Of a DNA stretch of 64,000 bases, positions 1 through 64,000 are shown one piece after another. Numbering within the stretch: the stretch's first letter is position 1; each line of letters begins with the position of its first letter. This stretch comes from Haliotis cracherodii (Eukaryota): the NCBI RefSeq assembly GCF_022045235.1, contig NW_027266343.1, positions 56,854,001-56,918,000 of the forward strand, written 5' to 3'. The translations under genes and the position numbers were made by a program. The notes below the pieces were generated by a model. It made no database searches. It saw nothing but the letters and a program-made list of their open reading frames with translations, and had not been told where the DNA came from.

Positions 1-254
1 GATTACTTTTTCAATGTTGATGTCCAATTTTTAACGTTTAGACATTGCTGTGATATTCAAATATACCATACAAATGCAAGTGGGGTCATTTTATTATGCT
101 TATTTTGAGCTTTTCGCTCTAAATATATCAAAAAGTGATGATGTCGCGTGCGGCTTTATTAGTAGCATCAAGAAACATAGCAGATAGGTGTCCTGTGAAG
201 TGGACACACAGCAACTGTACGCTTTGAATGATAGTGCCCACTAATGCAATATAC

Positions 255-408
255 CTATAGGAACAAATGGATTGTCCTTCGTTTTCCTGATAAACTTCTC
301 TTTCAAACCCTCTTGGTAATAGCCAAGTTCTTCTCTTGGTGGTGGTAAATATGCATATTCTTGAGGTGGAGGCTTCTGTACTATCTCTGACTCTGTAGAG
401 GTCGCCAT
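255..408 (-). CDS. HIGD2A: HIG1 domain family member 2A-like, first coding exon (rest lies upstream of the window)
   Basis: Minus strand from ATG at 408 reads MATSTESEIVQKPPPQEYAYLPPPREELGYYQEGLKEKFIRKTKDNPFVPI-G, then donor G|GTATAT (phase 1). KFxRKTxxNPxVPIG is the start of the HIG_1_N domain. Head-to-head with NOP16. Confidence 0.88.
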
Positions 409-923
409 TTTAGAATACAAAGAAGTTGCACAGGAATAAGGATCCGGAAGTTATCCAGTTATGATTTCACAAAACCGGCATCTATCGGCTTATGATAAGC
501 ATTGTGACATTGCTTTATGGTATTTTATGGAAAAAAATTGATTCAAAGTGTAAAAACCATACACCAATGTTTATACCATCAAGTATTACATTTGTTTCCA
601 CCGCTGTACTGGTCTCACATTTTGATATTGTAAGATCATCGGAAACATCCGGTTGGAAAATAGTAAAAGGGATCATAGCGGTATTTGATTGTTATAAATA
701 TGGATATATTTCTTTTGAGAATAAAAGTATGTTACAGTTAGATAGCGCTATCTTTGTTAAAATTTAAGCAGTATGATGTAACAGTCGTAGTTTGTTTAAC
801 CTCAATTAAAACACTTAGTGTGTTTATTTGTTTCGGAAGTTATTCCATATTTTGTCATACCCATAGTCGCGTCCTTGAGCACGTGTTGATGTTTTGCTTG
901 AAGAAATACTCTGTGACAGAACC
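409..923. promoter_or_regulatory. Bidirectional promoter/5'UTR region shared by HIGD2A and NOP16
   Basis: 515 bp between divergent ATGs; ETS/GABP-type CCGGAAGT at ~444-451 and CGGAAGT at ~834-840. Confidence 0.65.
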
Positions 924-3900
924 ATGACGAAAATACGAAAACAGAGCAGAAATAAGACTTACAACTATACCAAAGACCGGAAAAGAAGTTGGAAAAACAA
1001 AAACAAACTACAAAAAATAACATGGCAAGGCTGTTAGAAATGTTTATGCAGTATAATTTACTATAAGTCAGGGCCTCATCGCAGGAGAACTTTATTTAAC
1101 GTGCTGAAGTAGGTACATATAGACGTCGTTCAGGCTAACTGAAAGACGAGTAGTGCACAATTTCAGTTAGAGCCACGTCCTTTAACTCTAGGAGTAGCAC
1201 TTCCAAAGATGAATGGATGAGGGGATATACAGGAGTTTGAACAAATGCTAAAATATTACAAAAAAACCAACTAAACGATGAAAAGTTAAAGATTCTTTAC
1301 CTCGATAGACGTGTCATCCCGTGAAGATCCGATTTGGATTAGGCCATCAGCAACCCATGCTTGCTGTGAAAGGCGACTATTGTTGTCATAAAAGGCGACT
1401 AACGGGATTCGGTGGTCAGGCTTGCTGACTTTGATTGATGTATGTCATCGTGTCCCAGTTGCGTAGATCAATGCTCATGATGTCAATCACTGGATTAAAT
1501 TGTCTGGTCCACACTCGATTATTTTCAGACCGCCATCATATAGCTGGAATATTGCTGAGTGTGGCGTTAAACAACAAACAAACAATTAGTTTTTCTGGTC
1601 AAATACCTGAAATGGGTTGACGAGAAATCAGTGTGTTTTGGCTTTGACTTTTTGGGGGCTGGGATGTCAGTTTATTTTGTATAATGTTCAAACATTTTTC
1701 AGTGAGACTGTAAGTGAAGCTTGGGATGAGAAGAAGTCTGTAGCACAGAACATGCAGGACATGGGGCTGTCAGCGGACTCCAACCAAACCATAAGGATCC
1801 CCAAAACTAAGGTGTGCTATTTTGTTGCTATGTGAGTTTTGAACACATTCTTCCATATAACATGTGTTGTATACCATGTTTTGTCAAAGGATGACATCTG
1901 TGTCCCCAATACACATGTATTCCTAGATCTGCTGTATAAGGGTATTGGGTGGTCATGATGGCTAATACATACAAATATTATGTCATGGGGGTCGAATGGT
2001 TAAAGCTAAAACTGCACCTCAGCAAAACGCCATCGAGCTAAAACGGAACCCTGGCCAAAGCCAAATTTGTATTGTGATTGTACCACGTGTGTTCCACTGT
2101 CTGATGTTGTCATTGTGTTTGGTATTTCAGGAATTTCTGACAAAGTCTGCTGAAGTTGTCATGGCAATTAAATCCAAAAAGAAGAAAGCTGTCAAGCATC
2201 ATGTTGTTGATGGTAAATTTACTCATTAGTGACTCTGTTATGGTGGAAATGAGAGTAAAGTATGCAGCTAGACATGTGAATGACCCCTTAGAAATGTAAC
2301 TGTGTACATTATACATATAGTGTACATTTTTTTCTCCCCAAAATACATCTGTGTAGAGGGGTGATGCACATAATACACGCATTCAACAAATTTTAATGTT
2401 TTTCCCCAATGCATTAAATGCAAAGACATTACCATGAGCAAGTAACACAGGAAATACCATGTCAACAAATCCATACAGAAGTAGGCAATTTAATCCTGTT
2501 ATCACTCTATCTGGTTATAAAATGTGTTCATTATACATGTATATTCACACATATGTTTGTGATCTATTTCATTTATTTTTTCTAAAACTCAACATTGTTT
2601 ACATTAGTTTGGCAAAATCTGGTGTGTACTTATCAGCAGATCTCAGCAACTCACTGTTATTTACAGAACCATGATCAGATTACAGTAACTGACACCTTGA
2701 AACGAACCGTAGTCAACAGAAAATAGATACATATGTTGTAAATCTGGAAATTAATGAGTCTCCAATTTAATACGACTGCTGACCCCTAGCCAAAAATGCG
2801 ACTCAATATCAATGCGACCCAAACCCCATCCCATCTTCAGTGGAATGATACATATTCTTACCTTTATCCAATCAAAGTGTGTAGTGCACTTGCAATAAAC
2901 AATAAACAGTGTTTTCCTAAAAACATCACACAGTTTATATGTTTACCATGTTTACTCTGCTGACTGGCATGAAGGAAGATCAAAGTCAATGAAATAATTG
3001 AACCAAAACAGTTCACTGATTGGTACGTGGAGAAGGTGTCAACAAGGTTGACACGAGTGGGAAGAACTCTTGACACCAACAGGGCGGTCGGGTAGCCCAG
3101 TGGTTAAAGCGTTCAGTCGTCACGCCAAAGACCCGGGTTCGAATCACGACATGGGTACAATGTGTGAAGTCCATTTCTAGTGTCCCCCACCGTGATATTG
3201 CTGGAATATTGCTAAAAGCGGCGTAAAACCAAATTCACTCACTCACTCACTTGACACCAAAGGTGATCACTCAACTGATGCCCATTGTGTAATTTCTATT
3301 GTTTGAATGACATTGTTATATACTTGTTTCAACTGCTGCTCAATAAACTGTGTGTTTATATTCAAGTTGGTATTTCCACTATCCAAATTGTGCAGTTATA
3401 ATTTCAAGATTTACAGTACCATAAATGCCCTACTTTGACTCGTCAAAAATTATGGTTATTATAGTTTCACTATTATATATCAACATTATGTTGATACTGG
3501 ACTGGAATGGAAGCTGCTATTTGATGGGCTTATGTTGACTTCTTGTTAGTTATGTCATTGGTCGGTCAAAGTTCCTGAAAGGTTGTTCTGACGCGGCCTG
3601 TCAGGGAATGTCCTATGATCTTTGCGTAGCGGTAGTGAACACTAGGATTTGATGAGAGTGAGTAAAATCTGCACTTGAAATATCAAGATATTGAAATATA
3701 CTTTTCCTGGTAAAATAATAGTTTCAGATACAATTTCTTCCAATCATTAGATTGAAATTCTTTTATGTTATATTATTGGGTATTTTTTGTCTGAATCACA
3801 GGTAGATCTGGAGGAAAATATGTGTACAGCTGATTGCTATTTCTGGCTATTTCTCACAGTAACTTCTATCTCTGCATATAAAACAATGCTAGCAGATCAA

Positions 3901-6900
3901 GTGATATTTCATGCCCCAAAGTATATTTTTTTTACCAAGAACCCGTTTTGTTGCTATATTTTTTTACAGGTAGCCACTAGTAAAATCAACAAGTCAGGCC
4001 AATATTGTAGGTAGCCAAAAATGTTTAAAATTATCTTTTAGACGTAATTTAATCAAATTCCTATTATGATATGTACCCAGCATTAATCTTGAATAGTATA
4101 TTAGCCATGCATTCTTCGTTAGCCATTCTTTGTTTTTTTGTTTTTTTTTATTTATCTTTTTATTTACTTCCGAATGTCACCGACAATGACCGTTTTTCCA
4201 TGTCTATATTTGCTTCCAACTCCTCGAAATCATGTCAACTATCACTATTAATAGTTCCTAAGTTACTTTCATCATCGTTTTCACTCACAGCTTTTTGTGT
4301 TGCGATATTTGTCTGCTGTGCGGAGATGAAAAGTACTTTGCCATGATGTTGTCAAGTAAAATGGAATGGTGTTCACATGTCAGAAATTTGTAAACTCGAT
4401 GCATTGGTTTCAGTAAAATATGTATTTTGACTCATTGGGACTCATTGGGTGTTACAATAATCTTAGCGATAAGATCGCTTTGTGAAACGATGATTAGGTT
4501 ATCTGTGTGTCAAACAGTGTGGATCATTGCTTCTGCTGTGAACCACTTGTCTGGCTAGCCCTGAGGTGGTTATTAATAGGCCACTGTGGAATAATTGGAA
4601 AGTTGCAGACTGTGGCATAATAACATACACTAGTTCAAGAATGGTGATGGGTTTAATAAATTTAAAATATTGAAAAGACTGTTGTGTTCTGATAGATGTA
4701 TATTAATAAATAAATGATAGATTTGTGCATCTTATCCAGATACTCCCTGCTAAATTTTATATATTGAATGAAATGTTCTGTTTTGATTGATGTGTATTGA
4801 TAAATAAATTATAGATGTATCACATCTTATCCAGATGCTCCCTGTTTTAAAGAACTCAGTGAGAATTGCTCTTTTGAAGAAGCTGATATCTACCCATCTC
4901 CTGACATCTTCCCTCTCCTGACATCTTCCCTCTCCTGACATCTTCCCATCTCTTGACATCTTCCCATCTCCTGACATCTTCCTTCTCCTGACATCTTCTC
5001 ATCTCCTGACATCTACCCATCTCCTGACATCTTCTCATCTCCTGACATCTTCTCATATCCTGACATCTTCCCATCTCCTGACATCTTCTCATCTCCTGAC
5101 ATCTTTCCATCTCTAGACATCTTCCTTCTCCTGACATCTTCCCATCTCCTGACATCTACCCATCTCCTGACATCTTCTCATCTCCTGACATCTTCTCATA
5201 TCCTGACATCTTCTCATATCCTGACATCTTCCCATCTCCTGACATCTTCTCATCTCCTGACATCTTCTCATCTCCTGACATCTTTCCATCTCTAGACATC
5301 TTCCTTCTCCTGACATCTTCCCATCTCCTGACATCTTCTCATCTCCTGACATCTACCCATCTCCTAACATCTTCCTTCTCTTGATATCTTTGCTCTCCTG
5401 ACATCTTCCCATCTCCTTTCATCTTCCCATCTCCTGACATCTTCCCTCTCCTGACATCTTCCCTCTCCTGACATCTACCCATCTCATGACATCTTCCCAT
5501 CTCATGACATCTTCCCATCTCCTGACATCTACCCATCTCCTGACATCTTCCCTTTCTTGACATCTTTGCTTTCCTGACCTCTTCCCATCTCCAGACATCT
5601 TCCCATCTCCTGACATCTTCCCATCTCCTGACATCTTCCCTCTCCTGACATCTTCCCATCTCTTGACATCTTCCCTCTCTTGACATCTTCCCATCTCCTG
5701 TCATCTTCCCATCTCATGACATCTGCCCATCTCCTGACATCTTCCCATCTCCTGACATCTACCCATCTCCTAACATCTTCCCTCTCTTGACATTTTCCCT
5801 CTCCTGACATCTTCCCTCTCCTGACATCTTCCCATCTCCTGACATCTACCCATCTCCTGACATCTTCCCTCTCTTGACATCTTCAGTCTCCTGACATCTT
5901 CCCATCTCCTGACATCTACCCATCTCCCGACATCTTCCCTCTCTTGACATCTTCCCATCTCCTGACATCTTGACATCTTCCCATCTTCTGACATCTTCCC
6001 TCTCCTGACATCTTCCCATCTCATGACATCTTCCCTCTCTTGACATCTTCCCATCTCCTGACATCTTCCCATCTACTGACATCTTCCCATCTCCTGGCAT
6101 CTTCCCATCTCCTGACATCTTCCCTATCCTGACATCTTCCCATCTCCTGACATCTTCCATCTCCTGACATCTTCCCATCTCCTGACATCTACCCATCTCC
6201 TGACATCTACCCCACTCCTGACATCTTCCCTCTCCTGACATCTTCCCTCTCCTGACATCTTCCCATCTCTTGAATTCTTCCCTCTCTTGACATCTTCCCT
6301 CTCCTGACATCTTCCCATCTCCTGACATCTACCCATCTCCTGACATCTTCCCTCTCTTGACATCTTCCGTCTCCTGACATCTTCCCATCTCCTGACATCT
6401 ACCCATCTCTTGACATCTTCCTTCTCCTGACATCTTCCTTCTCCTGACATCTTCCCATCTCCTGACATCTTCCCATCTACTGACATCTTCCCTCTCCTGA
6501 CATCTTCCCTCTCCTGACATCTTCTCATCTCCTGACATCTTCCCGTCTCCTGACATCTTCCTTCTCCTGACATCTTCCCATCTCCTGACATCTTCCCATC
6601 TCCTGGCATCTTCCCTCTCTTAACATCTTCCCATCTCCTGACATCTTCCCATCTCCTGACATCTTGACATCTTCCCATCTTCTGACATCTTCCCTCTCCT
6701 GACATCTTCCCATCTCCTGACATCTTCCCTCTCTTCACTTCCCATCTCCTGACATCTTGACATCTTCCCTCTCCTGACATCTTCCCATCTCCTCACATCT
6801 TCCCTCTCCTGACATCTTCCCTCTCTTGACATCTTCCCTCTACTGACATCTTCCCATCTCCTGACATCTTCCCATCTCCTGACATCTTCCCATCTCCTGA

Positions 6901-9295
6901 CATCTTCCCTCTCCTGACATCTTTCCATCTCTAGACATCTTCGCATCTCCTGACATCTTCCCATCTCCAGACATCTTCCCATCTCCAGACATCTTCCCAT
7001 TTCTTGATATCTTCCCATCTCCTGACATCTTCCTTCTCCTGACATCTTCCCATCTCCTGACATCTTCCCTCTCCTGACATCTTCCCATCTCCTGACATCT
7101 TCCCATCTACTGACATCTTCCCATCTCCTGACATCTTGACATCTTCCCATCTCCTGACATCTTCCCATCTCTTGATATCTTCCCATCTCCTGACATCTTC
7201 CCTCTCCTGACATCTTCCCTCTCCTGACATCTTCCCATCTCCTGACATCTTCCCATCTCTTGACATCTTCCCATCTCCTGACATCTTTCCATCTACTGAC
7301 ATCTTCCCATCTCTTGACATCTTCCCATCTCTTGATATCTTCCCATCTCCTGACATCTTCCTTCTCCTGACATCTTCCAATCTACTGACATCTTCCCACT
7401 CCTGACATCTTCCCATCTCCTGACATCTTCCCATCTACTGACATCTTCCCTCTCCTGACATCTTCCCATCTACTGACATCCTCCCATCCCGACATCTTCC
7501 CATCTACTGACATCTTCCCATCTACTGACATCTTCCCATCTACTGACATCTTCCCTCTCCTGACATCTTCCAATCCACTGACATCTTCCCATCTCCTGAC
7601 ATCTTCCCATCTACTGACATCTTCCCATCTACTGACATCTTCCCATCTACTGACATCTTCCCATCTACTGACATCTTCCCATCTCCTGACATCTTCCCTC
7701 TCCTGACATCTTCCCATCTACTGACATCTTCCCTCTCCTGACATCTTCCCATCTACTGACATCTTCCCATCTACTGACATCTTCCCATCTACTGACATCT
7801 TCCCATCTCCTGACGTCTTCCCATCTCCTGACATCTTCCATCTACTGACATATTCCCATCTCCTGACATCTTCCCATCTTCTGACATCTTCCCATCTACT
7901 GACATCTTCCCATCTCTTGACATCTTCCTATCTCCTGACATCTTCCCATCTACTGACATCTTCCCTCTCCTGACATCTTCCCATCTACTGACATCTTCCC
8001 TCTCCTGACATCCTCTGGAAGCTCATTCTATAGAACAGTGCCAGCCTTGCTCAAGGTTCTGTTTCCATACATTATTCGGCTGGTCTTAGTACAGGTTGTT
8101 GTTTTTTTCAGCCCTTGAGAAGCAGGCCAAAATTCCCCAGGAGGCCAGACTAAGACTGTCAGACTTGGAGGTCAGATACTGTGCCCACATGATGGAGAAA
8201 CATGGCGAGGACTATAAGGTATGTGGGGATGTACCACTGTAAAAAGAAATCGTGTCTTGCCTGGACTAATGAGTCTATGCATTGTCAAATGAAAATTTCA
8301 TAACGAAATCCAACATCCGCTTCATCAACTGCCGTGAAGATTTCTGTCGATTGCAGAATTTGTAAAGTCATCTGGTCAACAGATATTTTCCAAACCCTTT
8401 CATGTTTCTAATCAAGGTGCTCGCATGATTTGATGCACTTCGAGAAGTAAGACCCAGCTTTTTGACAATATAGATCTTGATTATTGATCTGATCATCTTA
8501 TTTAAAACAAATGCTGGTGATATGTGAGGTGGAATCTGATTGGTCAATAGTAGGAACATTGAGGGACACAACTTGTAGTAGCCAGTGGTCGATTTGTTTG
8601 TTTGTTTGTTTATTTGTTGTTTAACGCCACATTCAGCAATGTTCCAGCTATATGACGGCATTCCTTAAATGATCAAGTTCGGACCAGACAATCCAATGAT
8701 TGACATCATGAGCATCGACTCACGCATTTGGGATATGATAACATGCATCAACCAAGTCAGCGAGCCTGACCCCCCGATCCCGTTATTCGCCTCTAAGGAT
8801 AAGCATAGCACTATAATCGAGCCCAGAAATTCCAGCCTAGTTTGGCAAGGGTAGAAACTGGACTTTTATAGTCCGTTAGCTCCCTTGCCTCTGGAAGATG
8901 CACTGTAAGATACCCGTAGATGAAAATGTTTAAAAAAATAAGGGCGTAATTAATAATCAATAGGAATTACAATATGATGAAGATCAGATCAAATACCAAA
9001 ATTAACCAATTGATAATAAATATAACCTACTTAATGACATCGTTTTCCAATCAAGGTGATAGTGGAACAAACATACAGTCTTATTAAGCAATGTTAATAT
9101 GTATTCATGGTATGATAATGCTGAAACATTTTCTTCACTTTTGTGCAGGCAATGGCACGGGACCCAAAGAACTATTACCAAGAGACACCTAAACAGATAA
9201 AAAAGAAAATCAACCGATTTAAGAACATTCCTGAGCAGTATGAGACCTACCTTCGCTCAAAAGGTGAGAGTGGATCAGCCATGGAAACAACATGA
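924..9295 (+). CDS. NOP16: Nucleolar protein 16 (5 coding exons, 181 aa)
   Basis: Exons 924-1024, 1703-1811, 2131-2212, 8112-8218, 9149-9295 join in phase (546 nt): MTKIRKQSRNKTYNYTKDRKRSWKNKNKLQKITCETVSEAWDEKKSVAQNMQDMGLSADSN...[36 protein letters not shown]...METT. AWD..SV.QN...MGL and [16 protein letters not shown].TPKQI are Nop16 signatures. Intron 1 needs a GC donor. Confidence 0.95.
1318..1585 (+). mobile_element. SINE-like family B copy (~270 bp, no tRNA head recognised)
   Basis: Matches the dispersed consensus CCCGTGAAGATCCGG..GTCGTAAGAGGCGACTAACGGGATCGGGTGGTCAGGCTCGCTGACTTGG..GGAATATTGCTGAGTGCGGCGTTAAAC(AAAC)n seen about 20 times in the window. Confidence 0.8.
3080..3249 (+). mobile_element. 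tRNA-derived SINE family A copy with 11-bp TSD
   Basis: A-box TAGCCCAGTGG, B-box GGTTCGAATC, (TCAC)n tail; flanked by CTTGACACCAA at 3069-3079 and 3250-3260. Confidence 0.9.
4885..8012. repeat. 17/18-bp minisatellite (CTCCTGACATCTTCCC[A]T)n, ~3.1 kb, in NOP16 intron 3
   Basis: Direct reading; roughly 175 units; accounts for all MSGDGK/RCQEMG/DVRRWE ORFs in the track. Confidence 0.97.
8592..8805 (-). mobile_element. SINE-like family B copy (partial)
   Basis: Reverse-complement match to the family B consensus with (TTTG)n tail. Confidence 0.75.
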
Positions 9296-9686
9296 CACAG
9301 AACGTTCATTGGGAGACTTGTGTCTCCATCTCTAGAAACAGGTGCTTGTTGAATCTGGGAAACTGGCACTGTTCAGGGTTGAAGTGACACATGCAGGTGG
9401 TGCCACCTGGGCCAACTATACCTGAGTAGTATTCAGGGATGAGAATCTTCTTCAGATTCGCGAATTTTAGTGACCACAAATTTGTTGAAATCTTATGGCT
9501 TCCCCCATAAATACCCCCAAATTATGGACATTGCAAAGATGTTTCAGCTGAAAAGGAAAATATTCATTCTCATCCCTGAGTATTACATAGTAGCTCTTCT
9601 CTGCTGGAGCAAGGACTGTCTTCTAAGGTTGGTTCTCCTAACAACACATTGTCCATAGTTTGTATCTATCACCTCAAGCTTGATAA

Positions 9687-9847
9687 GGGGCGGTCGGGTA
9701 GCCTTGTGGTTAAAGCGTTTGCTCATTATGCCGAAGGCCCAGGTTCGATTCCCGACATGGGTACAATGTATGAAGCCTATTTCTGGTGTCCCTTGCCGTG
9801 ATATTGCTGGAATATTGCTAAAAGCGGCATAAAACCATACTCACTCA
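9687..9847 (+). mobile_element. tRNA-derived SINE family A copy with 14-bp TSD
   Basis: A/B boxes and (TCAC)n tail; CTCAAGCTTGATAA at 9673-9686 and 9848-9861. Confidence 0.9.
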
Positions 9848-10199
9848 CTCAAGCTTGATAATGCAGGTCAGTTTGGTATTTAATGAAGATTTGTCATTCG
9901 TCACACAGTTAAGATAAACCTGAGACAGTTCACCAGACAGTGTGGTCTTGTACATGATGTATATATGCAGCCTGCTTTCATTACCATTCATTGTGTACAC
10001 ATTATATAGATATGCGGTACAGTTGATGGATACTCTATGTTTTTTGATAAATCAAACAGTATTGTGGGAAAGATGGAATTAACCTATCGTCTCCTTCACA
10101 TAGTTACTTCCCTTAGCCGGGCAAGGATGCTTGTTTTCAATCCTGGATTGTCGCCGATTATGATTTTTCTATCAGTGTCATGTTGGTTATTTTGGCTTT

Positions 10200-10340
10200 C
10201 TTCCCAGTAGGGGAAACCTGCCGCCTGTTTTTTTAGGGTTTGATCCCAGTAGGGGACATCTGCAGCCTGTTTTTTTAGGGTTTGATCCCAGTAGGGGACA
10301 TCTGCAGCCTGTGTTTTTAGGGTTTGATCCCAGTAGGACT
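10200..10340. repeat. 39-bp tandem repeat, ~3.5 copies
   Basis: GTTTGATCCCAGTAGGGGACATCTGCAGCCTGTTTTTTTAGG-type units; gives a 13-aa repeat in ORF 10096..10350. Confidence 0.85.
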
Positions 10341-11513
10341 GGACCACCATGATGTAAGGGTCAGTATCAAGCCAACTAAATAAAGGGGAATAACTCCACT
10401 GTGAGATTGCTAAATGTCCATTGTGAAAAGAAACTTTGGCTAATTGTCAGGATTTGTAAAATACTTTGATATTGGTCTTTGTTATGGTTTAATCATGACT
10501 TTTGTGTCTAGTAGATGAAATGTGCACATCCACTTGGAAGGGCCCCTCATTCCTTGTCATAGAAAAAATTATTCTGAAAAAATTGTTTTCTTGAAGGCAA
10601 TAAATCCTGTTGAAGTACAAATGTGATGTTTGTTGTGATTGCACCTCATTGTGTGGTAATGTTATCTGCACATCGTTTTCAAACCTCACAGTTATACAAA
10701 GTTTATCATCAACTGTCACAGTGGACATTTAGACAGTCTTGATTTGTTCCAATTCACCAGAACCAATGGCTCCCGGAAGCTTGTATAGAAGGCTCATTGT
10801 GTGTTTTGCGATACATTCTCTGAAAGTATAAACATGATAGACTAGTTAACCAACTGGCCCCCGACATCCAGGCTGCCCCTCTTTATAAGGCAAGCCCTCT
10901 TTATAAGACATGCCCTCTTTGTCCCCACTGGGAAGGTTCCACCTTACACATTTCAGGTGGGATGAATAGTGAGTTGTCGTTGGAGGCCAGTTGTGTGCTT
11001 GTCTTGTGTGTGCGACACAAAGAGTGTTGACATTGAAGATGCTTATCTACAGCTCCAGCAGCCTCAGGATCAAGGCGTTGACTCGTGAGACCGAACACAT
11101 GAGTCTGGTGTGTGAAAGCTGCTTGTTCATGTGGTATTTTGAGAAAAACTACATAAAAACATCCACTACTCAAGCATAAAGCTTAAAATTGTAAAACAAT
11201 AGGTTCTTATGCAATGGCTTATAAAAATATTGTGCGGGTGGGTGGTGTATTGGAGGGGGGGGGGGGGGGGGGGTTCTTGTTCAAGCTAGTATGTAACCAA
11301 ATTTTGTGAACAATAATTTTGTGGAAATCCTGTTGATCTCAATTATGTCACATTTCACTGCCAGGGTTTTGTGTATGAAATGCAAAAATTTAACGATTTT
11401 GAATTTTTTTAAATGGAGATAAGAACGAAACGAAACGGATGCAACGGATTTTATGATGATGAGGGCGGTACCTGAGAACAAAGACTATTATTTTTTTTAG
11501 CAGATATTAAACA

Positions 11514-11650
11514 GGGCAGTCAGCTAGTCTAGTGGTTAATGCATTGGGTACAATGTGTGAAGTCCATTTCTGGTGTCCCCTGCCATGATATTGCTGGAAT
11601 ATTTCTAAAAGCGGCGTAAAATCAAACTCACTCACTCATTCACTCACCAA
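11514..11650 (+). mobile_element. SINE family A copy, internally deleted
   Basis: Head fused to body without the B-box segment; TSD ATATTAAACA at 11504-11513 and 11651-11660. Confidence 0.8.
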
Positions 11651-13285
11651 ATATTAAACAATGAATCACAGACCCATTCAAATGTTCAAAACAAAAACAA
11701 TTTATTTACAAGCACATAGACTGAGATATGTTGTAGGTTATCAAGGTTATTGCAAATAAATAAATTTGTCATGGAAAAACATTGACTCCCCTCTGTAACC
11801 ATTAAGCACAGAAACTATTAACACCCATATTCACGCTTGTTTCAGATTGATGAAATTCTGGTCAGTTATTTTATGTTGACACAATACAAGGGACTTCTGG
11901 GGATATCATAAGAACAACCAGATTTGAGACTAAAGTTGTTTTGAAAAGAAATTGTTCGTAGAAATTTGTAGGAATGAACCACAATGGTTCCAACTGAATG
12001 GCAGCTGTTCTTGTATTACATTTACCCAGCTATTACAATGTTACATATTACAGTCATTTCTTAAGTGATTCACATTGCCTGGAGACCGGTCTGTCAATGG
12101 CTAGCACTGTGCATGTTGTGCCACAGTGTTTATGATTATTTATAAAAATATAACGCATATACAATATTTCATGTACAAAAGTTTCAGGTTGGTATTATCA
12201 TGGCTGTATCGAAAAGGCAGCAATAATGTTTACATCGTAATATACAAAATAAATACAATCAACTCCTGTACAATGAAAAAAAGCTGTAATACTGAATGGT
12301 TTACGTAATACTCTCTCTTAGGCTCAATGATAAACTTGTCCTGCAAAATAAGTGATGAGATTTCTGTGAACAAAAGAATCATATGATGCTATAACCAGCG
12401 ATGCCAACCCTGATTGAAGCTTTGGAGTATTAAGTGCGGAAAAAGGAGTAACATTAACAATACCATTCGTTCCCTGTCTGCACCGCACAGATTGACTGAT
12501 AAAGTGATTTGAGTGTGTTTTAACACAACACTCTGTCCAAGACCCCATACCACTGAGTAATTGATATTTTAACACTGTGAATTGAGAGCATGGCTCTCAT
12601 TGGTCAGCATAGTCTTGCTGTAGAATGTTACGGGTGTATTAACAATTTGCTCTCCATAATTATGCACGTAAACAATTTGCGAATCATGATTTGCAGGGGG
12701 ACAAAGTATCAACAAATGTTTAAACTCAAAACAGTAAATATGCCAAAAATTGTAATGGTTGGCATCTCTGTAGAATGACTACACAGTACTCAAATACGAT
12801 TGGTAGTCTAGAAATGTTATTCGATGGTAACCAAGGAAACAGAAGTAAACATTAGATATTGCCACATTAACGATAAACACAGAACACGAACAGCTGAAAT
12901 CTTGGAGTAGGAACTCAAAATCGTATCTTTTGTCCAGTCAAAGAAAGCACAAATAATGGACAAATGTATTTCACCAGGCGCTGACGCCTTATGAAATGAG
13001 TTGTTTGTCTTCAGGTGGTTATTCTGAAAACAGCAAGGAACCATTCTTATGGAAATCATAGGCTTCAATTGTCATTGTTCATCAAAAGAGATTAAGAGAC
13101 TCTGATAAAACTACATGATCAAGTTTGAACACTCCAACACATGTATAATGTTGATGGCATTTCTAATTAAAGTTACGTTTTTTAAATTCACATTTTGCTT
13201 ATTTAGAAAGTTATGTCCCATTTAGCCCTCCGTTCAATAATTCCTGTTAACCCTATATCCTGTAACCCCCTGTACCCCAGCCATT

Positions 13286-16200
13286 TTAACCCCTCTGGAT
13301 GGGTTGTGCCAAGTCCTCGATTCGCCGAGGCACCACACCCTTCAGAGCCGATTCTCTCACTACAAATGCATCGGGATTGAATTGCACATGGTCCATTGAT
13401 GCTCGCACAATAGGTTGTGAGAGTTCATCCAATCGGCTTGAAGCTACTGCACGTTTCGCTGCTCGTGTTACGGGCCATTCCACCTCCTTGGCGGGCAGGA
13501 AGCCCTCGGTGGTGCCCTTGGCTCGGGCTAACTCCATGCTCCTGGTGCTGGCTGAGGAGTTCTTGGCAGCAGCACTCACCTGTAATAAAGTCAAGGAGAT
13601 GTTCAGAGTTTCAGATACCCATGAAGATCCGGGTTAGAATAGGTCTTCAGCAACCCATGCTTGCCGTAACCGTTGACTATGTCTGTCGTAAGAGGTGACT
13701 AATGGATCGGATGGTCAGTGCGAAAAAAATAATATGTAAATTGTTACAGAATTATTATTTTGATAATTTGTCCTGTTGTCCCCCAAAATAAATTGTTTGC
13801 TGAACATGATTGGATGTTCTGATAAAAAAGTGTTGTGAATAAAACCTTAGGGTAGGAGGTGAGGTGAGGTGAAATTGGGTTTAACATTGCGTCCAAGGTT
13901 ATTGCACTTATATAGTGACGTCCATGCACGTGTGTGTGTGTGTATGGCTGTTTGTAATAGTGCGGACTGATGCCTATTTATAGTGCTAGCTCACTGAGAT
14001 ACCATGCCGCAGTTAAACATGAATACCCCACTCGGACACAGTATATGGACCCCTTAATGCCGAGCGCCAGACAGGGTAACAACAAGTACAACCTTTTAAC
14101 GACTTTTGGTATGACTTGGCAGGGGATTGAACCCCGGACCTGCTCTCTTGGCGGACCCTCTACCACTAGACCACGGAGGCGGTAGATGAAGAGTAGGAGT
14201 ACAGAGTTGACGTACAGACATCAGCTTCTTTAATCGTTCAGTGCAAGTTTTCAGCACATGTCCTAATACATTTGTCAAGTAAATCATAATGGTACCAGGA
14301 CCCGTTTGGGAGTGAGTTGGGTTTAACGCCCTTTTTATTCAAGTTATATGTGGGAGGAAAGCCCAAAGTGATGCGGGTCTCACATATTTACCACATGGAT
14401 GAAACCCATGAGCATGGGTATGGTGCTGACAAATCTAGAAACATAATCTGGGCGAGCCAGGATTTGAACCCACAGTCATAGGTTTCTAGCGTGTCTAAGG
14501 GATGAAACTGCACAGCAAATTGTTTGCCAACTTCTAGAATGCCAATCAAACACTGTCATAATGCTGGAATACTTCTGAGCGCGGCATTAAACAATAAGAA
14601 TAATCTCTCCTGGGAAAGGGTGGAAATATCAGTTTTCCTATCCTCTCAATGACTCAACATGATATTGTTTGCTTCTTTGGACTACCTCAATGAGGTGTCG
14701 CCCCATGAAGATCTGGGTTGCAATTGACCTTAAGTAACCCAGCTCGTCATTGTATCCCAATTGCTTTGATAGATGATCATGATATCAATCACCGAATTGT
14801 CTGGTCCAGACTTGGTTATTGATAGTCTGCTTTCAAATAGATGGAATATTGCTGGGGGCAGTGTTAAACAACAAACAAAGATGGGTCAGACATATAGTTA
14901 TACATACAGTCCATTGTGGTTCTCTGAAGGGCCCTGAGTTCCTTTCCTTGGGTGTGGCGAGAGATTCGATTCTCTCGGATGGCCGAGCTTTGAGTGCAGG
15001 AGAAGGGATGACAGTCTGCACCTGTCTGCTGGACTGGAAGTCTTTGTGGTAGGGTTTGTGTTGTGCCAGTTGAGCTGTGCGGGCTCGGTCGCCACACCCA
15101 GCAGCTCCTTCATCCACGTCCCAGATTGGACTCGACCTGCCGCAGCTGTAGAAGAACTGTGGCCTGGCAAATAGAAATAGGTGTGAGATAACTGAGATAA
15201 ATGGGTGTGAGATAATCGAGATAAATGGGTTTGAGATAAATGAGTGTGAGATAAATGTCTGTGAGATAACTGACGTAAATGGGTGTGAGATAACTGACGT
15301 AAATGGGTGTGAGATAAAGGGGTGTGAGATAATCGAGATAAATGGGTGTGAGATAACCAAGATAAATGGGTGAGAGATAAAGGGGTGTGAGATAATCGAG
15401 ATAAATGGGTGTGAGATAACCAAGATAAATGGGCGTGAGATAAAGGGGTGTGAGATAATCAAGATAAATGGGTGTGAGACAACAAAGATAAATGGGTGTG
15501 AGATAACCGAGATCAGTGGGAGTGTGATAACCCAGATAAGTGGGTGTGAGATAAAGGGGTGTGAGATAAATGGGTTTGAGATAACCAAGATAAATGGGTG
15601 TGAGATAACCGAGATCAGTGGGTGTGTGATAACCAAGATAAGTGGGTGTGAGATAAAGGGGTGTGAGATAAATGGGTGTGAGATAACCAAGATAAATGGG
15701 TGTGAGATAATCGAGATCAATGGGTGTGAGATAAGCAGATTTTAGGTTTCTTTTCATGTCACAAGGAACTTCTAACTTATGTTGGGATAAGTTGTATTAC
15801 TAGAGGCATGATTACAGGGTTTGAGGCTACTCTTTGTTTGTAGTTTAACACCTCTCAGCAATATTTCAGCTATATGAGCATCGATCCACACAGTTGGGAT
15901 ACAATGAGCTGCATCAACCAAGACAGGGAGCTTGATCACCCAATCCCATGAGTCGCCTCTTACAACAAGCATACATTACCAAAGATCTATTCCAACCTGG
16001 ATGTTAAAGGGTCTTCAGGCTACTGCAATTACAACATGCCTGATAACTGGATATCTTATATTTTTGGGTATTTATTTTTTACTAAAAGCCTAGGCAAGTC
16101 TAGGTCAAACTAACCAAATCTAGTTTGCTGGTTCTTTCGAATAATTTGTTTTTTAAAGACATGTTTTCATTGACTATTTGTTGGTCTAAGTATGAGGCTA

Positions 16201-19200
16201 CTGTGATTACTAGATGTATGGTAACTTTTTGAGACTACTTGGATTGCTAGATGTATGATAGCTGGGTTTGAGGCTACTGGGATTGCTAGATGTATGATTG
16301 CTGATTTTGAGGCTACTGTGATAACTAGATGCATGATTGCTGATTTTGAGGTAACAGACATTACTAGATACATAATGATTGGGTTTGAGATTAAGTACAC
16401 ATTAATGGTTTTGAAATTACTAGGATAAATATATACTAAGGGACCAACTATTTGATATTCTGGGGGATTTTGTATCAAGATTAGATATTTTTTCAACCAC
16501 AGCTACAAAACCATATATTTTTTTTAATTTAAACCTATGAGACTTATTTCTTTTAAAAAGAAAAGCACAATGCAACAATATAATTTTTTTGGCAGGTAAA
16601 TTTCTATTCAACACTATGAAACATAATTATTCTTTTCAAGCATTTTCGAGGACAATATATTGTTTTAGATACAATCCCTATTGAAAATGATCCATTATTA
16701 TATCAATAGTTCACAATTATTAAGAAAGACATTGGTCTGAGTCAAAGACATAGAAAAAAACAGTGCAGGTTGCCATGACTACCTGTGTTCCATATATTCC
16801 TGATGTGTCCTTTTGGGTTTGGCCAGTTCCATGACTCTCTGCGATGCCGCTGACGCCATGGCTTTAGGGCTTACGTTCCATAGCACCGACGATCGCCCAC
16901 AGCTATAGTAAAACAGGGGGCTGAAAGAGAAAGAGGTTACTGTGCATTTTCAACTGTTTATATGCTCAAGTACAGGTATTATTCTTAGTTTTGAAAAGGA
17001 CGCTTCCGTGGTCTAGTTGATATAGCGTCTGCAAAATTTCATCTCGCCTTCACCCAACTTAAAACATGCTAAAGCACAAGTGATGACTGGTATTAATGAA
17101 ATGAAAACGAAGACAACATCACTTACTGGGAAGCCAAACGAGTGTCTTTGCAAATACGTCTTTGCAAAAGGGTTGTCATTTGAAAACATAATTCTTTTAA
17201 CACTAGAGGCACCAGGGTGCGTTTCCCCTTACACCCAAAGCGTTACATTCCACCTTAACAAAATATCATGAAAAGTTGTTAATTCAGTGAATTGTAAATG
17301 CCTGTGTTCGCCAGCCTCTCAAATAGTTAAAGATGACATCAATCCAACTACCGTCAAAAATATATCTTTCTGTTTCTGAATAATCAAAGACGTCCTCTTG
17401 ATACGTTATCAGTAACATCTTCAACACTTACTGCCCGTAGCTATCCGCTGTGTTCTCCTCCCAGCCCACAGAATCAGACTAACCTGGCCGCTACCTTGTT
17501 GCCAAGTGAAACAAACGCTACACTGACTCCCTAAACGTCCCGCCACCGGTGTGATAAAACGAGACCTTGCTAAGTCCGCAAACTGAAGCCTGATTTTGTC
17601 GGGGTGGGAGACCATAATTCTAGGCTCACATCAACCCGATCAACTATGGCATCGACCCCACCACGACACCCCGATCTCCCGTCGGTGTTGTTACAGATGC
17701 ATACACGTAACACTGATTACCTATTGAAGACGCTTGGCTCAGATCCATGATAACCCGTAAGTCCGTGAAGGACTTTTGTTGCAGGTGGGTAGACTGGGTA
17801 GATTGATACACGGCTATCATCGAGGTGTATTAGTAACAGTTGTTGTAACACGAGTCGTGTATTAAGAAGCTTACCTTGCACAGACCATTGCTTCCTTTCA
17901 CACATTACACGAGTGTTCTTAAGGGGACTGTCGATGACACGGTGTCTGTTTCTGATAAGGACTTACGGGCATTTGGTTCACAGACTACTGAAGCGTGGAA
18001 GACACGATCTATGATCACGTATCCGATGCCTGTTGCACTTAAGGACATTTCATACGGTAGCCCGGAGTACGTAGGATTTATTATAGGCACGGAATCAATT
18101 TGTGAGTGGAGATTAGGAGAAAACCGAATGCACTAGAGCGTTCATGTACCCAATCCAAACGCTTGCTGAACTATCCTGATTTAGTTCTACAGATTTAATT
18201 TGAGTTAGATTCGATATCTATAGACTAGATGACACCAGATCGTATTATTGAACAGGATGTTTCCTTGCATGTCGCTGTAAGCTGCGTGGTATGTTAAGAA
18301 ACATCGTCAATTCTTCATGGGTTTGTAAATTCACTACGTTCCTATATTAAAGCAAGTAGAGTATTGAAACCCTTGAAGTATTGACGACGAATCAGCAGCA
18401 GACCAGGGCCCCGTTCCACAAAGCGATGGCAGCGCTCCAACTGTCGCAAGTCTATGTTGGAGTATGGGAGTTACGACTGACATAGTGCTACGATAGCTTT
18501 GTGGAACGGGGCCAAGGTCTAAAGCTGCTGTTGACCAATAGTTTGGTGAGTAGTGAAAACCCAATCCTGACCTCTACCTTCATGCACATTGTCGTAAGAG
18601 CCGACGAACGGGATCATATGGTCAGGCTAGCTGACTTGGTTGATGCATGTCATCGTATCCCAATTGCATGGATCGATGCTCATGTTGTCAATCATGTTGT
18701 CTGGGCCAGATTATTTACAGACCGCCGTCATACAGCTGGATTATTGCTGAATGCGGCGTTAAACAACAAACCTGACTGCACACACGTGTGTTATTACTTG
18801 GTTCCATGACGCCGAAAGGAAGGACAATTCGTGCAAGAAACACGTTAAGAGAAATTGGTGATGGGACTTGTTCAAGACCAAGATGGTCCGTTAGTTCTGT
18901 GTAGCGGTACCTATAGGTGGTTAGTCACGCTGAACATGCCCATTGATGAGACCCGTAAAGATTCCGGGGTAGAATAGGTCTTCAGCAACTCATGCTTGCC
19001 GTAAAAGGCGACTATGCTTGTCGTTAAAGGCGACTAACGGTATCGGGTGGTCAGGCTCGCTGACTTGGTTGATACATGTCATCGATCCCAATTGCGTGGA
19101 TCGATGCTCATGATATTAATCACAGGATTGTCTGGTCCAGACTCGATTTTTTACAGACCGCCGTCATATAGATGGAATATTGCTGAGTGCGGCGTAAGAC

Positions 19201-22200
19201 AACAAATCAACCAACCAACCCATTTATGATGTTCCCTGCCGTGATAGTGCTTGACTATTGCTAAAAGCGGCGTGAAAGGATACTCACTCCACAGTAAGCC
19301 GTTAGGGGGCCATGGTATGAGAGATTAGTGATCATGATCAGGGCGAATTTAGGATTCCAATCTACACCCAGCGGATCCGGTCAATTACAGGGAGGCAACT
19401 CCCACGCCTGAGACGACTGGCCACAGGTGCACTCCCAACACTAGTTGGCTACTTGGATGAATGATTTACATTAAAGCGACAAGATAAAAATATGAAGATG
19501 CATTAGAGACATAAAGGGAACTAACTGATTGTCTATGTTGGTTTCTTTCTGGAAGTTTCTTTTTGGTGTCGCTAGCTCGGACACCCTGTTTGAAGCCAGC
19601 GTGGTCATGGCAGACTTGGGGATTGGCCAAAGCATGTCCTGGGTGCCCCACTTCACATTCGGCCTGAAAGTAAACACGCCCTCCTTGCGTTAAACTGCAA
19701 ATCGACATCAGCTGTACATGGCAACACGGTTGGACGTAGCTAGGCATGAAGTGGACTGACACAGGGAAGTACAGAGTGATCTACTGATGGACATACGTGA
19801 CAAACGAGTTCACAGACCTTCATTATGTACATATTCGTCTTGTATCTACTCAATAAATATTTGGAAACGTACTGTTCTCTCATTTACACGTAGGTACAGG
19901 AATTGTGTAATTTTAAGCTTTTAAGTGGGAATACATGGGTTGTTTTTACTTAAAATGATCAGATTACTTGCCGACCACATATCTCTAACGTGCCTTCCAG
20001 ACAGGAAGAAAAGGGAAGGTGTACGCTGTCTTTATGAGGCCACACTTTTTTAATCTTAAATTTTTATGTTTAATTTATTTCTTAGATCGACTACTTTTCA
20101 GTATGGGCGGCGGCGCCATGAAACGAAACATGTGGCCTGAGCAACTAAAGACCACTTCTTGTAAACACATTGTACGATTTCTCTGCCCGGAATATATTTG
20201 TGCTTTTGCCAATATGGCCATATGGATCATGTGTTCATTGATTGTTCTGTGACACAACTTACCCAACGCTGGTCCACCATTCTACCTTAGGTTCCTTCGG
20301 TTTGGACAGCTGTAGGAGGCGGTCCCTGAAAGACAATGACGTCGTTAGCGCTGACATGGCGATGTATATGTACATAGTATCCTACTTAAGAAATTATACC
20401 CGACGGCAGTTTTTTACGAATATCATGATTTGGCCAGGGTGTATATCGTGTTAATAGAGTTCGAGATAACTCGTTTTTGTGTCACTTACTTTGGGGCGGC
20501 TAAGATCGATCTCAATTAGTTTGGCAGTTCCCCTCTTCTGGAATTGTTCAGAACAGTCCCAGGCAGAGGCTTCAGATAGTCCTGCACCATGACCGTGGAA
20601 TTTATATCTCTTAGGTATTGTTTTTACTAAAAGCACAGGCAAGTCTAGATCAAACTAACCAAGTCTAGTTTGCTTGATTTCACATCAGCAGAAAAGGTTC
20701 TTTCAAAAATTGAAGACATTTTTTCAATGACTAAGTGTTTGTCTACCTTTCAGATAATGTTGCATAAACACATGAGGGGTTCAGTGGGAGTTTGTGATTG
20801 GTTTATCAGATGGAACATAATGTAAATGTCTTACCTTCCCCGTTCCCGAATTCGTTCGAATTCCGCTGGAAAGAAAAGCACAGTTCAGGTTTAAAGTGGG
20901 AACAATGCGTACTTTATCAATATGTTTCCGCTGGTGGGCCAGTCTACAAAATTGAGGCTTTACGTAGTTATTGATGTTAAAGATGCAGAAACATGAACGA
21001 ATCCATTGATACCTTGAACAATCTAAATCTTTGAATACACGTTTATCTTTCACACCTGTAGGTAGAAAATACAACGTGGTTAGTGTGGTATTTGGGGTTT
21101 TTTGTTTGTTTGTTGTTTAACGCCGCGCTCGGCAATATTCCAGCTATATGACGGCGGTCTGTAAATAATCGAGTCTGGACCAGACATACAAGTGATTAAT
21201 ATCACGAGCATCGATCCACGCAATTGGGATCGATGACATGCATCAACCAAGTCAGCGAGCCTGACCACCCGATGCCGTTAGTCGTCAGTTGCTGAATGTG
21301 TTATATTCTTCCTATTGTCTCGCAGTCGGACAGCCTGGTGGTTAAAGCGTTCGCTCGTCACGCTGAAAACCCGGGTTCGATTCCCGACATGGGTACAATG
21401 TGTGAAGCCCATTTCTGGTGTCCCCCGCCGTGATATTGCTGGAATATTGCTGAAAGCGGTGTGAAACAGTGCAGTGACAGCAGTCGTGGTGAATACATAA
21501 CACTCCTCATTACGTTCAGGTGATTGCAATAACAAGTGCATCAACACTTGGAACCTGTAAATCTCCGTTGTCGACCTGACCTATCTCATCTGAATAGGCC
21601 TTACATGGAATTTCCTGCTTTTGATGTCATTAAAGTTAGATCACATGTCAAGCAGTTTTAGTTAGGTTTGTTTTGATATTATTCAATTGAACTGCTATCA
21701 CCCAATACTAAGTCATGGAAATCTAAGCCTATTGTCTTCGGGTTATCATTTGCTGATAAGTTTTTTCAAGATTAAAGGTAATGAATGCTACCCGCATTAA
21801 TTTCATGACACATAGGCCTTAATTAGGAGATGCATTAATTTCATGATTTACGGTATACATAAATGGACTTTCAAACAAGTGATTAATATCATGAGCATCG
21901 ATCCACACGATTGGGATCGATGACATGCATCAACCACGTCAGCGAGCCTGACTACCCGATCCCGTTAATCGGTGCTTACGTCAAGCATAGTCGCCTTTTA
22001 CGGCAAGCATGGGTTGCTGAAGACCTATTCCAACCCGGGTCTTCACGGGTCTTTTGAGGAGGTGGCCATCGTCACCCGTATATGGTAGGGCTACGTGCCG
22101 TATAAGATCGGGTTACATGTCGTATAGGGTAGGGTTCCGAATCAACGAGTTTATGCAGGTTACAGAAATATTGTGGACAATACTGAGCTGTACTCTCGTA

Positions 22201-25200
22201 CAGCGCCATACATACGTCTCAGTATGTATCTACTCCACAGTGTCCTGGCTACACACACGCGGGGCTGTGTGACTGAGTGGGATGGGAGGAGATTAGGTGT
22301 ACAATATTTCACAGGTATGGCCTGGGGGGGTTGTCGGCGTTAATATCCTATATTGATGTCGTTCATGTTGTAGCGTACGGGAAATTGGATAGAGTGGCTT
22401 AATTCGTTCAGGCCGTCATATGCCTGGAATAGTGCCGAGTGCGGCGTTAAACAACTAAGAATCAAACAATTCGTTCAGGGAGTGAGGTGGGTAAGTTAGC
22501 ATCCGTATTAACCCAGCAGTGCACGCGATGGCGTTATTTAAATCAATGAAATGGGGATATGATCCAGTGGGGTTGGGGGGAAATGATCCAGTAAACTCTT
22601 GAATTTTTTTTTAGTTCACACTGTTGAAAATATGCCGCATGAACTACATTGTTGTAAGGTGGTTTTCTTTAAAGATAATCAGGCGCATAGTTTTATTTAA
22701 AACTTTAAGATCTTATCTCCAGACAAAATCACAGCCCCCCAACCCCCCCCCCCCATGAATATCAAATGGTCAGTCTCTTACGTGTTATTGCAGTGCATGA
22801 AACCTGTATCACACCGTGACTTCCAGTTACAAGAGTTTGTAATTTGGCCCTAGTGACATGCGTGTCTGACGTAACTCAGTGGTGGAGTAATTGTCCGGGC
22901 CTACTTCCACGACCCTTTGAGTAAATGTGTTGAAGCATTGAATTTTGACTTTAGCAATTCGTAACAGTTGTGGCGATACGTTGTCTCAGGAAGGAGGACT
23001 CAATGAGGGAGTCACAAAACGCTTCAAGCGTAGGACAAGCCTAAGTGTTTACGTGACCCACGACTATCGTAACTGTAAGATTGGCCATGACGTATCTCAC
23101 CGAAAGTCCCCGAGCTTCACGACACTTGTGTTGCTGTTGTCTGGTTGATCCGTCGTCAGTGTTTGTGGTTTAAGCTTGTTATTATTAGCATGAATTAAGG
23201 AGAATAATGATGACGTTTCACGATACTGAATCAGGGTGTTTAAGGATAACGTTGTTATATATTTCTACTTTGTTGTGTCTGCGGTTTGCTGATTTATACT
23301 TGAAATTAGCAACTATAAACATCGATTGTTTTGCGCCCCAATCCTTGAAATAAGAAGGCATATAACCACGATCTCAAGTATCAGGTCCCGAAGTTGCGTG
23401 TCTATGTGTGCAACTTGTAGAAGTGTGAACTGCGGTCACGTATGTTACTGTACGTATTATTGACAGTGTGTATTGATTATCTCTCACGGCGTGATCAAGG
23501 CTGGGATCAGGCAAGAAAGGCAACCGCTCGATTGCTATAGGTTGACGTATAGCTAAACACCGGTAACCGTAACGTTTATTGACGTTTATTAATAATGACA
23601 GTGATAAATGTGTAAGATTATCTTAGCAAAACTGGAGGTTAGAAATTGTCACAACATATGTCAACAGTCACGTTATTACGCTGTAACAAAAACTCGTTAA
23701 TCCAGACATTTGTTAATTCGGACAATTTCACTGACACGGTGCCTTCCGTATTAACGGGGTTTCATTTTAATTTGATCTCACTTTTAGGGGCTGTTATTCT
23801 GATATCCTATAGGAAAGTGAGGATATGTGATATTACACATGTGTGGCGTTTAATATCTTCTGGACACCCTCAAGTTGTTATATAACATTTACATTGTTGA
23901 ACTAGCTACCAGACCATATGACGATAATGTTAATGTAACGTCGGATTGGTGCATTGGCTAAACCTCGTCTCTGGCCAGATATGGTAAATCTGTCAATAAG
24001 CTGCTGAAATCAGCATGTCGAAACGTTTTCTCTAGAACCTACGTTCCACGTTAACTCAGAAAGGGACGACGTTAACAGTACTGCTAACATTCAGTCATGC
24101 AGAGAGCGATCGGGTTGCCAAGTGGTTAAAGCGTTCGCTCGTCACGCCGAAGACCCGGGTTCAATTCCGGACATGGGTACAATGTGTGAAGCCCATTTCT
24201 GGTGTCCCCCGCCGTGATATTGCTGGAATATTGCAAAAAGCAGCGTAAAACCATACTCACCCAGTCAGTCATGCAGGCTCTGTATATACTTTGGTAATGG
24301 ACCGTCACTCGTGGGGTACGTCATGCAGACTTTGTACATGCCAGGGTGATGGGAATTACACTCACGGGGTACGTCATGCAGGCTCTGTATATACTTTGGT
24401 AATGGATCGTCACTCGTGGGGTACGTCATGCAGGCTCTGTATATACTTTGGTAATGGACCGTCACTCGTGTGGTACGTCATGCAGACTCTGTATATATTG
24501 GGGAAATGGGACTGACGCTCGTGGGGTACGTCATACAGACTGTATATACTTTTATAATGGAGCTGACGCCCTTTGGGGTACGTCATGCACACTTGGTACA
24601 TGCCAGGGTGATGGGAATTACACTCACGGGGTACGTCATGTAGGCTCTGTACATATTGGGGGCAGTGGGACTTACGCTCGTGGGGTACGTCATGTAGACT
24701 TATATATACCGGAGTGATGAGACTGACGATTGAGGGATACGTCATGCAGACTGTATATACCGGGGTGAAGGGACTGATATTCGTGGGGTACGTCCGAGAG
24801 ACGGGGCTGAGGAATTCTATAATTGCCACTCTGCTTCATTGATACAAGATCTCCCAGGAATTGACAAGGACACTTTAGGTCTGGACATCCGTTAAGGGCG
24901 GATTCAGAAATTTCCAAACTCTTTTAAGAGGGAGACCTCCACTGTTACAACGCCAATGACACACTGTCATTTTGGCACGGCTGGGATCAACCGAAATGAT
25001 ACGTGATGCGACCATTTTACAAAATAGCCCTGAGCATTCACAAAAATTCTTGTTGGCATCTGTTTTCTCATTACTGAATCCATGAGATTATAAAGGCAAT
25101 GGAGTTAACTGACTGGAATAGTTCATTTTCCACCCTTGCCGAACTAGGCTGCAATTTCTGGGCTCGATCGTAGCGCCACAAGTGGCTATTACGAGTTATG

Positions 25201-26831
25201 TTCCTTCTATGGCCATCGTATTGGCCAATGAGATTCCACTTCTCATATCACTTGCATTTACTTCCAACAAAATGGCGGCCACCAGTCAAGACGATCTGAT
25301 CGATAATCAAAATGTATATTGTAAAACAACGGGTCTTACTTCAAATCACGTGAGCACCTTGGTTAAAAACCTGGAAATATTTGGAAAATAACTGTTGACG
25401 CAGATTTGGCAGTACACATGCTTAAACAAATCCTGCAATCGAACGAAATCTGAACAGATGTCGATTTCGTTACGCGATTTTGATTTGACTGTGCATAGGC
25501 TCGTTAGGTACAACTCCATAATTCCAGCCTAGTTCGGCAAGGGTGGGAAATGGACGTTTACAGTCAGTTAACTCCCTTGCCTTGGGAAGATGTGTTCTGG
25601 AGATGGAACCAGGGAAAACAAGTGCGAAAAGGAAGGTTGAGGTTAAAGAAATTCATATATACTTAAATGCTGTTTTAACACTCCCGACATATCCTTTAAG
25701 AGTCATGCATCAGAAAAATTAGTAGTCTCTGAAATGTCTGGGTGAGGTTTTAGGATTGGTCTACGTCAAACAACAAAAACGGATTATTCAACAACGAAAC
25801 ACGTGTAAATGCACGACATTGTGGGTTAAAGGTTACAGGAAAGTCTGCACGTGCATCGTGACTACCTTTGTCTGGGAAGCCCTCTCCACGCGAGTCCGTT
25901 TCGTCTACTTCTATGGAGGAAGAATGGCGTTAATGTTATGAAATATGCATAATGAACTTGTAATGTACACATGACGGAGAGTGCTGGAAGGAAAATACCC
26001 AAGTAATGTTGATAAACAAGAATAGGAGTACAATCTACCTCGATCAGCAATGGCTTCGTTCTTCCTGTAAAGCAAAGACATAGCAGCGAGCTTCAGTAAC
26101 TGTAAGTGTGGGTATGACAGGACTGACAATGGAAATCAGTGTTGGAAAACATGGATTAGCTGCACCCCTCGACAGAAACCCCTCCGCCCGCCAGCAACGT
26201 GCACCCATGTTTCTGTTATCTTTGGTAAGGCAGTGCCAACGGGGTGTCATGTGACCATGCAGTTGACGGCCAGGGGCGGGCCGTGCTGGGGTCATGGATG
26301 AGTCTACGTTTGAAGGATTGTTTCATTGTCTGTTTAGCCAGTAAACGTTGTGGGATCAGATGACAGCCGAGGAAAAGGATGCAAAGATGTCAAAATATAT
26401 TGTTGAATGTAGCATGGGTGGTTGGGGGAACTACGTTCAATGTATGTTCGTTGACGAGTAGTTACAGTTTTGATAGAATTACCCAGGCATACCCAACATG
26501 ATGAGCCTGTCGTGTTTGCCAAAACAGAAGTTCTCAGTCGCCCCTATCTCCCACCCACTATCTCTCTATACAATGCGAGTGTCTTGCAAAAAGTTGAGCC
26601 ATACAGCTTCACACAGATCACAGATCATAGTAGGAGGTTTAGCGGGGGGAGGGGGGTCCTTCCTGACACCACCTCCCTTTTTGAAATTCAAATGTAGTAT
26701 GCTGTAGGCAGTAAGATTATCTGAAAGGAATTTCTTATTCTGGACCCCTCTATTATAAAATTGCTTGATCCGCCCTTGCAGATAACACATGTAACTTGAA
26801 ATGCCTGGAAGTATACTGTACTGTGTACTGT

Positions 26832-26910
<79 letters not shown>

Positions 26911-27829
26911 AAATCTATAACGTTAAGTTATGTATAATCTGGTTTTTTTAAAATATACACTGATATTTAGGATGCTGTATGTGTGTGGGAGGGCAATATT
27001 TAAGCCATTAGCTGTTGCGATACCAGCCAATGTTACAACATTAGTGTATGTTTGGCTTCCTTCAGTGGTGATATTATCCTACAGGAACAGCCTTGTGACC
27101 TCATAACGACTAACATAAGCTGAGATAAGGTGGACTTATAAAACATTAATGTAGATGGTAGGATTGCTTTTCAATCAGTCGATATTAGCTGACAGTTTTG
27201 TCAGTGCGTCTGTTCAATTAATCATTACTATTGATCGACTGAGTCGTACATTGCATGGGAGGGTCATCTGAACATAGCAAAAACAATATTTGATCAGAGT
27301 ATATGTCTGTATATTAAATACTATTTGGAATATGAATCAATAATTTAAACATCAAGAGTTTATCTTAATACTTTCACACATTCAATTAATAGAAACTTCA
27401 GATTGAAAATGACCATGACGTTTATTATCAGTTTTGCGTTTGTTTAACATGCAACTTACATAGAATTATTCAATACAGTGTATCAAATATTGCCAAAAAT
27501 GAACGGGTCATCTAAATTTCATTAATTTGCTTACTTTAAAATAAATATTGATGGCTACAACAGAATATTTTAAATGGTCCAGTGACTTATTTTTATCGAC
27601 TCATATCAGTTTAGTTTTATTGACTCGTATCTGATAAGGACTTTTGCAGAGCATTCGTCGACTTGGTCCGTCAATTAATCACTCTATCAAAACCACCCTT
27701 CAGTGGTATCGGGTTTCATATAAAAACCTAATACCCATGAAGCTGAAATTCTAGCAAGCCATTACACGGATCATATACAACCGAATTTGTCTTCGTAATA
27801 AAATACTGTAATATGATCATACCTGACAT
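13286..27829 (-). CDS. THEG: Testicular haploid expressed gene (THEG/SPMAP2)-like repeat protein, 7 coding exons, 308 aa
   Basis: Exons 27829-27823, 20865-20835, 20325-20263, 19663-19526, 16920-16783, 15163-14908, 13579-13286, all GT-AG and phase-compatible (927 nt): MSAEFERIRERGRDRLLQLSKPK...W.IPKSAM..ASNRVSELATPK...WNVSPKAM..ASQRVMELAKPK...PSERIESLATPK...ASSRLDELSQP. Repeated W.V...A....S.R..ELA.PK units are THEG repeats. The two small 5' exons are less certain than the last five. Confidence 0.85.
13858..14185 (-). mobile_element. tRNA-derived SINE family C (V-SINE-like central domain)
   Basis: Minus strand has A-box GTGGTCTAGTGG, B-box GGTTCAATCC, then GGTTGTACTTGTTGTTACCCTGTCTGGCGCTCGGCATTAAGG; homologous to 34190-34435 and 54132-54468. 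Confidence 0.8.
14310..14530 (-). mobile_element. SINE family D copy (degraded)
   Basis: Homologous to 48030-48292, 54870-55098 and 56698-56974. Confidence 0.7.
15175..15735. repeat. Compound tandem repeat of 15- and 24-bp units (GAGATAAATGGGTGT / GAGATAACCAA)
   Basis: Direct reading; abuts the acceptor of the THEG-like exon 15163-14908; explains the ISHPF/YLTPI ORFs. Confidence 0.92.
16190..16395. repeat. Degenerate ~38-39-bp tandem repeat, ~5 copies
   Basis: TTTGAGGCTACTGGGATTGCTAGATGTATGATTGCTG-type units. Confidence 0.75.
18407..18513. mobile_element. MITE-like element, 18-bp terminal inverted repeats
   Basis: GGCCCCGTTCCACAAAGC ... GCTTTGTGGAACGGGGCC perfect TIRs around 71 bp; GGCC ends resemble PIF/Harbinger-type MITEs. 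Confidence 0.75.
18950..19222 (+). mobile_element. SINE-like family B, full-length copy
   Basis: Full match from GACCCGT head to (CAAC)n tail. Confidence 0.85.
20980..21856. repeat. Left arm of inverted segmental duplication (partner 28373-29525)
   Basis: Unique sequence plus embedded family A and B SINEs align in reverse complement to 28373-29525. Confidence 0.92.
24103..24264 (+). mobile_element. SINE family A copy with 12-bp TSD
   Basis: TCAGTCATGCAG at 24091-24102 and 24265-24276. Confidence 0.88.
24268..24795. repeat. ~52-bp minisatellite, ~10 copies
   Basis: GTCATGCAG recurs at 24268, 24320, 24373, 24425 and onward; units end CTCGTGGGGTAC. Confidence 0.88.
25094..25582. mobile_element. 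MITE / non-autonomous DNA transposon with ~65-bp imperfect TIRs
   Basis: AGGCAATGGAGTTAACTGACTG..CCACCCTTGCCGAACTAGGCTG versus CAGCCTAGTTCGGCAAGGGTGG..CAGTCAGTTAACTCCCTTGCCT; a solo end of the same family at ~8828-8890. Confidence 0.8.
26834..26908. repeat. Compound microsatellite (TA)n(GA)n
   Basis: Direct reading. Confidence 0.95.
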
Positions 27830-28372
27830 AGCTGTGTTTGTTTCGGGGGCTCTCAGTGCTTGTTCCGCCTGTTCTATCTCGTCCCTCCAATTTGACTACT
27901 CCATTGTAGCAGCTCTGCTCCTACACCGGCGTCACATAGCAACACACGCGCTTGTTACGTCACGTGACTCTGATCCTCTTAACACGCGATCATTAGTTGG
28001 ATTATCGAGATTATCCCAGCGCGAACGCTCGCTAGTTTAGAAGGGGGAGTAAGGGGTGGTGGTCTTAGCGACCGATAAGGGCGGGATATTGGCAGCCGGT
28101 TACTAACGCCATGCTAGGCGTGAGACTGTCACTTAGACATGGGAGTGTGGTAGCATTGTGTCGAGGACTTTATCAAGCAAAAGGGACACTGTATTTGTTT
28201 CGTGAAATATAAACTTGTTGTTTTTAAGATGTGTGAGAGCCAATTCATTAACGAAGACTTTTTAAAACGATACATAAGTATAGAGTTTATTTAACAAGAA
28301 ATTCCATTCTTATACTAGAAATCATGAAAATAATGCAATTCCTAATTTCTTAACTGGAAAGGCCATTTTTAA

Positions 28373-29525
28373 ATACCGTAAATCATGAAATTAATGCATC
28401 TCCTAATTAATGCCAGTGTCGACCCTTGGTCTGTGTGTCATGAAATTAATGCAGGTAGCATTACCCTTGAACTTGAAAAAACTTATCAGCAAATGATTAC
28501 CCGAAGACAATAGGCTTAGAATTCCATGACTTAGTATTGGGTGATAGCGGTTCAATTGAATAATATCAACACAAACCTAACTACAACTGCTTGACATGTG
28601 ATCTAACTTTAATGACATCAAAAGCAGGAAATTCCATGTAAGGCCTATTCAGATGAGATAGGTCAGGTCGACAACGGAGATTTACAGGTTCCAAGTGTTG
28701 ATGCACTTGTTATTGCAATCATCTGAACGTAATGAGCAGTGTTATGTTGATTGGTTGGTTGATTTGTTGTTTAACGCCGCACTTAGCAATATTCCAGCTA
28801 TATGACGGCGGTCTGTAAATAATCGAGTCTGGACCAGACAATCCAGTGATTAATATCATGAGCATCGATCCACGCAATTAAGATCGATGACATGCATCAA
28901 CCAAGTCAGCGGGCCTGACCACCCGATCCCGTTAGTCGCCTTTTACGACAAGCATGGGTTGCTGAAGACCTATTCTAACCCGGACCTTCACGGGTCAGCA
29001 GTGTTATGTATTCACCACGACTGCTGTCACTGCACTGTTTCACACCGCTTTCAGCAATATTCCAGCAATATCACGGCGGGGGACACCAGAAATGGGCTTC
29101 ACACATTGTACCCATGTCGGGAATCGGACGTGGGTCTTCAGCGTGACGAGCGAACGCTTTAACCACCAGGGTACCCGACTGCGAGACAATAGGAAGAATA
29201 TAACACATTCAGCAGCTGACGACTAACGGCATCGGGTGGTCAGGCTCGCTGACTTGGTTGATGCATGTCATCGATCCCAATTGTGTGGATCGATGCTCAT
29301 GATGTCAATCACTGTATTGTCTGGTCCAGACTTGATTATATTCAAACCGCTGTCATATAGCAGGAATATTGTTGAGTGCGGCGTTAAAAACCAAACAAAC
29401 AAAAACCTCCCCAATATCACACTAACCACGTTGTATTTTCTACCTACAGGTGTGAAAGGTAAACGTGTATTCAGAGATTTAGATTGTTCAAGGTTTCAAT
29501 GGATTCGTTCATGTTTCTGCATCTT
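28373..29525. repeat. Right arm of inverted segmental duplication (partner 20980-21856)
   Basis: Reverse-complement match; carries one extra SINE B insertion. Confidence 0.92.
28747..28996 (-). mobile_element. SINE-like family B copy with 12-bp TSD, absent from the paralogous arm
   Basis: AGCAGTGTTATG at 28735-28746 and 28997-29008; single target site at ~21496-21507 in the other arm. Confidence 0.92.
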
Positions 29526-29888
29526 GAAACAACAAACCAACAAACGTGGTGATATTGTTAGATATGGACAGTAGGGCAAATGATGAAACATGGTAGTTTT
29601 GCTTTATAATTCCCAACAAGCCCTCGCTTTTTCATAGCTCACTTAATGAAATGGAGACATATGTAATCTTTGAGTCTTAGGAAATATATGGAGACATTTT
29701 CAGGCGAAAAAGGCTCAAGGTATTCGCTTTTCGGCCATATGAAAAACGAACTGTTATTATCATTTTAACAGTGATAAATATTTGCATCCAATCTTACTTT
29801 TCGTGCCTTGTGAAACCCCGGTTGACATCTCTACATGATACCATTACACGCGCGTGCAGCCCGGGCATGGAGGTTCTTCTGATTATGA

Positions 29889-30093
29889 TGACGTCATAGA
29901 AATGACGTCACTCTTTGTTGTGTGCTCTGTTAACATACTCGCGGTATTCGCATTTACAAATGAAATCTTTATTATGAAATATTGGGATGAGCAGTACTGA
30001 TGTTATTCGTAAACATAATAAGACTCATTTCTTATGGCTAAGTACATTTAGATATATGTGATACATTCCTGACGCCATAGATATATGACGTCA
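29889..30093 (+). promoter_or_regulatory. CRE (TGACGTCA) cluster upstream of the basic-protein gene
   Basis: Perfect palindromes at 29889-29896, 29903-29910, 30086-30093; near match TGACGCCA at 30070-30077. Confidence 0.65.
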
Positions 30094-30295
30094 CAATCGC
30101 TCCTCCAGCACAAGCCGGCGTCATTTTATCTTGGACAGTTCGGCGACGTTATCAACTGTTACAGACACATTGCTTGCTGCTGTTGTTGTTCAAGGTAAAT
30201 GTTGATCAAACAGTAGGTCCTGATCGTGTTCTCTGTCTTCTTCCACAGTGTATCTGTCCCCGCTCCCTGGCACCGGCGTCGTGGCTGAAGTGAGG

Positions 30296-33200
30296 ATGGT
30301 CGCCGGGCGCCGCATCACACGGGGCTATGAGGCTGGGAGGAGGAACGGACACTACAACACCACCCCTCCCCACACCGACAGCAACAACAGCACTGGGTCG
30401 ATGGGTGTGTGGTTTGTAGATGATGTTTGTGGTTCCTGGTCCAATAACGGTTATCTCTTTCCGTGACCTGATATTTTCATGAGCTGAGCAGACACGAGAG
30501 AAATTGATTACTTCACAAGAAAAGACAATTTGTTTGTTAATTGTGTACTTTATTGTTGATTTGTCTCCTGTGTCTAGTGTTATTAAGGAAGACTAAAAAT
30601 AGTTCAACTTTTTCTCTCAGATTAAGACAGTATTTCATCACTCAATACATTATAATGTCTCATGTAGCATATTCCCGTATCAATCATATCACCGTGCTAT
30701 TGTGTCATTTCAAGCCGTGGAGTAGAGTGGATTGAAACGGATCGGGTGGACAGGTTCGAGCTACAGATTAGCAGCGTATTTGCGTAACCCCCCCCCCCCC
30801 CCCCCCCAATATATTAAAAACTCAATAAGTTCAATTAACTTGCCAGAAACGCATGCATTAAATGAAAAACTAAAATGTATAAATAAAAGCACGCGTAAAT
30901 ACCCAATGAACCTTCTTTAGCTTGCTTCGCTCGTCACGCCAGAGACCCGGGTTCGATTCCCGACATGGGTACAATGTGTGAAGCCCATTTCTGGTGTCCC
31001 CCGCCGTGATATTGCTGGAATATTGCTAAAAGCGGCGTAAAACCATACTCACTCACTTACTCTTCAGCTTGCGTACACATTTAGGAGGTAATTTTCGAAA
31101 CCAATTACGAGTTATTTAAATCAGGCCTTTATATTAAGAACAGTTATAATGTACATCTAAAACATTATTTCATTATTTTTTAAATCTTAAAATTACCCAA
31201 TTAAAATAGAAACACTAGAGTGAAAACTCAATTGCTCAAAAAGTTATCTGGGGCTCTGGACCCTCTGCTGATGGCGTGTAATGGCGATGTAATGGTGCGT
31301 TGCTCACGACTTCGCTCATTGGTTTGCATAGGTACAGGATGTCGTGATATTGCTGAAATATTGCAGACTGCGACTTAAAATTAAATTCTCTCACTCATTC
31401 ATTATCCTGTCATCTCGATGTCTTTTAACTGATTTTCGCTAAGACCTGCCTGGGAAATACCTCTCGTGGCAAATGAGTGAGTATGGTTTTACGCCGCTTT
31501 TAGAAATATTTCACGGCAGGGGGACGAGCGGACGCTTTAACCGCAAGGCTACCCCACCGCCCCATATGGCAAATGAAAATCCACTTCCAATGTACACTGA
31601 CCAATGTGTTGGCTCTGGTAGTAAGATACAATATATGTTAAGCACGGTGTAAAAACAATCATTACTTATTGTTACTTTTCAATCATCTTTTGTGTCAATG
31701 TGTGAAAATTGTACCTGTATTGTACAGGTAAACAAAAGCAGATACCATACACCGGTAAAATTGTTGCAACACGATACATCGAGAAACGTATAGGTCTCCA
31801 TAGACAAACATTTAGTCTCTGAAATCTTATATTACACAAGATCCTTCTTGACTCTAAAAAAAAAAAAAATCCCTATGCTAATTTGAGCTGGCTAGACTTG
31901 CTTTTGTATGCATTTCTAGATTATGTTTTTTTCATAAAATAACTATATTCCACGGTCATGGTGCAGGACTAAGGTCTCCATTGTATGGTATGAAAATGGA
32001 TATTTATGTTATGTATGCAGTCTACAGTCTGCAGTTTTTCATACAACATATAATTACTGACACCGACTGATGTACAATGACAAAACCATTTTTTTCAACA
32101 GAGAGGGTCATGTCACGTGTAAAACGGAAACTGAACTTCGGCAGGAAGCCGCCCAAGGAAAGGGACGTAACTCCTACCACCTCAAATACAAGCAGGGCCA
32201 GTAAAAAGGTGGGCAATTCGTTTGAATTAGTTCAGTTAAACAAGCACAATCCAGGTATAAAGAAATATCCCTGTTTCAACATTCTAAGCTGAAGACCTCG
32301 ATCATTTGTATGTGTGATTAAAGTGTACATCCATACATTTCCGATTATTACTCAGAGAGATTCATGAGAAATGGCCTTTCGAGTTGGTCAAGAATGGACC
32401 ACTCGCCCCTTTCCGTAACCTGCAAGAAATCTCCATTCGGCTTGTCCCGGAGTGACACGAGTTTGTCACGAGTGGATATAGCACATTCGTCACCACTCGC
32501 CCCTTTCCGTAACCTGCAGGAAATGGCCATTAGGCTTGTCCATTCGTTACCACTCGCCCCTTTCCGTAACCCGCAAGAAGATCGCTATTCGGGTTGTCCC
32601 GGAATAACATGAATTGGTCTCTAATGTAGGCTTGTCGTGGAATAACACGAATGGTCATGGTTGAATAGAGCATGGTCAACTGATATGAATAAAAATATGT
32701 TCTCTGATAAGCAACATGTCAGACAGGTTTGTTTTATTCGTGAGAATCAATCCGGATTGTTGAAGACGGAATTACCAGTCGTAATGAATTACCTGTACAG
32801 CTGTAAACTTTATGGTAATTATTTATTTATTGTGTCAGCACTGAGTATATTGTTTGATTGTGTTTATATTTCAGATCGCTGGTTACTGACAGTTTCCACT
32901 ATACACCTGTTAAGTTTTAGTAACATTTGCGCTTACCTGCTATGGGCATTGGGTCCACCACCACAAAAGCAGTTGTTAGCGTGTTCTTAAAATATATAAA
33001 AATACCTTCGAAACATAAATGGAAATTTTAATTTGTAATATATTATATACGAGTGCTCTGATTTTTTTCAAATATATTTAGCTTCAGGTCTGCCGAAATT
33101 GGATAGGGTAGTGGTTTAAATATTTGCTCATCACTCCAAAGGCCCGTAATGGAGTACTCCCTTTGTACAATGGATGAAGCCCATTGCTGGCGTCGGATGC

Positions 33201-33687
33201 CTGGATATTGCTGTTTAAAAGTGCAATAAAACTAATCTTACGCAGGCTGTCAGTCGCTGTGCCTGAAAGTCAATATTAACTGCCCATCATTCGAATGCCA
33301 TTGCCCAAAGTTCAGTATAGCCTAATGAATTTAGAATTTTTCGAAAGGATAGTCTTTCGTTATAAATTTACGAGGCGTTATCAATGATTGATTTATCGTT
33401 ACCAATAGAAATCAAAGACCGGCTCAAGGGTTCGGAATGTGAAAAAGTCAGTTCGAAGAAACCGAAACACAGTCTCTCGTGAACTGCGCAATCTCCTGAA
33501 CTCTGCTGCGACTGTTATACTTCCTGTGCGCCTCCGTTCTGATATGCGCCGCTTGGACAGAACCGGAAGTACTAGTGGGGGAAGAATGGGGTCAGGTAGA
33601 GCAGGGTACCCCCTCAAGTCATCACCGGAAGTGACACACTTACCCAAGAGACGCAGCACACACAAGACGTTTCGCCGATCCAAGTAG
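30296..33687 (+). CDS. Unrecognised small Arg/Lys/Ser-rich basic protein, 3 coding exons, 164 aa
   Basis: Exons 30296-30404, 32102-32208, 33409-33687 join in phase (1, then 0): MVAGRRITRGYEAGRRNGHYNTTPPHTDSNNSTGSM-ERVMSRVKRKLNFGRKPPKERDVTPTTSNTSRASKK-KSKTGSRVRNVKKSVRRNRNTVSRELRNLLNS...KRRSTHKTFRRSK. Likely 5'UTR intron 30195-30248 (CAAG|GTAAAT...TTCCACAG). No family recognised. Confidence 0.62.
30925..31062 (+). mobile_element. SINE family A copy (5'-truncated)
   Basis: B-box GGTTCGATTCC, body and (TCAC)n tail match the consensus. Confidence 0.8.
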
Positions 33688-34189
33688 GTTGTAACCGGTA
33701 ACACTATTGTGAGATAAGGCGACTCTTTTATGTCTAATACCACTGTTTTCATCTGTTTTTTCTCTTCGTCATGTGTGTCACATGTGTGTCGAAGAATTGT
33801 TACAAAAGCTGTACTCAAATACTTTAGTTAGACACTTGTGTAAATAACCTGCAGATTTGTAATGTACGTTGCATAACTGTATTTACCTCCCTTGTTTTCC
33901 AGCTGTCACAGCTGTGGTTGTTTCTTGCAATGGCCGCCCTTGGTCACGTCGTTAGTTGTTTGAGATGTTGTATATATCGTGCATCCATTCTGTTTGCTTG
34001 TTACTTGTTATCTTCGTTTTCTTAGCAGTTGAAAATATAGTGCTTCTATTTTGTTGATCTTGTCCATACTGTCATGATTATGATACACAAGCGTATTTGT
34101 GACCAGTCCTTGATAACATAATTACTGACATATAATATACTGGGGGATATTTTTGTGACATTGTGGGCTCAGTCTTCACTACAAACAAT

Positions 34190-34380
34190 TAAAAGATGGT
34201 ACTTGTTGTTCCCCTGTCTGGCGCTCGGCATTAAGGGGCTAAAACAAGGGCTGGTCGGCTCGGAGACCATGTACTGTGTCTGAGTGGGGTATTGATGTTA
34301 AACTGCAGCATGGTATCTCAGTGGGCTAGCACTATAAATCGGCATCAGTCCGGACTAGGACAAGTGCAAGCGCGCGCGCA

Positions 34381-34411
<31 letters not shown>

Positions 34412-34435
34412 AGCCCAATTTCACCTCATCTCACA
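34190..34435 (+). mobile_element. SINE family C copy (headless) with (CA)n expansion
   Basis: Central domain matches the 13858-14185 and 54132-54468 copies. Confidence 0.75.
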
Positions 34436-34794
34436 ACAAACATATATCCCCCAAAATAGTCCTGATCCCTGACTGGTCTTGTTCAGGCTACATATACCAG
34501 TGTGCCCTTCTCAATGGGAAGTACCCAATGCTCGTCGTAAAAAACCGACTCAACGAGGAATCGGACTATCAAGCTCAGTCACGTGTAGACAGAGTTATTT
34601 ATTGCCCACGGACATGTTGCTGGAATATTGACGACTGTCGCATAAAGTACTCATCACTCACCGAACTGATTGTTTTCAGAATCGTCCGCCACGTTGTATG
34701 AGCTTTGTACAGCGCCACGTGGTTTCCAGTGAAATTATGTAAAATCTCTGGGTTAGAATTTGTCTTCATCATCTCATACTTGTCTGAAAAGGCG

Positions 34795-35055
34795 GACCCG
34801 TGAAGATACGGGGTAGAATAGGTCTTCAGCAACCTATGCTTGTCGTAAAAGGCGTCTATGCTTGTCGTAAAAGGCGACTAACGGGATCGGGTGGTCAGGC
34901 TCGCTGACTTGGTTGATGCATATCGTCGATGCCAATTGCGTGGATCGATGCTCATGATGTCAATCACTGGATTGTCTGGTCCAGACTCGATTATTTACAG
35001 ACCGCCGTCATTATGCTGGAATAATGCTGAGTGTGTTGTTAAACAAAGAACCAAC
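34795..35055 (+). mobile_element. SINE-like family B, full-length copy
   Basis: Consensus match head to tail. Confidence 0.85.
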
Positions 35056-35348
35056 TTCGCAAGTGCTGGCCGATATATTAGATACCGCTTATTGCTGGCC
35101 CAGTAGTCCCGGAAGTGCGCACATGGTGCAGAGGACATCACCATCAGATACAGTTTAGGATATGATATGAATTTCTAGTCATATTTGTGTTTGTACGTCT
35201 TTGTCTTGAAGCTTACATGTAAATAAGGTGTACATAGACGAAGTGCCGTGCCAGGCTCGTCTTATGGGTGAATGAGTGAGTGAGGATGATCAGATTTGAT
35301 TATTTGCTGAGGCTATATCTCACTGTATTTGACCATATACTGCATAGA

Positions 35349-35471
35349 TATAATGAACCTAAAAAAATTAGGAATCATAAATATTTGGGGGAATAATTAG
35401 GTTTGAGCACACAATTTCGTAAAACATATCCCCCCAAATATTCACGATTCCTAACTCTTTTTGTTCGGTAT
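35349..35471. mobile_element. Short TA-flanked MITE-like element (Tc1/mariner-type ends)
   Basis: TTAGGAATCATAAATATTTGGGGGA versus TCCCCCCAAATATTCACGATTCCTAA; related copy at ~45039-45158. Confidence 0.6.
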
Positions 35472-35559
35472 ATTAGCCCGAATAGTGCTGACATGATTCA
35501 TTTATAGATCATTTCTGTTCATTTTCAATTCAAATGAATCTAAGGACCATTCGATTCAA

Positions 35560-36130
35560 ATCTTATTAACATCAGATCTAAGTTCTCGCTGCCCCTAAAC
35601 AAAGATCTGAGGACATCGCATTACGGGTCATGTCAGAACGACCTTTCGCGAACTTTGACCGACCACTGAAATGACAAACAAGAAGTCGACAAATGCCAAT
35701 TAGAAAGCAGCTTTCTCAAGCTTTACGGCACTCGTTTCAACCTGGCGACTTCCATTTCAGACTAGCTTGAAAAATATGTTGACACAGTTCTCGATTAAAA
35801 TTTTTGAAAACTGAACAAACGAATGTCTAATATATGGTTGCGATTGTATGGCAGTGCTTCCTACGTACTGTGCAACGCCGCCTTCGTTCAAATGTTTATC
35901 CCTCGGAAGCATAGATAGACGATAATTTTGACGGAGTCAGTCGTACGGGCTGTAACTGTCGTTCGGAATACACAGTGTTCACGCTTTCGAGGTTGCATGA
36001 TTAGGAAACACATTCCGACTCACTTTCATGATCTGGTAAGCCACGCTTTGATTGGTCGGATGAAAAGTCGTTCTGAATGGGATGTACTCAGATCTTTGTT
36101 TAGCGATAGCGAGATCGGATTTTAATGAGA
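35560..36130. mobile_element. MITE-like element with long imperfect TIRs
   Basis: TCTCGCTGCCCCTAAACAAAGATCTGAGGACATC versus GATGTACTCAGATCTTTGTTTAGCGATAGCGAGA. Confidence 0.7.
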
Positions 36131-37233
36131 TTGATTGGATTCTTCATATTACTATAGTTAATCTGTCGTACTATGTCAGATTAACTTTAGTAATATGAAG
36201 GAATGGGGTGACCCTTAACCTATTTTGAGTGGCATAGATTAAACATGTTATTAATGTATGGTTTAATGGCCACAACTTGTTTGGAAGTTATATGTATACG
36301 TCTGTCATGGTGCTCTCGTCATGTGTTTATGTTGGGCAAAGATGTGTGCACACTTAACTGTGACGCCACGATGAGCGTAGTTAGCCTAATCAATTACAGT
36401 TAACAAAACTGTGTTTAGACGTGTCACTTTGTTCACCAGAATACACACCGAAGAAAACGGCATACCTGTTTTTGCACCTTCTAATCCATGATCATTCATT
36501 ATGCAAGTCTATCATCAAACCATGCAAGTCTTTGATTCACTTTGGTTACCAGTACTGTGTACATAGTATGATTTTTCTGAAAAGATAAATTTATGGAAAC
36601 AAACTTTTTTTTGTGATGTTACAGTGTGTTCTTTGAATATGCCTGCTCTTTCTTAGAGAACCGTATTAAATTGGAATCAATTCATTCAACTATTAAAAAG
36701 TAAACAAATTGTTTACTGCCACACTCAGCAATTTTCCAGACCAGACAATCCAGTGATCGACGTCATGAGCCTCGATCTACGCAATTGGGATACGATGACA
36801 TGCATCATCAATCAAGTCAGCAAGCCTGACCACCCAATCCCGTAAGTCGCCTTTTACGGCGAGCATGGGTTGCTGAAGACCTATTCTACCCCGGATCTGC
36901 ACGGGTCATTCAACGAGTATTGTGAATGTGATGACGGTAGCAATAAATGATTAATTAATGACGTTGGTGGATCATTGGTTAATATAAGGGTAACGCTATT
37001 TTTCAGGGCATTATCATTTGCAAAAGTCCGAGGTCTTCCATTAACTGCCCGACTGTTAAAATGGATAGAATTTATAATCAAATAAAAATAAATAGAGGAT
37101 ATCACGCGAGTGTGTTTGTGGATGGTAAATATCCTGCATTAGGAATAAACATTGTATTTAGCGAGCCTTAGGTAAGTGATGTGTCAGTCGGACAGTGACA
37201 GTAGCCAATATAGTTCCAACTGAAATCTGTTTC

Positions 37234-40200
37234 TGTAGTGTTTGCTTCCTAATAGACGAACAGGCTCGGGATGGGGCAGATAAAGTTTATTTTGATAAAC
37301 ACTGATGGTCAACCGCCATATCACAATCCCAAGATGCCCCGCGCTGGGGTGCGGTTCTTTGCTTCCGCTCCAGGGAGCATTTGTTATCGTGAAATGAATA
37401 CTACATTCCTCCTCACTAAACATTGCAAACACTAACAAAGAACAAACTAACCTAACTTATATGTCTAACAGTTGACATCAAAATAACTGGGAAATCCGTT
37501 ATCACAAATATAGTAATAACATTATTTCAATGTTAATCATGATAATAGAAATTTTAAAGTCCACCATTATCATATCATGATATCAGTTTTAAAAACTGGA
37601 GTCATGATTCCCTTGAACTATTAAAAGAACTTTGAACAAATGATTAAAATTTGTGTTGTCTTTTCTCACAAGATTGAAAATGTTCTTATTCTAAACTCAA
37701 ATATTTAGAGTCTCTGGTGCAATAACACTTGAAGCATTAATCAGAACAAATTAAAGTAAATAAATTTGTACATTTTTCACGTTTGACACTTTTCAAAGTT
37801 TATAGGTCTAGACGGTCTGGTGTTTTCGGTACTCTTGCAGATCTGGAGTGGCTGAACTATGAGCCATAGTAGCTGGAGTGGCTGAACTTGATGTTACTGT
37901 CACAGGTTGGTTTGATGTAGTGGAATCATCACACATGCTGGATCAATACTGATGGGTGGAATATCAACATCTCTTTGTTGATTGCTATCATTCACTTGAT
38001 CATTGGGATCCTCTGCATATCTTCTTCGGATGTGATCGAAGTGTCGTCGAAGTACACGACCATCGTTCAATCTCACTTCACCAATTGAACCTGTTTTGTT
38101 GATCAAGATACCTGATAACAAACGCTGCCCTGGACCAAAGTTGTTTACATACACTGCATCGTCCACAGCTGATGATTTCTCCCTGGAGTGTGTGTCATGA
38201 TGTGCCTTCTGCTTTTGTTATATGTCTCTCACCCATGTAACAAATCAAGATGTGTTCTGAGCTTTCCTGACATGAGTTCAGCAGGTGATTTTCCTGTTGT
38301 GGTCTGCAGAGTAGATCTATATCTGAACAAGAAATGATTCACTCTTGACCAATGGATCTTCCATCTATCTTTTTGATGGATTCCTTGAAGGTCTAAACAC
38401 AACGCCCGGATGATATGTTCTAGTCGTACGTGATCTATACCATTCACATCCATGAATCTTCTAAATTCACAGCTCGTGAAACATGTGCCGTTGTCCGACA
38501 CACACACACACACACAAAAGAAAATAGTAGCTGGGATGCCAGTGATGCAAACGACGCTTCAAGCTTCTCGATTGTTGATTGTGTTGATGTCGAAGAAGTG
38601 ATGTGTCCATCCATCCACTTAGAATAGGCATCAACAACAATGAGAAATATTTTGTTGAGGAATGGACCAGCATAGTCACTATGCACTCTTGTCCAGGGAT
38701 GAAGTGGATACTCCCATCGATGCATTTGCACACTTGGTGTAGCCTTAGAATTCAATTGACAAACTGGACACTCTCTCGCTTTAGATTCTATATCTGAATC
38801 TAACTTAGGCCACCACACATAACTTCTGGATAGCATTTTCATTTTAACCACGCCAGGGTGCCCATCATGTAGAATGTTAAGCACACTTTGTTGGCCCTTA
38901 AGAGGGACAACTACTCTCGCACCACGAAGTATGATGTCTCCCTATACACTGAACTCAGACTGTTTAGACTGGTAAGGTTGTAGCTATGGTTCTTGAGTGT
39001 CTGGTCATCCGTTTGTGATGAACCTTCTAACTCGTGACAATGTTGGATCAGCTTTGGTCCAGCGAACGATGTCACTAGTCTCGACTGGTGTAGAGTCAAG
39101 GAAGTCAATCAGAATTTTAGATTCTGGTAAGGCAGGCACAGAGTTTGGCTTGTCTGGAAGTGGTAATCTACTCATATAATCAGCATGGTGAAGGAGTAGT
39201 CATACGCAGATAAAACGATGGCCCATCTTTGGATAAGACCTGAAGCTGTAACGGGTATGCCCTTTCTCTCGCTGAAGACGCGTTTCCAAGGGCTTGTGGT
39301 CGTTGTTTATGGTAAAGTGCCTTCCAAACAAATACGCATGAAACTTCTTCACGCCGTTTATTACTGAGAGTCCCTCTTTCTCGATCTGAGAATAATTTCT
39401 CTCGGCAACATTTAACGTTCTGGAGCGTCAGTGCTTGTGAAATGTTTTCTTGGTTATAACGGAGTAAGTTGCACCGGTGTCTAACTGTAGTTGTAGAGAT
39501 TTGTTGTTGACTTCGAGATCAACTGTGTATGCTGGAACTGGAGTACCGGTATCACTGACAAAATATAGTCCGTCTTCGTCAACACTTGCATTTGCACTGT
39601 GGTTATGCTTTTTTGAATGTTTGCGACGTCTACACATCTTCACAATATGTCCCTTTAAATGACAATATTTGCAGAATTATTCTTTGAACTTACACTCGTT
39701 GCTGTAATGATCTTTGCACTGATCTTTACCCCCACAGCGATAACATTCATATTGTCTCTCACTGTTGCCATGCTTACCCGGCTTAAAATGTTTTTCTTGT
39801 TTCTGTACTTTCAGTTATTCTTTTTCTTTCCAGATAATTGATTCACAACGCTTTCCCCCTTCAAATGTTTTGGTTGAGTTAATGCTTTCTGACTATCAGT
39901 AATGTTCTTTGCAGCCGTCTCCATTCCTTGACTTATTTCTATGCTTTCTTGTAGCTCAACTCCGGCTCCGACAATAACCTTCTCTGAATTCTGTCATCAG
40001 ATATGCCAAACACTAATCTGTCACGTAGCATATTTTCAATTTCACCACCACTGCAATCGTCTGTCCCGATTTTCTCGTGCACGTGTTAAACTTGAAACAC
40101 TGCACGATGGTTAACGGCTTCGGTTCAAAATGGTTTTCCAAAGTTTTGATAAAAGCTGCAAAGTCCGTTACATTGGGCTTAGCTGGAGAAACCAAACTTC

Positions 40201-40565
40201 TGAGTAAGGAATACGTCCTCGATCCAACTGTACTGATAAAAAGTGACCGTTGCTGGGTTTTATCAGTAATGTCATTAGCTTGAAAGTAAGCTGCAAGCCG
40301 TTCAGAATATGCGATCCACGATTCCTTGTCGTTGTTGAATTCGCCGATATTTCCATAGGAAGTCATAGCTGAGTTATTATCCTCGTCGCTAATGTAGCGT
40401 TTGCTACCTACTAAGTCGAACAGACTCGGGATGGTCCAGATAAAGTTTATTGTGATAAACACTGATGGTCAACCGTCATATTACAAACCCAAGATGCCAC
40501 GCGCTGGGGAGCGGTTCTTTGCTTCCGCTCTAGGGAGCATTTGTTATCGTGAAATGAATACTACA
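37234..40565 (-). mobile_element. Degraded Ty3/gypsy LTR retrotransposon (Mag/K02A2.6-like), RT deleted
   Basis: LTRs 37234-37405 and 40393-40565 (TG..CA, about 90% identical by eye), 5-bp TSD GTTTC, PBS TAGCGACGAGGAT (tRNA-Ser-type TGGCGACGAGGAT), PPT AGTGAGGAGGAA. Gag (W..Y.ERL..YF.AN), Zn knuckles, protease LDTGA, RNase [17 protein letters not shown], integrase LHDGHPG..RSYVWWP, VVDAYSKW, SDNG; many stops and frameshifts. Confidence 0.95.
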
Positions 40566-41725
40566 GTTTCTTTTTCAGTGGCGAAGCAAAATATACGCAA
40601 AACAACAAATGTTTTTACTTGCCTTTCGCGACAATCCATCGGTCTGTCCGCTAGAGTAACTGCCCTTTATCAAAGGGAAGCTATTCGAACCCTAGTCCAT
40701 GAGACGTCACGGCCACGTTCAGACGTTGTTGACAGTCGGCCTGTCCTGTCATAACGTTAAGTCCAGTCAGATTTACACACAGCGACAAAACGAAACAAGG
40801 TAACAATTCAAACATATTTCGGCCAAATCCAACTATTTTAGTTTGTGGAAAAGGTTTCAAGCCGCAGAGGTCGACAAGCACAGATATGTCAACTGATCCC
40901 GCTTGTCTGGACCTAGTGCCCTCGCAAAATTGTTTCGAAATTATATCACCAAAGTTGCCCAAACTTATAAAATGCCTTAGCTACGTCACAGTTAGACACT
41001 GATTTTCAGTATATTAGAATGTTCTTTTGATAATGATAGCTATTATCCCTGTAGTTTATCCAGTTTCCCGATGGTCAATTCTGACCCGATCGCCGAATGA
41101 CGAGGGCGACGCCATGTTTGTGTGTAAACAGTGAAAGTAGTCCCTACTTGACCTTTGACATTTGCATCTCTATCCGCATATGACTCCAGCGGATATCGCT
41201 TTTATCTGTTGGCTTTATCCTGCCGAGAAACCTACCCATTATAAGATAAGTAGAGGATTCATCACGAGTGTTTTTTAATATGGGAAATATCAATCGAGTC
41301 TTAGTTAATCGGTATTTGCCGAGCCTTTGTTGGCCCTTTACACCAGATTATCCGTTAATGTAAAGACAGTTATAAGGTATTTCCCTTATTTCATAGACAC
41401 TTTGTCGAAAGAAGCGTCATCGAAATGTGTTAAAAAACAACAAACAATCTGATGCAGTGTCACGTACATAGAGTTTATCACGCTTGTGTTTTTGGGGTCA
41501 ACTTCCTGTATTTGGAATAAACATTGTATTTAGCGAGCTGAGATGTTTGTTTTTCCTGATACAGGGTATTTACCATCCCCATACACACAAGCGTGATAAC
41601 CTTTTTATCATGTAATATCATTCTTCAATTCTGTGCTCGAAAAATCTCTTCCCATTTTCTACAAACATTACCTAAACATTGAAAGTTTTCCTGGAATGTG
41701 TGGATATATATATTTTACGTCAGGC

Positions 41726-42560
41726 GGTAAGTGATGTGTCAGTCGGACAGTGACAAGAGTCAATATAATTCCAACTGAAACCTGTTTCTTTTACAGTAGC
41801 GTAACTACATAGACGCAAACAACAGTTGCCTACTCAAATTGTTTCTGCTTGCCTTTCGCGGCAATCCATCGGTCTGGCCAATAGAGTAAGGGCCCTTTAT
41901 CAAAGGGAAGCTACTCCAACCCTAGTCTATGAGACGTCACGTCTGCCTGATCTGTCATAACATCACGAAGTGCAGTCAGATGTACACACAACGACAAAAC
42001 GAAACAAGGTAACAATTAGGACATATAGAAACAAGGTAACAATACGGACATATAGAAACAAGGTAACAATTCGTACATGTAGAAACAAGGTAACAATTCG
42101 GACATATAGAAACAAGGTAACAATTCGTACATGTAGAAACAAGGTAACAATTCGGACATATAGAAACAAGGTAACAATACGGACATATAGAAACAAGGTA
42201 ACAATTAGGACATATAGAAACAAGGTAACAATACGGACATATAAAATCTAACGGTTTTAATTTGGGGGAAAGGTTCCTAGCCGCAAGGTCTACAAGCACA
42301 AATATGGAAAATGAGTCCTGGCTAAATTGTTTTTCAATTTATATCTCCAAATTTGATAAAACTTGTAAAATACCTGAGCTACACCACAGTAAGACACTGA
42401 TTTTCAGTATATTAGACTATTATCTTGACAATGATAACAATATCCCAGTAGTTTCTCCAGATTCGCGATGGTTAATGCTGACTCGATCGCCGATTGACAC
42501 GGACGACGCCATGTTTTTAAACACTGAAAGTAGTCCCTATTTTCCTTTGATATTTGTCAT
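41726..42560. repeat. Direct paralogue of 37171-37233 + 40566-41165 (probable non-autonomous element copy)
   Basis: Colinear similarity throughout; contains the uninterrupted GTTTC target site at ~41784-41788. Confidence 0.8.
42001..42243. repeat. 27-bp tandem repeat, 9 copies
   Basis: GAAACAAGGTAACAATTCGGACATATA units; explains the RNKVTIRTY/LFLYVRIVT ORFs. Confidence 0.93.
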
Positions 42561-44589
42561 TGGGTTGAGTTCGGGGGAGGAGTCCACACTCTCGAGTTAC
42601 TCTGTTGTAGTTGACACCGACACAGGCTCCAGACAGCATACACTGAAGGACACAGGACAATGGCGACATGTCAGGTGAAGATACAATGACAGGGGAGACA
42701 AGTCGTATGGCTGATCCTCGGAAATAGTTGAACTGCTGACAAGCTGAAATGAGTAAACATAATAGGGAGTGAGTGAGAATGGTTTTACGCCGCTTTTAGC
42801 AATATTCCAGCAATATCACGGCCCAGAAATGGGCTTCACAGATTGTACCCATGTCGGGATTAGAACTCGGGTCTTCGGCGCGACGAGCGAACGCTTTAAC
42901 CATTAGGTTACCCCACCACCCCAGTAAAAATTATATAAACATAGTATCTTAATAATATATTTACTGTCATGAGGGTACTATTTAACCTCTTTTGTGTTTC
43001 ATGAAACTATAGAGACGGAGTTTTTGAATACGTAACTGTGCAATATAACTAACTTCATATGTGAAAATGTGAAAAATGTGAAACATTGATAATAAATCTC
43101 AAGCAGGAATTCATGCATATAGATATATTATATCGTTTTAAGGCAGGAATCATTGAACAGGATTTTATGTCTTTATCTTTTCCAATTACCATATTTTTTC
43201 GGAACTTCAATGGCTATTTATTATGTGACTTATTTATATAGGCCGTCCTACCTGACTGTACTCCATACACTTCAAGTTCACAGAAGTTGAGAACATCATG
43301 TCCGTGTCTGATTTTCGGTTTCCACAGTCTGATGAACCTTCCCAAGACCGGAGCATCACATGCTATGTTCCCCACGGAACCAAACATGCCAGTGTAGTTC
43401 TTACAGATGGAGAAAGCTGCTGATGGACGTCGCGATGGATTTTGTACATACAGCTGGATTACAAAGTCATGGAGTCTATCCCCTGAAAGAATAACATTAA
43501 AATAATAAACACAGTACTATGATTGTATTTGGCATAAAAACATTCAGCTTCAAGTATAATTATACAAAAACAGTGCTTAAGATGAATACTTATATGCTTC
43601 TGTGATGTGGCGTGTCTTACAGTAACTTTGTATATCAAGCATCTTCAGAAACCATTTGTATGGTCGACTGATACTAATTTGACGATGATAATAATTTGAA
43701 TGAAGGGTGAATTCTGGGTGAAGGTTGACGCAGAGTAGAAGTAGTTTGAGATACCGTAACGTACCACAGCAGTCTCCCCTGTTGTAGATGGTGACGTTGT
43801 GGACACTGTACTGCCCAAGGAGATCCACAACAAACCAGGGCGACATGTCACCAGGGTAAGTGTGACTGCAGACACCGTCGCGTAAATTGGTTCTATGGCT
43901 GCCGTCCACAGCATTAGCAGCGATATCGCGTAAACCCCTCAAGCTGCTCATCCATGCTGGTTTCTTCAGAGCCAGATTCAAACTTTGTAATTTGCAGACT
44001 GAAAATTGAGATTCTTAGTCATATGTGTGTATCGACAATGAATTTATCTGAAAGAACCAAATGTTTTATGTTTTGTAAAATGTGTATTTCCAGTTGCCAG
44101 GGGCACACACCTGCACATTCGCCTTCGTGATATTGACAAAATACAGTATTACCCTCTTTACATTACTTTTCTTTGTGACTACTTTTCTTTACAGGGGAAA
44201 GTGAGTGACATTATGAGAGGAATAACCATTTCCATGCATTTCAATGCATCGTTTCTTTTTCATAATATTTAGAAATAACATCCATGAACAGAGTGGGTTT
44301 GTTTTGAATCAGGACATGTGCTCGCCTGAGACTGGTTCTGCTCCAGTATGAGTACCATCTGTGCAGCCTGTTATCTTCTCTACTGCCCTGACATGGCTTA
44401 AGTCTCACTGATTCGAAGAGAAAGCGTTAGATATCTAAATAGCTTCTGTCTCTTATTATATGGCTACAAACCTTCATTTGCTGTACAAAATATATCCGAA
44501 GTATAGCCCATAAACCTATTACTACATTAAATATTACCATCCAAATATATGACGAGCAGGAAAGAGATCCGGGAGTAGAGGTCTGCCAT
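42517..44589 (-). CDS. Secreted F-type lectin (fucolectin/FTP domain) with C-terminal PAN/apple-like domain, 4 coding exons, 247 aa
   Basis: Exons 44589-44538 (hydrophobic leader MADLYSRISFLLVIYLD), 43998-43765, 43482-43252, 42743-42517, all phase 1. NLALKKPA.MSS, A.NAVDG, CSHT, PW.VVDL, NRGDCCGDRL, LNFCELEVYG define the F-type fold; C...C.....C.GVNY.....C.LL is PAN-like. Confidence 0.9.
42766..42922 (-). mobile_element. SINE family A copy in lectin intron 3
   Basis: Reverse-complement consensus match. Confidence 0.8.
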
Positions 44590-45669
44590 ACTGTCGCTGA
44601 ACAATTCTATTACCAACACGGCTGATGTGTTTAAGAAACTGAAGACTTGAAAATGACAATGCTGAATATTGATTGAAAATTCCTGACATTTCGCAGGCTC
44701 AACAGAACGCCTCTTCGTACCTGTTGGTGGGTTGCTGCAGAAACACCAGTCACCATGACTTTAGTATCCTGCAGTGTCGTATCGCTGTGCCCTGGATGTC
44801 CCGGAAGGTTATCACTTAATCATGCTGGTGTTTGTTGTCTGGGGACTGATGCTTCCACAATGATGGAATGTTGTGTTCCATAACTTCGATCGTTAAATGT
44901 CTTAGTCAGATGTAATCGATTTCGGTTGAGGGATTTATCCCAAGGGTATACCTACACTTGTACTCAGGGTTTCTGAACCCCTGGCCGTCTTGTACTTGTC
45001 CTTCAAAACCCCGCATGAAACAGTTATTGATCTGTTATATACTGACCCACAAAGCAAGGGATCATGAAGGGGATATGTTTTGGAGTGAAGAACACACATG
45101 CAATTTCATAAAGATATCTAAAAAAATATTCACGATCCCTAACATGTTTGGTCAGTATATATCCGTGTCCGGCTAAAGACGTTTCATTTCACAATGAAAC
45201 ACCACAGACAGTACAGATACCGATATATTCAGAAGTGCTCAGTCGTTGATGCACCGTTTTCATGTTTATTGCAGAACTGCTGTTCTGGATCGGGCAATAA
45301 AGACTGCGAGTGCTACCGAGAGTGCAGGTCATACTTACCCTGAACACCTGGTGTTATAACTGATTTCATTCACAAAAATTTCCCCGCTATTTTGCCTTTT
45401 ACGCCCAAAGGGACCTTTTTCGGCTGATCATTGAGACTTGTTATTCTCTGGCGTTGACGTTGTAAGGTTCTACATGCATTACTACGACAATCAGTAATTG
45501 TATTTTCACTGGACATAATGCTGAAAGTACTTATCATATTGCTAGATGTTTAATGCTAGGCATTATTCGTGTTAGCAATACAAATAATAATATACCCTTA
45601 ACTAAATTGTTATCACTCGATTCATGCAGATGTGATGGTGTAGAAGGAATGCTGGCCCATAGCCTAAAT

Positions 45670-45926
45670 GATTTGTTTGCTTTTTAACGCCGCAATCAGC
45701 AATATTACAACTATATGACGGCGGTCAGTGAATAGCCGAGCTTGGACCAGACAATCCAGTGATTGATGTCATGAGCATCGATCTATGCAATTGGAATACC
45801 ATGGAATGCATCAACCAAGTCAGTGAGACTGACCACCTGATCCCGTTAGTCGCCTCTTTCGACAAGTCACCTTTTACAGCAAGCATGGGTTGCTGAAGAC
45901 CCATTCTACCCTGGATCTTTACGGGT
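45670..45926 (-). mobile_element. SINE-like family B copy
   Basis: Reverse-complement consensus match. Confidence 0.8.
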
Positions 45927-46319
45927 GTAGTCCATATGACATAAGTGCAGACTGAAAAGTGTACTTGTGATATGTAACTTCTCCATATCCTACATAGGCG
46001 AAGTATAACGTGTGTGTTCTCGTGATCTATATACGTGAGTAAATGCATTAGGCAATACTATGTTGGGCTTCACATTATTTATGTCACCAGTGTCTACAAC
46101 ATATTTGATGGCTACAAAGATTGTGATTAAAACACCCGACACTAATATTTTTGATAAGTAACAATTAGGTGTGGAAGTTGACTTTAATCACTATTTATTT
46201 GGGTGATTACCTCCCTTGAGCAGACGGGTGTGTTTCAAATTCACCGAGGATAATATATAAAATCAACTTTGTGGAACAGATGTACATAAAAAAGAACTTA
46301 TTATGGGAATATCTTTAGA

Positions 46320-47000
46320 AGCATGGAGATTTCGGATCGATAGGTTTGTGCACGCTAGAGGCCACGGACGTGTGTAGAAATAGTTTCCCTACCCCCCTGC
46401 GTCGGACTGGGCGGAGGGTACAGCTATGGCATGTAGGATTCTGTTGTGTACAACTGCTTTCATCACAATGTGGACTATGGGATCGGTCACTGCATCCTAT
46501 TTGGAACATGCGATATCTGCTTTGGAGTTTGCGTCACTAACAGGTTTTAAAGGTGCGTTATGTGTGATTGTACATGACAAAGGCATCTTGCTTACATATC
46601 CAAAACTGAAGAGTACCCACGAAGTCAGACAACCGTTCGTTCCTTTGCTATTGGTTGCCGGTGACATAGAATCGAACCCAGGACCGACTGATGGAGACTT
46701 CAGAATTAGAATTAACCCTCACTTAAATCAGACTAAGGAATCATACGACAGGTTATCAAGAGATATAGATCTTTGAGAGAAGAAGTGCTTTCAATCAAGG
46801 CAGAGGTATGTGTATTGAGAACAGGAGTCAGTATAAACAGAGAAGAACAGGCCGATCTCAGACTAGATGGGATGAAGTGTCTAACAAAGTGGATGAACTG
46901 TATTACTGGACTGACAGTATTAGTGACCCAGGAAAGACAGAGCAGAAGAAATATTTATATTTTTTTAAATGGGTACCATAGAGTGGGCAAGTAATTATAA
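46320..47000 (+). mobile_element. Degraded non-LTR retrotransposon ORF1 fragment (CR1/L2-type) with 2A-like motif
   Basis: LLLVAGDIESNPGP at ~46645-46686, then a coiled-coil-like stretch (LREEVLSIKAEV) and ERQSRRNIYIF resembling the E..SRR.N..F.G ORF1 motif; frameshifted; no ORF2 seen. Confidence 0.65.
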
Positions 47001-48029
47001 GGTACAAGACGTTTTTAAAAGAGCCAGAGATACGAATCTTAAGAGTAGTTTGCTGATGGGGGCATACAGTGCGTGTCGAGGGTGTCTAGCACCATTGTTA
47101 ATACCCTCAGAAGGACGTAGACGGGAAGGCTCCCACACAGGACCACGACTTCGGAGTTCTAGTTGCAAGGCTTGGGACAGGGGAGCAACCCGCTAAGAGT
47201 AAGACGAGTCCGAGTGTGATTTCCAACCGTTTTATCTCGTTTTGGCATAATTTTACCTATCCTGATGATACTACAATGTAATCGCATATGCTATTTAATA
47301 ACATACAAAATGACTCTATTAGAAAAAAAAACATTTGCTTATTCTTGTTTAAAAATGATCTCAAGTAATGGACAACTACATTATATAAATTCAAAATTTG
47401 ATGGTGTACAACTCAGGATGAATTATCAAAACGTCTGCAATATTATGTATATTATGCATACAAAAAAAGACATGAAGTAGTAAAATCCATGTTATGTGCT
47501 TCACATTGTATTATTGGCATTGCATTTCATGTATATGGGCGAAACCACTACCAGAAGTTGAAAATCATTTGTTTCTTCCTAGTATGACATCGTTGCCACT
47601 ACCTAGATTATAGTACTATGAAGCATAACTTCCCTGTTGAGACTGGCATTTGGAAAAATGTACCCTTGGGAAACATAGTGTGATATTAATGTAACTCCCC
47701 AGCAGTCGGTGACGAAGTGCACAACTTGTTTAAACTGAAAGTACTGATACAACCCAGAAAAACACTCATACATGTACAATACAAAAGAGGCCCAACTTAT
47801 TATATTTGACAAAAATGCTGACAAACAATAATATCATGAAACAAACTGTCGGAATGCATTTGTCCATCTGTCCACATGTGAAATTGAGCAATTTTCCAAC
47901 TATATGACGGCGGTCTGTAAATAATCGAGTCTGGACAAGACTATCCAGTGATTGACATCATGAGCATCGATCCACGCATCGACATGCATCAACCAAGTCA
48001 GCGAGCCTGACCACGCCTCTTACCATTAT

Positions 48030-48292
48030 GAGTGAGTGAGTGGGTTTGGTTTTACGCCGCTTTTAACAATATTACAGTTATATCGCGGCGTGTCAGCTTA
48101 ATGTGGGAGGAAAGCCCGAAGTGATGCAGATCTCAGACGTTTGCCACTTCGGTGAAACCCACGAGCACGGGTATGGTGCTGACAAACCTAGAAACACAAT
48201 CGAGGCGAACCGGGATTCGAACCCACAATCATAGGTTTCTGGCGTGCCCAAGGGATGCAACTCTGCACAGCGAATCTGGGCCACCGTACCCC
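48030..48292 (-). mobile_element. SINE family D copy
   Basis: B-box GGTTCGAATCC, (TCAC)n tail, near-TSD CTTACC[A/G]TTATG on both sides. Confidence 0.8.
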
Positions 48293-49439
48293 CTTACCGT
48301 TATGTACTAAGTCATTTTATCTACAATCCCGCGTCAGATGGACACATGATATATTCCAGTCTCACCTCATTACATAAACATACATAAACACAGCAATAAA
48401 ATCATGTTGTGAGTCACTCTTTTCTGAGTTATGAGAGACTATAAAAGTTGCACATACAATTATTAACATACTTATACATATATAAAATAACGTTAAGTTA
48501 GTACTATAAAATACGTATTTTCTACCTTTTAAAATGACATGACAAGCTTTAACAGCCACAGACGATGGTCTTGACCAAAATAAAACTGTTTCTGCATCCT
48601 GGGGCGAAATTTGAATCATTGCAATAAAGTGGAAAATTAATTCATCTTTAAGATGTTCATACAGAGGGCAATCTAATGTAACCATGTAAAAGTTATATTC
48701 GTTTTAACAGATGTACGTTATCACTCTTCGAATTATGCGTAGTTCTGTACATCGTGTATTGATTATTATGATTAATGAGGGTCGCGATGTCACACGAACT
48801 GTCCAAATCAGTCAGAAAATTCATGTATGCTGCTTATATATATATTTGTTATTGGTGACCATATGGCACAGATAAACAGGGCATTGAAATTGCCAATGTC
48901 CTTTATAAACGGTTGACATATGCGAGCGAGGATAAATTATATGTGCACTCAATAAACGTATTGCTATGTACATAATAAGTCCTCGTCTGATATTCTTCTT
49001 TCCATTTTGCAATACACGTGTTGCCTCATAAACATATTCATTTCAGGCCGCTGTCAATTTCTGTTCGATCTGAGCTACGATGTGGGCGTGGTGTCCCACC
49101 TAGCGGGCACCTGTGACGCCGTTGTATCAGGTTGTTCAATACCTGCCTCCTCAACCTAGGTCGATATGCGTTTCAGTGTCTAACCTTACAGAAAATCAAT
49201 AGTTGTGTTTATAATTACATTTAATAAAACCAACAGTCGATGAAGCTTTCGATGTACTGAGTGTAAGGTATAGGTCGTGTTTCACTGTCGTGTTCGACGT
49301 TTCAGTGTCACGTGAGACATTTATGTTGAACAATTGAGGATTACTGCAGCATCATATGATGTTTGTCTGACTTTGGTCTCCATGTTTTGTCTGCCATGTG
49401 GTGTCTTCATGTGGTGCTTTCCCGAATCTAGTCTTCGCG

Positions 49440-49875
49440 TGGTGTCTGCCAGAAGCAAGTCTTCGTGTGATACCTGTCAGAAGCAAGTCTTCATGTGATG
49501 TCTGTCAGAAGATAGTCTTCATGTGATGTCTGTCAGAAGCAAGTCTTCATGTGATGTCTGTCAGAAGCAAGTCTTCATGTGATGTCTGTCAGAGACAAGT
49601 CTTCATGTAGCGGCTGCCAGAAGCAAGTCTTCATGTGATATCTGTCAGAAGCAAGTCTTCAAGTGATGTCTGTCAGAAGCAAGTCTTCAAGTGATATCTG
49701 TCAGAAGCAAGTCTTCATGTGATGTCTGTCAGAAGCAAGTCTTCATGTGATGTCTGTCAGAAGCAAGTCTTCATGTGATATCTGTCAGAAGCAAGTCTTC
49801 ATGTAATGTCTGTCAGAAACAAGTCTTCATGTTGTGTGTTTCGGACTCCAGCCTTCGTGTGAAGTCTGTCAGACG
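49440..49875. repeat. 28-bp minisatellite, ~15 copies
   Basis: TCTGTCAGAAGCAAGTCTTCATGTGATG units (49501, 49529, ...). Confidence 0.92.
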
Positions 49876-50559
49876 CTAGCCTTCGTGTGATATCATCACA
49901 ACCTGGTGTATGTAAAACCCTGGTGTATGTAAATGGTATGAGTGTGTCAGAGTGGACGTGATGTTAGACAGATATTGACATAAGAGTAAAGCTTTGGATC
50001 TACTTCTAAGAAGCAACTGGATTGTCACATTTTTAGTGACTGTGGTGGTGAAACGTCCTTGCATGTAGCTTAACATTACAATCCCCCAGTGCATCTACAC
50101 CCATACCCATCATCGTTATCTTCATAGACAGGTGAAGCACCCAGGGAGCCACCGGACTGACGACAAGCAAAAGAGTAAGACAAAGAACTCACGGAGAAGG
50201 AATATAACGCTTATCTAGAATAAAGCTTCAACATGTGTTGTTAAGGTGGGTACTTCAAGAATTTCAATAACTGTATATGTGGAATTAATTTCTGGAATGA
50301 TAGTAACAGCTGGCGCCAATATGCATGACCCGATAGTCTGGGACAAGGCAATCATTTTATGCTACTTGGTGTGATTGCTTGCTTCTTGAAAGAGCCAGAG
50401 AACCCAGAGGACGACCTAACTCAGCGGTGTAATGCTGCAACGTTTGTTAAACAGTAAGCAGATGGAAGTATAAATACTTGACACAAGGTCAGGTCTGTGA
50501 GAAAATGAGGAATATTGACTGAGGCGAAATCAAACTGTCATTGAACATAACCCTTCATC

Positions 50560-51972
50560 ATGAGGGTGGCGAAGTTGCAGCGATACATCGCTATCGGTGT
50601 GGTGACATATTTTGTATGTTCAATCATGTTCTACAGTTTTTTGAAGAATTCCCAAGATGATAAAACTACATCAGAAGAAAGTCAACGAGAGAATACCATT
50701 TTCAAAAAGCAGGAACCTTTGAGACATCTGAAGGCACCGCGTATACCAAAGAGGACGGTGTCTAACCCTCTGACTGAACACTGCGTGCAGGATCCAAGGT
50801 ACGCCGTTAATCTCCAATATGTTCACGCTAAACTTACATCTCTGATCTTCCTGTTCTCAGCCTATGCAGACTATAGACCTGAGAAGCCACGTGTTCGTAT
50901 CATAGGAATTATCAACAAAAATATGGCCTATACGAGTCTATATTGCCACTACAAGGTGCCCGTGATGACGGAGGATGGTAGCAAGATTCACGAGCTGATT
51001 TCCGTTGAGGCTGAGCGCTATGAGCTGTGTGAGAACCATCTTCGTGCGTTTGGGGGGTGGATTTTGTCCTGCCCCTTGCCGGAGATTCAAGGGAGACAAC
51101 CATGTTTTGTCTACGTCGGCTTGTCTCGGAAGGACACTGTCAATAGTGTTGAGATGTCCATTCTCACAACAAAAAAGTCGCAACCGGAAGAGCAGACTGA
51201 TTTTGCTGTCTGTGTCCCGCCTTTATATGGAAAGTTAACCAGATTTTCTATTGTTCAATTTGTTGAGCTGAGTCGTCTTCTTGGCGCGCGCCATTTTGTT
51301 TTTTATGATTTTGGTATTACGCCGGATGTGCAATTAGCACTGAAGTATTACCAGTCTGTTGGGCTGGCGTCTGTCATTCCGTGGGATCTCCCAGTTTCAT
51401 GGAAAACAATATGGTATCTAGGACAGAGCGTGGCTCTTACGGATTGCCTATACCGACATATGTCAGCGGTTAAATATCTTATGTTTAACGATCTAGACGA
51501 GTTTCTCGTACCACGTGACATTTCCGCGAGATCTTGGCGTGATTTGACCACCATGTTTAAACCAAATATATGTGGGCTCTCATTTAGAAACGCTTATTTC
51601 CAAATTAATAATTTACCAGCTTGTAACCAGGACAACCGTTGCTTGACAGTGTTACGTGCTACGGAGAGACATGAACGATTTCCAAATATGGGAAGGAATA
51701 AAATGATGGTTGATCCATATAAGGTATTTGAGATGGGGATACACCACGTGAGTCGACCCTGGCCCGACGTTGCCAACTACAGCGTGATAGAGGTTCCTCC
51801 TGACGTCGCTTATGTTCACCATTACAGAGAGCTGCAGGATGACGCAATGGCGGAAAGGTTTACCAACGATAAGTTCCTAGTGGACACATACAGTGACCCG
51901 CTGATCAGAATGTATAGCAAAGCTCTTGTTGCCATTCGGGCGTTTAGTCGCAATAAACAGAATTTAGTTTAG
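50560..51972 (+). CDS. Glycosyltransferase family 92 (DUF23; GALT-1-like) type II membrane protein, 470 aa, intronless CDS
   Basis: Short basic N-tail plus TM helix; FSAY.D.R, DFAVCVPPLYG, FVELSRLLGA.HF.FY, GQ..ALTDCLYR, FNDLDEFLVP (DxD), GIHHV and HHYR motifs. Confidence 0.9.
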   Translation: MRVAKLQRYIAIGVVTYFVCSIMFYSFLKNSQDDKTTSEESQRENTIFKKQEPLRHLKAPRIPKRTVSNPLTEHCVQDPRYAVNLQYVHAKLTSLIFLFSAYADYRPEKPRVRIIGIINKNMAYTSLYCHYKVPVMTEDGSKIHELISVEAERYELCENHLRAFGGWILSCPLPEIQGRQPCFVYVGLSRKDTVNSVEMSILTTKKSQPEEQTDFAVCVPPLYGKLTRFSIVQFVELSRLLGARHFVFYDFGITPDVQLALKYYQSVGLASVIPWDLPVSWKTIWYLGQSVALTDCLYRHMSAVKYLMFNDLDEFLVPRDISARSWRDLTTMFKPNICGLSFRNAYFQINNLPACNQDNRCLTVLRATERHERFPNMGRNKMMVDPYKVFEMGIHHVSRPWPDVANYSVIEVPPDVAYVHHYRELQDDAMAERFTNDKFLVDTYSDPLIRMYSKALVAIRAFSRNKQNLV

Positions 51973-52293
51973 GAACACTGTATTAGGTAACAATTCTTCC
52001 CCCATTAGAATCGGTCTTCAGTCAGCCATCTTGTTAGAGGCGATTGCTTGTCGTGAGAAGCGACTAACGAGATCAGGTGTTCAGACTCACTGGCTTGTTG
52101 ATGCATATCATCGTATCCCAGTTAGGTAGATCGATGCTCATGATATCAATCACAGGATAGCCTTGTCCGGATTGGATTCCTTACAGACCGCTGTCGTATC
52201 CCTCGAATATTGCTGAGTGCGGTGTAAAACAACAAACAGTCAGACAAACAAACAAAACAATCAAGGTAACAATAACTGATTGACTTGAAGCCA

Positions 52294-52295
<2 letters not shown>

Positions 52296-52346
<51 letters not shown>

Positions 52347-52360
52347 CGTGTGTGTGTGTG
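52296..52360. repeat. (TG)n microsatellite
   Basis: Direct reading. Confidence 0.95.
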
Positions 52361-54131
52361 TTGTGTGCATTCTTCTTCTTGTGAAGAATTTGAATGGTCA
52401 TATTCCTTTATCTGCCTCTACCATTGATCATTATATATTATTCATTATAGCCAAACAGCTATGCCGTGTATTCAATGCGGTGAGTGCCTAAGTATGCTTT
52501 TACGCCGCTTTTAGAAATATTCTAGCAAAATCAAGGCGGGCGACATAACAACTGGCCTCACACATTGCACCCATGTGGAATCGAACACGGGTCTTCAATA
52601 TGATGCGCGAACGCGTAAACCACTAGGCTATCCCACCGCCCCATATCACGTGGAGAATATCATCATCAATTGTGCCAGGTACGAGGAGACATAAGTCTGG
52701 CTACCCGAGGGTATCACTTCCTTGTCCAGAGTTGCGGGCCTTAGGCATAACAGGATCCTGGGATAAACTTGTCTCCAACATTAGGCTTTCAAGCATTGAA
52801 AATAACTGATAATCTCTTCTAACCTGCACACCCATATTCTCAAAGTTGTACTCTGAAAACGGACATTGATACTCTCGGGGCAATTAGATCTCCAGCACAT
52901 CGTGTAAGTGCTCACTGTCGTCTTGTCAAGGAAAAGACAATGATATATTGTTCATTCAATAAGCAGTCACATTTCTTGACAAAATGAAAACATGTACCCA
53001 ATTTAAAAAGATAATAAACAAGCCATTGTGTGATTATCTGTTGAAGTGCCTTAACCAGTGTTTGTTTGTGTTTAATACTGAGTTCTCTGTTCGTGAACTA
53101 TAGATGTCTGTTTCTTTGTTTTTTTGTTTTCAAACATTGCATTGTGAACAAGATATTGTCACATATGTTTTCACTTCATGAAGCCTATCAGCATGCAGTG
53201 GTTCAGACAACACAATACGGTGTGCTCTGCTCTCTCACAACTATACAGTTTGCTAAAGTACATTTTGACATATAATTTATTTTTACACGTTAATGACGTA
53301 ACATTGGAAAGGTTAAACCTGCTTTTCAATTATTTATTTCTTAAATTTGTACACACAAAATGACCGTAATTAGCGTTTTTATTAGTTTCAGCAAAATCAG
53401 TAAATTCACTGCCGAGTCGCTGTATTTTCGAATCAAAGATCATTTGATTTTCTGGGTTGTTTACAGGCCGCCGTTGCATGTCAGTAAAAATACTGTTTTT
53501 ATATATTTAAAAAATCTTTATGGCTGGTGCTGCCGGTAGAGTAGGACATGCTTACCCTTTTCGCGAACACCTGGTGTCATCACTGATTTTCAGTGGTCCA
53601 TTCATATAATTTTCACACATATTTTGCCCTTAATTCCCTTGCATTGACGTTCATATTGATTATCGCAGTGTGTATATTTTAGAAAAATCGATGCGATTGC
53701 GTAATTAAATGGAAAATGTCATTAATTATAACTATACTTGAAGTGTACTTTTGACGGCCCGCCCTTAGCGTGTATTAAAGTCAGGGAAGAAAAGCTCTCA
53801 CTCGGATGCAGACAAGAGAAGAAAAGCAGAAGTGTTTTGGCCTTGGATTGCTTTAAGTTTAACACTGTGTTGAACTATTACAGTGTTTGTAACAAGAGTA
53901 CAGTTCACCCTTGCCTCCTGAACCAGTGTCACTGTGACCTCTCCGACTTGTGCAACAGCATGACGTGGAATAACACACCTGTGTATTGAGTCTTGGTGTC
54001 GTGATGAAACAAATCACAACTGAGAGAAGCGGCGGTAAAATACGCCGTTCCGATATCGACACCACCCAGTGGTCATGTTGAAACCACTGTGGGTGTCTGA
54101 AATGTTTCGATAGCCCTAGTTCTACATAAGA

Positions 54132-54468
54132 TGGGGTGAAATTGGGTTTAACGCCGCGTCCAAGATTATTACTTAGCGACGTCCATGCACGTGTGTGTGG
54201 CTGCTTGTACTAGTCCGGACTGATGCCGATTTATAGTGCTAGCATACTGAGATACCATGCCGCAGTTTAACATGAATACCCCACTCAGACACAGCATACT
54301 GACTCCGAGCCGACCAGTCCTTGTTTTAGCCCCTTAATGCCGAACGACAGACTGGGTAACAACAAGTACCATCTTTTAAAGTCTTTTGGTATGACGCGCC
54401 CGGGGAGTGAACCCCGGACCTACCGCTCTCAGGGCGGACGCTCTACCTCTAGACCACGGGGGCGGTTG
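54132..54468 (-). mobile_element. SINE family C full-length copy with 13-bp TSD
   Basis: GTTCTACATAAGA at 54119-54131 and 54469-54481; tRNA-like head on the minus strand. Confidence 0.9.
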
Positions 54469-56080
54469 GTTCTACATAAGACACGTGAACAAATGAACCA
54501 ATGTTACAAAACATTTAAAATGAACTTTTTCTTAAAGATACCTTTTACTTTTCTTGTGGGTATGAAATATTTACTGTTATTTTATCCACATATTGGGGTA
54601 TTTCATATCAATTCCATACATATTAGAGGGAATCAGGTTGTGGTATCATGGTATGATAGAAATATCTCAATCAAAGGTTGACACCTGATGTTTTAGCATA
54701 TACTCTTGAAACGGATGTTTTGCATGCAGTAGTCACAATAGTGTTTTGTGACGGCAGATCGTGCAAGTATATATCGTCTATATTTGGTTAAAAATGAAGA
54801 AATGCTCATTACGAACGATCGTTATCTGTTAACATGCGGCGATAAACAACATTCTGCAGTTTGTGTGTGCGAGTTGGGTTAAACGCCGCTTTTAACAGTA
54901 TCCTATTTATATCACAGCGTGTCAGCTTATTGTGGGAGGAAGTAATGCACTTCGGTGAAACACACGAGCACGGGTATGGTGCTGACAAACCTAGAAACAT
55001 AATCGGGACGAACCGGTATTCGAACTTACAATCATAGGTTACTGGCGTATCCAAGGGAAGCAACTCTGCACAGCAAATTGCGGCGCCCCGTGTCCCCTTC
55101 TGCATTAACAGGGCAGGAGACAAAAAGTGAGCGTTTTACTTAAATGCATCGGAGGTCATGTTTGGTGATTTGGTTGACAGTGTGGCGTCGTACCCACACG
55201 ACGTGGATCATTGCTCATGATACTGATCACTGGATTGTCTTGTCCAGACTCGATTGTCTACAGTCCCGTCGTATGGTAGTACTGCGGGGGGCGGCGTTAG
55301 ACAACAACACTAATATTTTTTTGCAAATTGTGTGAGTAGCGGGTACTACCGGTAGAGCAGGTCATTCTTACCATTTTCACCAACAGCTTGTGTCATAACT
55401 GATTTTCAGTGCACCACTCGTTTGCCTTTTACGTCCTATGAAATCTCCATAAATAATTGTGACTGACTATTCTCTGGCGAGAGATAATGTTGGGTGCGGC
55501 GTAAAACAACAAACATACACAACATGAATGATTGTGTGGTATCGAATTCGTGCGGCATGGATCACCGACCGTAAATGAAAATTGAATAATAATTTTGACA
55601 GACTTCTTCCAAGCGAGTCAGCTGTTTGTTGGTTTGTTTGTTGTTTAACGCGGCACTTAGCAATATTCCATCTATATGACGGCGGTCTGTAAATAATCGT
55701 GTCTGGACCAGACGATCCAGTGATTGACATCATCGATCCATACAATTGGAATACAATGACATGCACCAACCAAGTCAGCGAGCCTGACCACCCGATCCCG
55801 TTAGTCGCCTCTTACAACAAGAATATAGTCGCCTTTTACTTCAAGCATGGGTTACTGGAGACCTTTAGTCAGTTGACAAACCTAAGTAAAATACAAAATT
55901 CTAAAATAGAACGATATGGGAATACAGCTATTTGCATGTACATTACAAGAAACACCACAACTAACTCTTGCATTATGTTTATATATTTTATTCTCCCGAA
56001 AAAAACTTCAGAGATCGTATTGTTTCGGTTACTAACCAAACAAATCAATAAGCCGGCTTGTTATTAACATGACATTTCCG

Positions 56081-57294
56081 TCAGTATGTGTTCATAGCAC
56101 CCGAGACACAGTTTTCTGTCGACCTACACTGCTGAAATCCGACTCCGCATCTACACTGGGTACAGGAGTCGTCGGGACGGGTGTACCACGCTTCAAGGTC
56201 AATGACCACCCCATCCACCACGCACCCCACGTGCTCACAACAACACCGGTCCTCAGTCCACTGTAAGGAGGAACGATGATTAAGTACAGTGACATGAACG
56301 TGTTCTCGCAACAAAACGTATTTTGAGACAAGCAAAGTTTCGTAACGATTACAATGCAAATCAGTTCAACAATATTCCTGTCCTGTCACTTCAGACTTGT
56401 TTCAATAACACTTTCCGTAGAAAATGGTGCAGGCAAACATTTAACCAGTTTGATTCAATTTTTACATTTTTGGCGTGGATTGGATGCTCATGATTTCAAT
56501 CATTGGATTGTGGGTCCAAGGCGTTAGACCACAAACAAACAAACAAAACAGCCTACTGTCAGTCCGAAGAGTATCAATATGTATGGAGTGAGTGAGTTAG
56601 TGATTTTACGCCGCTTTACAGTGACATAAGCGTGTCACCCTAATGTAGGAGAAAAGCCCATAGACGTCTATCATTTTTATCAAACCCATTTTCTAAGTGA
56701 GTGAGTGAGTTGGGTTTAACGCCGCTTTTAACAATATTACAGTCAAATCGCGGCGTGTCAGCTTAATGTGGGAGGAAAGCCCGAAGTGATGCAGGTCTCA
56801 GATATTTACCACTTCGGTGAAACCCACGAGCACAGGTATGGTGCTGACAAACCTAGAAACATAATTGGGGCGAACCGGCATTCGAACCCACAATCATAGG
56901 TTTCTGGCGTGCCCAAGGGACGCAACTCTGCACAGCCAATCGCGGCGCCTTAGACGACTGGGCCACCCGTGCCCCCCATTTTCTAAGGAAAACTTACATC
57001 GAAAATCATAAACACATAAATATTTCTTACCTTGGTGCACATGTACTCGAACTCAGGCCTATACTCTAAAGCACAGGAGGGGCCGTTACAGAGAATCTCA
57101 CCGTCGACGCAGGTGCAGGTATGACAACGTCTTTCCCATGTCGTTCCGTTCGTAATGATTTGGATTGCGTCGTAGTCTATTTCATAACAAGAACGCCTCC
57201 ATGTAGTAACTTTGGGCATCCCGCGTATTGCTACGACGGATGTGAGGACAACTACTACAGACACGACGGGGGTGAGGGTGGACGTGGACGACAT
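56081..57294 (-). CDS. Small secreted Cys-rich protein with two VWC-like modules, 2 coding exons, 147 aa
   Basis: Exons 57294-57031 and 56260-56081 (phase 0; AAG|GTAAGA and TTACAG|). Hydrophobic leader, then NGTTW...CHTCTC.DG...C and GC..DG......W......C..C.C patterns. Confidence 0.78.
56698..56974 (-). mobile_element. SINE family D full-length copy with 13-bp TSD
   Basis: CCCATTTTCTAAG at 56685-56697 and 56975-56987; A-box TGGCCCAGTCG, B-box GGTTCGAATGC. Confidence 0.88.
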
Positions 57295-60200
57295 ATTACA
57301 GAATACTGCCACGCGTCACAACCACCTACTTATAGGAGGGACATTTAGCGTCACACAATTATTGGCCAAAATGTCACACCATAATTATCCTTGATAGCAA
57401 CTTGATAGAGCCACTGATATAACCTTCATCTGACCTCTAGATCGATCTGGTAAGTTATGCAAGCGTTCGTGGTTGATGTCAATTAACTGATGAGTGTTAA
57501 GTGACACAGTTGGTAAAGATAGGTGGCAGAACAGACATGTCCATCGATCACGTGAAGATAGGAGAAGATGATGCTGATGCAGATGTTGTTGACAACGTGG
57601 TAACAGATGCACGATGGATCACCATTTGTGGAGAGAAGTTACATTTAACTTTGATCACTGAACTCTCACTGCAAAACAAAGTTCAGATATACAAGCTTAT
57701 GATATTATGTGCTTTGGATAAATAATATATCCGAAGCGTAGACAATTTTGTATAGATGATACATCCGAAGCGTAAACAATTTGGTATATATTAGATATCC
57801 AAATTTGTTTTTCTTTTCATATGTTGGTAAAGGGAGATAATTGCTATGTATTCGGATAGAATTGTTCTGTATGAGCAAAATGCAGTGTATTGAGTCGATC
57901 AATATTATAAGCGAGATTCAAATAAAGTAAGATAATTCTCTCTTATATAAGTTATCAAATAGGTTGGATAGCGTCAGTTGTAGGTCATGGGCCTGATCGT
58001 GTTACTACCAGAAGCTGACAGCTGACAGCTCATTGTATCAAGCTAAGAATCAGTATCCCCCGACACACTCACATACACCCACCTGAGGCTGTCAGTGTTT
58101 CAACCGAAGATGCGTTAACCTTGTGATAGTATCGAGAGGTCCGCTTCCTAAGTTTGTTTGTTGGTTGGTTTATTGGTTAACGCCGCACTCGGCAATATTC
58201 CAGTTATATGACGGCGGTCTGTAAATAATCCAGTGATTGACATAATGAGCATCGATCCACGCAATTGGGATCGATGACATGCATCAACTGAGTCAGCGAG
58301 CCTGACGACCCGATCCCGTAGTCGCCTTTTACGACAAGCATGGGTTGTCCAGATCTTCACGGGGACATTTCCTAAGAGAGAGTGGGATATCAGATGCCCC
58401 CAGAGGTAACAGCAGAGGCTGGTACGGGCACCAAAGATTCTCATTGTGTCTTTAAACTGCGACTGAGTGAGGATAAAGGGGTGAGTTGGTGACTTTCATT
58501 TAACGACAGGATAAGGTATTGATATAGGTAACAATATATTTACAACCGTATTTCGCGACCATACCCCGACCCTCTGTTCTCAGTCATTAAGCATGTCTCT
58601 CAACTTCCAATTATCAGTGAGTTATTTACCTCCGATACGATACCTCACTGCATTAAGGAAAGATGAGACCTAATAGAGGGTCACGTCAGGTGAATCCTGT
58701 GTCCACCCACTCAACAAAAGAAGTTTAGGTTCTTCTAAACGATTCGACTTTCGTTCTCAGCAAAAGAAAACCGCCACAGAACACACATATGCCCTCGACA
58801 GTGTTACTGTTACAAATAACGTACCCGTGAAGATCCGGGTTGGAATTGGCCTAAGCAACCCATGTTTGTCATAAGAGTCGACGATGCTTGTCGTAAGAGG
58901 TGACTAACGGTATCGGGTGGTCAAGCTCGCTGACTTTCCCAATTGAGTGGATAGATGCTCATGAGTCGGGTCCAGACTCGATTATTTACAGACCGCCGTC
59001 ATATAGCTGGAATATTGCTGTGTGCGGCGTTAAACAACAAACTAACAAATTACAAAAACGGATATTTGGTATGCATCTGTGCGCCTCACTTATGAAGTGC
59101 CAGTCAAGACGTTGCGGTGAGCACCTCCTGGGATCCGAACTTAGTTTTCATTATAACAATCATGCTTTATTTCTTTGAAACATCTGCTACCCATTGTGTA
59201 AGTTTACATATTTTAATGTAAAAAATCTTTAGAAATATTTTATTACTTTATTATTTTATTAGAAAATCTTTAGGAATTGTTTTATATAGTATATTACACT
59301 ATATTTTGTGGAAAACCAGTAAGATAAAAACTCAGGTTTTGGTCACAAGAAACCACGTGTCGGGTTGTGTGATGCGTACTTACAATCTCCGTAGTAACGC
59401 TCAAGTTGGTCCTTCATGGAATAGTTTCAAGGCGCTTTAGTCAGTATTATGTATGGCTAAAGGCGTAACCTTATTATAATTATTTCGTTGTAGCCTATAT
59501 ATGCAAGTATTCAGAAATAAATGAGAACATTAAATCAACACCAGTCCTGTTCCTTGCATCAACCAAGTCAGCGAGCCTGGCCACCCGATCCCATCTCAAG
59601 ACAAGCAAAGTCGCCTTTTAGGGCAAGCATGGCTTGCTAACGACCTATTCCAACCTGGGTCTTTACGAGTCCATCGGATAAGTGAGTTGTTTTGAGTGCA
59701 CAGGGTGAATGCACTGTACACAAGGGGTAGTGACAACACTGTAAACAGGCTGTATAACAACCTGGCCAAAGCGGTATCTCAGCACCTGGTGTTAGAGACC
59801 GCCTGCCTACTCCGCCCAATGAAATGTGGTCCAATTATAAGACCTGCATCACTCACTTACTCCTCCCCTCCCCTCAATAAACAACAGTAATGTGCCTGTA
59901 GAAAGACATTCATTAACTAAAAAATGAAAAAATATCAAAATTCAAATTAAAACAATATTTATTCAAGATAATAAAGATAAAAAATAGTATGAGAAATATT
60001 TCCCATTGTGGGGGTTAATTACGAACATGTATCCTACTTGAATCATATTATGAAACATGTTGCAAAACGACATATATACGTGCACCTAAAGTCGTGACAT
60101 ATTATGACATGAATGCATTTTGTGAATATACTTTCACATTTCAGCCATATGGTCCTGGACAGAGACACTGGACACATTAGGGAAAAAAAATCATGTTTCT

Positions 60201-60328
60201 CATCATAACGCCAGCATCAATACCCTCTGGAATTAGTATAAAGCTACATCCGATATCAGTGGATGTAATAAATTTAACAGTTTCCGATCCAAGCAAAAAA
60301 ACGTACATTACGATACAAATTTTACCAC

Positions 60329-60424
60329 AGGAACTCGTTATTGGTCAGTAAATAAAAATATATATCCCCTCTACTTACATATAGGGGGTATATATTTTTA
60401 TTTACTGACCAATAACGAGTTCCT
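60329..60424. repeat. Near-perfect palindrome, 42-bp arms, ~12-nt loop
   Basis: AGGAACTCGTTATTGGTCAGTAAATAAAAATATATATCCCCT versus its reverse complement with one mismatch. Confidence 0.92.
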
Positions 60425-60992
60425 TTGAATTTTACCCAGTAAATTTGAATGAGATCGTTCAAACATTACTTAACCTTCCTGCTTACCTCCCTTTATTAAC
60501 TGTTACATAGCGGTAGATGATTGAAGTCCGGAAAGCCGATATGTTGTAGATAGCGGTAGATTTCACGGCAGTAGTGAATCACTGGGACACAAAGGCGTGC
60601 AGAACGTGCATATCTCCTTTTCAAGACACATTCCGTGTCAATTTGTGTGGCCTGGTGATTTTGTTAATTGTGTGACTTCGGTTGTGTGCATCCCCACCCC
60701 TGCGCCCTTACAAAACCCTGGCTCCGCCTCTGATGAATGGTGCATCAATACACGCGATCAGCTAACGCCAGATAATTGTTAAGAATGTGCTTCGTACAAT
60801 GATGCCACATACTACTAGAGCCAGTGCGTCCTAATACGAGCATACCTACATCAGAGTTTATGAAAATCTATATTTGAGTTTGATGCCTTGTGGGTATACT
60901 TTCTGACGTGCATCGTCCACTCCGATAACGCTAATTAACATTACATCTACACATGTATAGCAGTATCACAGAACATGCCATCGTCGATGTCG

Positions 60993-63113
60993 TCATGATA
61001 CGCCCATGACGCTGCGGATCCATGTCACGTAGTCGGTGACGCGTGTGAAGACGGCAGGAAACTCCCCGGGACGATCACGGCTGGTGAAGGAGACGACGCC
61101 CGCTATGACGTCTTCACCGTCCTCCCGGCACACTAGCGGACTCCCGCTATCCCCCTGCAAGAGTGAGTGAGTGAGTGAGTGAGTGAGTGACCAGGGTAAA
61201 CGCTGCTTTGAACAGTTCTTTTGGGGTTTTTTCAGCAATATACCTGCTGACGGCTGTCTGTAAATAATCAAGTTTGGACTAGACAACCCAGTGACATGCA
61301 TCAACCAAGTCAGTGAGCCTGACGAACCAATTCCGTTAGTCGGCTTTTACGACAAGCATAGTTGCCTCTTACGACAAGCATGGGTTGCTGAAGACCTGCG
61401 TGTCAGCGTAATGTGGATGGGAAGCCCTCAGTATGTTTACAACTGTAGTGAAATCCACGGTTACATGGCAGACTCTACCTGTTCAGTACGACCAATGCGA
61501 GCCAACAACTGACGAACGTACAGTCTGAAATTACCGTAGGATACTAACATACTCTCTTTCAATCTCAGGAATTTTGTACCTCATTAAGTACCTGTGGGAA
61601 TTCATCGAGGATGAATATAAAGGAAATCCCAACATTGTGGCCGGCTAAAAGTAGATTCGTCTAAATATATTCTTACAAGACCTTGACTCAAAATTGCTGG
61701 GGTTTTCTCAGCAATATTCCACTTATATCATGGCGGTTGTAAAGAAATCGAGTCTGGACCAGACAATCCAGTGATCCACGTCATGAGCACCAATCTACGA
61801 AATTGGGATACGATGACATGTATCAACCAAGTCACCGAGCCTGACCACCAGATCCCGTTAGTCGCCTCTTACGATAAGCATGGGCTGGTGTATACCCGGA
61901 GTATCACGGGGATCACCCCATCACGGGGTGGGGTGGGGGTGGTTACTATTGATTTTGTGGATAAGGAGAATGAGTAAAAGGTACATTTACAGATTGGGAC
62001 CCGTGAAGATCAGGGTAAAATAGATCTTCAGCAACCCATGCTTGCCGTAAGAGGTGACTATGCATGTCGTTAGAGGCGACTAAAGGGATCGGCTGGTCAG
62101 GCTCGCTGACTTAGTTGATGCATGTCATCGTATCCCAGTTGCGTGGTTTGATGGTAATGATGTCAATCACTGGATTGTCTGGTCCAGTGATTATTTACAG
62201 ACCACCGTCATAGCACTGTGTGCGGCGTAAAACAACAGACAAACAAACAAACATTAACATATTGACGACGTAACAGCTTGAAGTATGAACTCCATACCGA
62301 GCAAACTCCGACTCCTCCGTTCCTGTAGCCTGCACACACCCGTTTGTCCATGTCCCGGATACTGTAGTGGAGTTCGCACATGTAGTCACTGTACACCGGA
62401 AGTTGAATCTCACGTGCTACAGGAGATGGCCCGCCACCTAGTGGTATCACAAGTCAAGTAGTTTGCCATTACAGATTCTCGTATCCAAAATATCACATAA
62501 TTTTAACTTTTTTCATTTTCACCCGCACGGTAATACAAAGTGCAATTTCTTCTTCAAATGTGGTGCTTCTTAATAGTTAATGTATTTGTTTAACTGCATG
62601 GTGGTTGACTTACCGTTACTGGTGCACCCCCATCCGGTAGTGACACACAGCTGCCCCACCCCTGGGAAACTGTCGTCGAAGGCACGGGGGAGGTTGACCC
62701 TCTTGATGTAGCCGAACTCGGGACCGGAAGGCACTGGACGGCTCAGTCTGACCAAGGCAATGTCATTGGCCCAGATACCTGGAGAAGTGAGTGAGTGAGT
62801 GAGTGGAAGGGCGAGTAGGTTCTCGGCGAGTGAGTGAGTGAGTGAGTGAGTGAGCGAGGATGGGTATGGAGTGGACATACATAAGCAATCAGGTCGAACA
62901 AGGATAAGAACCAACGACGGGGCCACATAGTAGGGAGCGAGGTTTCGTGTGCTACTTAAGTGATGGACGCCAATGGTGACAGGATGACTACCTACTCGAC
63001 TCGTTATAGTGCGGGTGGATCACTATTCTCTCCACCCCGATCTCCCACTGCATCCACTCAGATCGTTGTAGAAGTCGTCCCAGCAGATGTAGTAGCCGCT
63101 CCGCCGGCGATGT
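60993..63113 (-). CDS. S1A serine protease (chymotrypsin/elastase-like), last 4 exons; His57 exon beyond window end
   Basis: Exons 63113-62996, 62778-62614, 62437-62298, 61154-60993: VERIVIHPHY, NDIALVRL (Asp102), CVTTGWG, VCAG, CSGDSGSPLVC (Ser195), GVVSF, PAVFTRV..YV.WI. Confidence 0.92.
61998..62252 (+). mobile_element. SINE-like family B full-length copy in protease intron
   Basis: Consensus match. Further B copies at ~13617, 14700, 15835, 18585, 21875, 36720, 47885, 52000, 55620, 58150, 58823, 59555, 61230, 61705. Confidence 0.82.
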
Positions 63114-63249
63114 CTGACAGAGAAAACACACGATACATATCCCTTGCAGTCCTGTTTCATGATCCCCTCTCTCTGCCGGATACATTGACATCATATAGAA
63201 TATTGCAGTATTTAATGAAATAATAAAAGAAATCTGTAAGGTCAATAAG

Positions 63250-64000
63250 ACATACTGACCTACGGTGGGCCAAGCCATAGCTACAGTGAGATATTGGCCT
63301 ACAGAGAGACATATTGACCTACAATGAGACATATTGGCCTACAGTGAGACATCCAGACCTGCAGAGAGACATATTGACCTAGAGTGAGACATATTGACCC
63401 ACAGAGAGACATATTGGCCTATAGTCAGGCATACAGACCTACAAAGAGACATACTGACCTACAGTGAGTCATATTGGCCTACAGTGAGGCATACAGACCT
63501 ACAGAGAGACATATTGACCTACAGAGAGACATATTGACCTAAAGAGAGACATATTGGCCTACAGAGAGACATACTGACCTACAGTGAGGCATACAGAGAA
63601 ACATATTGACCTACAGAGAGACCTACAGACCTACAGAGAGGCATACTGACCTACAAAAAGACATATTGACCTACAGAGAGACATATTGACCTACAGAGAG
63701 ACATATTGACCTACAGAGAGACCTACAGACCTACAGAGAGGCATACTGACCTACAAAGAGACATATTGACCTACAAAGAGACATATTGACCTACAGAGAG
63801 ACATATTGGCCTACAGAGAGACATATTGGCCTACAGTGAGACCTACAGACCTACAGAGAGGCATACAGACCTACAGAGAGACATATTGATCTACAGTGAG
63901 ACATATTGGCCTATAGTCAGGCATACAGACCTACAAAGAGACAGATTGACCTACAGTGAGTCATATTGGCCTACAGTGAGACATATTGACCTACAGAGAG
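63250..64000. repeat. 20-bp minisatellite (GACATATTGACCTACAGAGA)n, runs off the window end
   Basis: Direct reading. Confidence 0.95.

What the first reader, a model, noticed from the sequence alone, without database searches (positions are those of the whole stretch)
29880..33690. Unrecognised basic-protein gene under a CRE cluster, divergent from THEG-like: candidate spermatid gene pair
Seen: three phase-compatible exons give a 164-aa, Cys-free, very Arg/Lys/Ser/Thr-rich protein with TP/SP sites and a VKRKLNF motif; three perfect TGACGTCA sites lie within ~400 bp upstream of the ATG; the THEG-like first exon starts ~2.4 kb away on the other strand. Known: CREM-tau acts through CREs at mammalian protamine and transition-protein promoters; molluscs use R/K/S-rich sperm nuclear basic proteins; KRxLxF is a cyclin-docking motif. 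Inference: a lineage-specific sperm chromatin protein (or a cell-cycle-regulated nuclear protein) co-regulated with a sperm axoneme gene. The ORF track fragments it, so it is easy to miss.
Basis: partly seen in the sequence, partly recalled or inferred. Interest (0 to 1): 0.75.

Follow-up and report, generated by a model that had tools for sequence, protein, structure and literature searches.

The report
NOP16's alternative basic tail exons
The three exons are real and transcribed, but rather than an unnoticed abalone sperm protein they encode an old, mollusc-wide basic tail that gene models splice onto the ribosome-assembly protein NOP16 and that may also be made alone from its own promoter.

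Summary
The three exons, the 164-codon frame, the composition, VKRKLNF and three perfect TGACGTCA sites are all there. These are the only three such sites in 64 kb and they lie within 205 bp. An RNA contig joins exon 1 to exon 2 directly.

The interpretation largely fails:
- **Not unrecognised.** RefSeq models of four Haliotis species attach these exons in frame to NOP16. They use a donor (9262|9263) nine codons before NOP16's stop and jump 21 kb over the antisense THEG gene to the acceptor at 30249.
- **Not lineage-specific.** Chiton, oyster, scallop, mussel, clam, limpet and snail proteins carry the same tail. All 20 tail-bearing sequences have RNGH and V[KR]R[KR]LxFGRxPPxxR. Most are fused to NOP16.
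- **Not protamine-like.** R+K is 26%, and nothing here bears on sperm.

Signs that it also works as its own gene:
- A Met 14-16 residues before RNGH is kept in 12 of 17 fused models and starts all 3 stand-alone models.
- Contig geometry in one run fits a local first exon ending at 30194.

Best reading: an ancient conjoined NOP16-tail locus encoding a disordered nuclear docking peptide. Its function is inferred only.

The parts
924..9262 (+). NOP16 coding exons used by the long isoform. Exact protein matches at 924-1022, 1704-1811, 2131-2211, 8111-8218 and 9149-9262; split codons add 1-2 bases at the edges.
   Evidence: Exact mapping of RefSeq protein P0001 (XP_071089975.1) on the window. Pfam Nop16 PF09420, E 1.4e-22.
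9257..9270 (+). Alternative 5' splice site inside NOP16's last coding exon (AAAAG|GTGAGA, cut 9262|9263), nine codons before NOP16's own stop.
   Evidence: Sequence. P0001 residue 171/172 junction maps 9262 -> 30249. Same junction position (...Y[LI]xSK|) in oyster, scallop, clam and unionid models.
9263..9295 (+). Canonical NOP16 end (GESGSAMETT, stop TGA 9293-9295), read when the internal donor is not used. AATAAA at 10379 and 10599.
   Evidence: No protein with this ending was retrieved, so the canonical abalone isoform is inferred from the sequence and from 168-195-aa NOP16 of other species.
13298..16880 (-). THEG-repeat exons of the antisense gene that lies inside the 21-kb NOP16->30249 intron.
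   Evidence: PF14912 hits over cut-off at window 13298-13579, 14947-15123 and 16773-16880.
29889..30093 (.). Cluster of three perfect palindromic CREs (29889, 29903, 30086), plus half-sites at 30070 and 30119.
   Evidence: 8 half-site hits in 29850-30160 against 2.08 per kb in the window. Single copy.
30073..30194 (+). Probable local non-coding first exon. The 5' end is uncertain, about 30073-30104. Donor TTCAAG|GTAAAT at 30194.
   Evidence: Inferred. In X4 a contig of depth 19.1 covering 30149 ends 46 letters away (30194 and/or 30104). The unspliced contig 30165-30276 starts 30 letters before 30195 and ends 29 letters after 30247, the geometry of an intron-sized bubble. No coverage here in X1 or X2.
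30195..30248 (+). 54-nt intron of the local transcript, retained in contig 22 of X4.
30249..30404 (+). 156-nt exon. 30249-30295 is the linker when fused (VYLSPLPGTGVVAEVR) or the 5'UTR when alone. ATG at 30296. Holds motif 1 (RITRGYEAGRRNGHY). Skipped in frame in one H. rufescens model.
32102..32208 (+). Exon with the invariant motif 2 (VKRKLNFGRKPPKER).
   Evidence: (junction 30403/32101 in X1 contig 1).
32875..34247 (+). Alternative long last exon (acceptor TTTCAG|ATC at 32874/32875). Reads IAGY then TGA at 32887-32889. Gives the 263-aa NOP16 isoform, or a 76-aa product if started at the local ATG.
   Evidence: X1 contig 6 is contiguous over 32873-34138; X2 contigs 9 and 10 and X4 contig 25 also fit. 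RefSeq isoforms P0004 and P0005 end ...SKKIAGY / ...IGGY. Frame checked.
33409..33687 (+). Last coding exon of the long form (92 aa, motifs 3 and 4, stop TAG 33685-33687). 3'UTR runs to about 34210 (ATTAAA at 34188).

Best explanation
The three exons are the downstream unit of an ancient, mollusc-wide conjoined locus, NOP16 plus tail.

**Route 1, fused to NOP16.** Transcripts started at the NOP16 promoter can use a 5' splice site nine codons before NOP16's stop (window 9262|9263). They skip 21 kb that holds the whole THEG gene on the other strand and land on the acceptor at 30249. This gives NOP16 with an in-frame tail of one of three forms:
- a 180-aa basic tail (351 aa in all);
- a short tail, through the alternative acceptor at 32875 (263 aa);
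- an exon-skipped tail.

**Route 2, alone (inferred).** The same exons are probably also transcribed from their own CRE-rich promoter, with a first exon ending at 30194. Translation from the conserved ATG at 30296 would give the free 164-aa tail.

**What the tail is.** It is intrinsically disordered and basic, and it carries four conserved short motifs:
1. TRxYxAxRRNGH[YF]
2. V[KR]R[KR]LxFGRxPPxxR
3. RELxxLL...PVRLRS
4. GYxLxSSxExT[HN]L

**How it most likely works (inferred, not shown).** It is a nuclear or nucleolar targeting and docking peptide. Motif 2 would be a basic-hydrophobic docking site of the RVxF (PP1) or RxL (cyclin) type, overlapping an NLS. Fused, the tail would bring a partner to NOP16 and pre-60S particles. 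Free, it would bind or titrate the same partner, possibly under cAMP/CREB-type control.
For: **The exons and the fused models.**
- The exon-3 peptide, searched against 1.84 billion representatives, gave one real hit. P0001 (351 aa) is 100% identical over residues 260-351.
- P0001 is XP_071089975.1 of H. cracherodii. It maps exactly on the window as NOP16 exons plus 30249-30403, 32102-32208 and 33409-33684.
- RefSeq isoforms of the same build exist in H. rufescens, H. rubra and H. asinina. Lengths are 351-361, 305-309, 285 and 263 aa.
- The 263-aa form matches the alternative acceptor seen in RNA contigs.

**RNA.**
- X1 contig 1 shows the 30403/32101 junction. It carries 28 further 5' letters that lie nowhere in 29600-30246, and X1 and X2 have depth 0 over 30080-30239. 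This fits an upstream exon outside the laid stretch.

**Spread beyond abalone.**
- In one search, 11 of 62 NOP16 hits are 243 aa or longer. All 11 are molluscs.
- Their extensions align with the abalone tail.
- In one search, RNGH and motif 2 are present in 20 of 20 tail-bearing sequences, 23-33 residues apart.
- A profile of the tail found 17 proteins. The 15 that carry names are all molluscs.
- Two unnamed ones (P0076, 324 aa, longest contig 3020 nt; P0079, 334 aa, contig 1476 nt) are fused ORFs on contigs too short to hold an intron-bearing gene. They are therefore transcript-level evidence of the fusion.

**Own start.**
- A Met lies 15-16 residues before RNGH in 12 of 17 fused models. It is the first residue of 3 of 3 stand-alone models, at -14 to -16.
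- In X4 the contig break points sit exactly at 30194 and 30247.
- The CRE cluster is tight and single copy.

**Disorder.** In AlphaFold2 with 24 sequences the tail has pLDDT below 50, except helices 196-203 (motif 1) and 280-295 (motif 3). There is no Pfam, PDB or Atlas match.
Against: **Limits on the fusion evidence.**
- RefSeq models of related species can be propagated from one another, so the four abalone models are not four independent observations.
- I see only in-frame fusions. Out-of-frame read-through would not appear as a long protein, so the frame conservation is partly ascertainment.

**Limits on the own-promoter evidence.**
- No stand-alone 164-174-aa abalone model is in the clusters looked up.
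- The stand-alone models in scallop, mussel and limpet come from other pipelines and may be ab initio calls.
- The local first exon is inferred from contig geometry in one run of a relative. That run also has low coverage of intron (30533-30728, depth 2.5) and of 29760-29919 (depth 10.2), so unspliced RNA or DNA is present in it.

**Weak constraint.** Exon 3 is weakly constrained between close relatives: 4 non-synonymous changes plus loss of the stop against 1 synonymous.

**Function.** No binding partner, localisation or expression pattern was tested. The motif readings rest on recalled consensus patterns.
Confidence: 0.65

Rival explanations
1. An independent small gene only. The tail is a separate, old mollusc gene with its own CRE promoter and ATG. 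The NOP16 fusions are rare read-through by-products that annotation pipelines have promoted to 'isoform X1', with no function of their own.
For: - Conserved start Met at -14 to -16.
- Stand-alone models in three species.
- CRE cluster and a good donor at 30194.
- X4 contig geometry.
- Read-through fusions that skip the downstream gene's first exon are common and often functionless (PMC6862657, passages seen).
Against: - In-frame, stop-free fusion models occur in 11 mollusc genera of three classes, with the junction at the same NOP16 position.
- The 156-nt exon can be skipped in frame.
- Some conservation ([ST]-[TP]-P ... [DE]-M) lies upstream of the Met in bivalves, chiton and abalone.
- In X1 and X2, runs of the window's own species, the local first exon has no coverage while the coding exons do.
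- Fused ORFs stand on short Logan contigs.
Confidence: 0.2
2. Alternative 3' exons of NOP16 only. There is no separate gene. The CRE cluster is an intronic enhancer or an unrelated element, and the conserved Met is just a residue of the tail.
For: - All RefSeq models in four abalones and most other molluscs are fused.
- No stand-alone abalone model was found.
- X1 and X2 show no local first exon.
Against: - A Met at a fixed distance in an otherwise variable linker, in 12 of 17 fused models, is hard to explain without use as a start.
- X4 contigs break exactly at a consensus donor (30194) and at the acceptor.
- All three perfect CREs of the window sit 210-407 bp before that ATG.
Confidence: 0.12
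3. One reading: a lineage-specific sperm nuclear basic protein (or transition-protein analogue), driven by CREM-type factors and co-regulated with THEG in spermatids.
For: - Basic, Cys-free and S/T-rich.
- CRE cluster.
- THEG is a head-to-head neighbour.
- Fast change of exon 3 and loss of the stop in relatives.
Against: - Conserved motifs across three mollusc classes.
- R+K is only 26%, with no Arg tracts and no H1 or protamine family match.
- Spliced to a ribosome-biogenesis gene in most models.
- THEG's start lies about 2.1 kb away across repeat DNA.
- There is no expression evidence either way.
Confidence: 0.03

Closest known systems
Conjoined / read-through genes (cis-splicing of adjacent genes), e.g. 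human PPAN-P2RY11 as described in PMC6862657 (passages seen). PMC2953495 was seen only as a search listing and the start of its abstract.
   Same: - Two units on one strand.
- The chimera starts at the upstream promoter.
- The last 5' splice site of the upstream gene is joined to the acceptor of the downstream unit's second exon, so the downstream first exon is left out.
- The product is an in-frame fusion protein.
- PPAN, like NOP16, is a nucleolar ribosome-biogenesis factor (recalled).
   Different: - The donor lies inside NOP16's last coding exon, nine codons before the stop, rather than at the end of a penultimate exon.
- The jump crosses a complete antisense gene (THEG).
- The arrangement is modelled in three mollusc classes, far older than most human conjoined genes.
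- The downstream unit has no known family.
NOP16 (Pfam PF09420, 'Ribosome biogenesis protein Nop16')
   Same: The first 171 residues of the long isoform are an ordinary NOP16: 57% identical to Gigantopelta and 43-53% to echinoderm, brachiopod and arthropod NOP16.
   Different: In one search the non-mollusc NOP16 proteins are 147-230 aa and stop where the abalone tail begins. The tail itself has no NOP16 similarity.
Sperm nuclear basic proteins and transition proteins of animals (properties recalled, not from a call)
   Same: Small, basic, Ser/Thr-rich and Cys-free.
   Different: Much lower R+K (26%), no Arg tracts and no H1 fold. The motifs are conserved across classes, where a sperm protein would be expected to turn over fast. 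It is fused to NOP16, and no sperm evidence exists.
Short docking motifs: PP1 RVxF ([RK]x0-1[VIL]{P}[FW]) and cyclin RxL/Cy (e.g. KRRLFG of p107, RRLIF of p21). Patterns and examples are recalled.
   Same: Motif 2 reads [KR]R[KR]L[NHQR]FG in all 20 tail sequences. That fits both patterns, and it sits in a disordered basic stretch.
   Different: Leu stands at the Val/Ile position of RVxF. The flank after the motif is basic (GRKPPKER) and not acidic. The invariant FGRxPPxxR goes beyond either motif. No binding was tested.

Membership tests
Sperm nuclear basic proteins (protamine, protamine-like, H1-type) | Very high Arg/Lys content with Arg or Lys tracts (threshold recalled: roughly a third to over a half of residues) | tested here: not met
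   R+K is 43 of 163 residues (26%). The longest basic runs are 3-4 residues.
Sperm nuclear basic proteins (protamine, protamine-like, H1-type) | H1 winged-helix domain or a protamine family match | tested here: not met
   0 Pfam families for each of the three exon peptides at E up to 10. Only Nop16 passed its cut-off on the whole P0001.
Sperm nuclear basic proteins (protamine, protamine-like, H1-type) | Spermatid- or testis-restricted expression and presence in sperm chromatin | not testable with these tools
   Runs are coded, with no tissue given, and contig depths cannot rank expression.
NOP16 (PF09420) | Match to the Nop16 profile over the curated cut-off | tested here: met
   Met for the fused database isoform P0001: 81.3 bits against a cut-off of 25. 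The 164-codon part alone has no such match. It is an appendage of NOP16, not a NOP16 domain.
Conjoined (read-through) gene | Two adjacent units on the same strand joined by splicing into one transcript | tested here: inconclusive
   Same strand and order are shown. The join exists in RefSeq models of 4 abalones and about 10 other molluscs, and in two Logan-derived ORFs. The abalone junction 9262->30249 was not seen in reads; only an unplaced 28-nt contig end fits it.
Conjoined (read-through) gene | Each unit is also expressed on its own, with its own promoter and end | tested here: inconclusive
   NOP16 has its own stop at 9293-9295 and AATAAA at 10379 and 10599. For the downstream unit there is the conserved Met, the CRE cluster and the X4 contig break points at 30194 and 30247. 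No TSS data are available.
CREB/CREM-responsive promoter | Full palindromic CRE(s) TGACGTCA close to the start site | tested here: met
   Three sites at 29889, 29903 and 30086, all within 205 bp (P 3.8e-5), next to the inferred first exon.
CREB/CREM-responsive promoter | Factor binding and cAMP or spermatid-specific response | not testable with these tools
   Needs a reporter assay, ChIP or expression data.
PP1 RVxF / cyclin RxL docking motif | Sequence pattern, conserved, in a disordered region | tested here: met
   V[KR]R[KR]LxFGRxPPxxR is present in 20 of 20 tail sequences. pLDDT is about 50 around it. The patterns themselves are recalled.
PP1 RVxF / cyclin RxL docking motif | Binding to PP1 or cyclin | not testable with these tools
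   No solved complex or homologue: the best PDB profile hit has E 1.6 and is an unrelated ribosomal protein.
PKA inhibitor (PKI)-type pseudosubstrate (my own lead; consensus recalled) | Conserved Arg-Arg before the pseudosubstrate residue | tested here: not met
   The first Arg of RRNGH is Leu or Val in the chiton and the two pulmonate sequences.
THEG (neighbouring gene) | THEG repeats, PF14912, over cut-off | tested here: met
   4 hits on the window's minus strand, 33.8-60.9 bits against a cut-off of 27.

The most novel reading that the evidence does not exclude
This would be a two-in-one locus more than 500 million years old and confined to molluscs. The ribosome-assembly factor NOP16 is alternatively spliced to a conserved regulatory tail, and the same tail is also made alone from a cAMP/CREB-responsive promoter. 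Free and NOP16-bound tail would then compete for one partner (PP1 or a cyclin-CDK), coupling cAMP signalling or the cell cycle to 60S biogenesis. The antisense THEG gene inside the joining intron would block the fused form when it is transcribed in testis, switching that tissue to the free form.
Probability: 0.1. Interest if true: 0.7.

Novelty: new variant of a known kind. Interest (0 to 1): 0.5.

Why it matters
- **Corrects the lead.** What looked like an orphan sperm gene is part of an annotated but undescribed NOP16 isoform set.
- **Defines a family.** The tail is a conserved, unnamed protein module with four motifs and no Pfam family. It is shared by chitons, bivalves and gastropods and absent from the non-mollusc NOP16 proteins seen here.
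- **Why it is unusual.** Deeply conserved in-frame conjoined genes are rare. This one also keeps an internal start codon, has its own CRE-rich promoter, and has a whole antisense gene in the joining intron. That makes it a tractable case for asking whether read-through fusions are functional.
- **Publication status.** I found no paper on it: NOP16 with 'mollusc' or 'Crassostrea' returned one unrelated paper.

Tried and rejected
**Tried, without result.**
- Pfam on the three exon peptides: 0 families.
- Pfam on seven long proteins: only Nop16 passed its cut-off.
- PDB profile search: one chance hit, E 1.6.
- ESM Atlas on P0001 188-351: no usable hit.
- Own-genome search for paralogues of exon 3: only chance hits at E 7.8 and 9.5.
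- The AlphaFold2 model was too disordered in the tail to justify a fold search, so none was run.

**Considered and rejected.**
- A PKI-like pseudosubstrate in RRNGH. The first Arg is not conserved.
- A retrocopy as the source of the spliced contig. The exon is single copy.
- A repeat or transposon origin of the CRE cluster. It is single copy.

**Weak or wasted calls.**
- One search was badly designed. With min_terms 2 it returned abalone papers without NOP16.
- Searches found none of the phrases I asked for.
- (sperm nuclear basic protein + Haliotis) gave one unrelated clam paper.

**Could not be done.**
- Tissue bias, because runs are coded.
- Conservation of the CRE cluster and of the THEG nesting in other molluscs, because no mollusc genomes are reachable.
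- Supplementary files were not consulted.

Full report
**1. What is in the sequence**

- 30296-30404: MVAGRRITRGYEAGRRNGHY...
- 32102-32208: ...RVMSRVKRKLNFGRKPPKERD...
- 33409-33687: 92 aa and TAG

The lengths (109+107+279 nt) give 164 codons plus a stop. All introns are GT-AG with good polypyrimidine tracts. Counted exon by exon, the product has R 29, K 14, S 20, T 17 and D+E 8, with no Cys or Trp among 163 residues.

TGACGTCA occurs three times in the 64-kb window (29889, 29903, 30086), all within 205 bp. Three sites per window is unremarkable, since 13 of 100 shuffles reach it. Their clustering is not: P = 3.8e-5. The promoter-like stretch and exon 3 are both single copy in the 1.18-Gb genome.

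**2. Transcription**

I laid four coded runs on 29600-34370. All are contigs, so depth cannot rank expression.

- Contig 1 of X1 (311 nt, no mismatches) lies on 30247-30403 and continues directly on 32101-32206. That is the exon 1/exon 2 junction.
- X2 contig 11 and X4 contig 26 begin their match at 33407, as expected for the 33409 acceptor, because exon 2 also ends in AG.

- **A second acceptor.** X1 contig 6 (1546 nt), X2 contigs 9 and 10 and X4 contig 25 run unbroken from about 32873 through exon 3. An acceptor TTTCAG|ATC at 32874/32875 explains this. After exon 2 it reads IAGY and a stop.
- **No local first exon in X1 or X2.** These two runs match the window without differences in exons 1-2. 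Their bin 30080-30239 has depth 0, yet contig 1 carries 28 more letters 5' of 30247 that lie nowhere in the laid stretch.
- **A local first exon in X4.** X4 is a close relative, with 18 differences in 637 nt of contig 26.
  - One contig covering 30149 ends 46 letters away.
  - An unspliced contig spans exactly 30165-30276.
  - The next contig starts at 30247.
  - These break points are what a 54-nt intron (30195-30248), spliced in some molecules and retained in others, would produce in an assembly graph.
  - This is my inference from the geometry. The spliced path itself is not among the rows shown.

**3. The exons belong to database models of NOP16**

The exon-3 peptide, scored against 1.84 billion representative proteins, found one true relative. 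P0001 is 351 aa and 100% identical over its last 92 residues.

P0001 is XP_071089975.1, 'uncharacterized protein isoform X1' of Haliotis cracherodii.

- NOP16 exons at 924-1022, 1704-1811, 2131-2211, 8111-8218 and 9149-9262. Pfam Nop16, E 1.4e-22.
- Then 30249-30403, 32102-32208 and 33409-33684.

The joining donor is AAAAG|GTGAGA at 9262|9263, nine codons before NOP16's own stop at 9293-9295.

Sister isoforms exist in the other abalones:
- 263 aa, ending ...SKKIAGY, which matches the alternative acceptor seen in RNA.
- 309 aa, which skips the 156-nt exon in frame.
- 285 and 305 aa.
- 357-361 aa. In H. rufescens, H. rubra and H. asinina the stop is replaced and ten residues are added.

That stop-to-Glu change is also seen in X4 and X23.

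No stand-alone abalone model of 164-174 aa is in these clusters.

The THEG repeats (PF14912) lie on the minus strand at 13298-16880. THEG therefore sits inside the 21-kb intron of the long NOP16 isoform.

**4. The tail is old**

A search with the NOP16 part returned 62 proteins. Eleven are 243 aa or longer, and all eleven are molluscs:
- three Haliotis clusters
- Crassostrea virginica
- two Saccostrea
- Ylistrum
- Argopecten
- the chiton Liolophura
- Bradybaena
- Biomphalaria

The non-mollusc NOP16 proteins are 147-230 aa.

The extra parts align with the abalone tail. A profile of them found 17 proteins, and the 15 that carry names are all molluscs:
- Fused models in Mytilus trossulus, Mercenaria and Potamilus.
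- Stand-alone models in Mizuhopecten (204 aa), Mytilus coruscus (162 aa) and Patella (179 aa).
- Two unnamed Logan-derived fused ORFs on contigs of 3020 and 1476 nt. These can only be cDNA-like.

In all 20 tail-bearing sequences RNGH is followed, 23-33 residues later, by V[KR]R[KR]LxFGRxPPxxR. A third motif (RELxxLL...PVRLRS) and a fourth (GYxLxSSxExT[HN]L) are shared by abalone, scallops, mussels and partly by limpet and oysters.

The fusion junction sits at the same NOP16 position (...Y[LI]xSK|) in abalone, oysters, scallops, Mercenaria and Potamilus.

**5. One gene or two**

For an independent start:
- A Met lies 15-16 residues before RNGH in 12 of 17 fused models. Elsewhere it is at -9, -10 and -20 in three models and absent in two.
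- That Met is the first residue of all three stand-alone models.
- The linker before it varies from 16 to about 90 residues.
- The abalone ATG has A at -3 and G at +4.
- Add the CRE cluster and the X4 geometry.

For a functional fusion:
- In-frame, stop-free models occur in 11 genera of three classes.
- The 156-nt exon is skippable in frame.
- A weakly conserved [ST]-[TP]-P ... [DE]-M lies upstream of the Met.

Caveats:
- RefSeq models can be propagated between relatives.
- Only in-frame fusions can be seen this way.

I conclude that both forms probably exist. That is the definition of a conjoined gene. The splice pattern, with the upstream gene's last donor joined to the downstream unit's second exon, is the usual one for read-through fusions (PMC6862657, passages seen).

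**6. What the tail does**

Nothing known matches it.

AlphaFold2 with 24 sequences gives a mean pLDDT of 60.6. The NOP16 part is helical. The tail is below 50, apart from two short helices at motif 1 (196-203) and motif 3 (280-295).

Between the window and X4/X23 the tail has 5 non-synonymous changes plus the stop loss against 3 synonymous. Both changes in exon 2 are synonymous. Constraint therefore sits in the motifs, not along the whole length.

A disordered basic peptide with invariant short motifs is most simply a targeting and docking module. Motif 2 fits an NLS and, by recalled consensus, both the PP1 RVxF and the cyclin RxL patterns.

I therefore propose, as inference, that the tail tethers a partner to NOP16 and pre-60S particles when fused, and binds or titrates it when free. 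I rejected my own PKI-pseudosubstrate idea because the first Arg of RRNGH is not conserved.

**7.

- R+K is 26%, with no Arg tracts and no H1 or protamine match.
- The motifs are conserved across classes.
- The product is attached to a ribosome-biogenesis protein.
- THEG's start lies about 2.1 kb away, across SINE-like and inverted-repeat DNA.

None of this favours a sperm chromatin protein sharing a promoter with THEG. Gonad bias remains untested.

**8. Novelty**

The exons are annotated but unnamed ('uncharacterized protein isoform X1'). I found no paper on a NOP16 extension in molluscs (one search was uninformative). The kind of system, a conjoined gene, is known. This variant is new to me in four respects:
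- it is old and in frame;
- it keeps an internal start;
- it has a CRE promoter of its own;
- an antisense gene lies in the joining intron.

The tail is an undescribed protein family.

Noticed in passing
window 33684-33687: The stop codon of the long form is not fixed. TAG reads GAG in X4 and X23 and in the RefSeq proteins of three other abalones, adding ten residues. One contig of X2 has a change at 33684, Lys to Asn. X2 also carries, at about half depth, three amino-acid changes (33461, 33463, 33476) that are fixed in the relatives.
   Followed up: partly
window 20781-21547 (-) and 28887-29574 (+): ORF translations on opposite strands are near-copies (e.g. ...YFLPTGVK.KRVF.DLDCSR.QWIRSCFCI...). 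This is an inverted duplication flanking the THEG 5' region, as another note of this scan (s1-841763) says. It ends about 350 bp before the CRE cluster.
   Followed up: no
window 30926-31062, 31480-31560, 33100-33230 and 34200-34370: Copies of a very abundant tRNA-like short interspersed repeat lie in both introns and after the 3'UTR. Summed depths reach 10^5-10^7 in all four runs, with hundreds of loose ends at 30926 and 31057.
   Followed up: no
window 32395-32600: Three direct copies of a unit of about 60-70 nt (...cactcgcccctttccgtaacctgcaagaaa...) lie in intron 2. The runs show high depth there, so it is part of a dispersed repeat.
   Followed up: no
window 24290-24920: A minisatellite inside the THEG gene gives long ORFs on both strands (repeated ...HDVPHE...). 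It has the densest TGACG/CGTCA half-site count of the window, 11 in 310 bp, so half-site density alone does not mark promoters here.
   Followed up: no
window 37900-40462 (-): ORFs look like the integrase, protease and gag parts of an LTR-type retrotransposon. This is judged by eye from the translations and was not tested. It sits about 3.7 kb downstream of the tail's last exon.
   Followed up: no
window 41963-42299: Tandem repeat of about 27 nt, giving repetitive ORFs in three frames (e.g. RNKVTIRTY repeated).
   Followed up: no
window 1023-1030: The first NOP16 intron appears to start with GC (TG|GCAAGG), a GC-AG intron, judging from the exact mapping of P0001.
   Followed up: no
window 27925-27965 (-): Near the presumed THEG start there is a CRE-like site with one mismatch (TTACGTCA), overlapping an E-box (CACGTG).
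   Followed up: no
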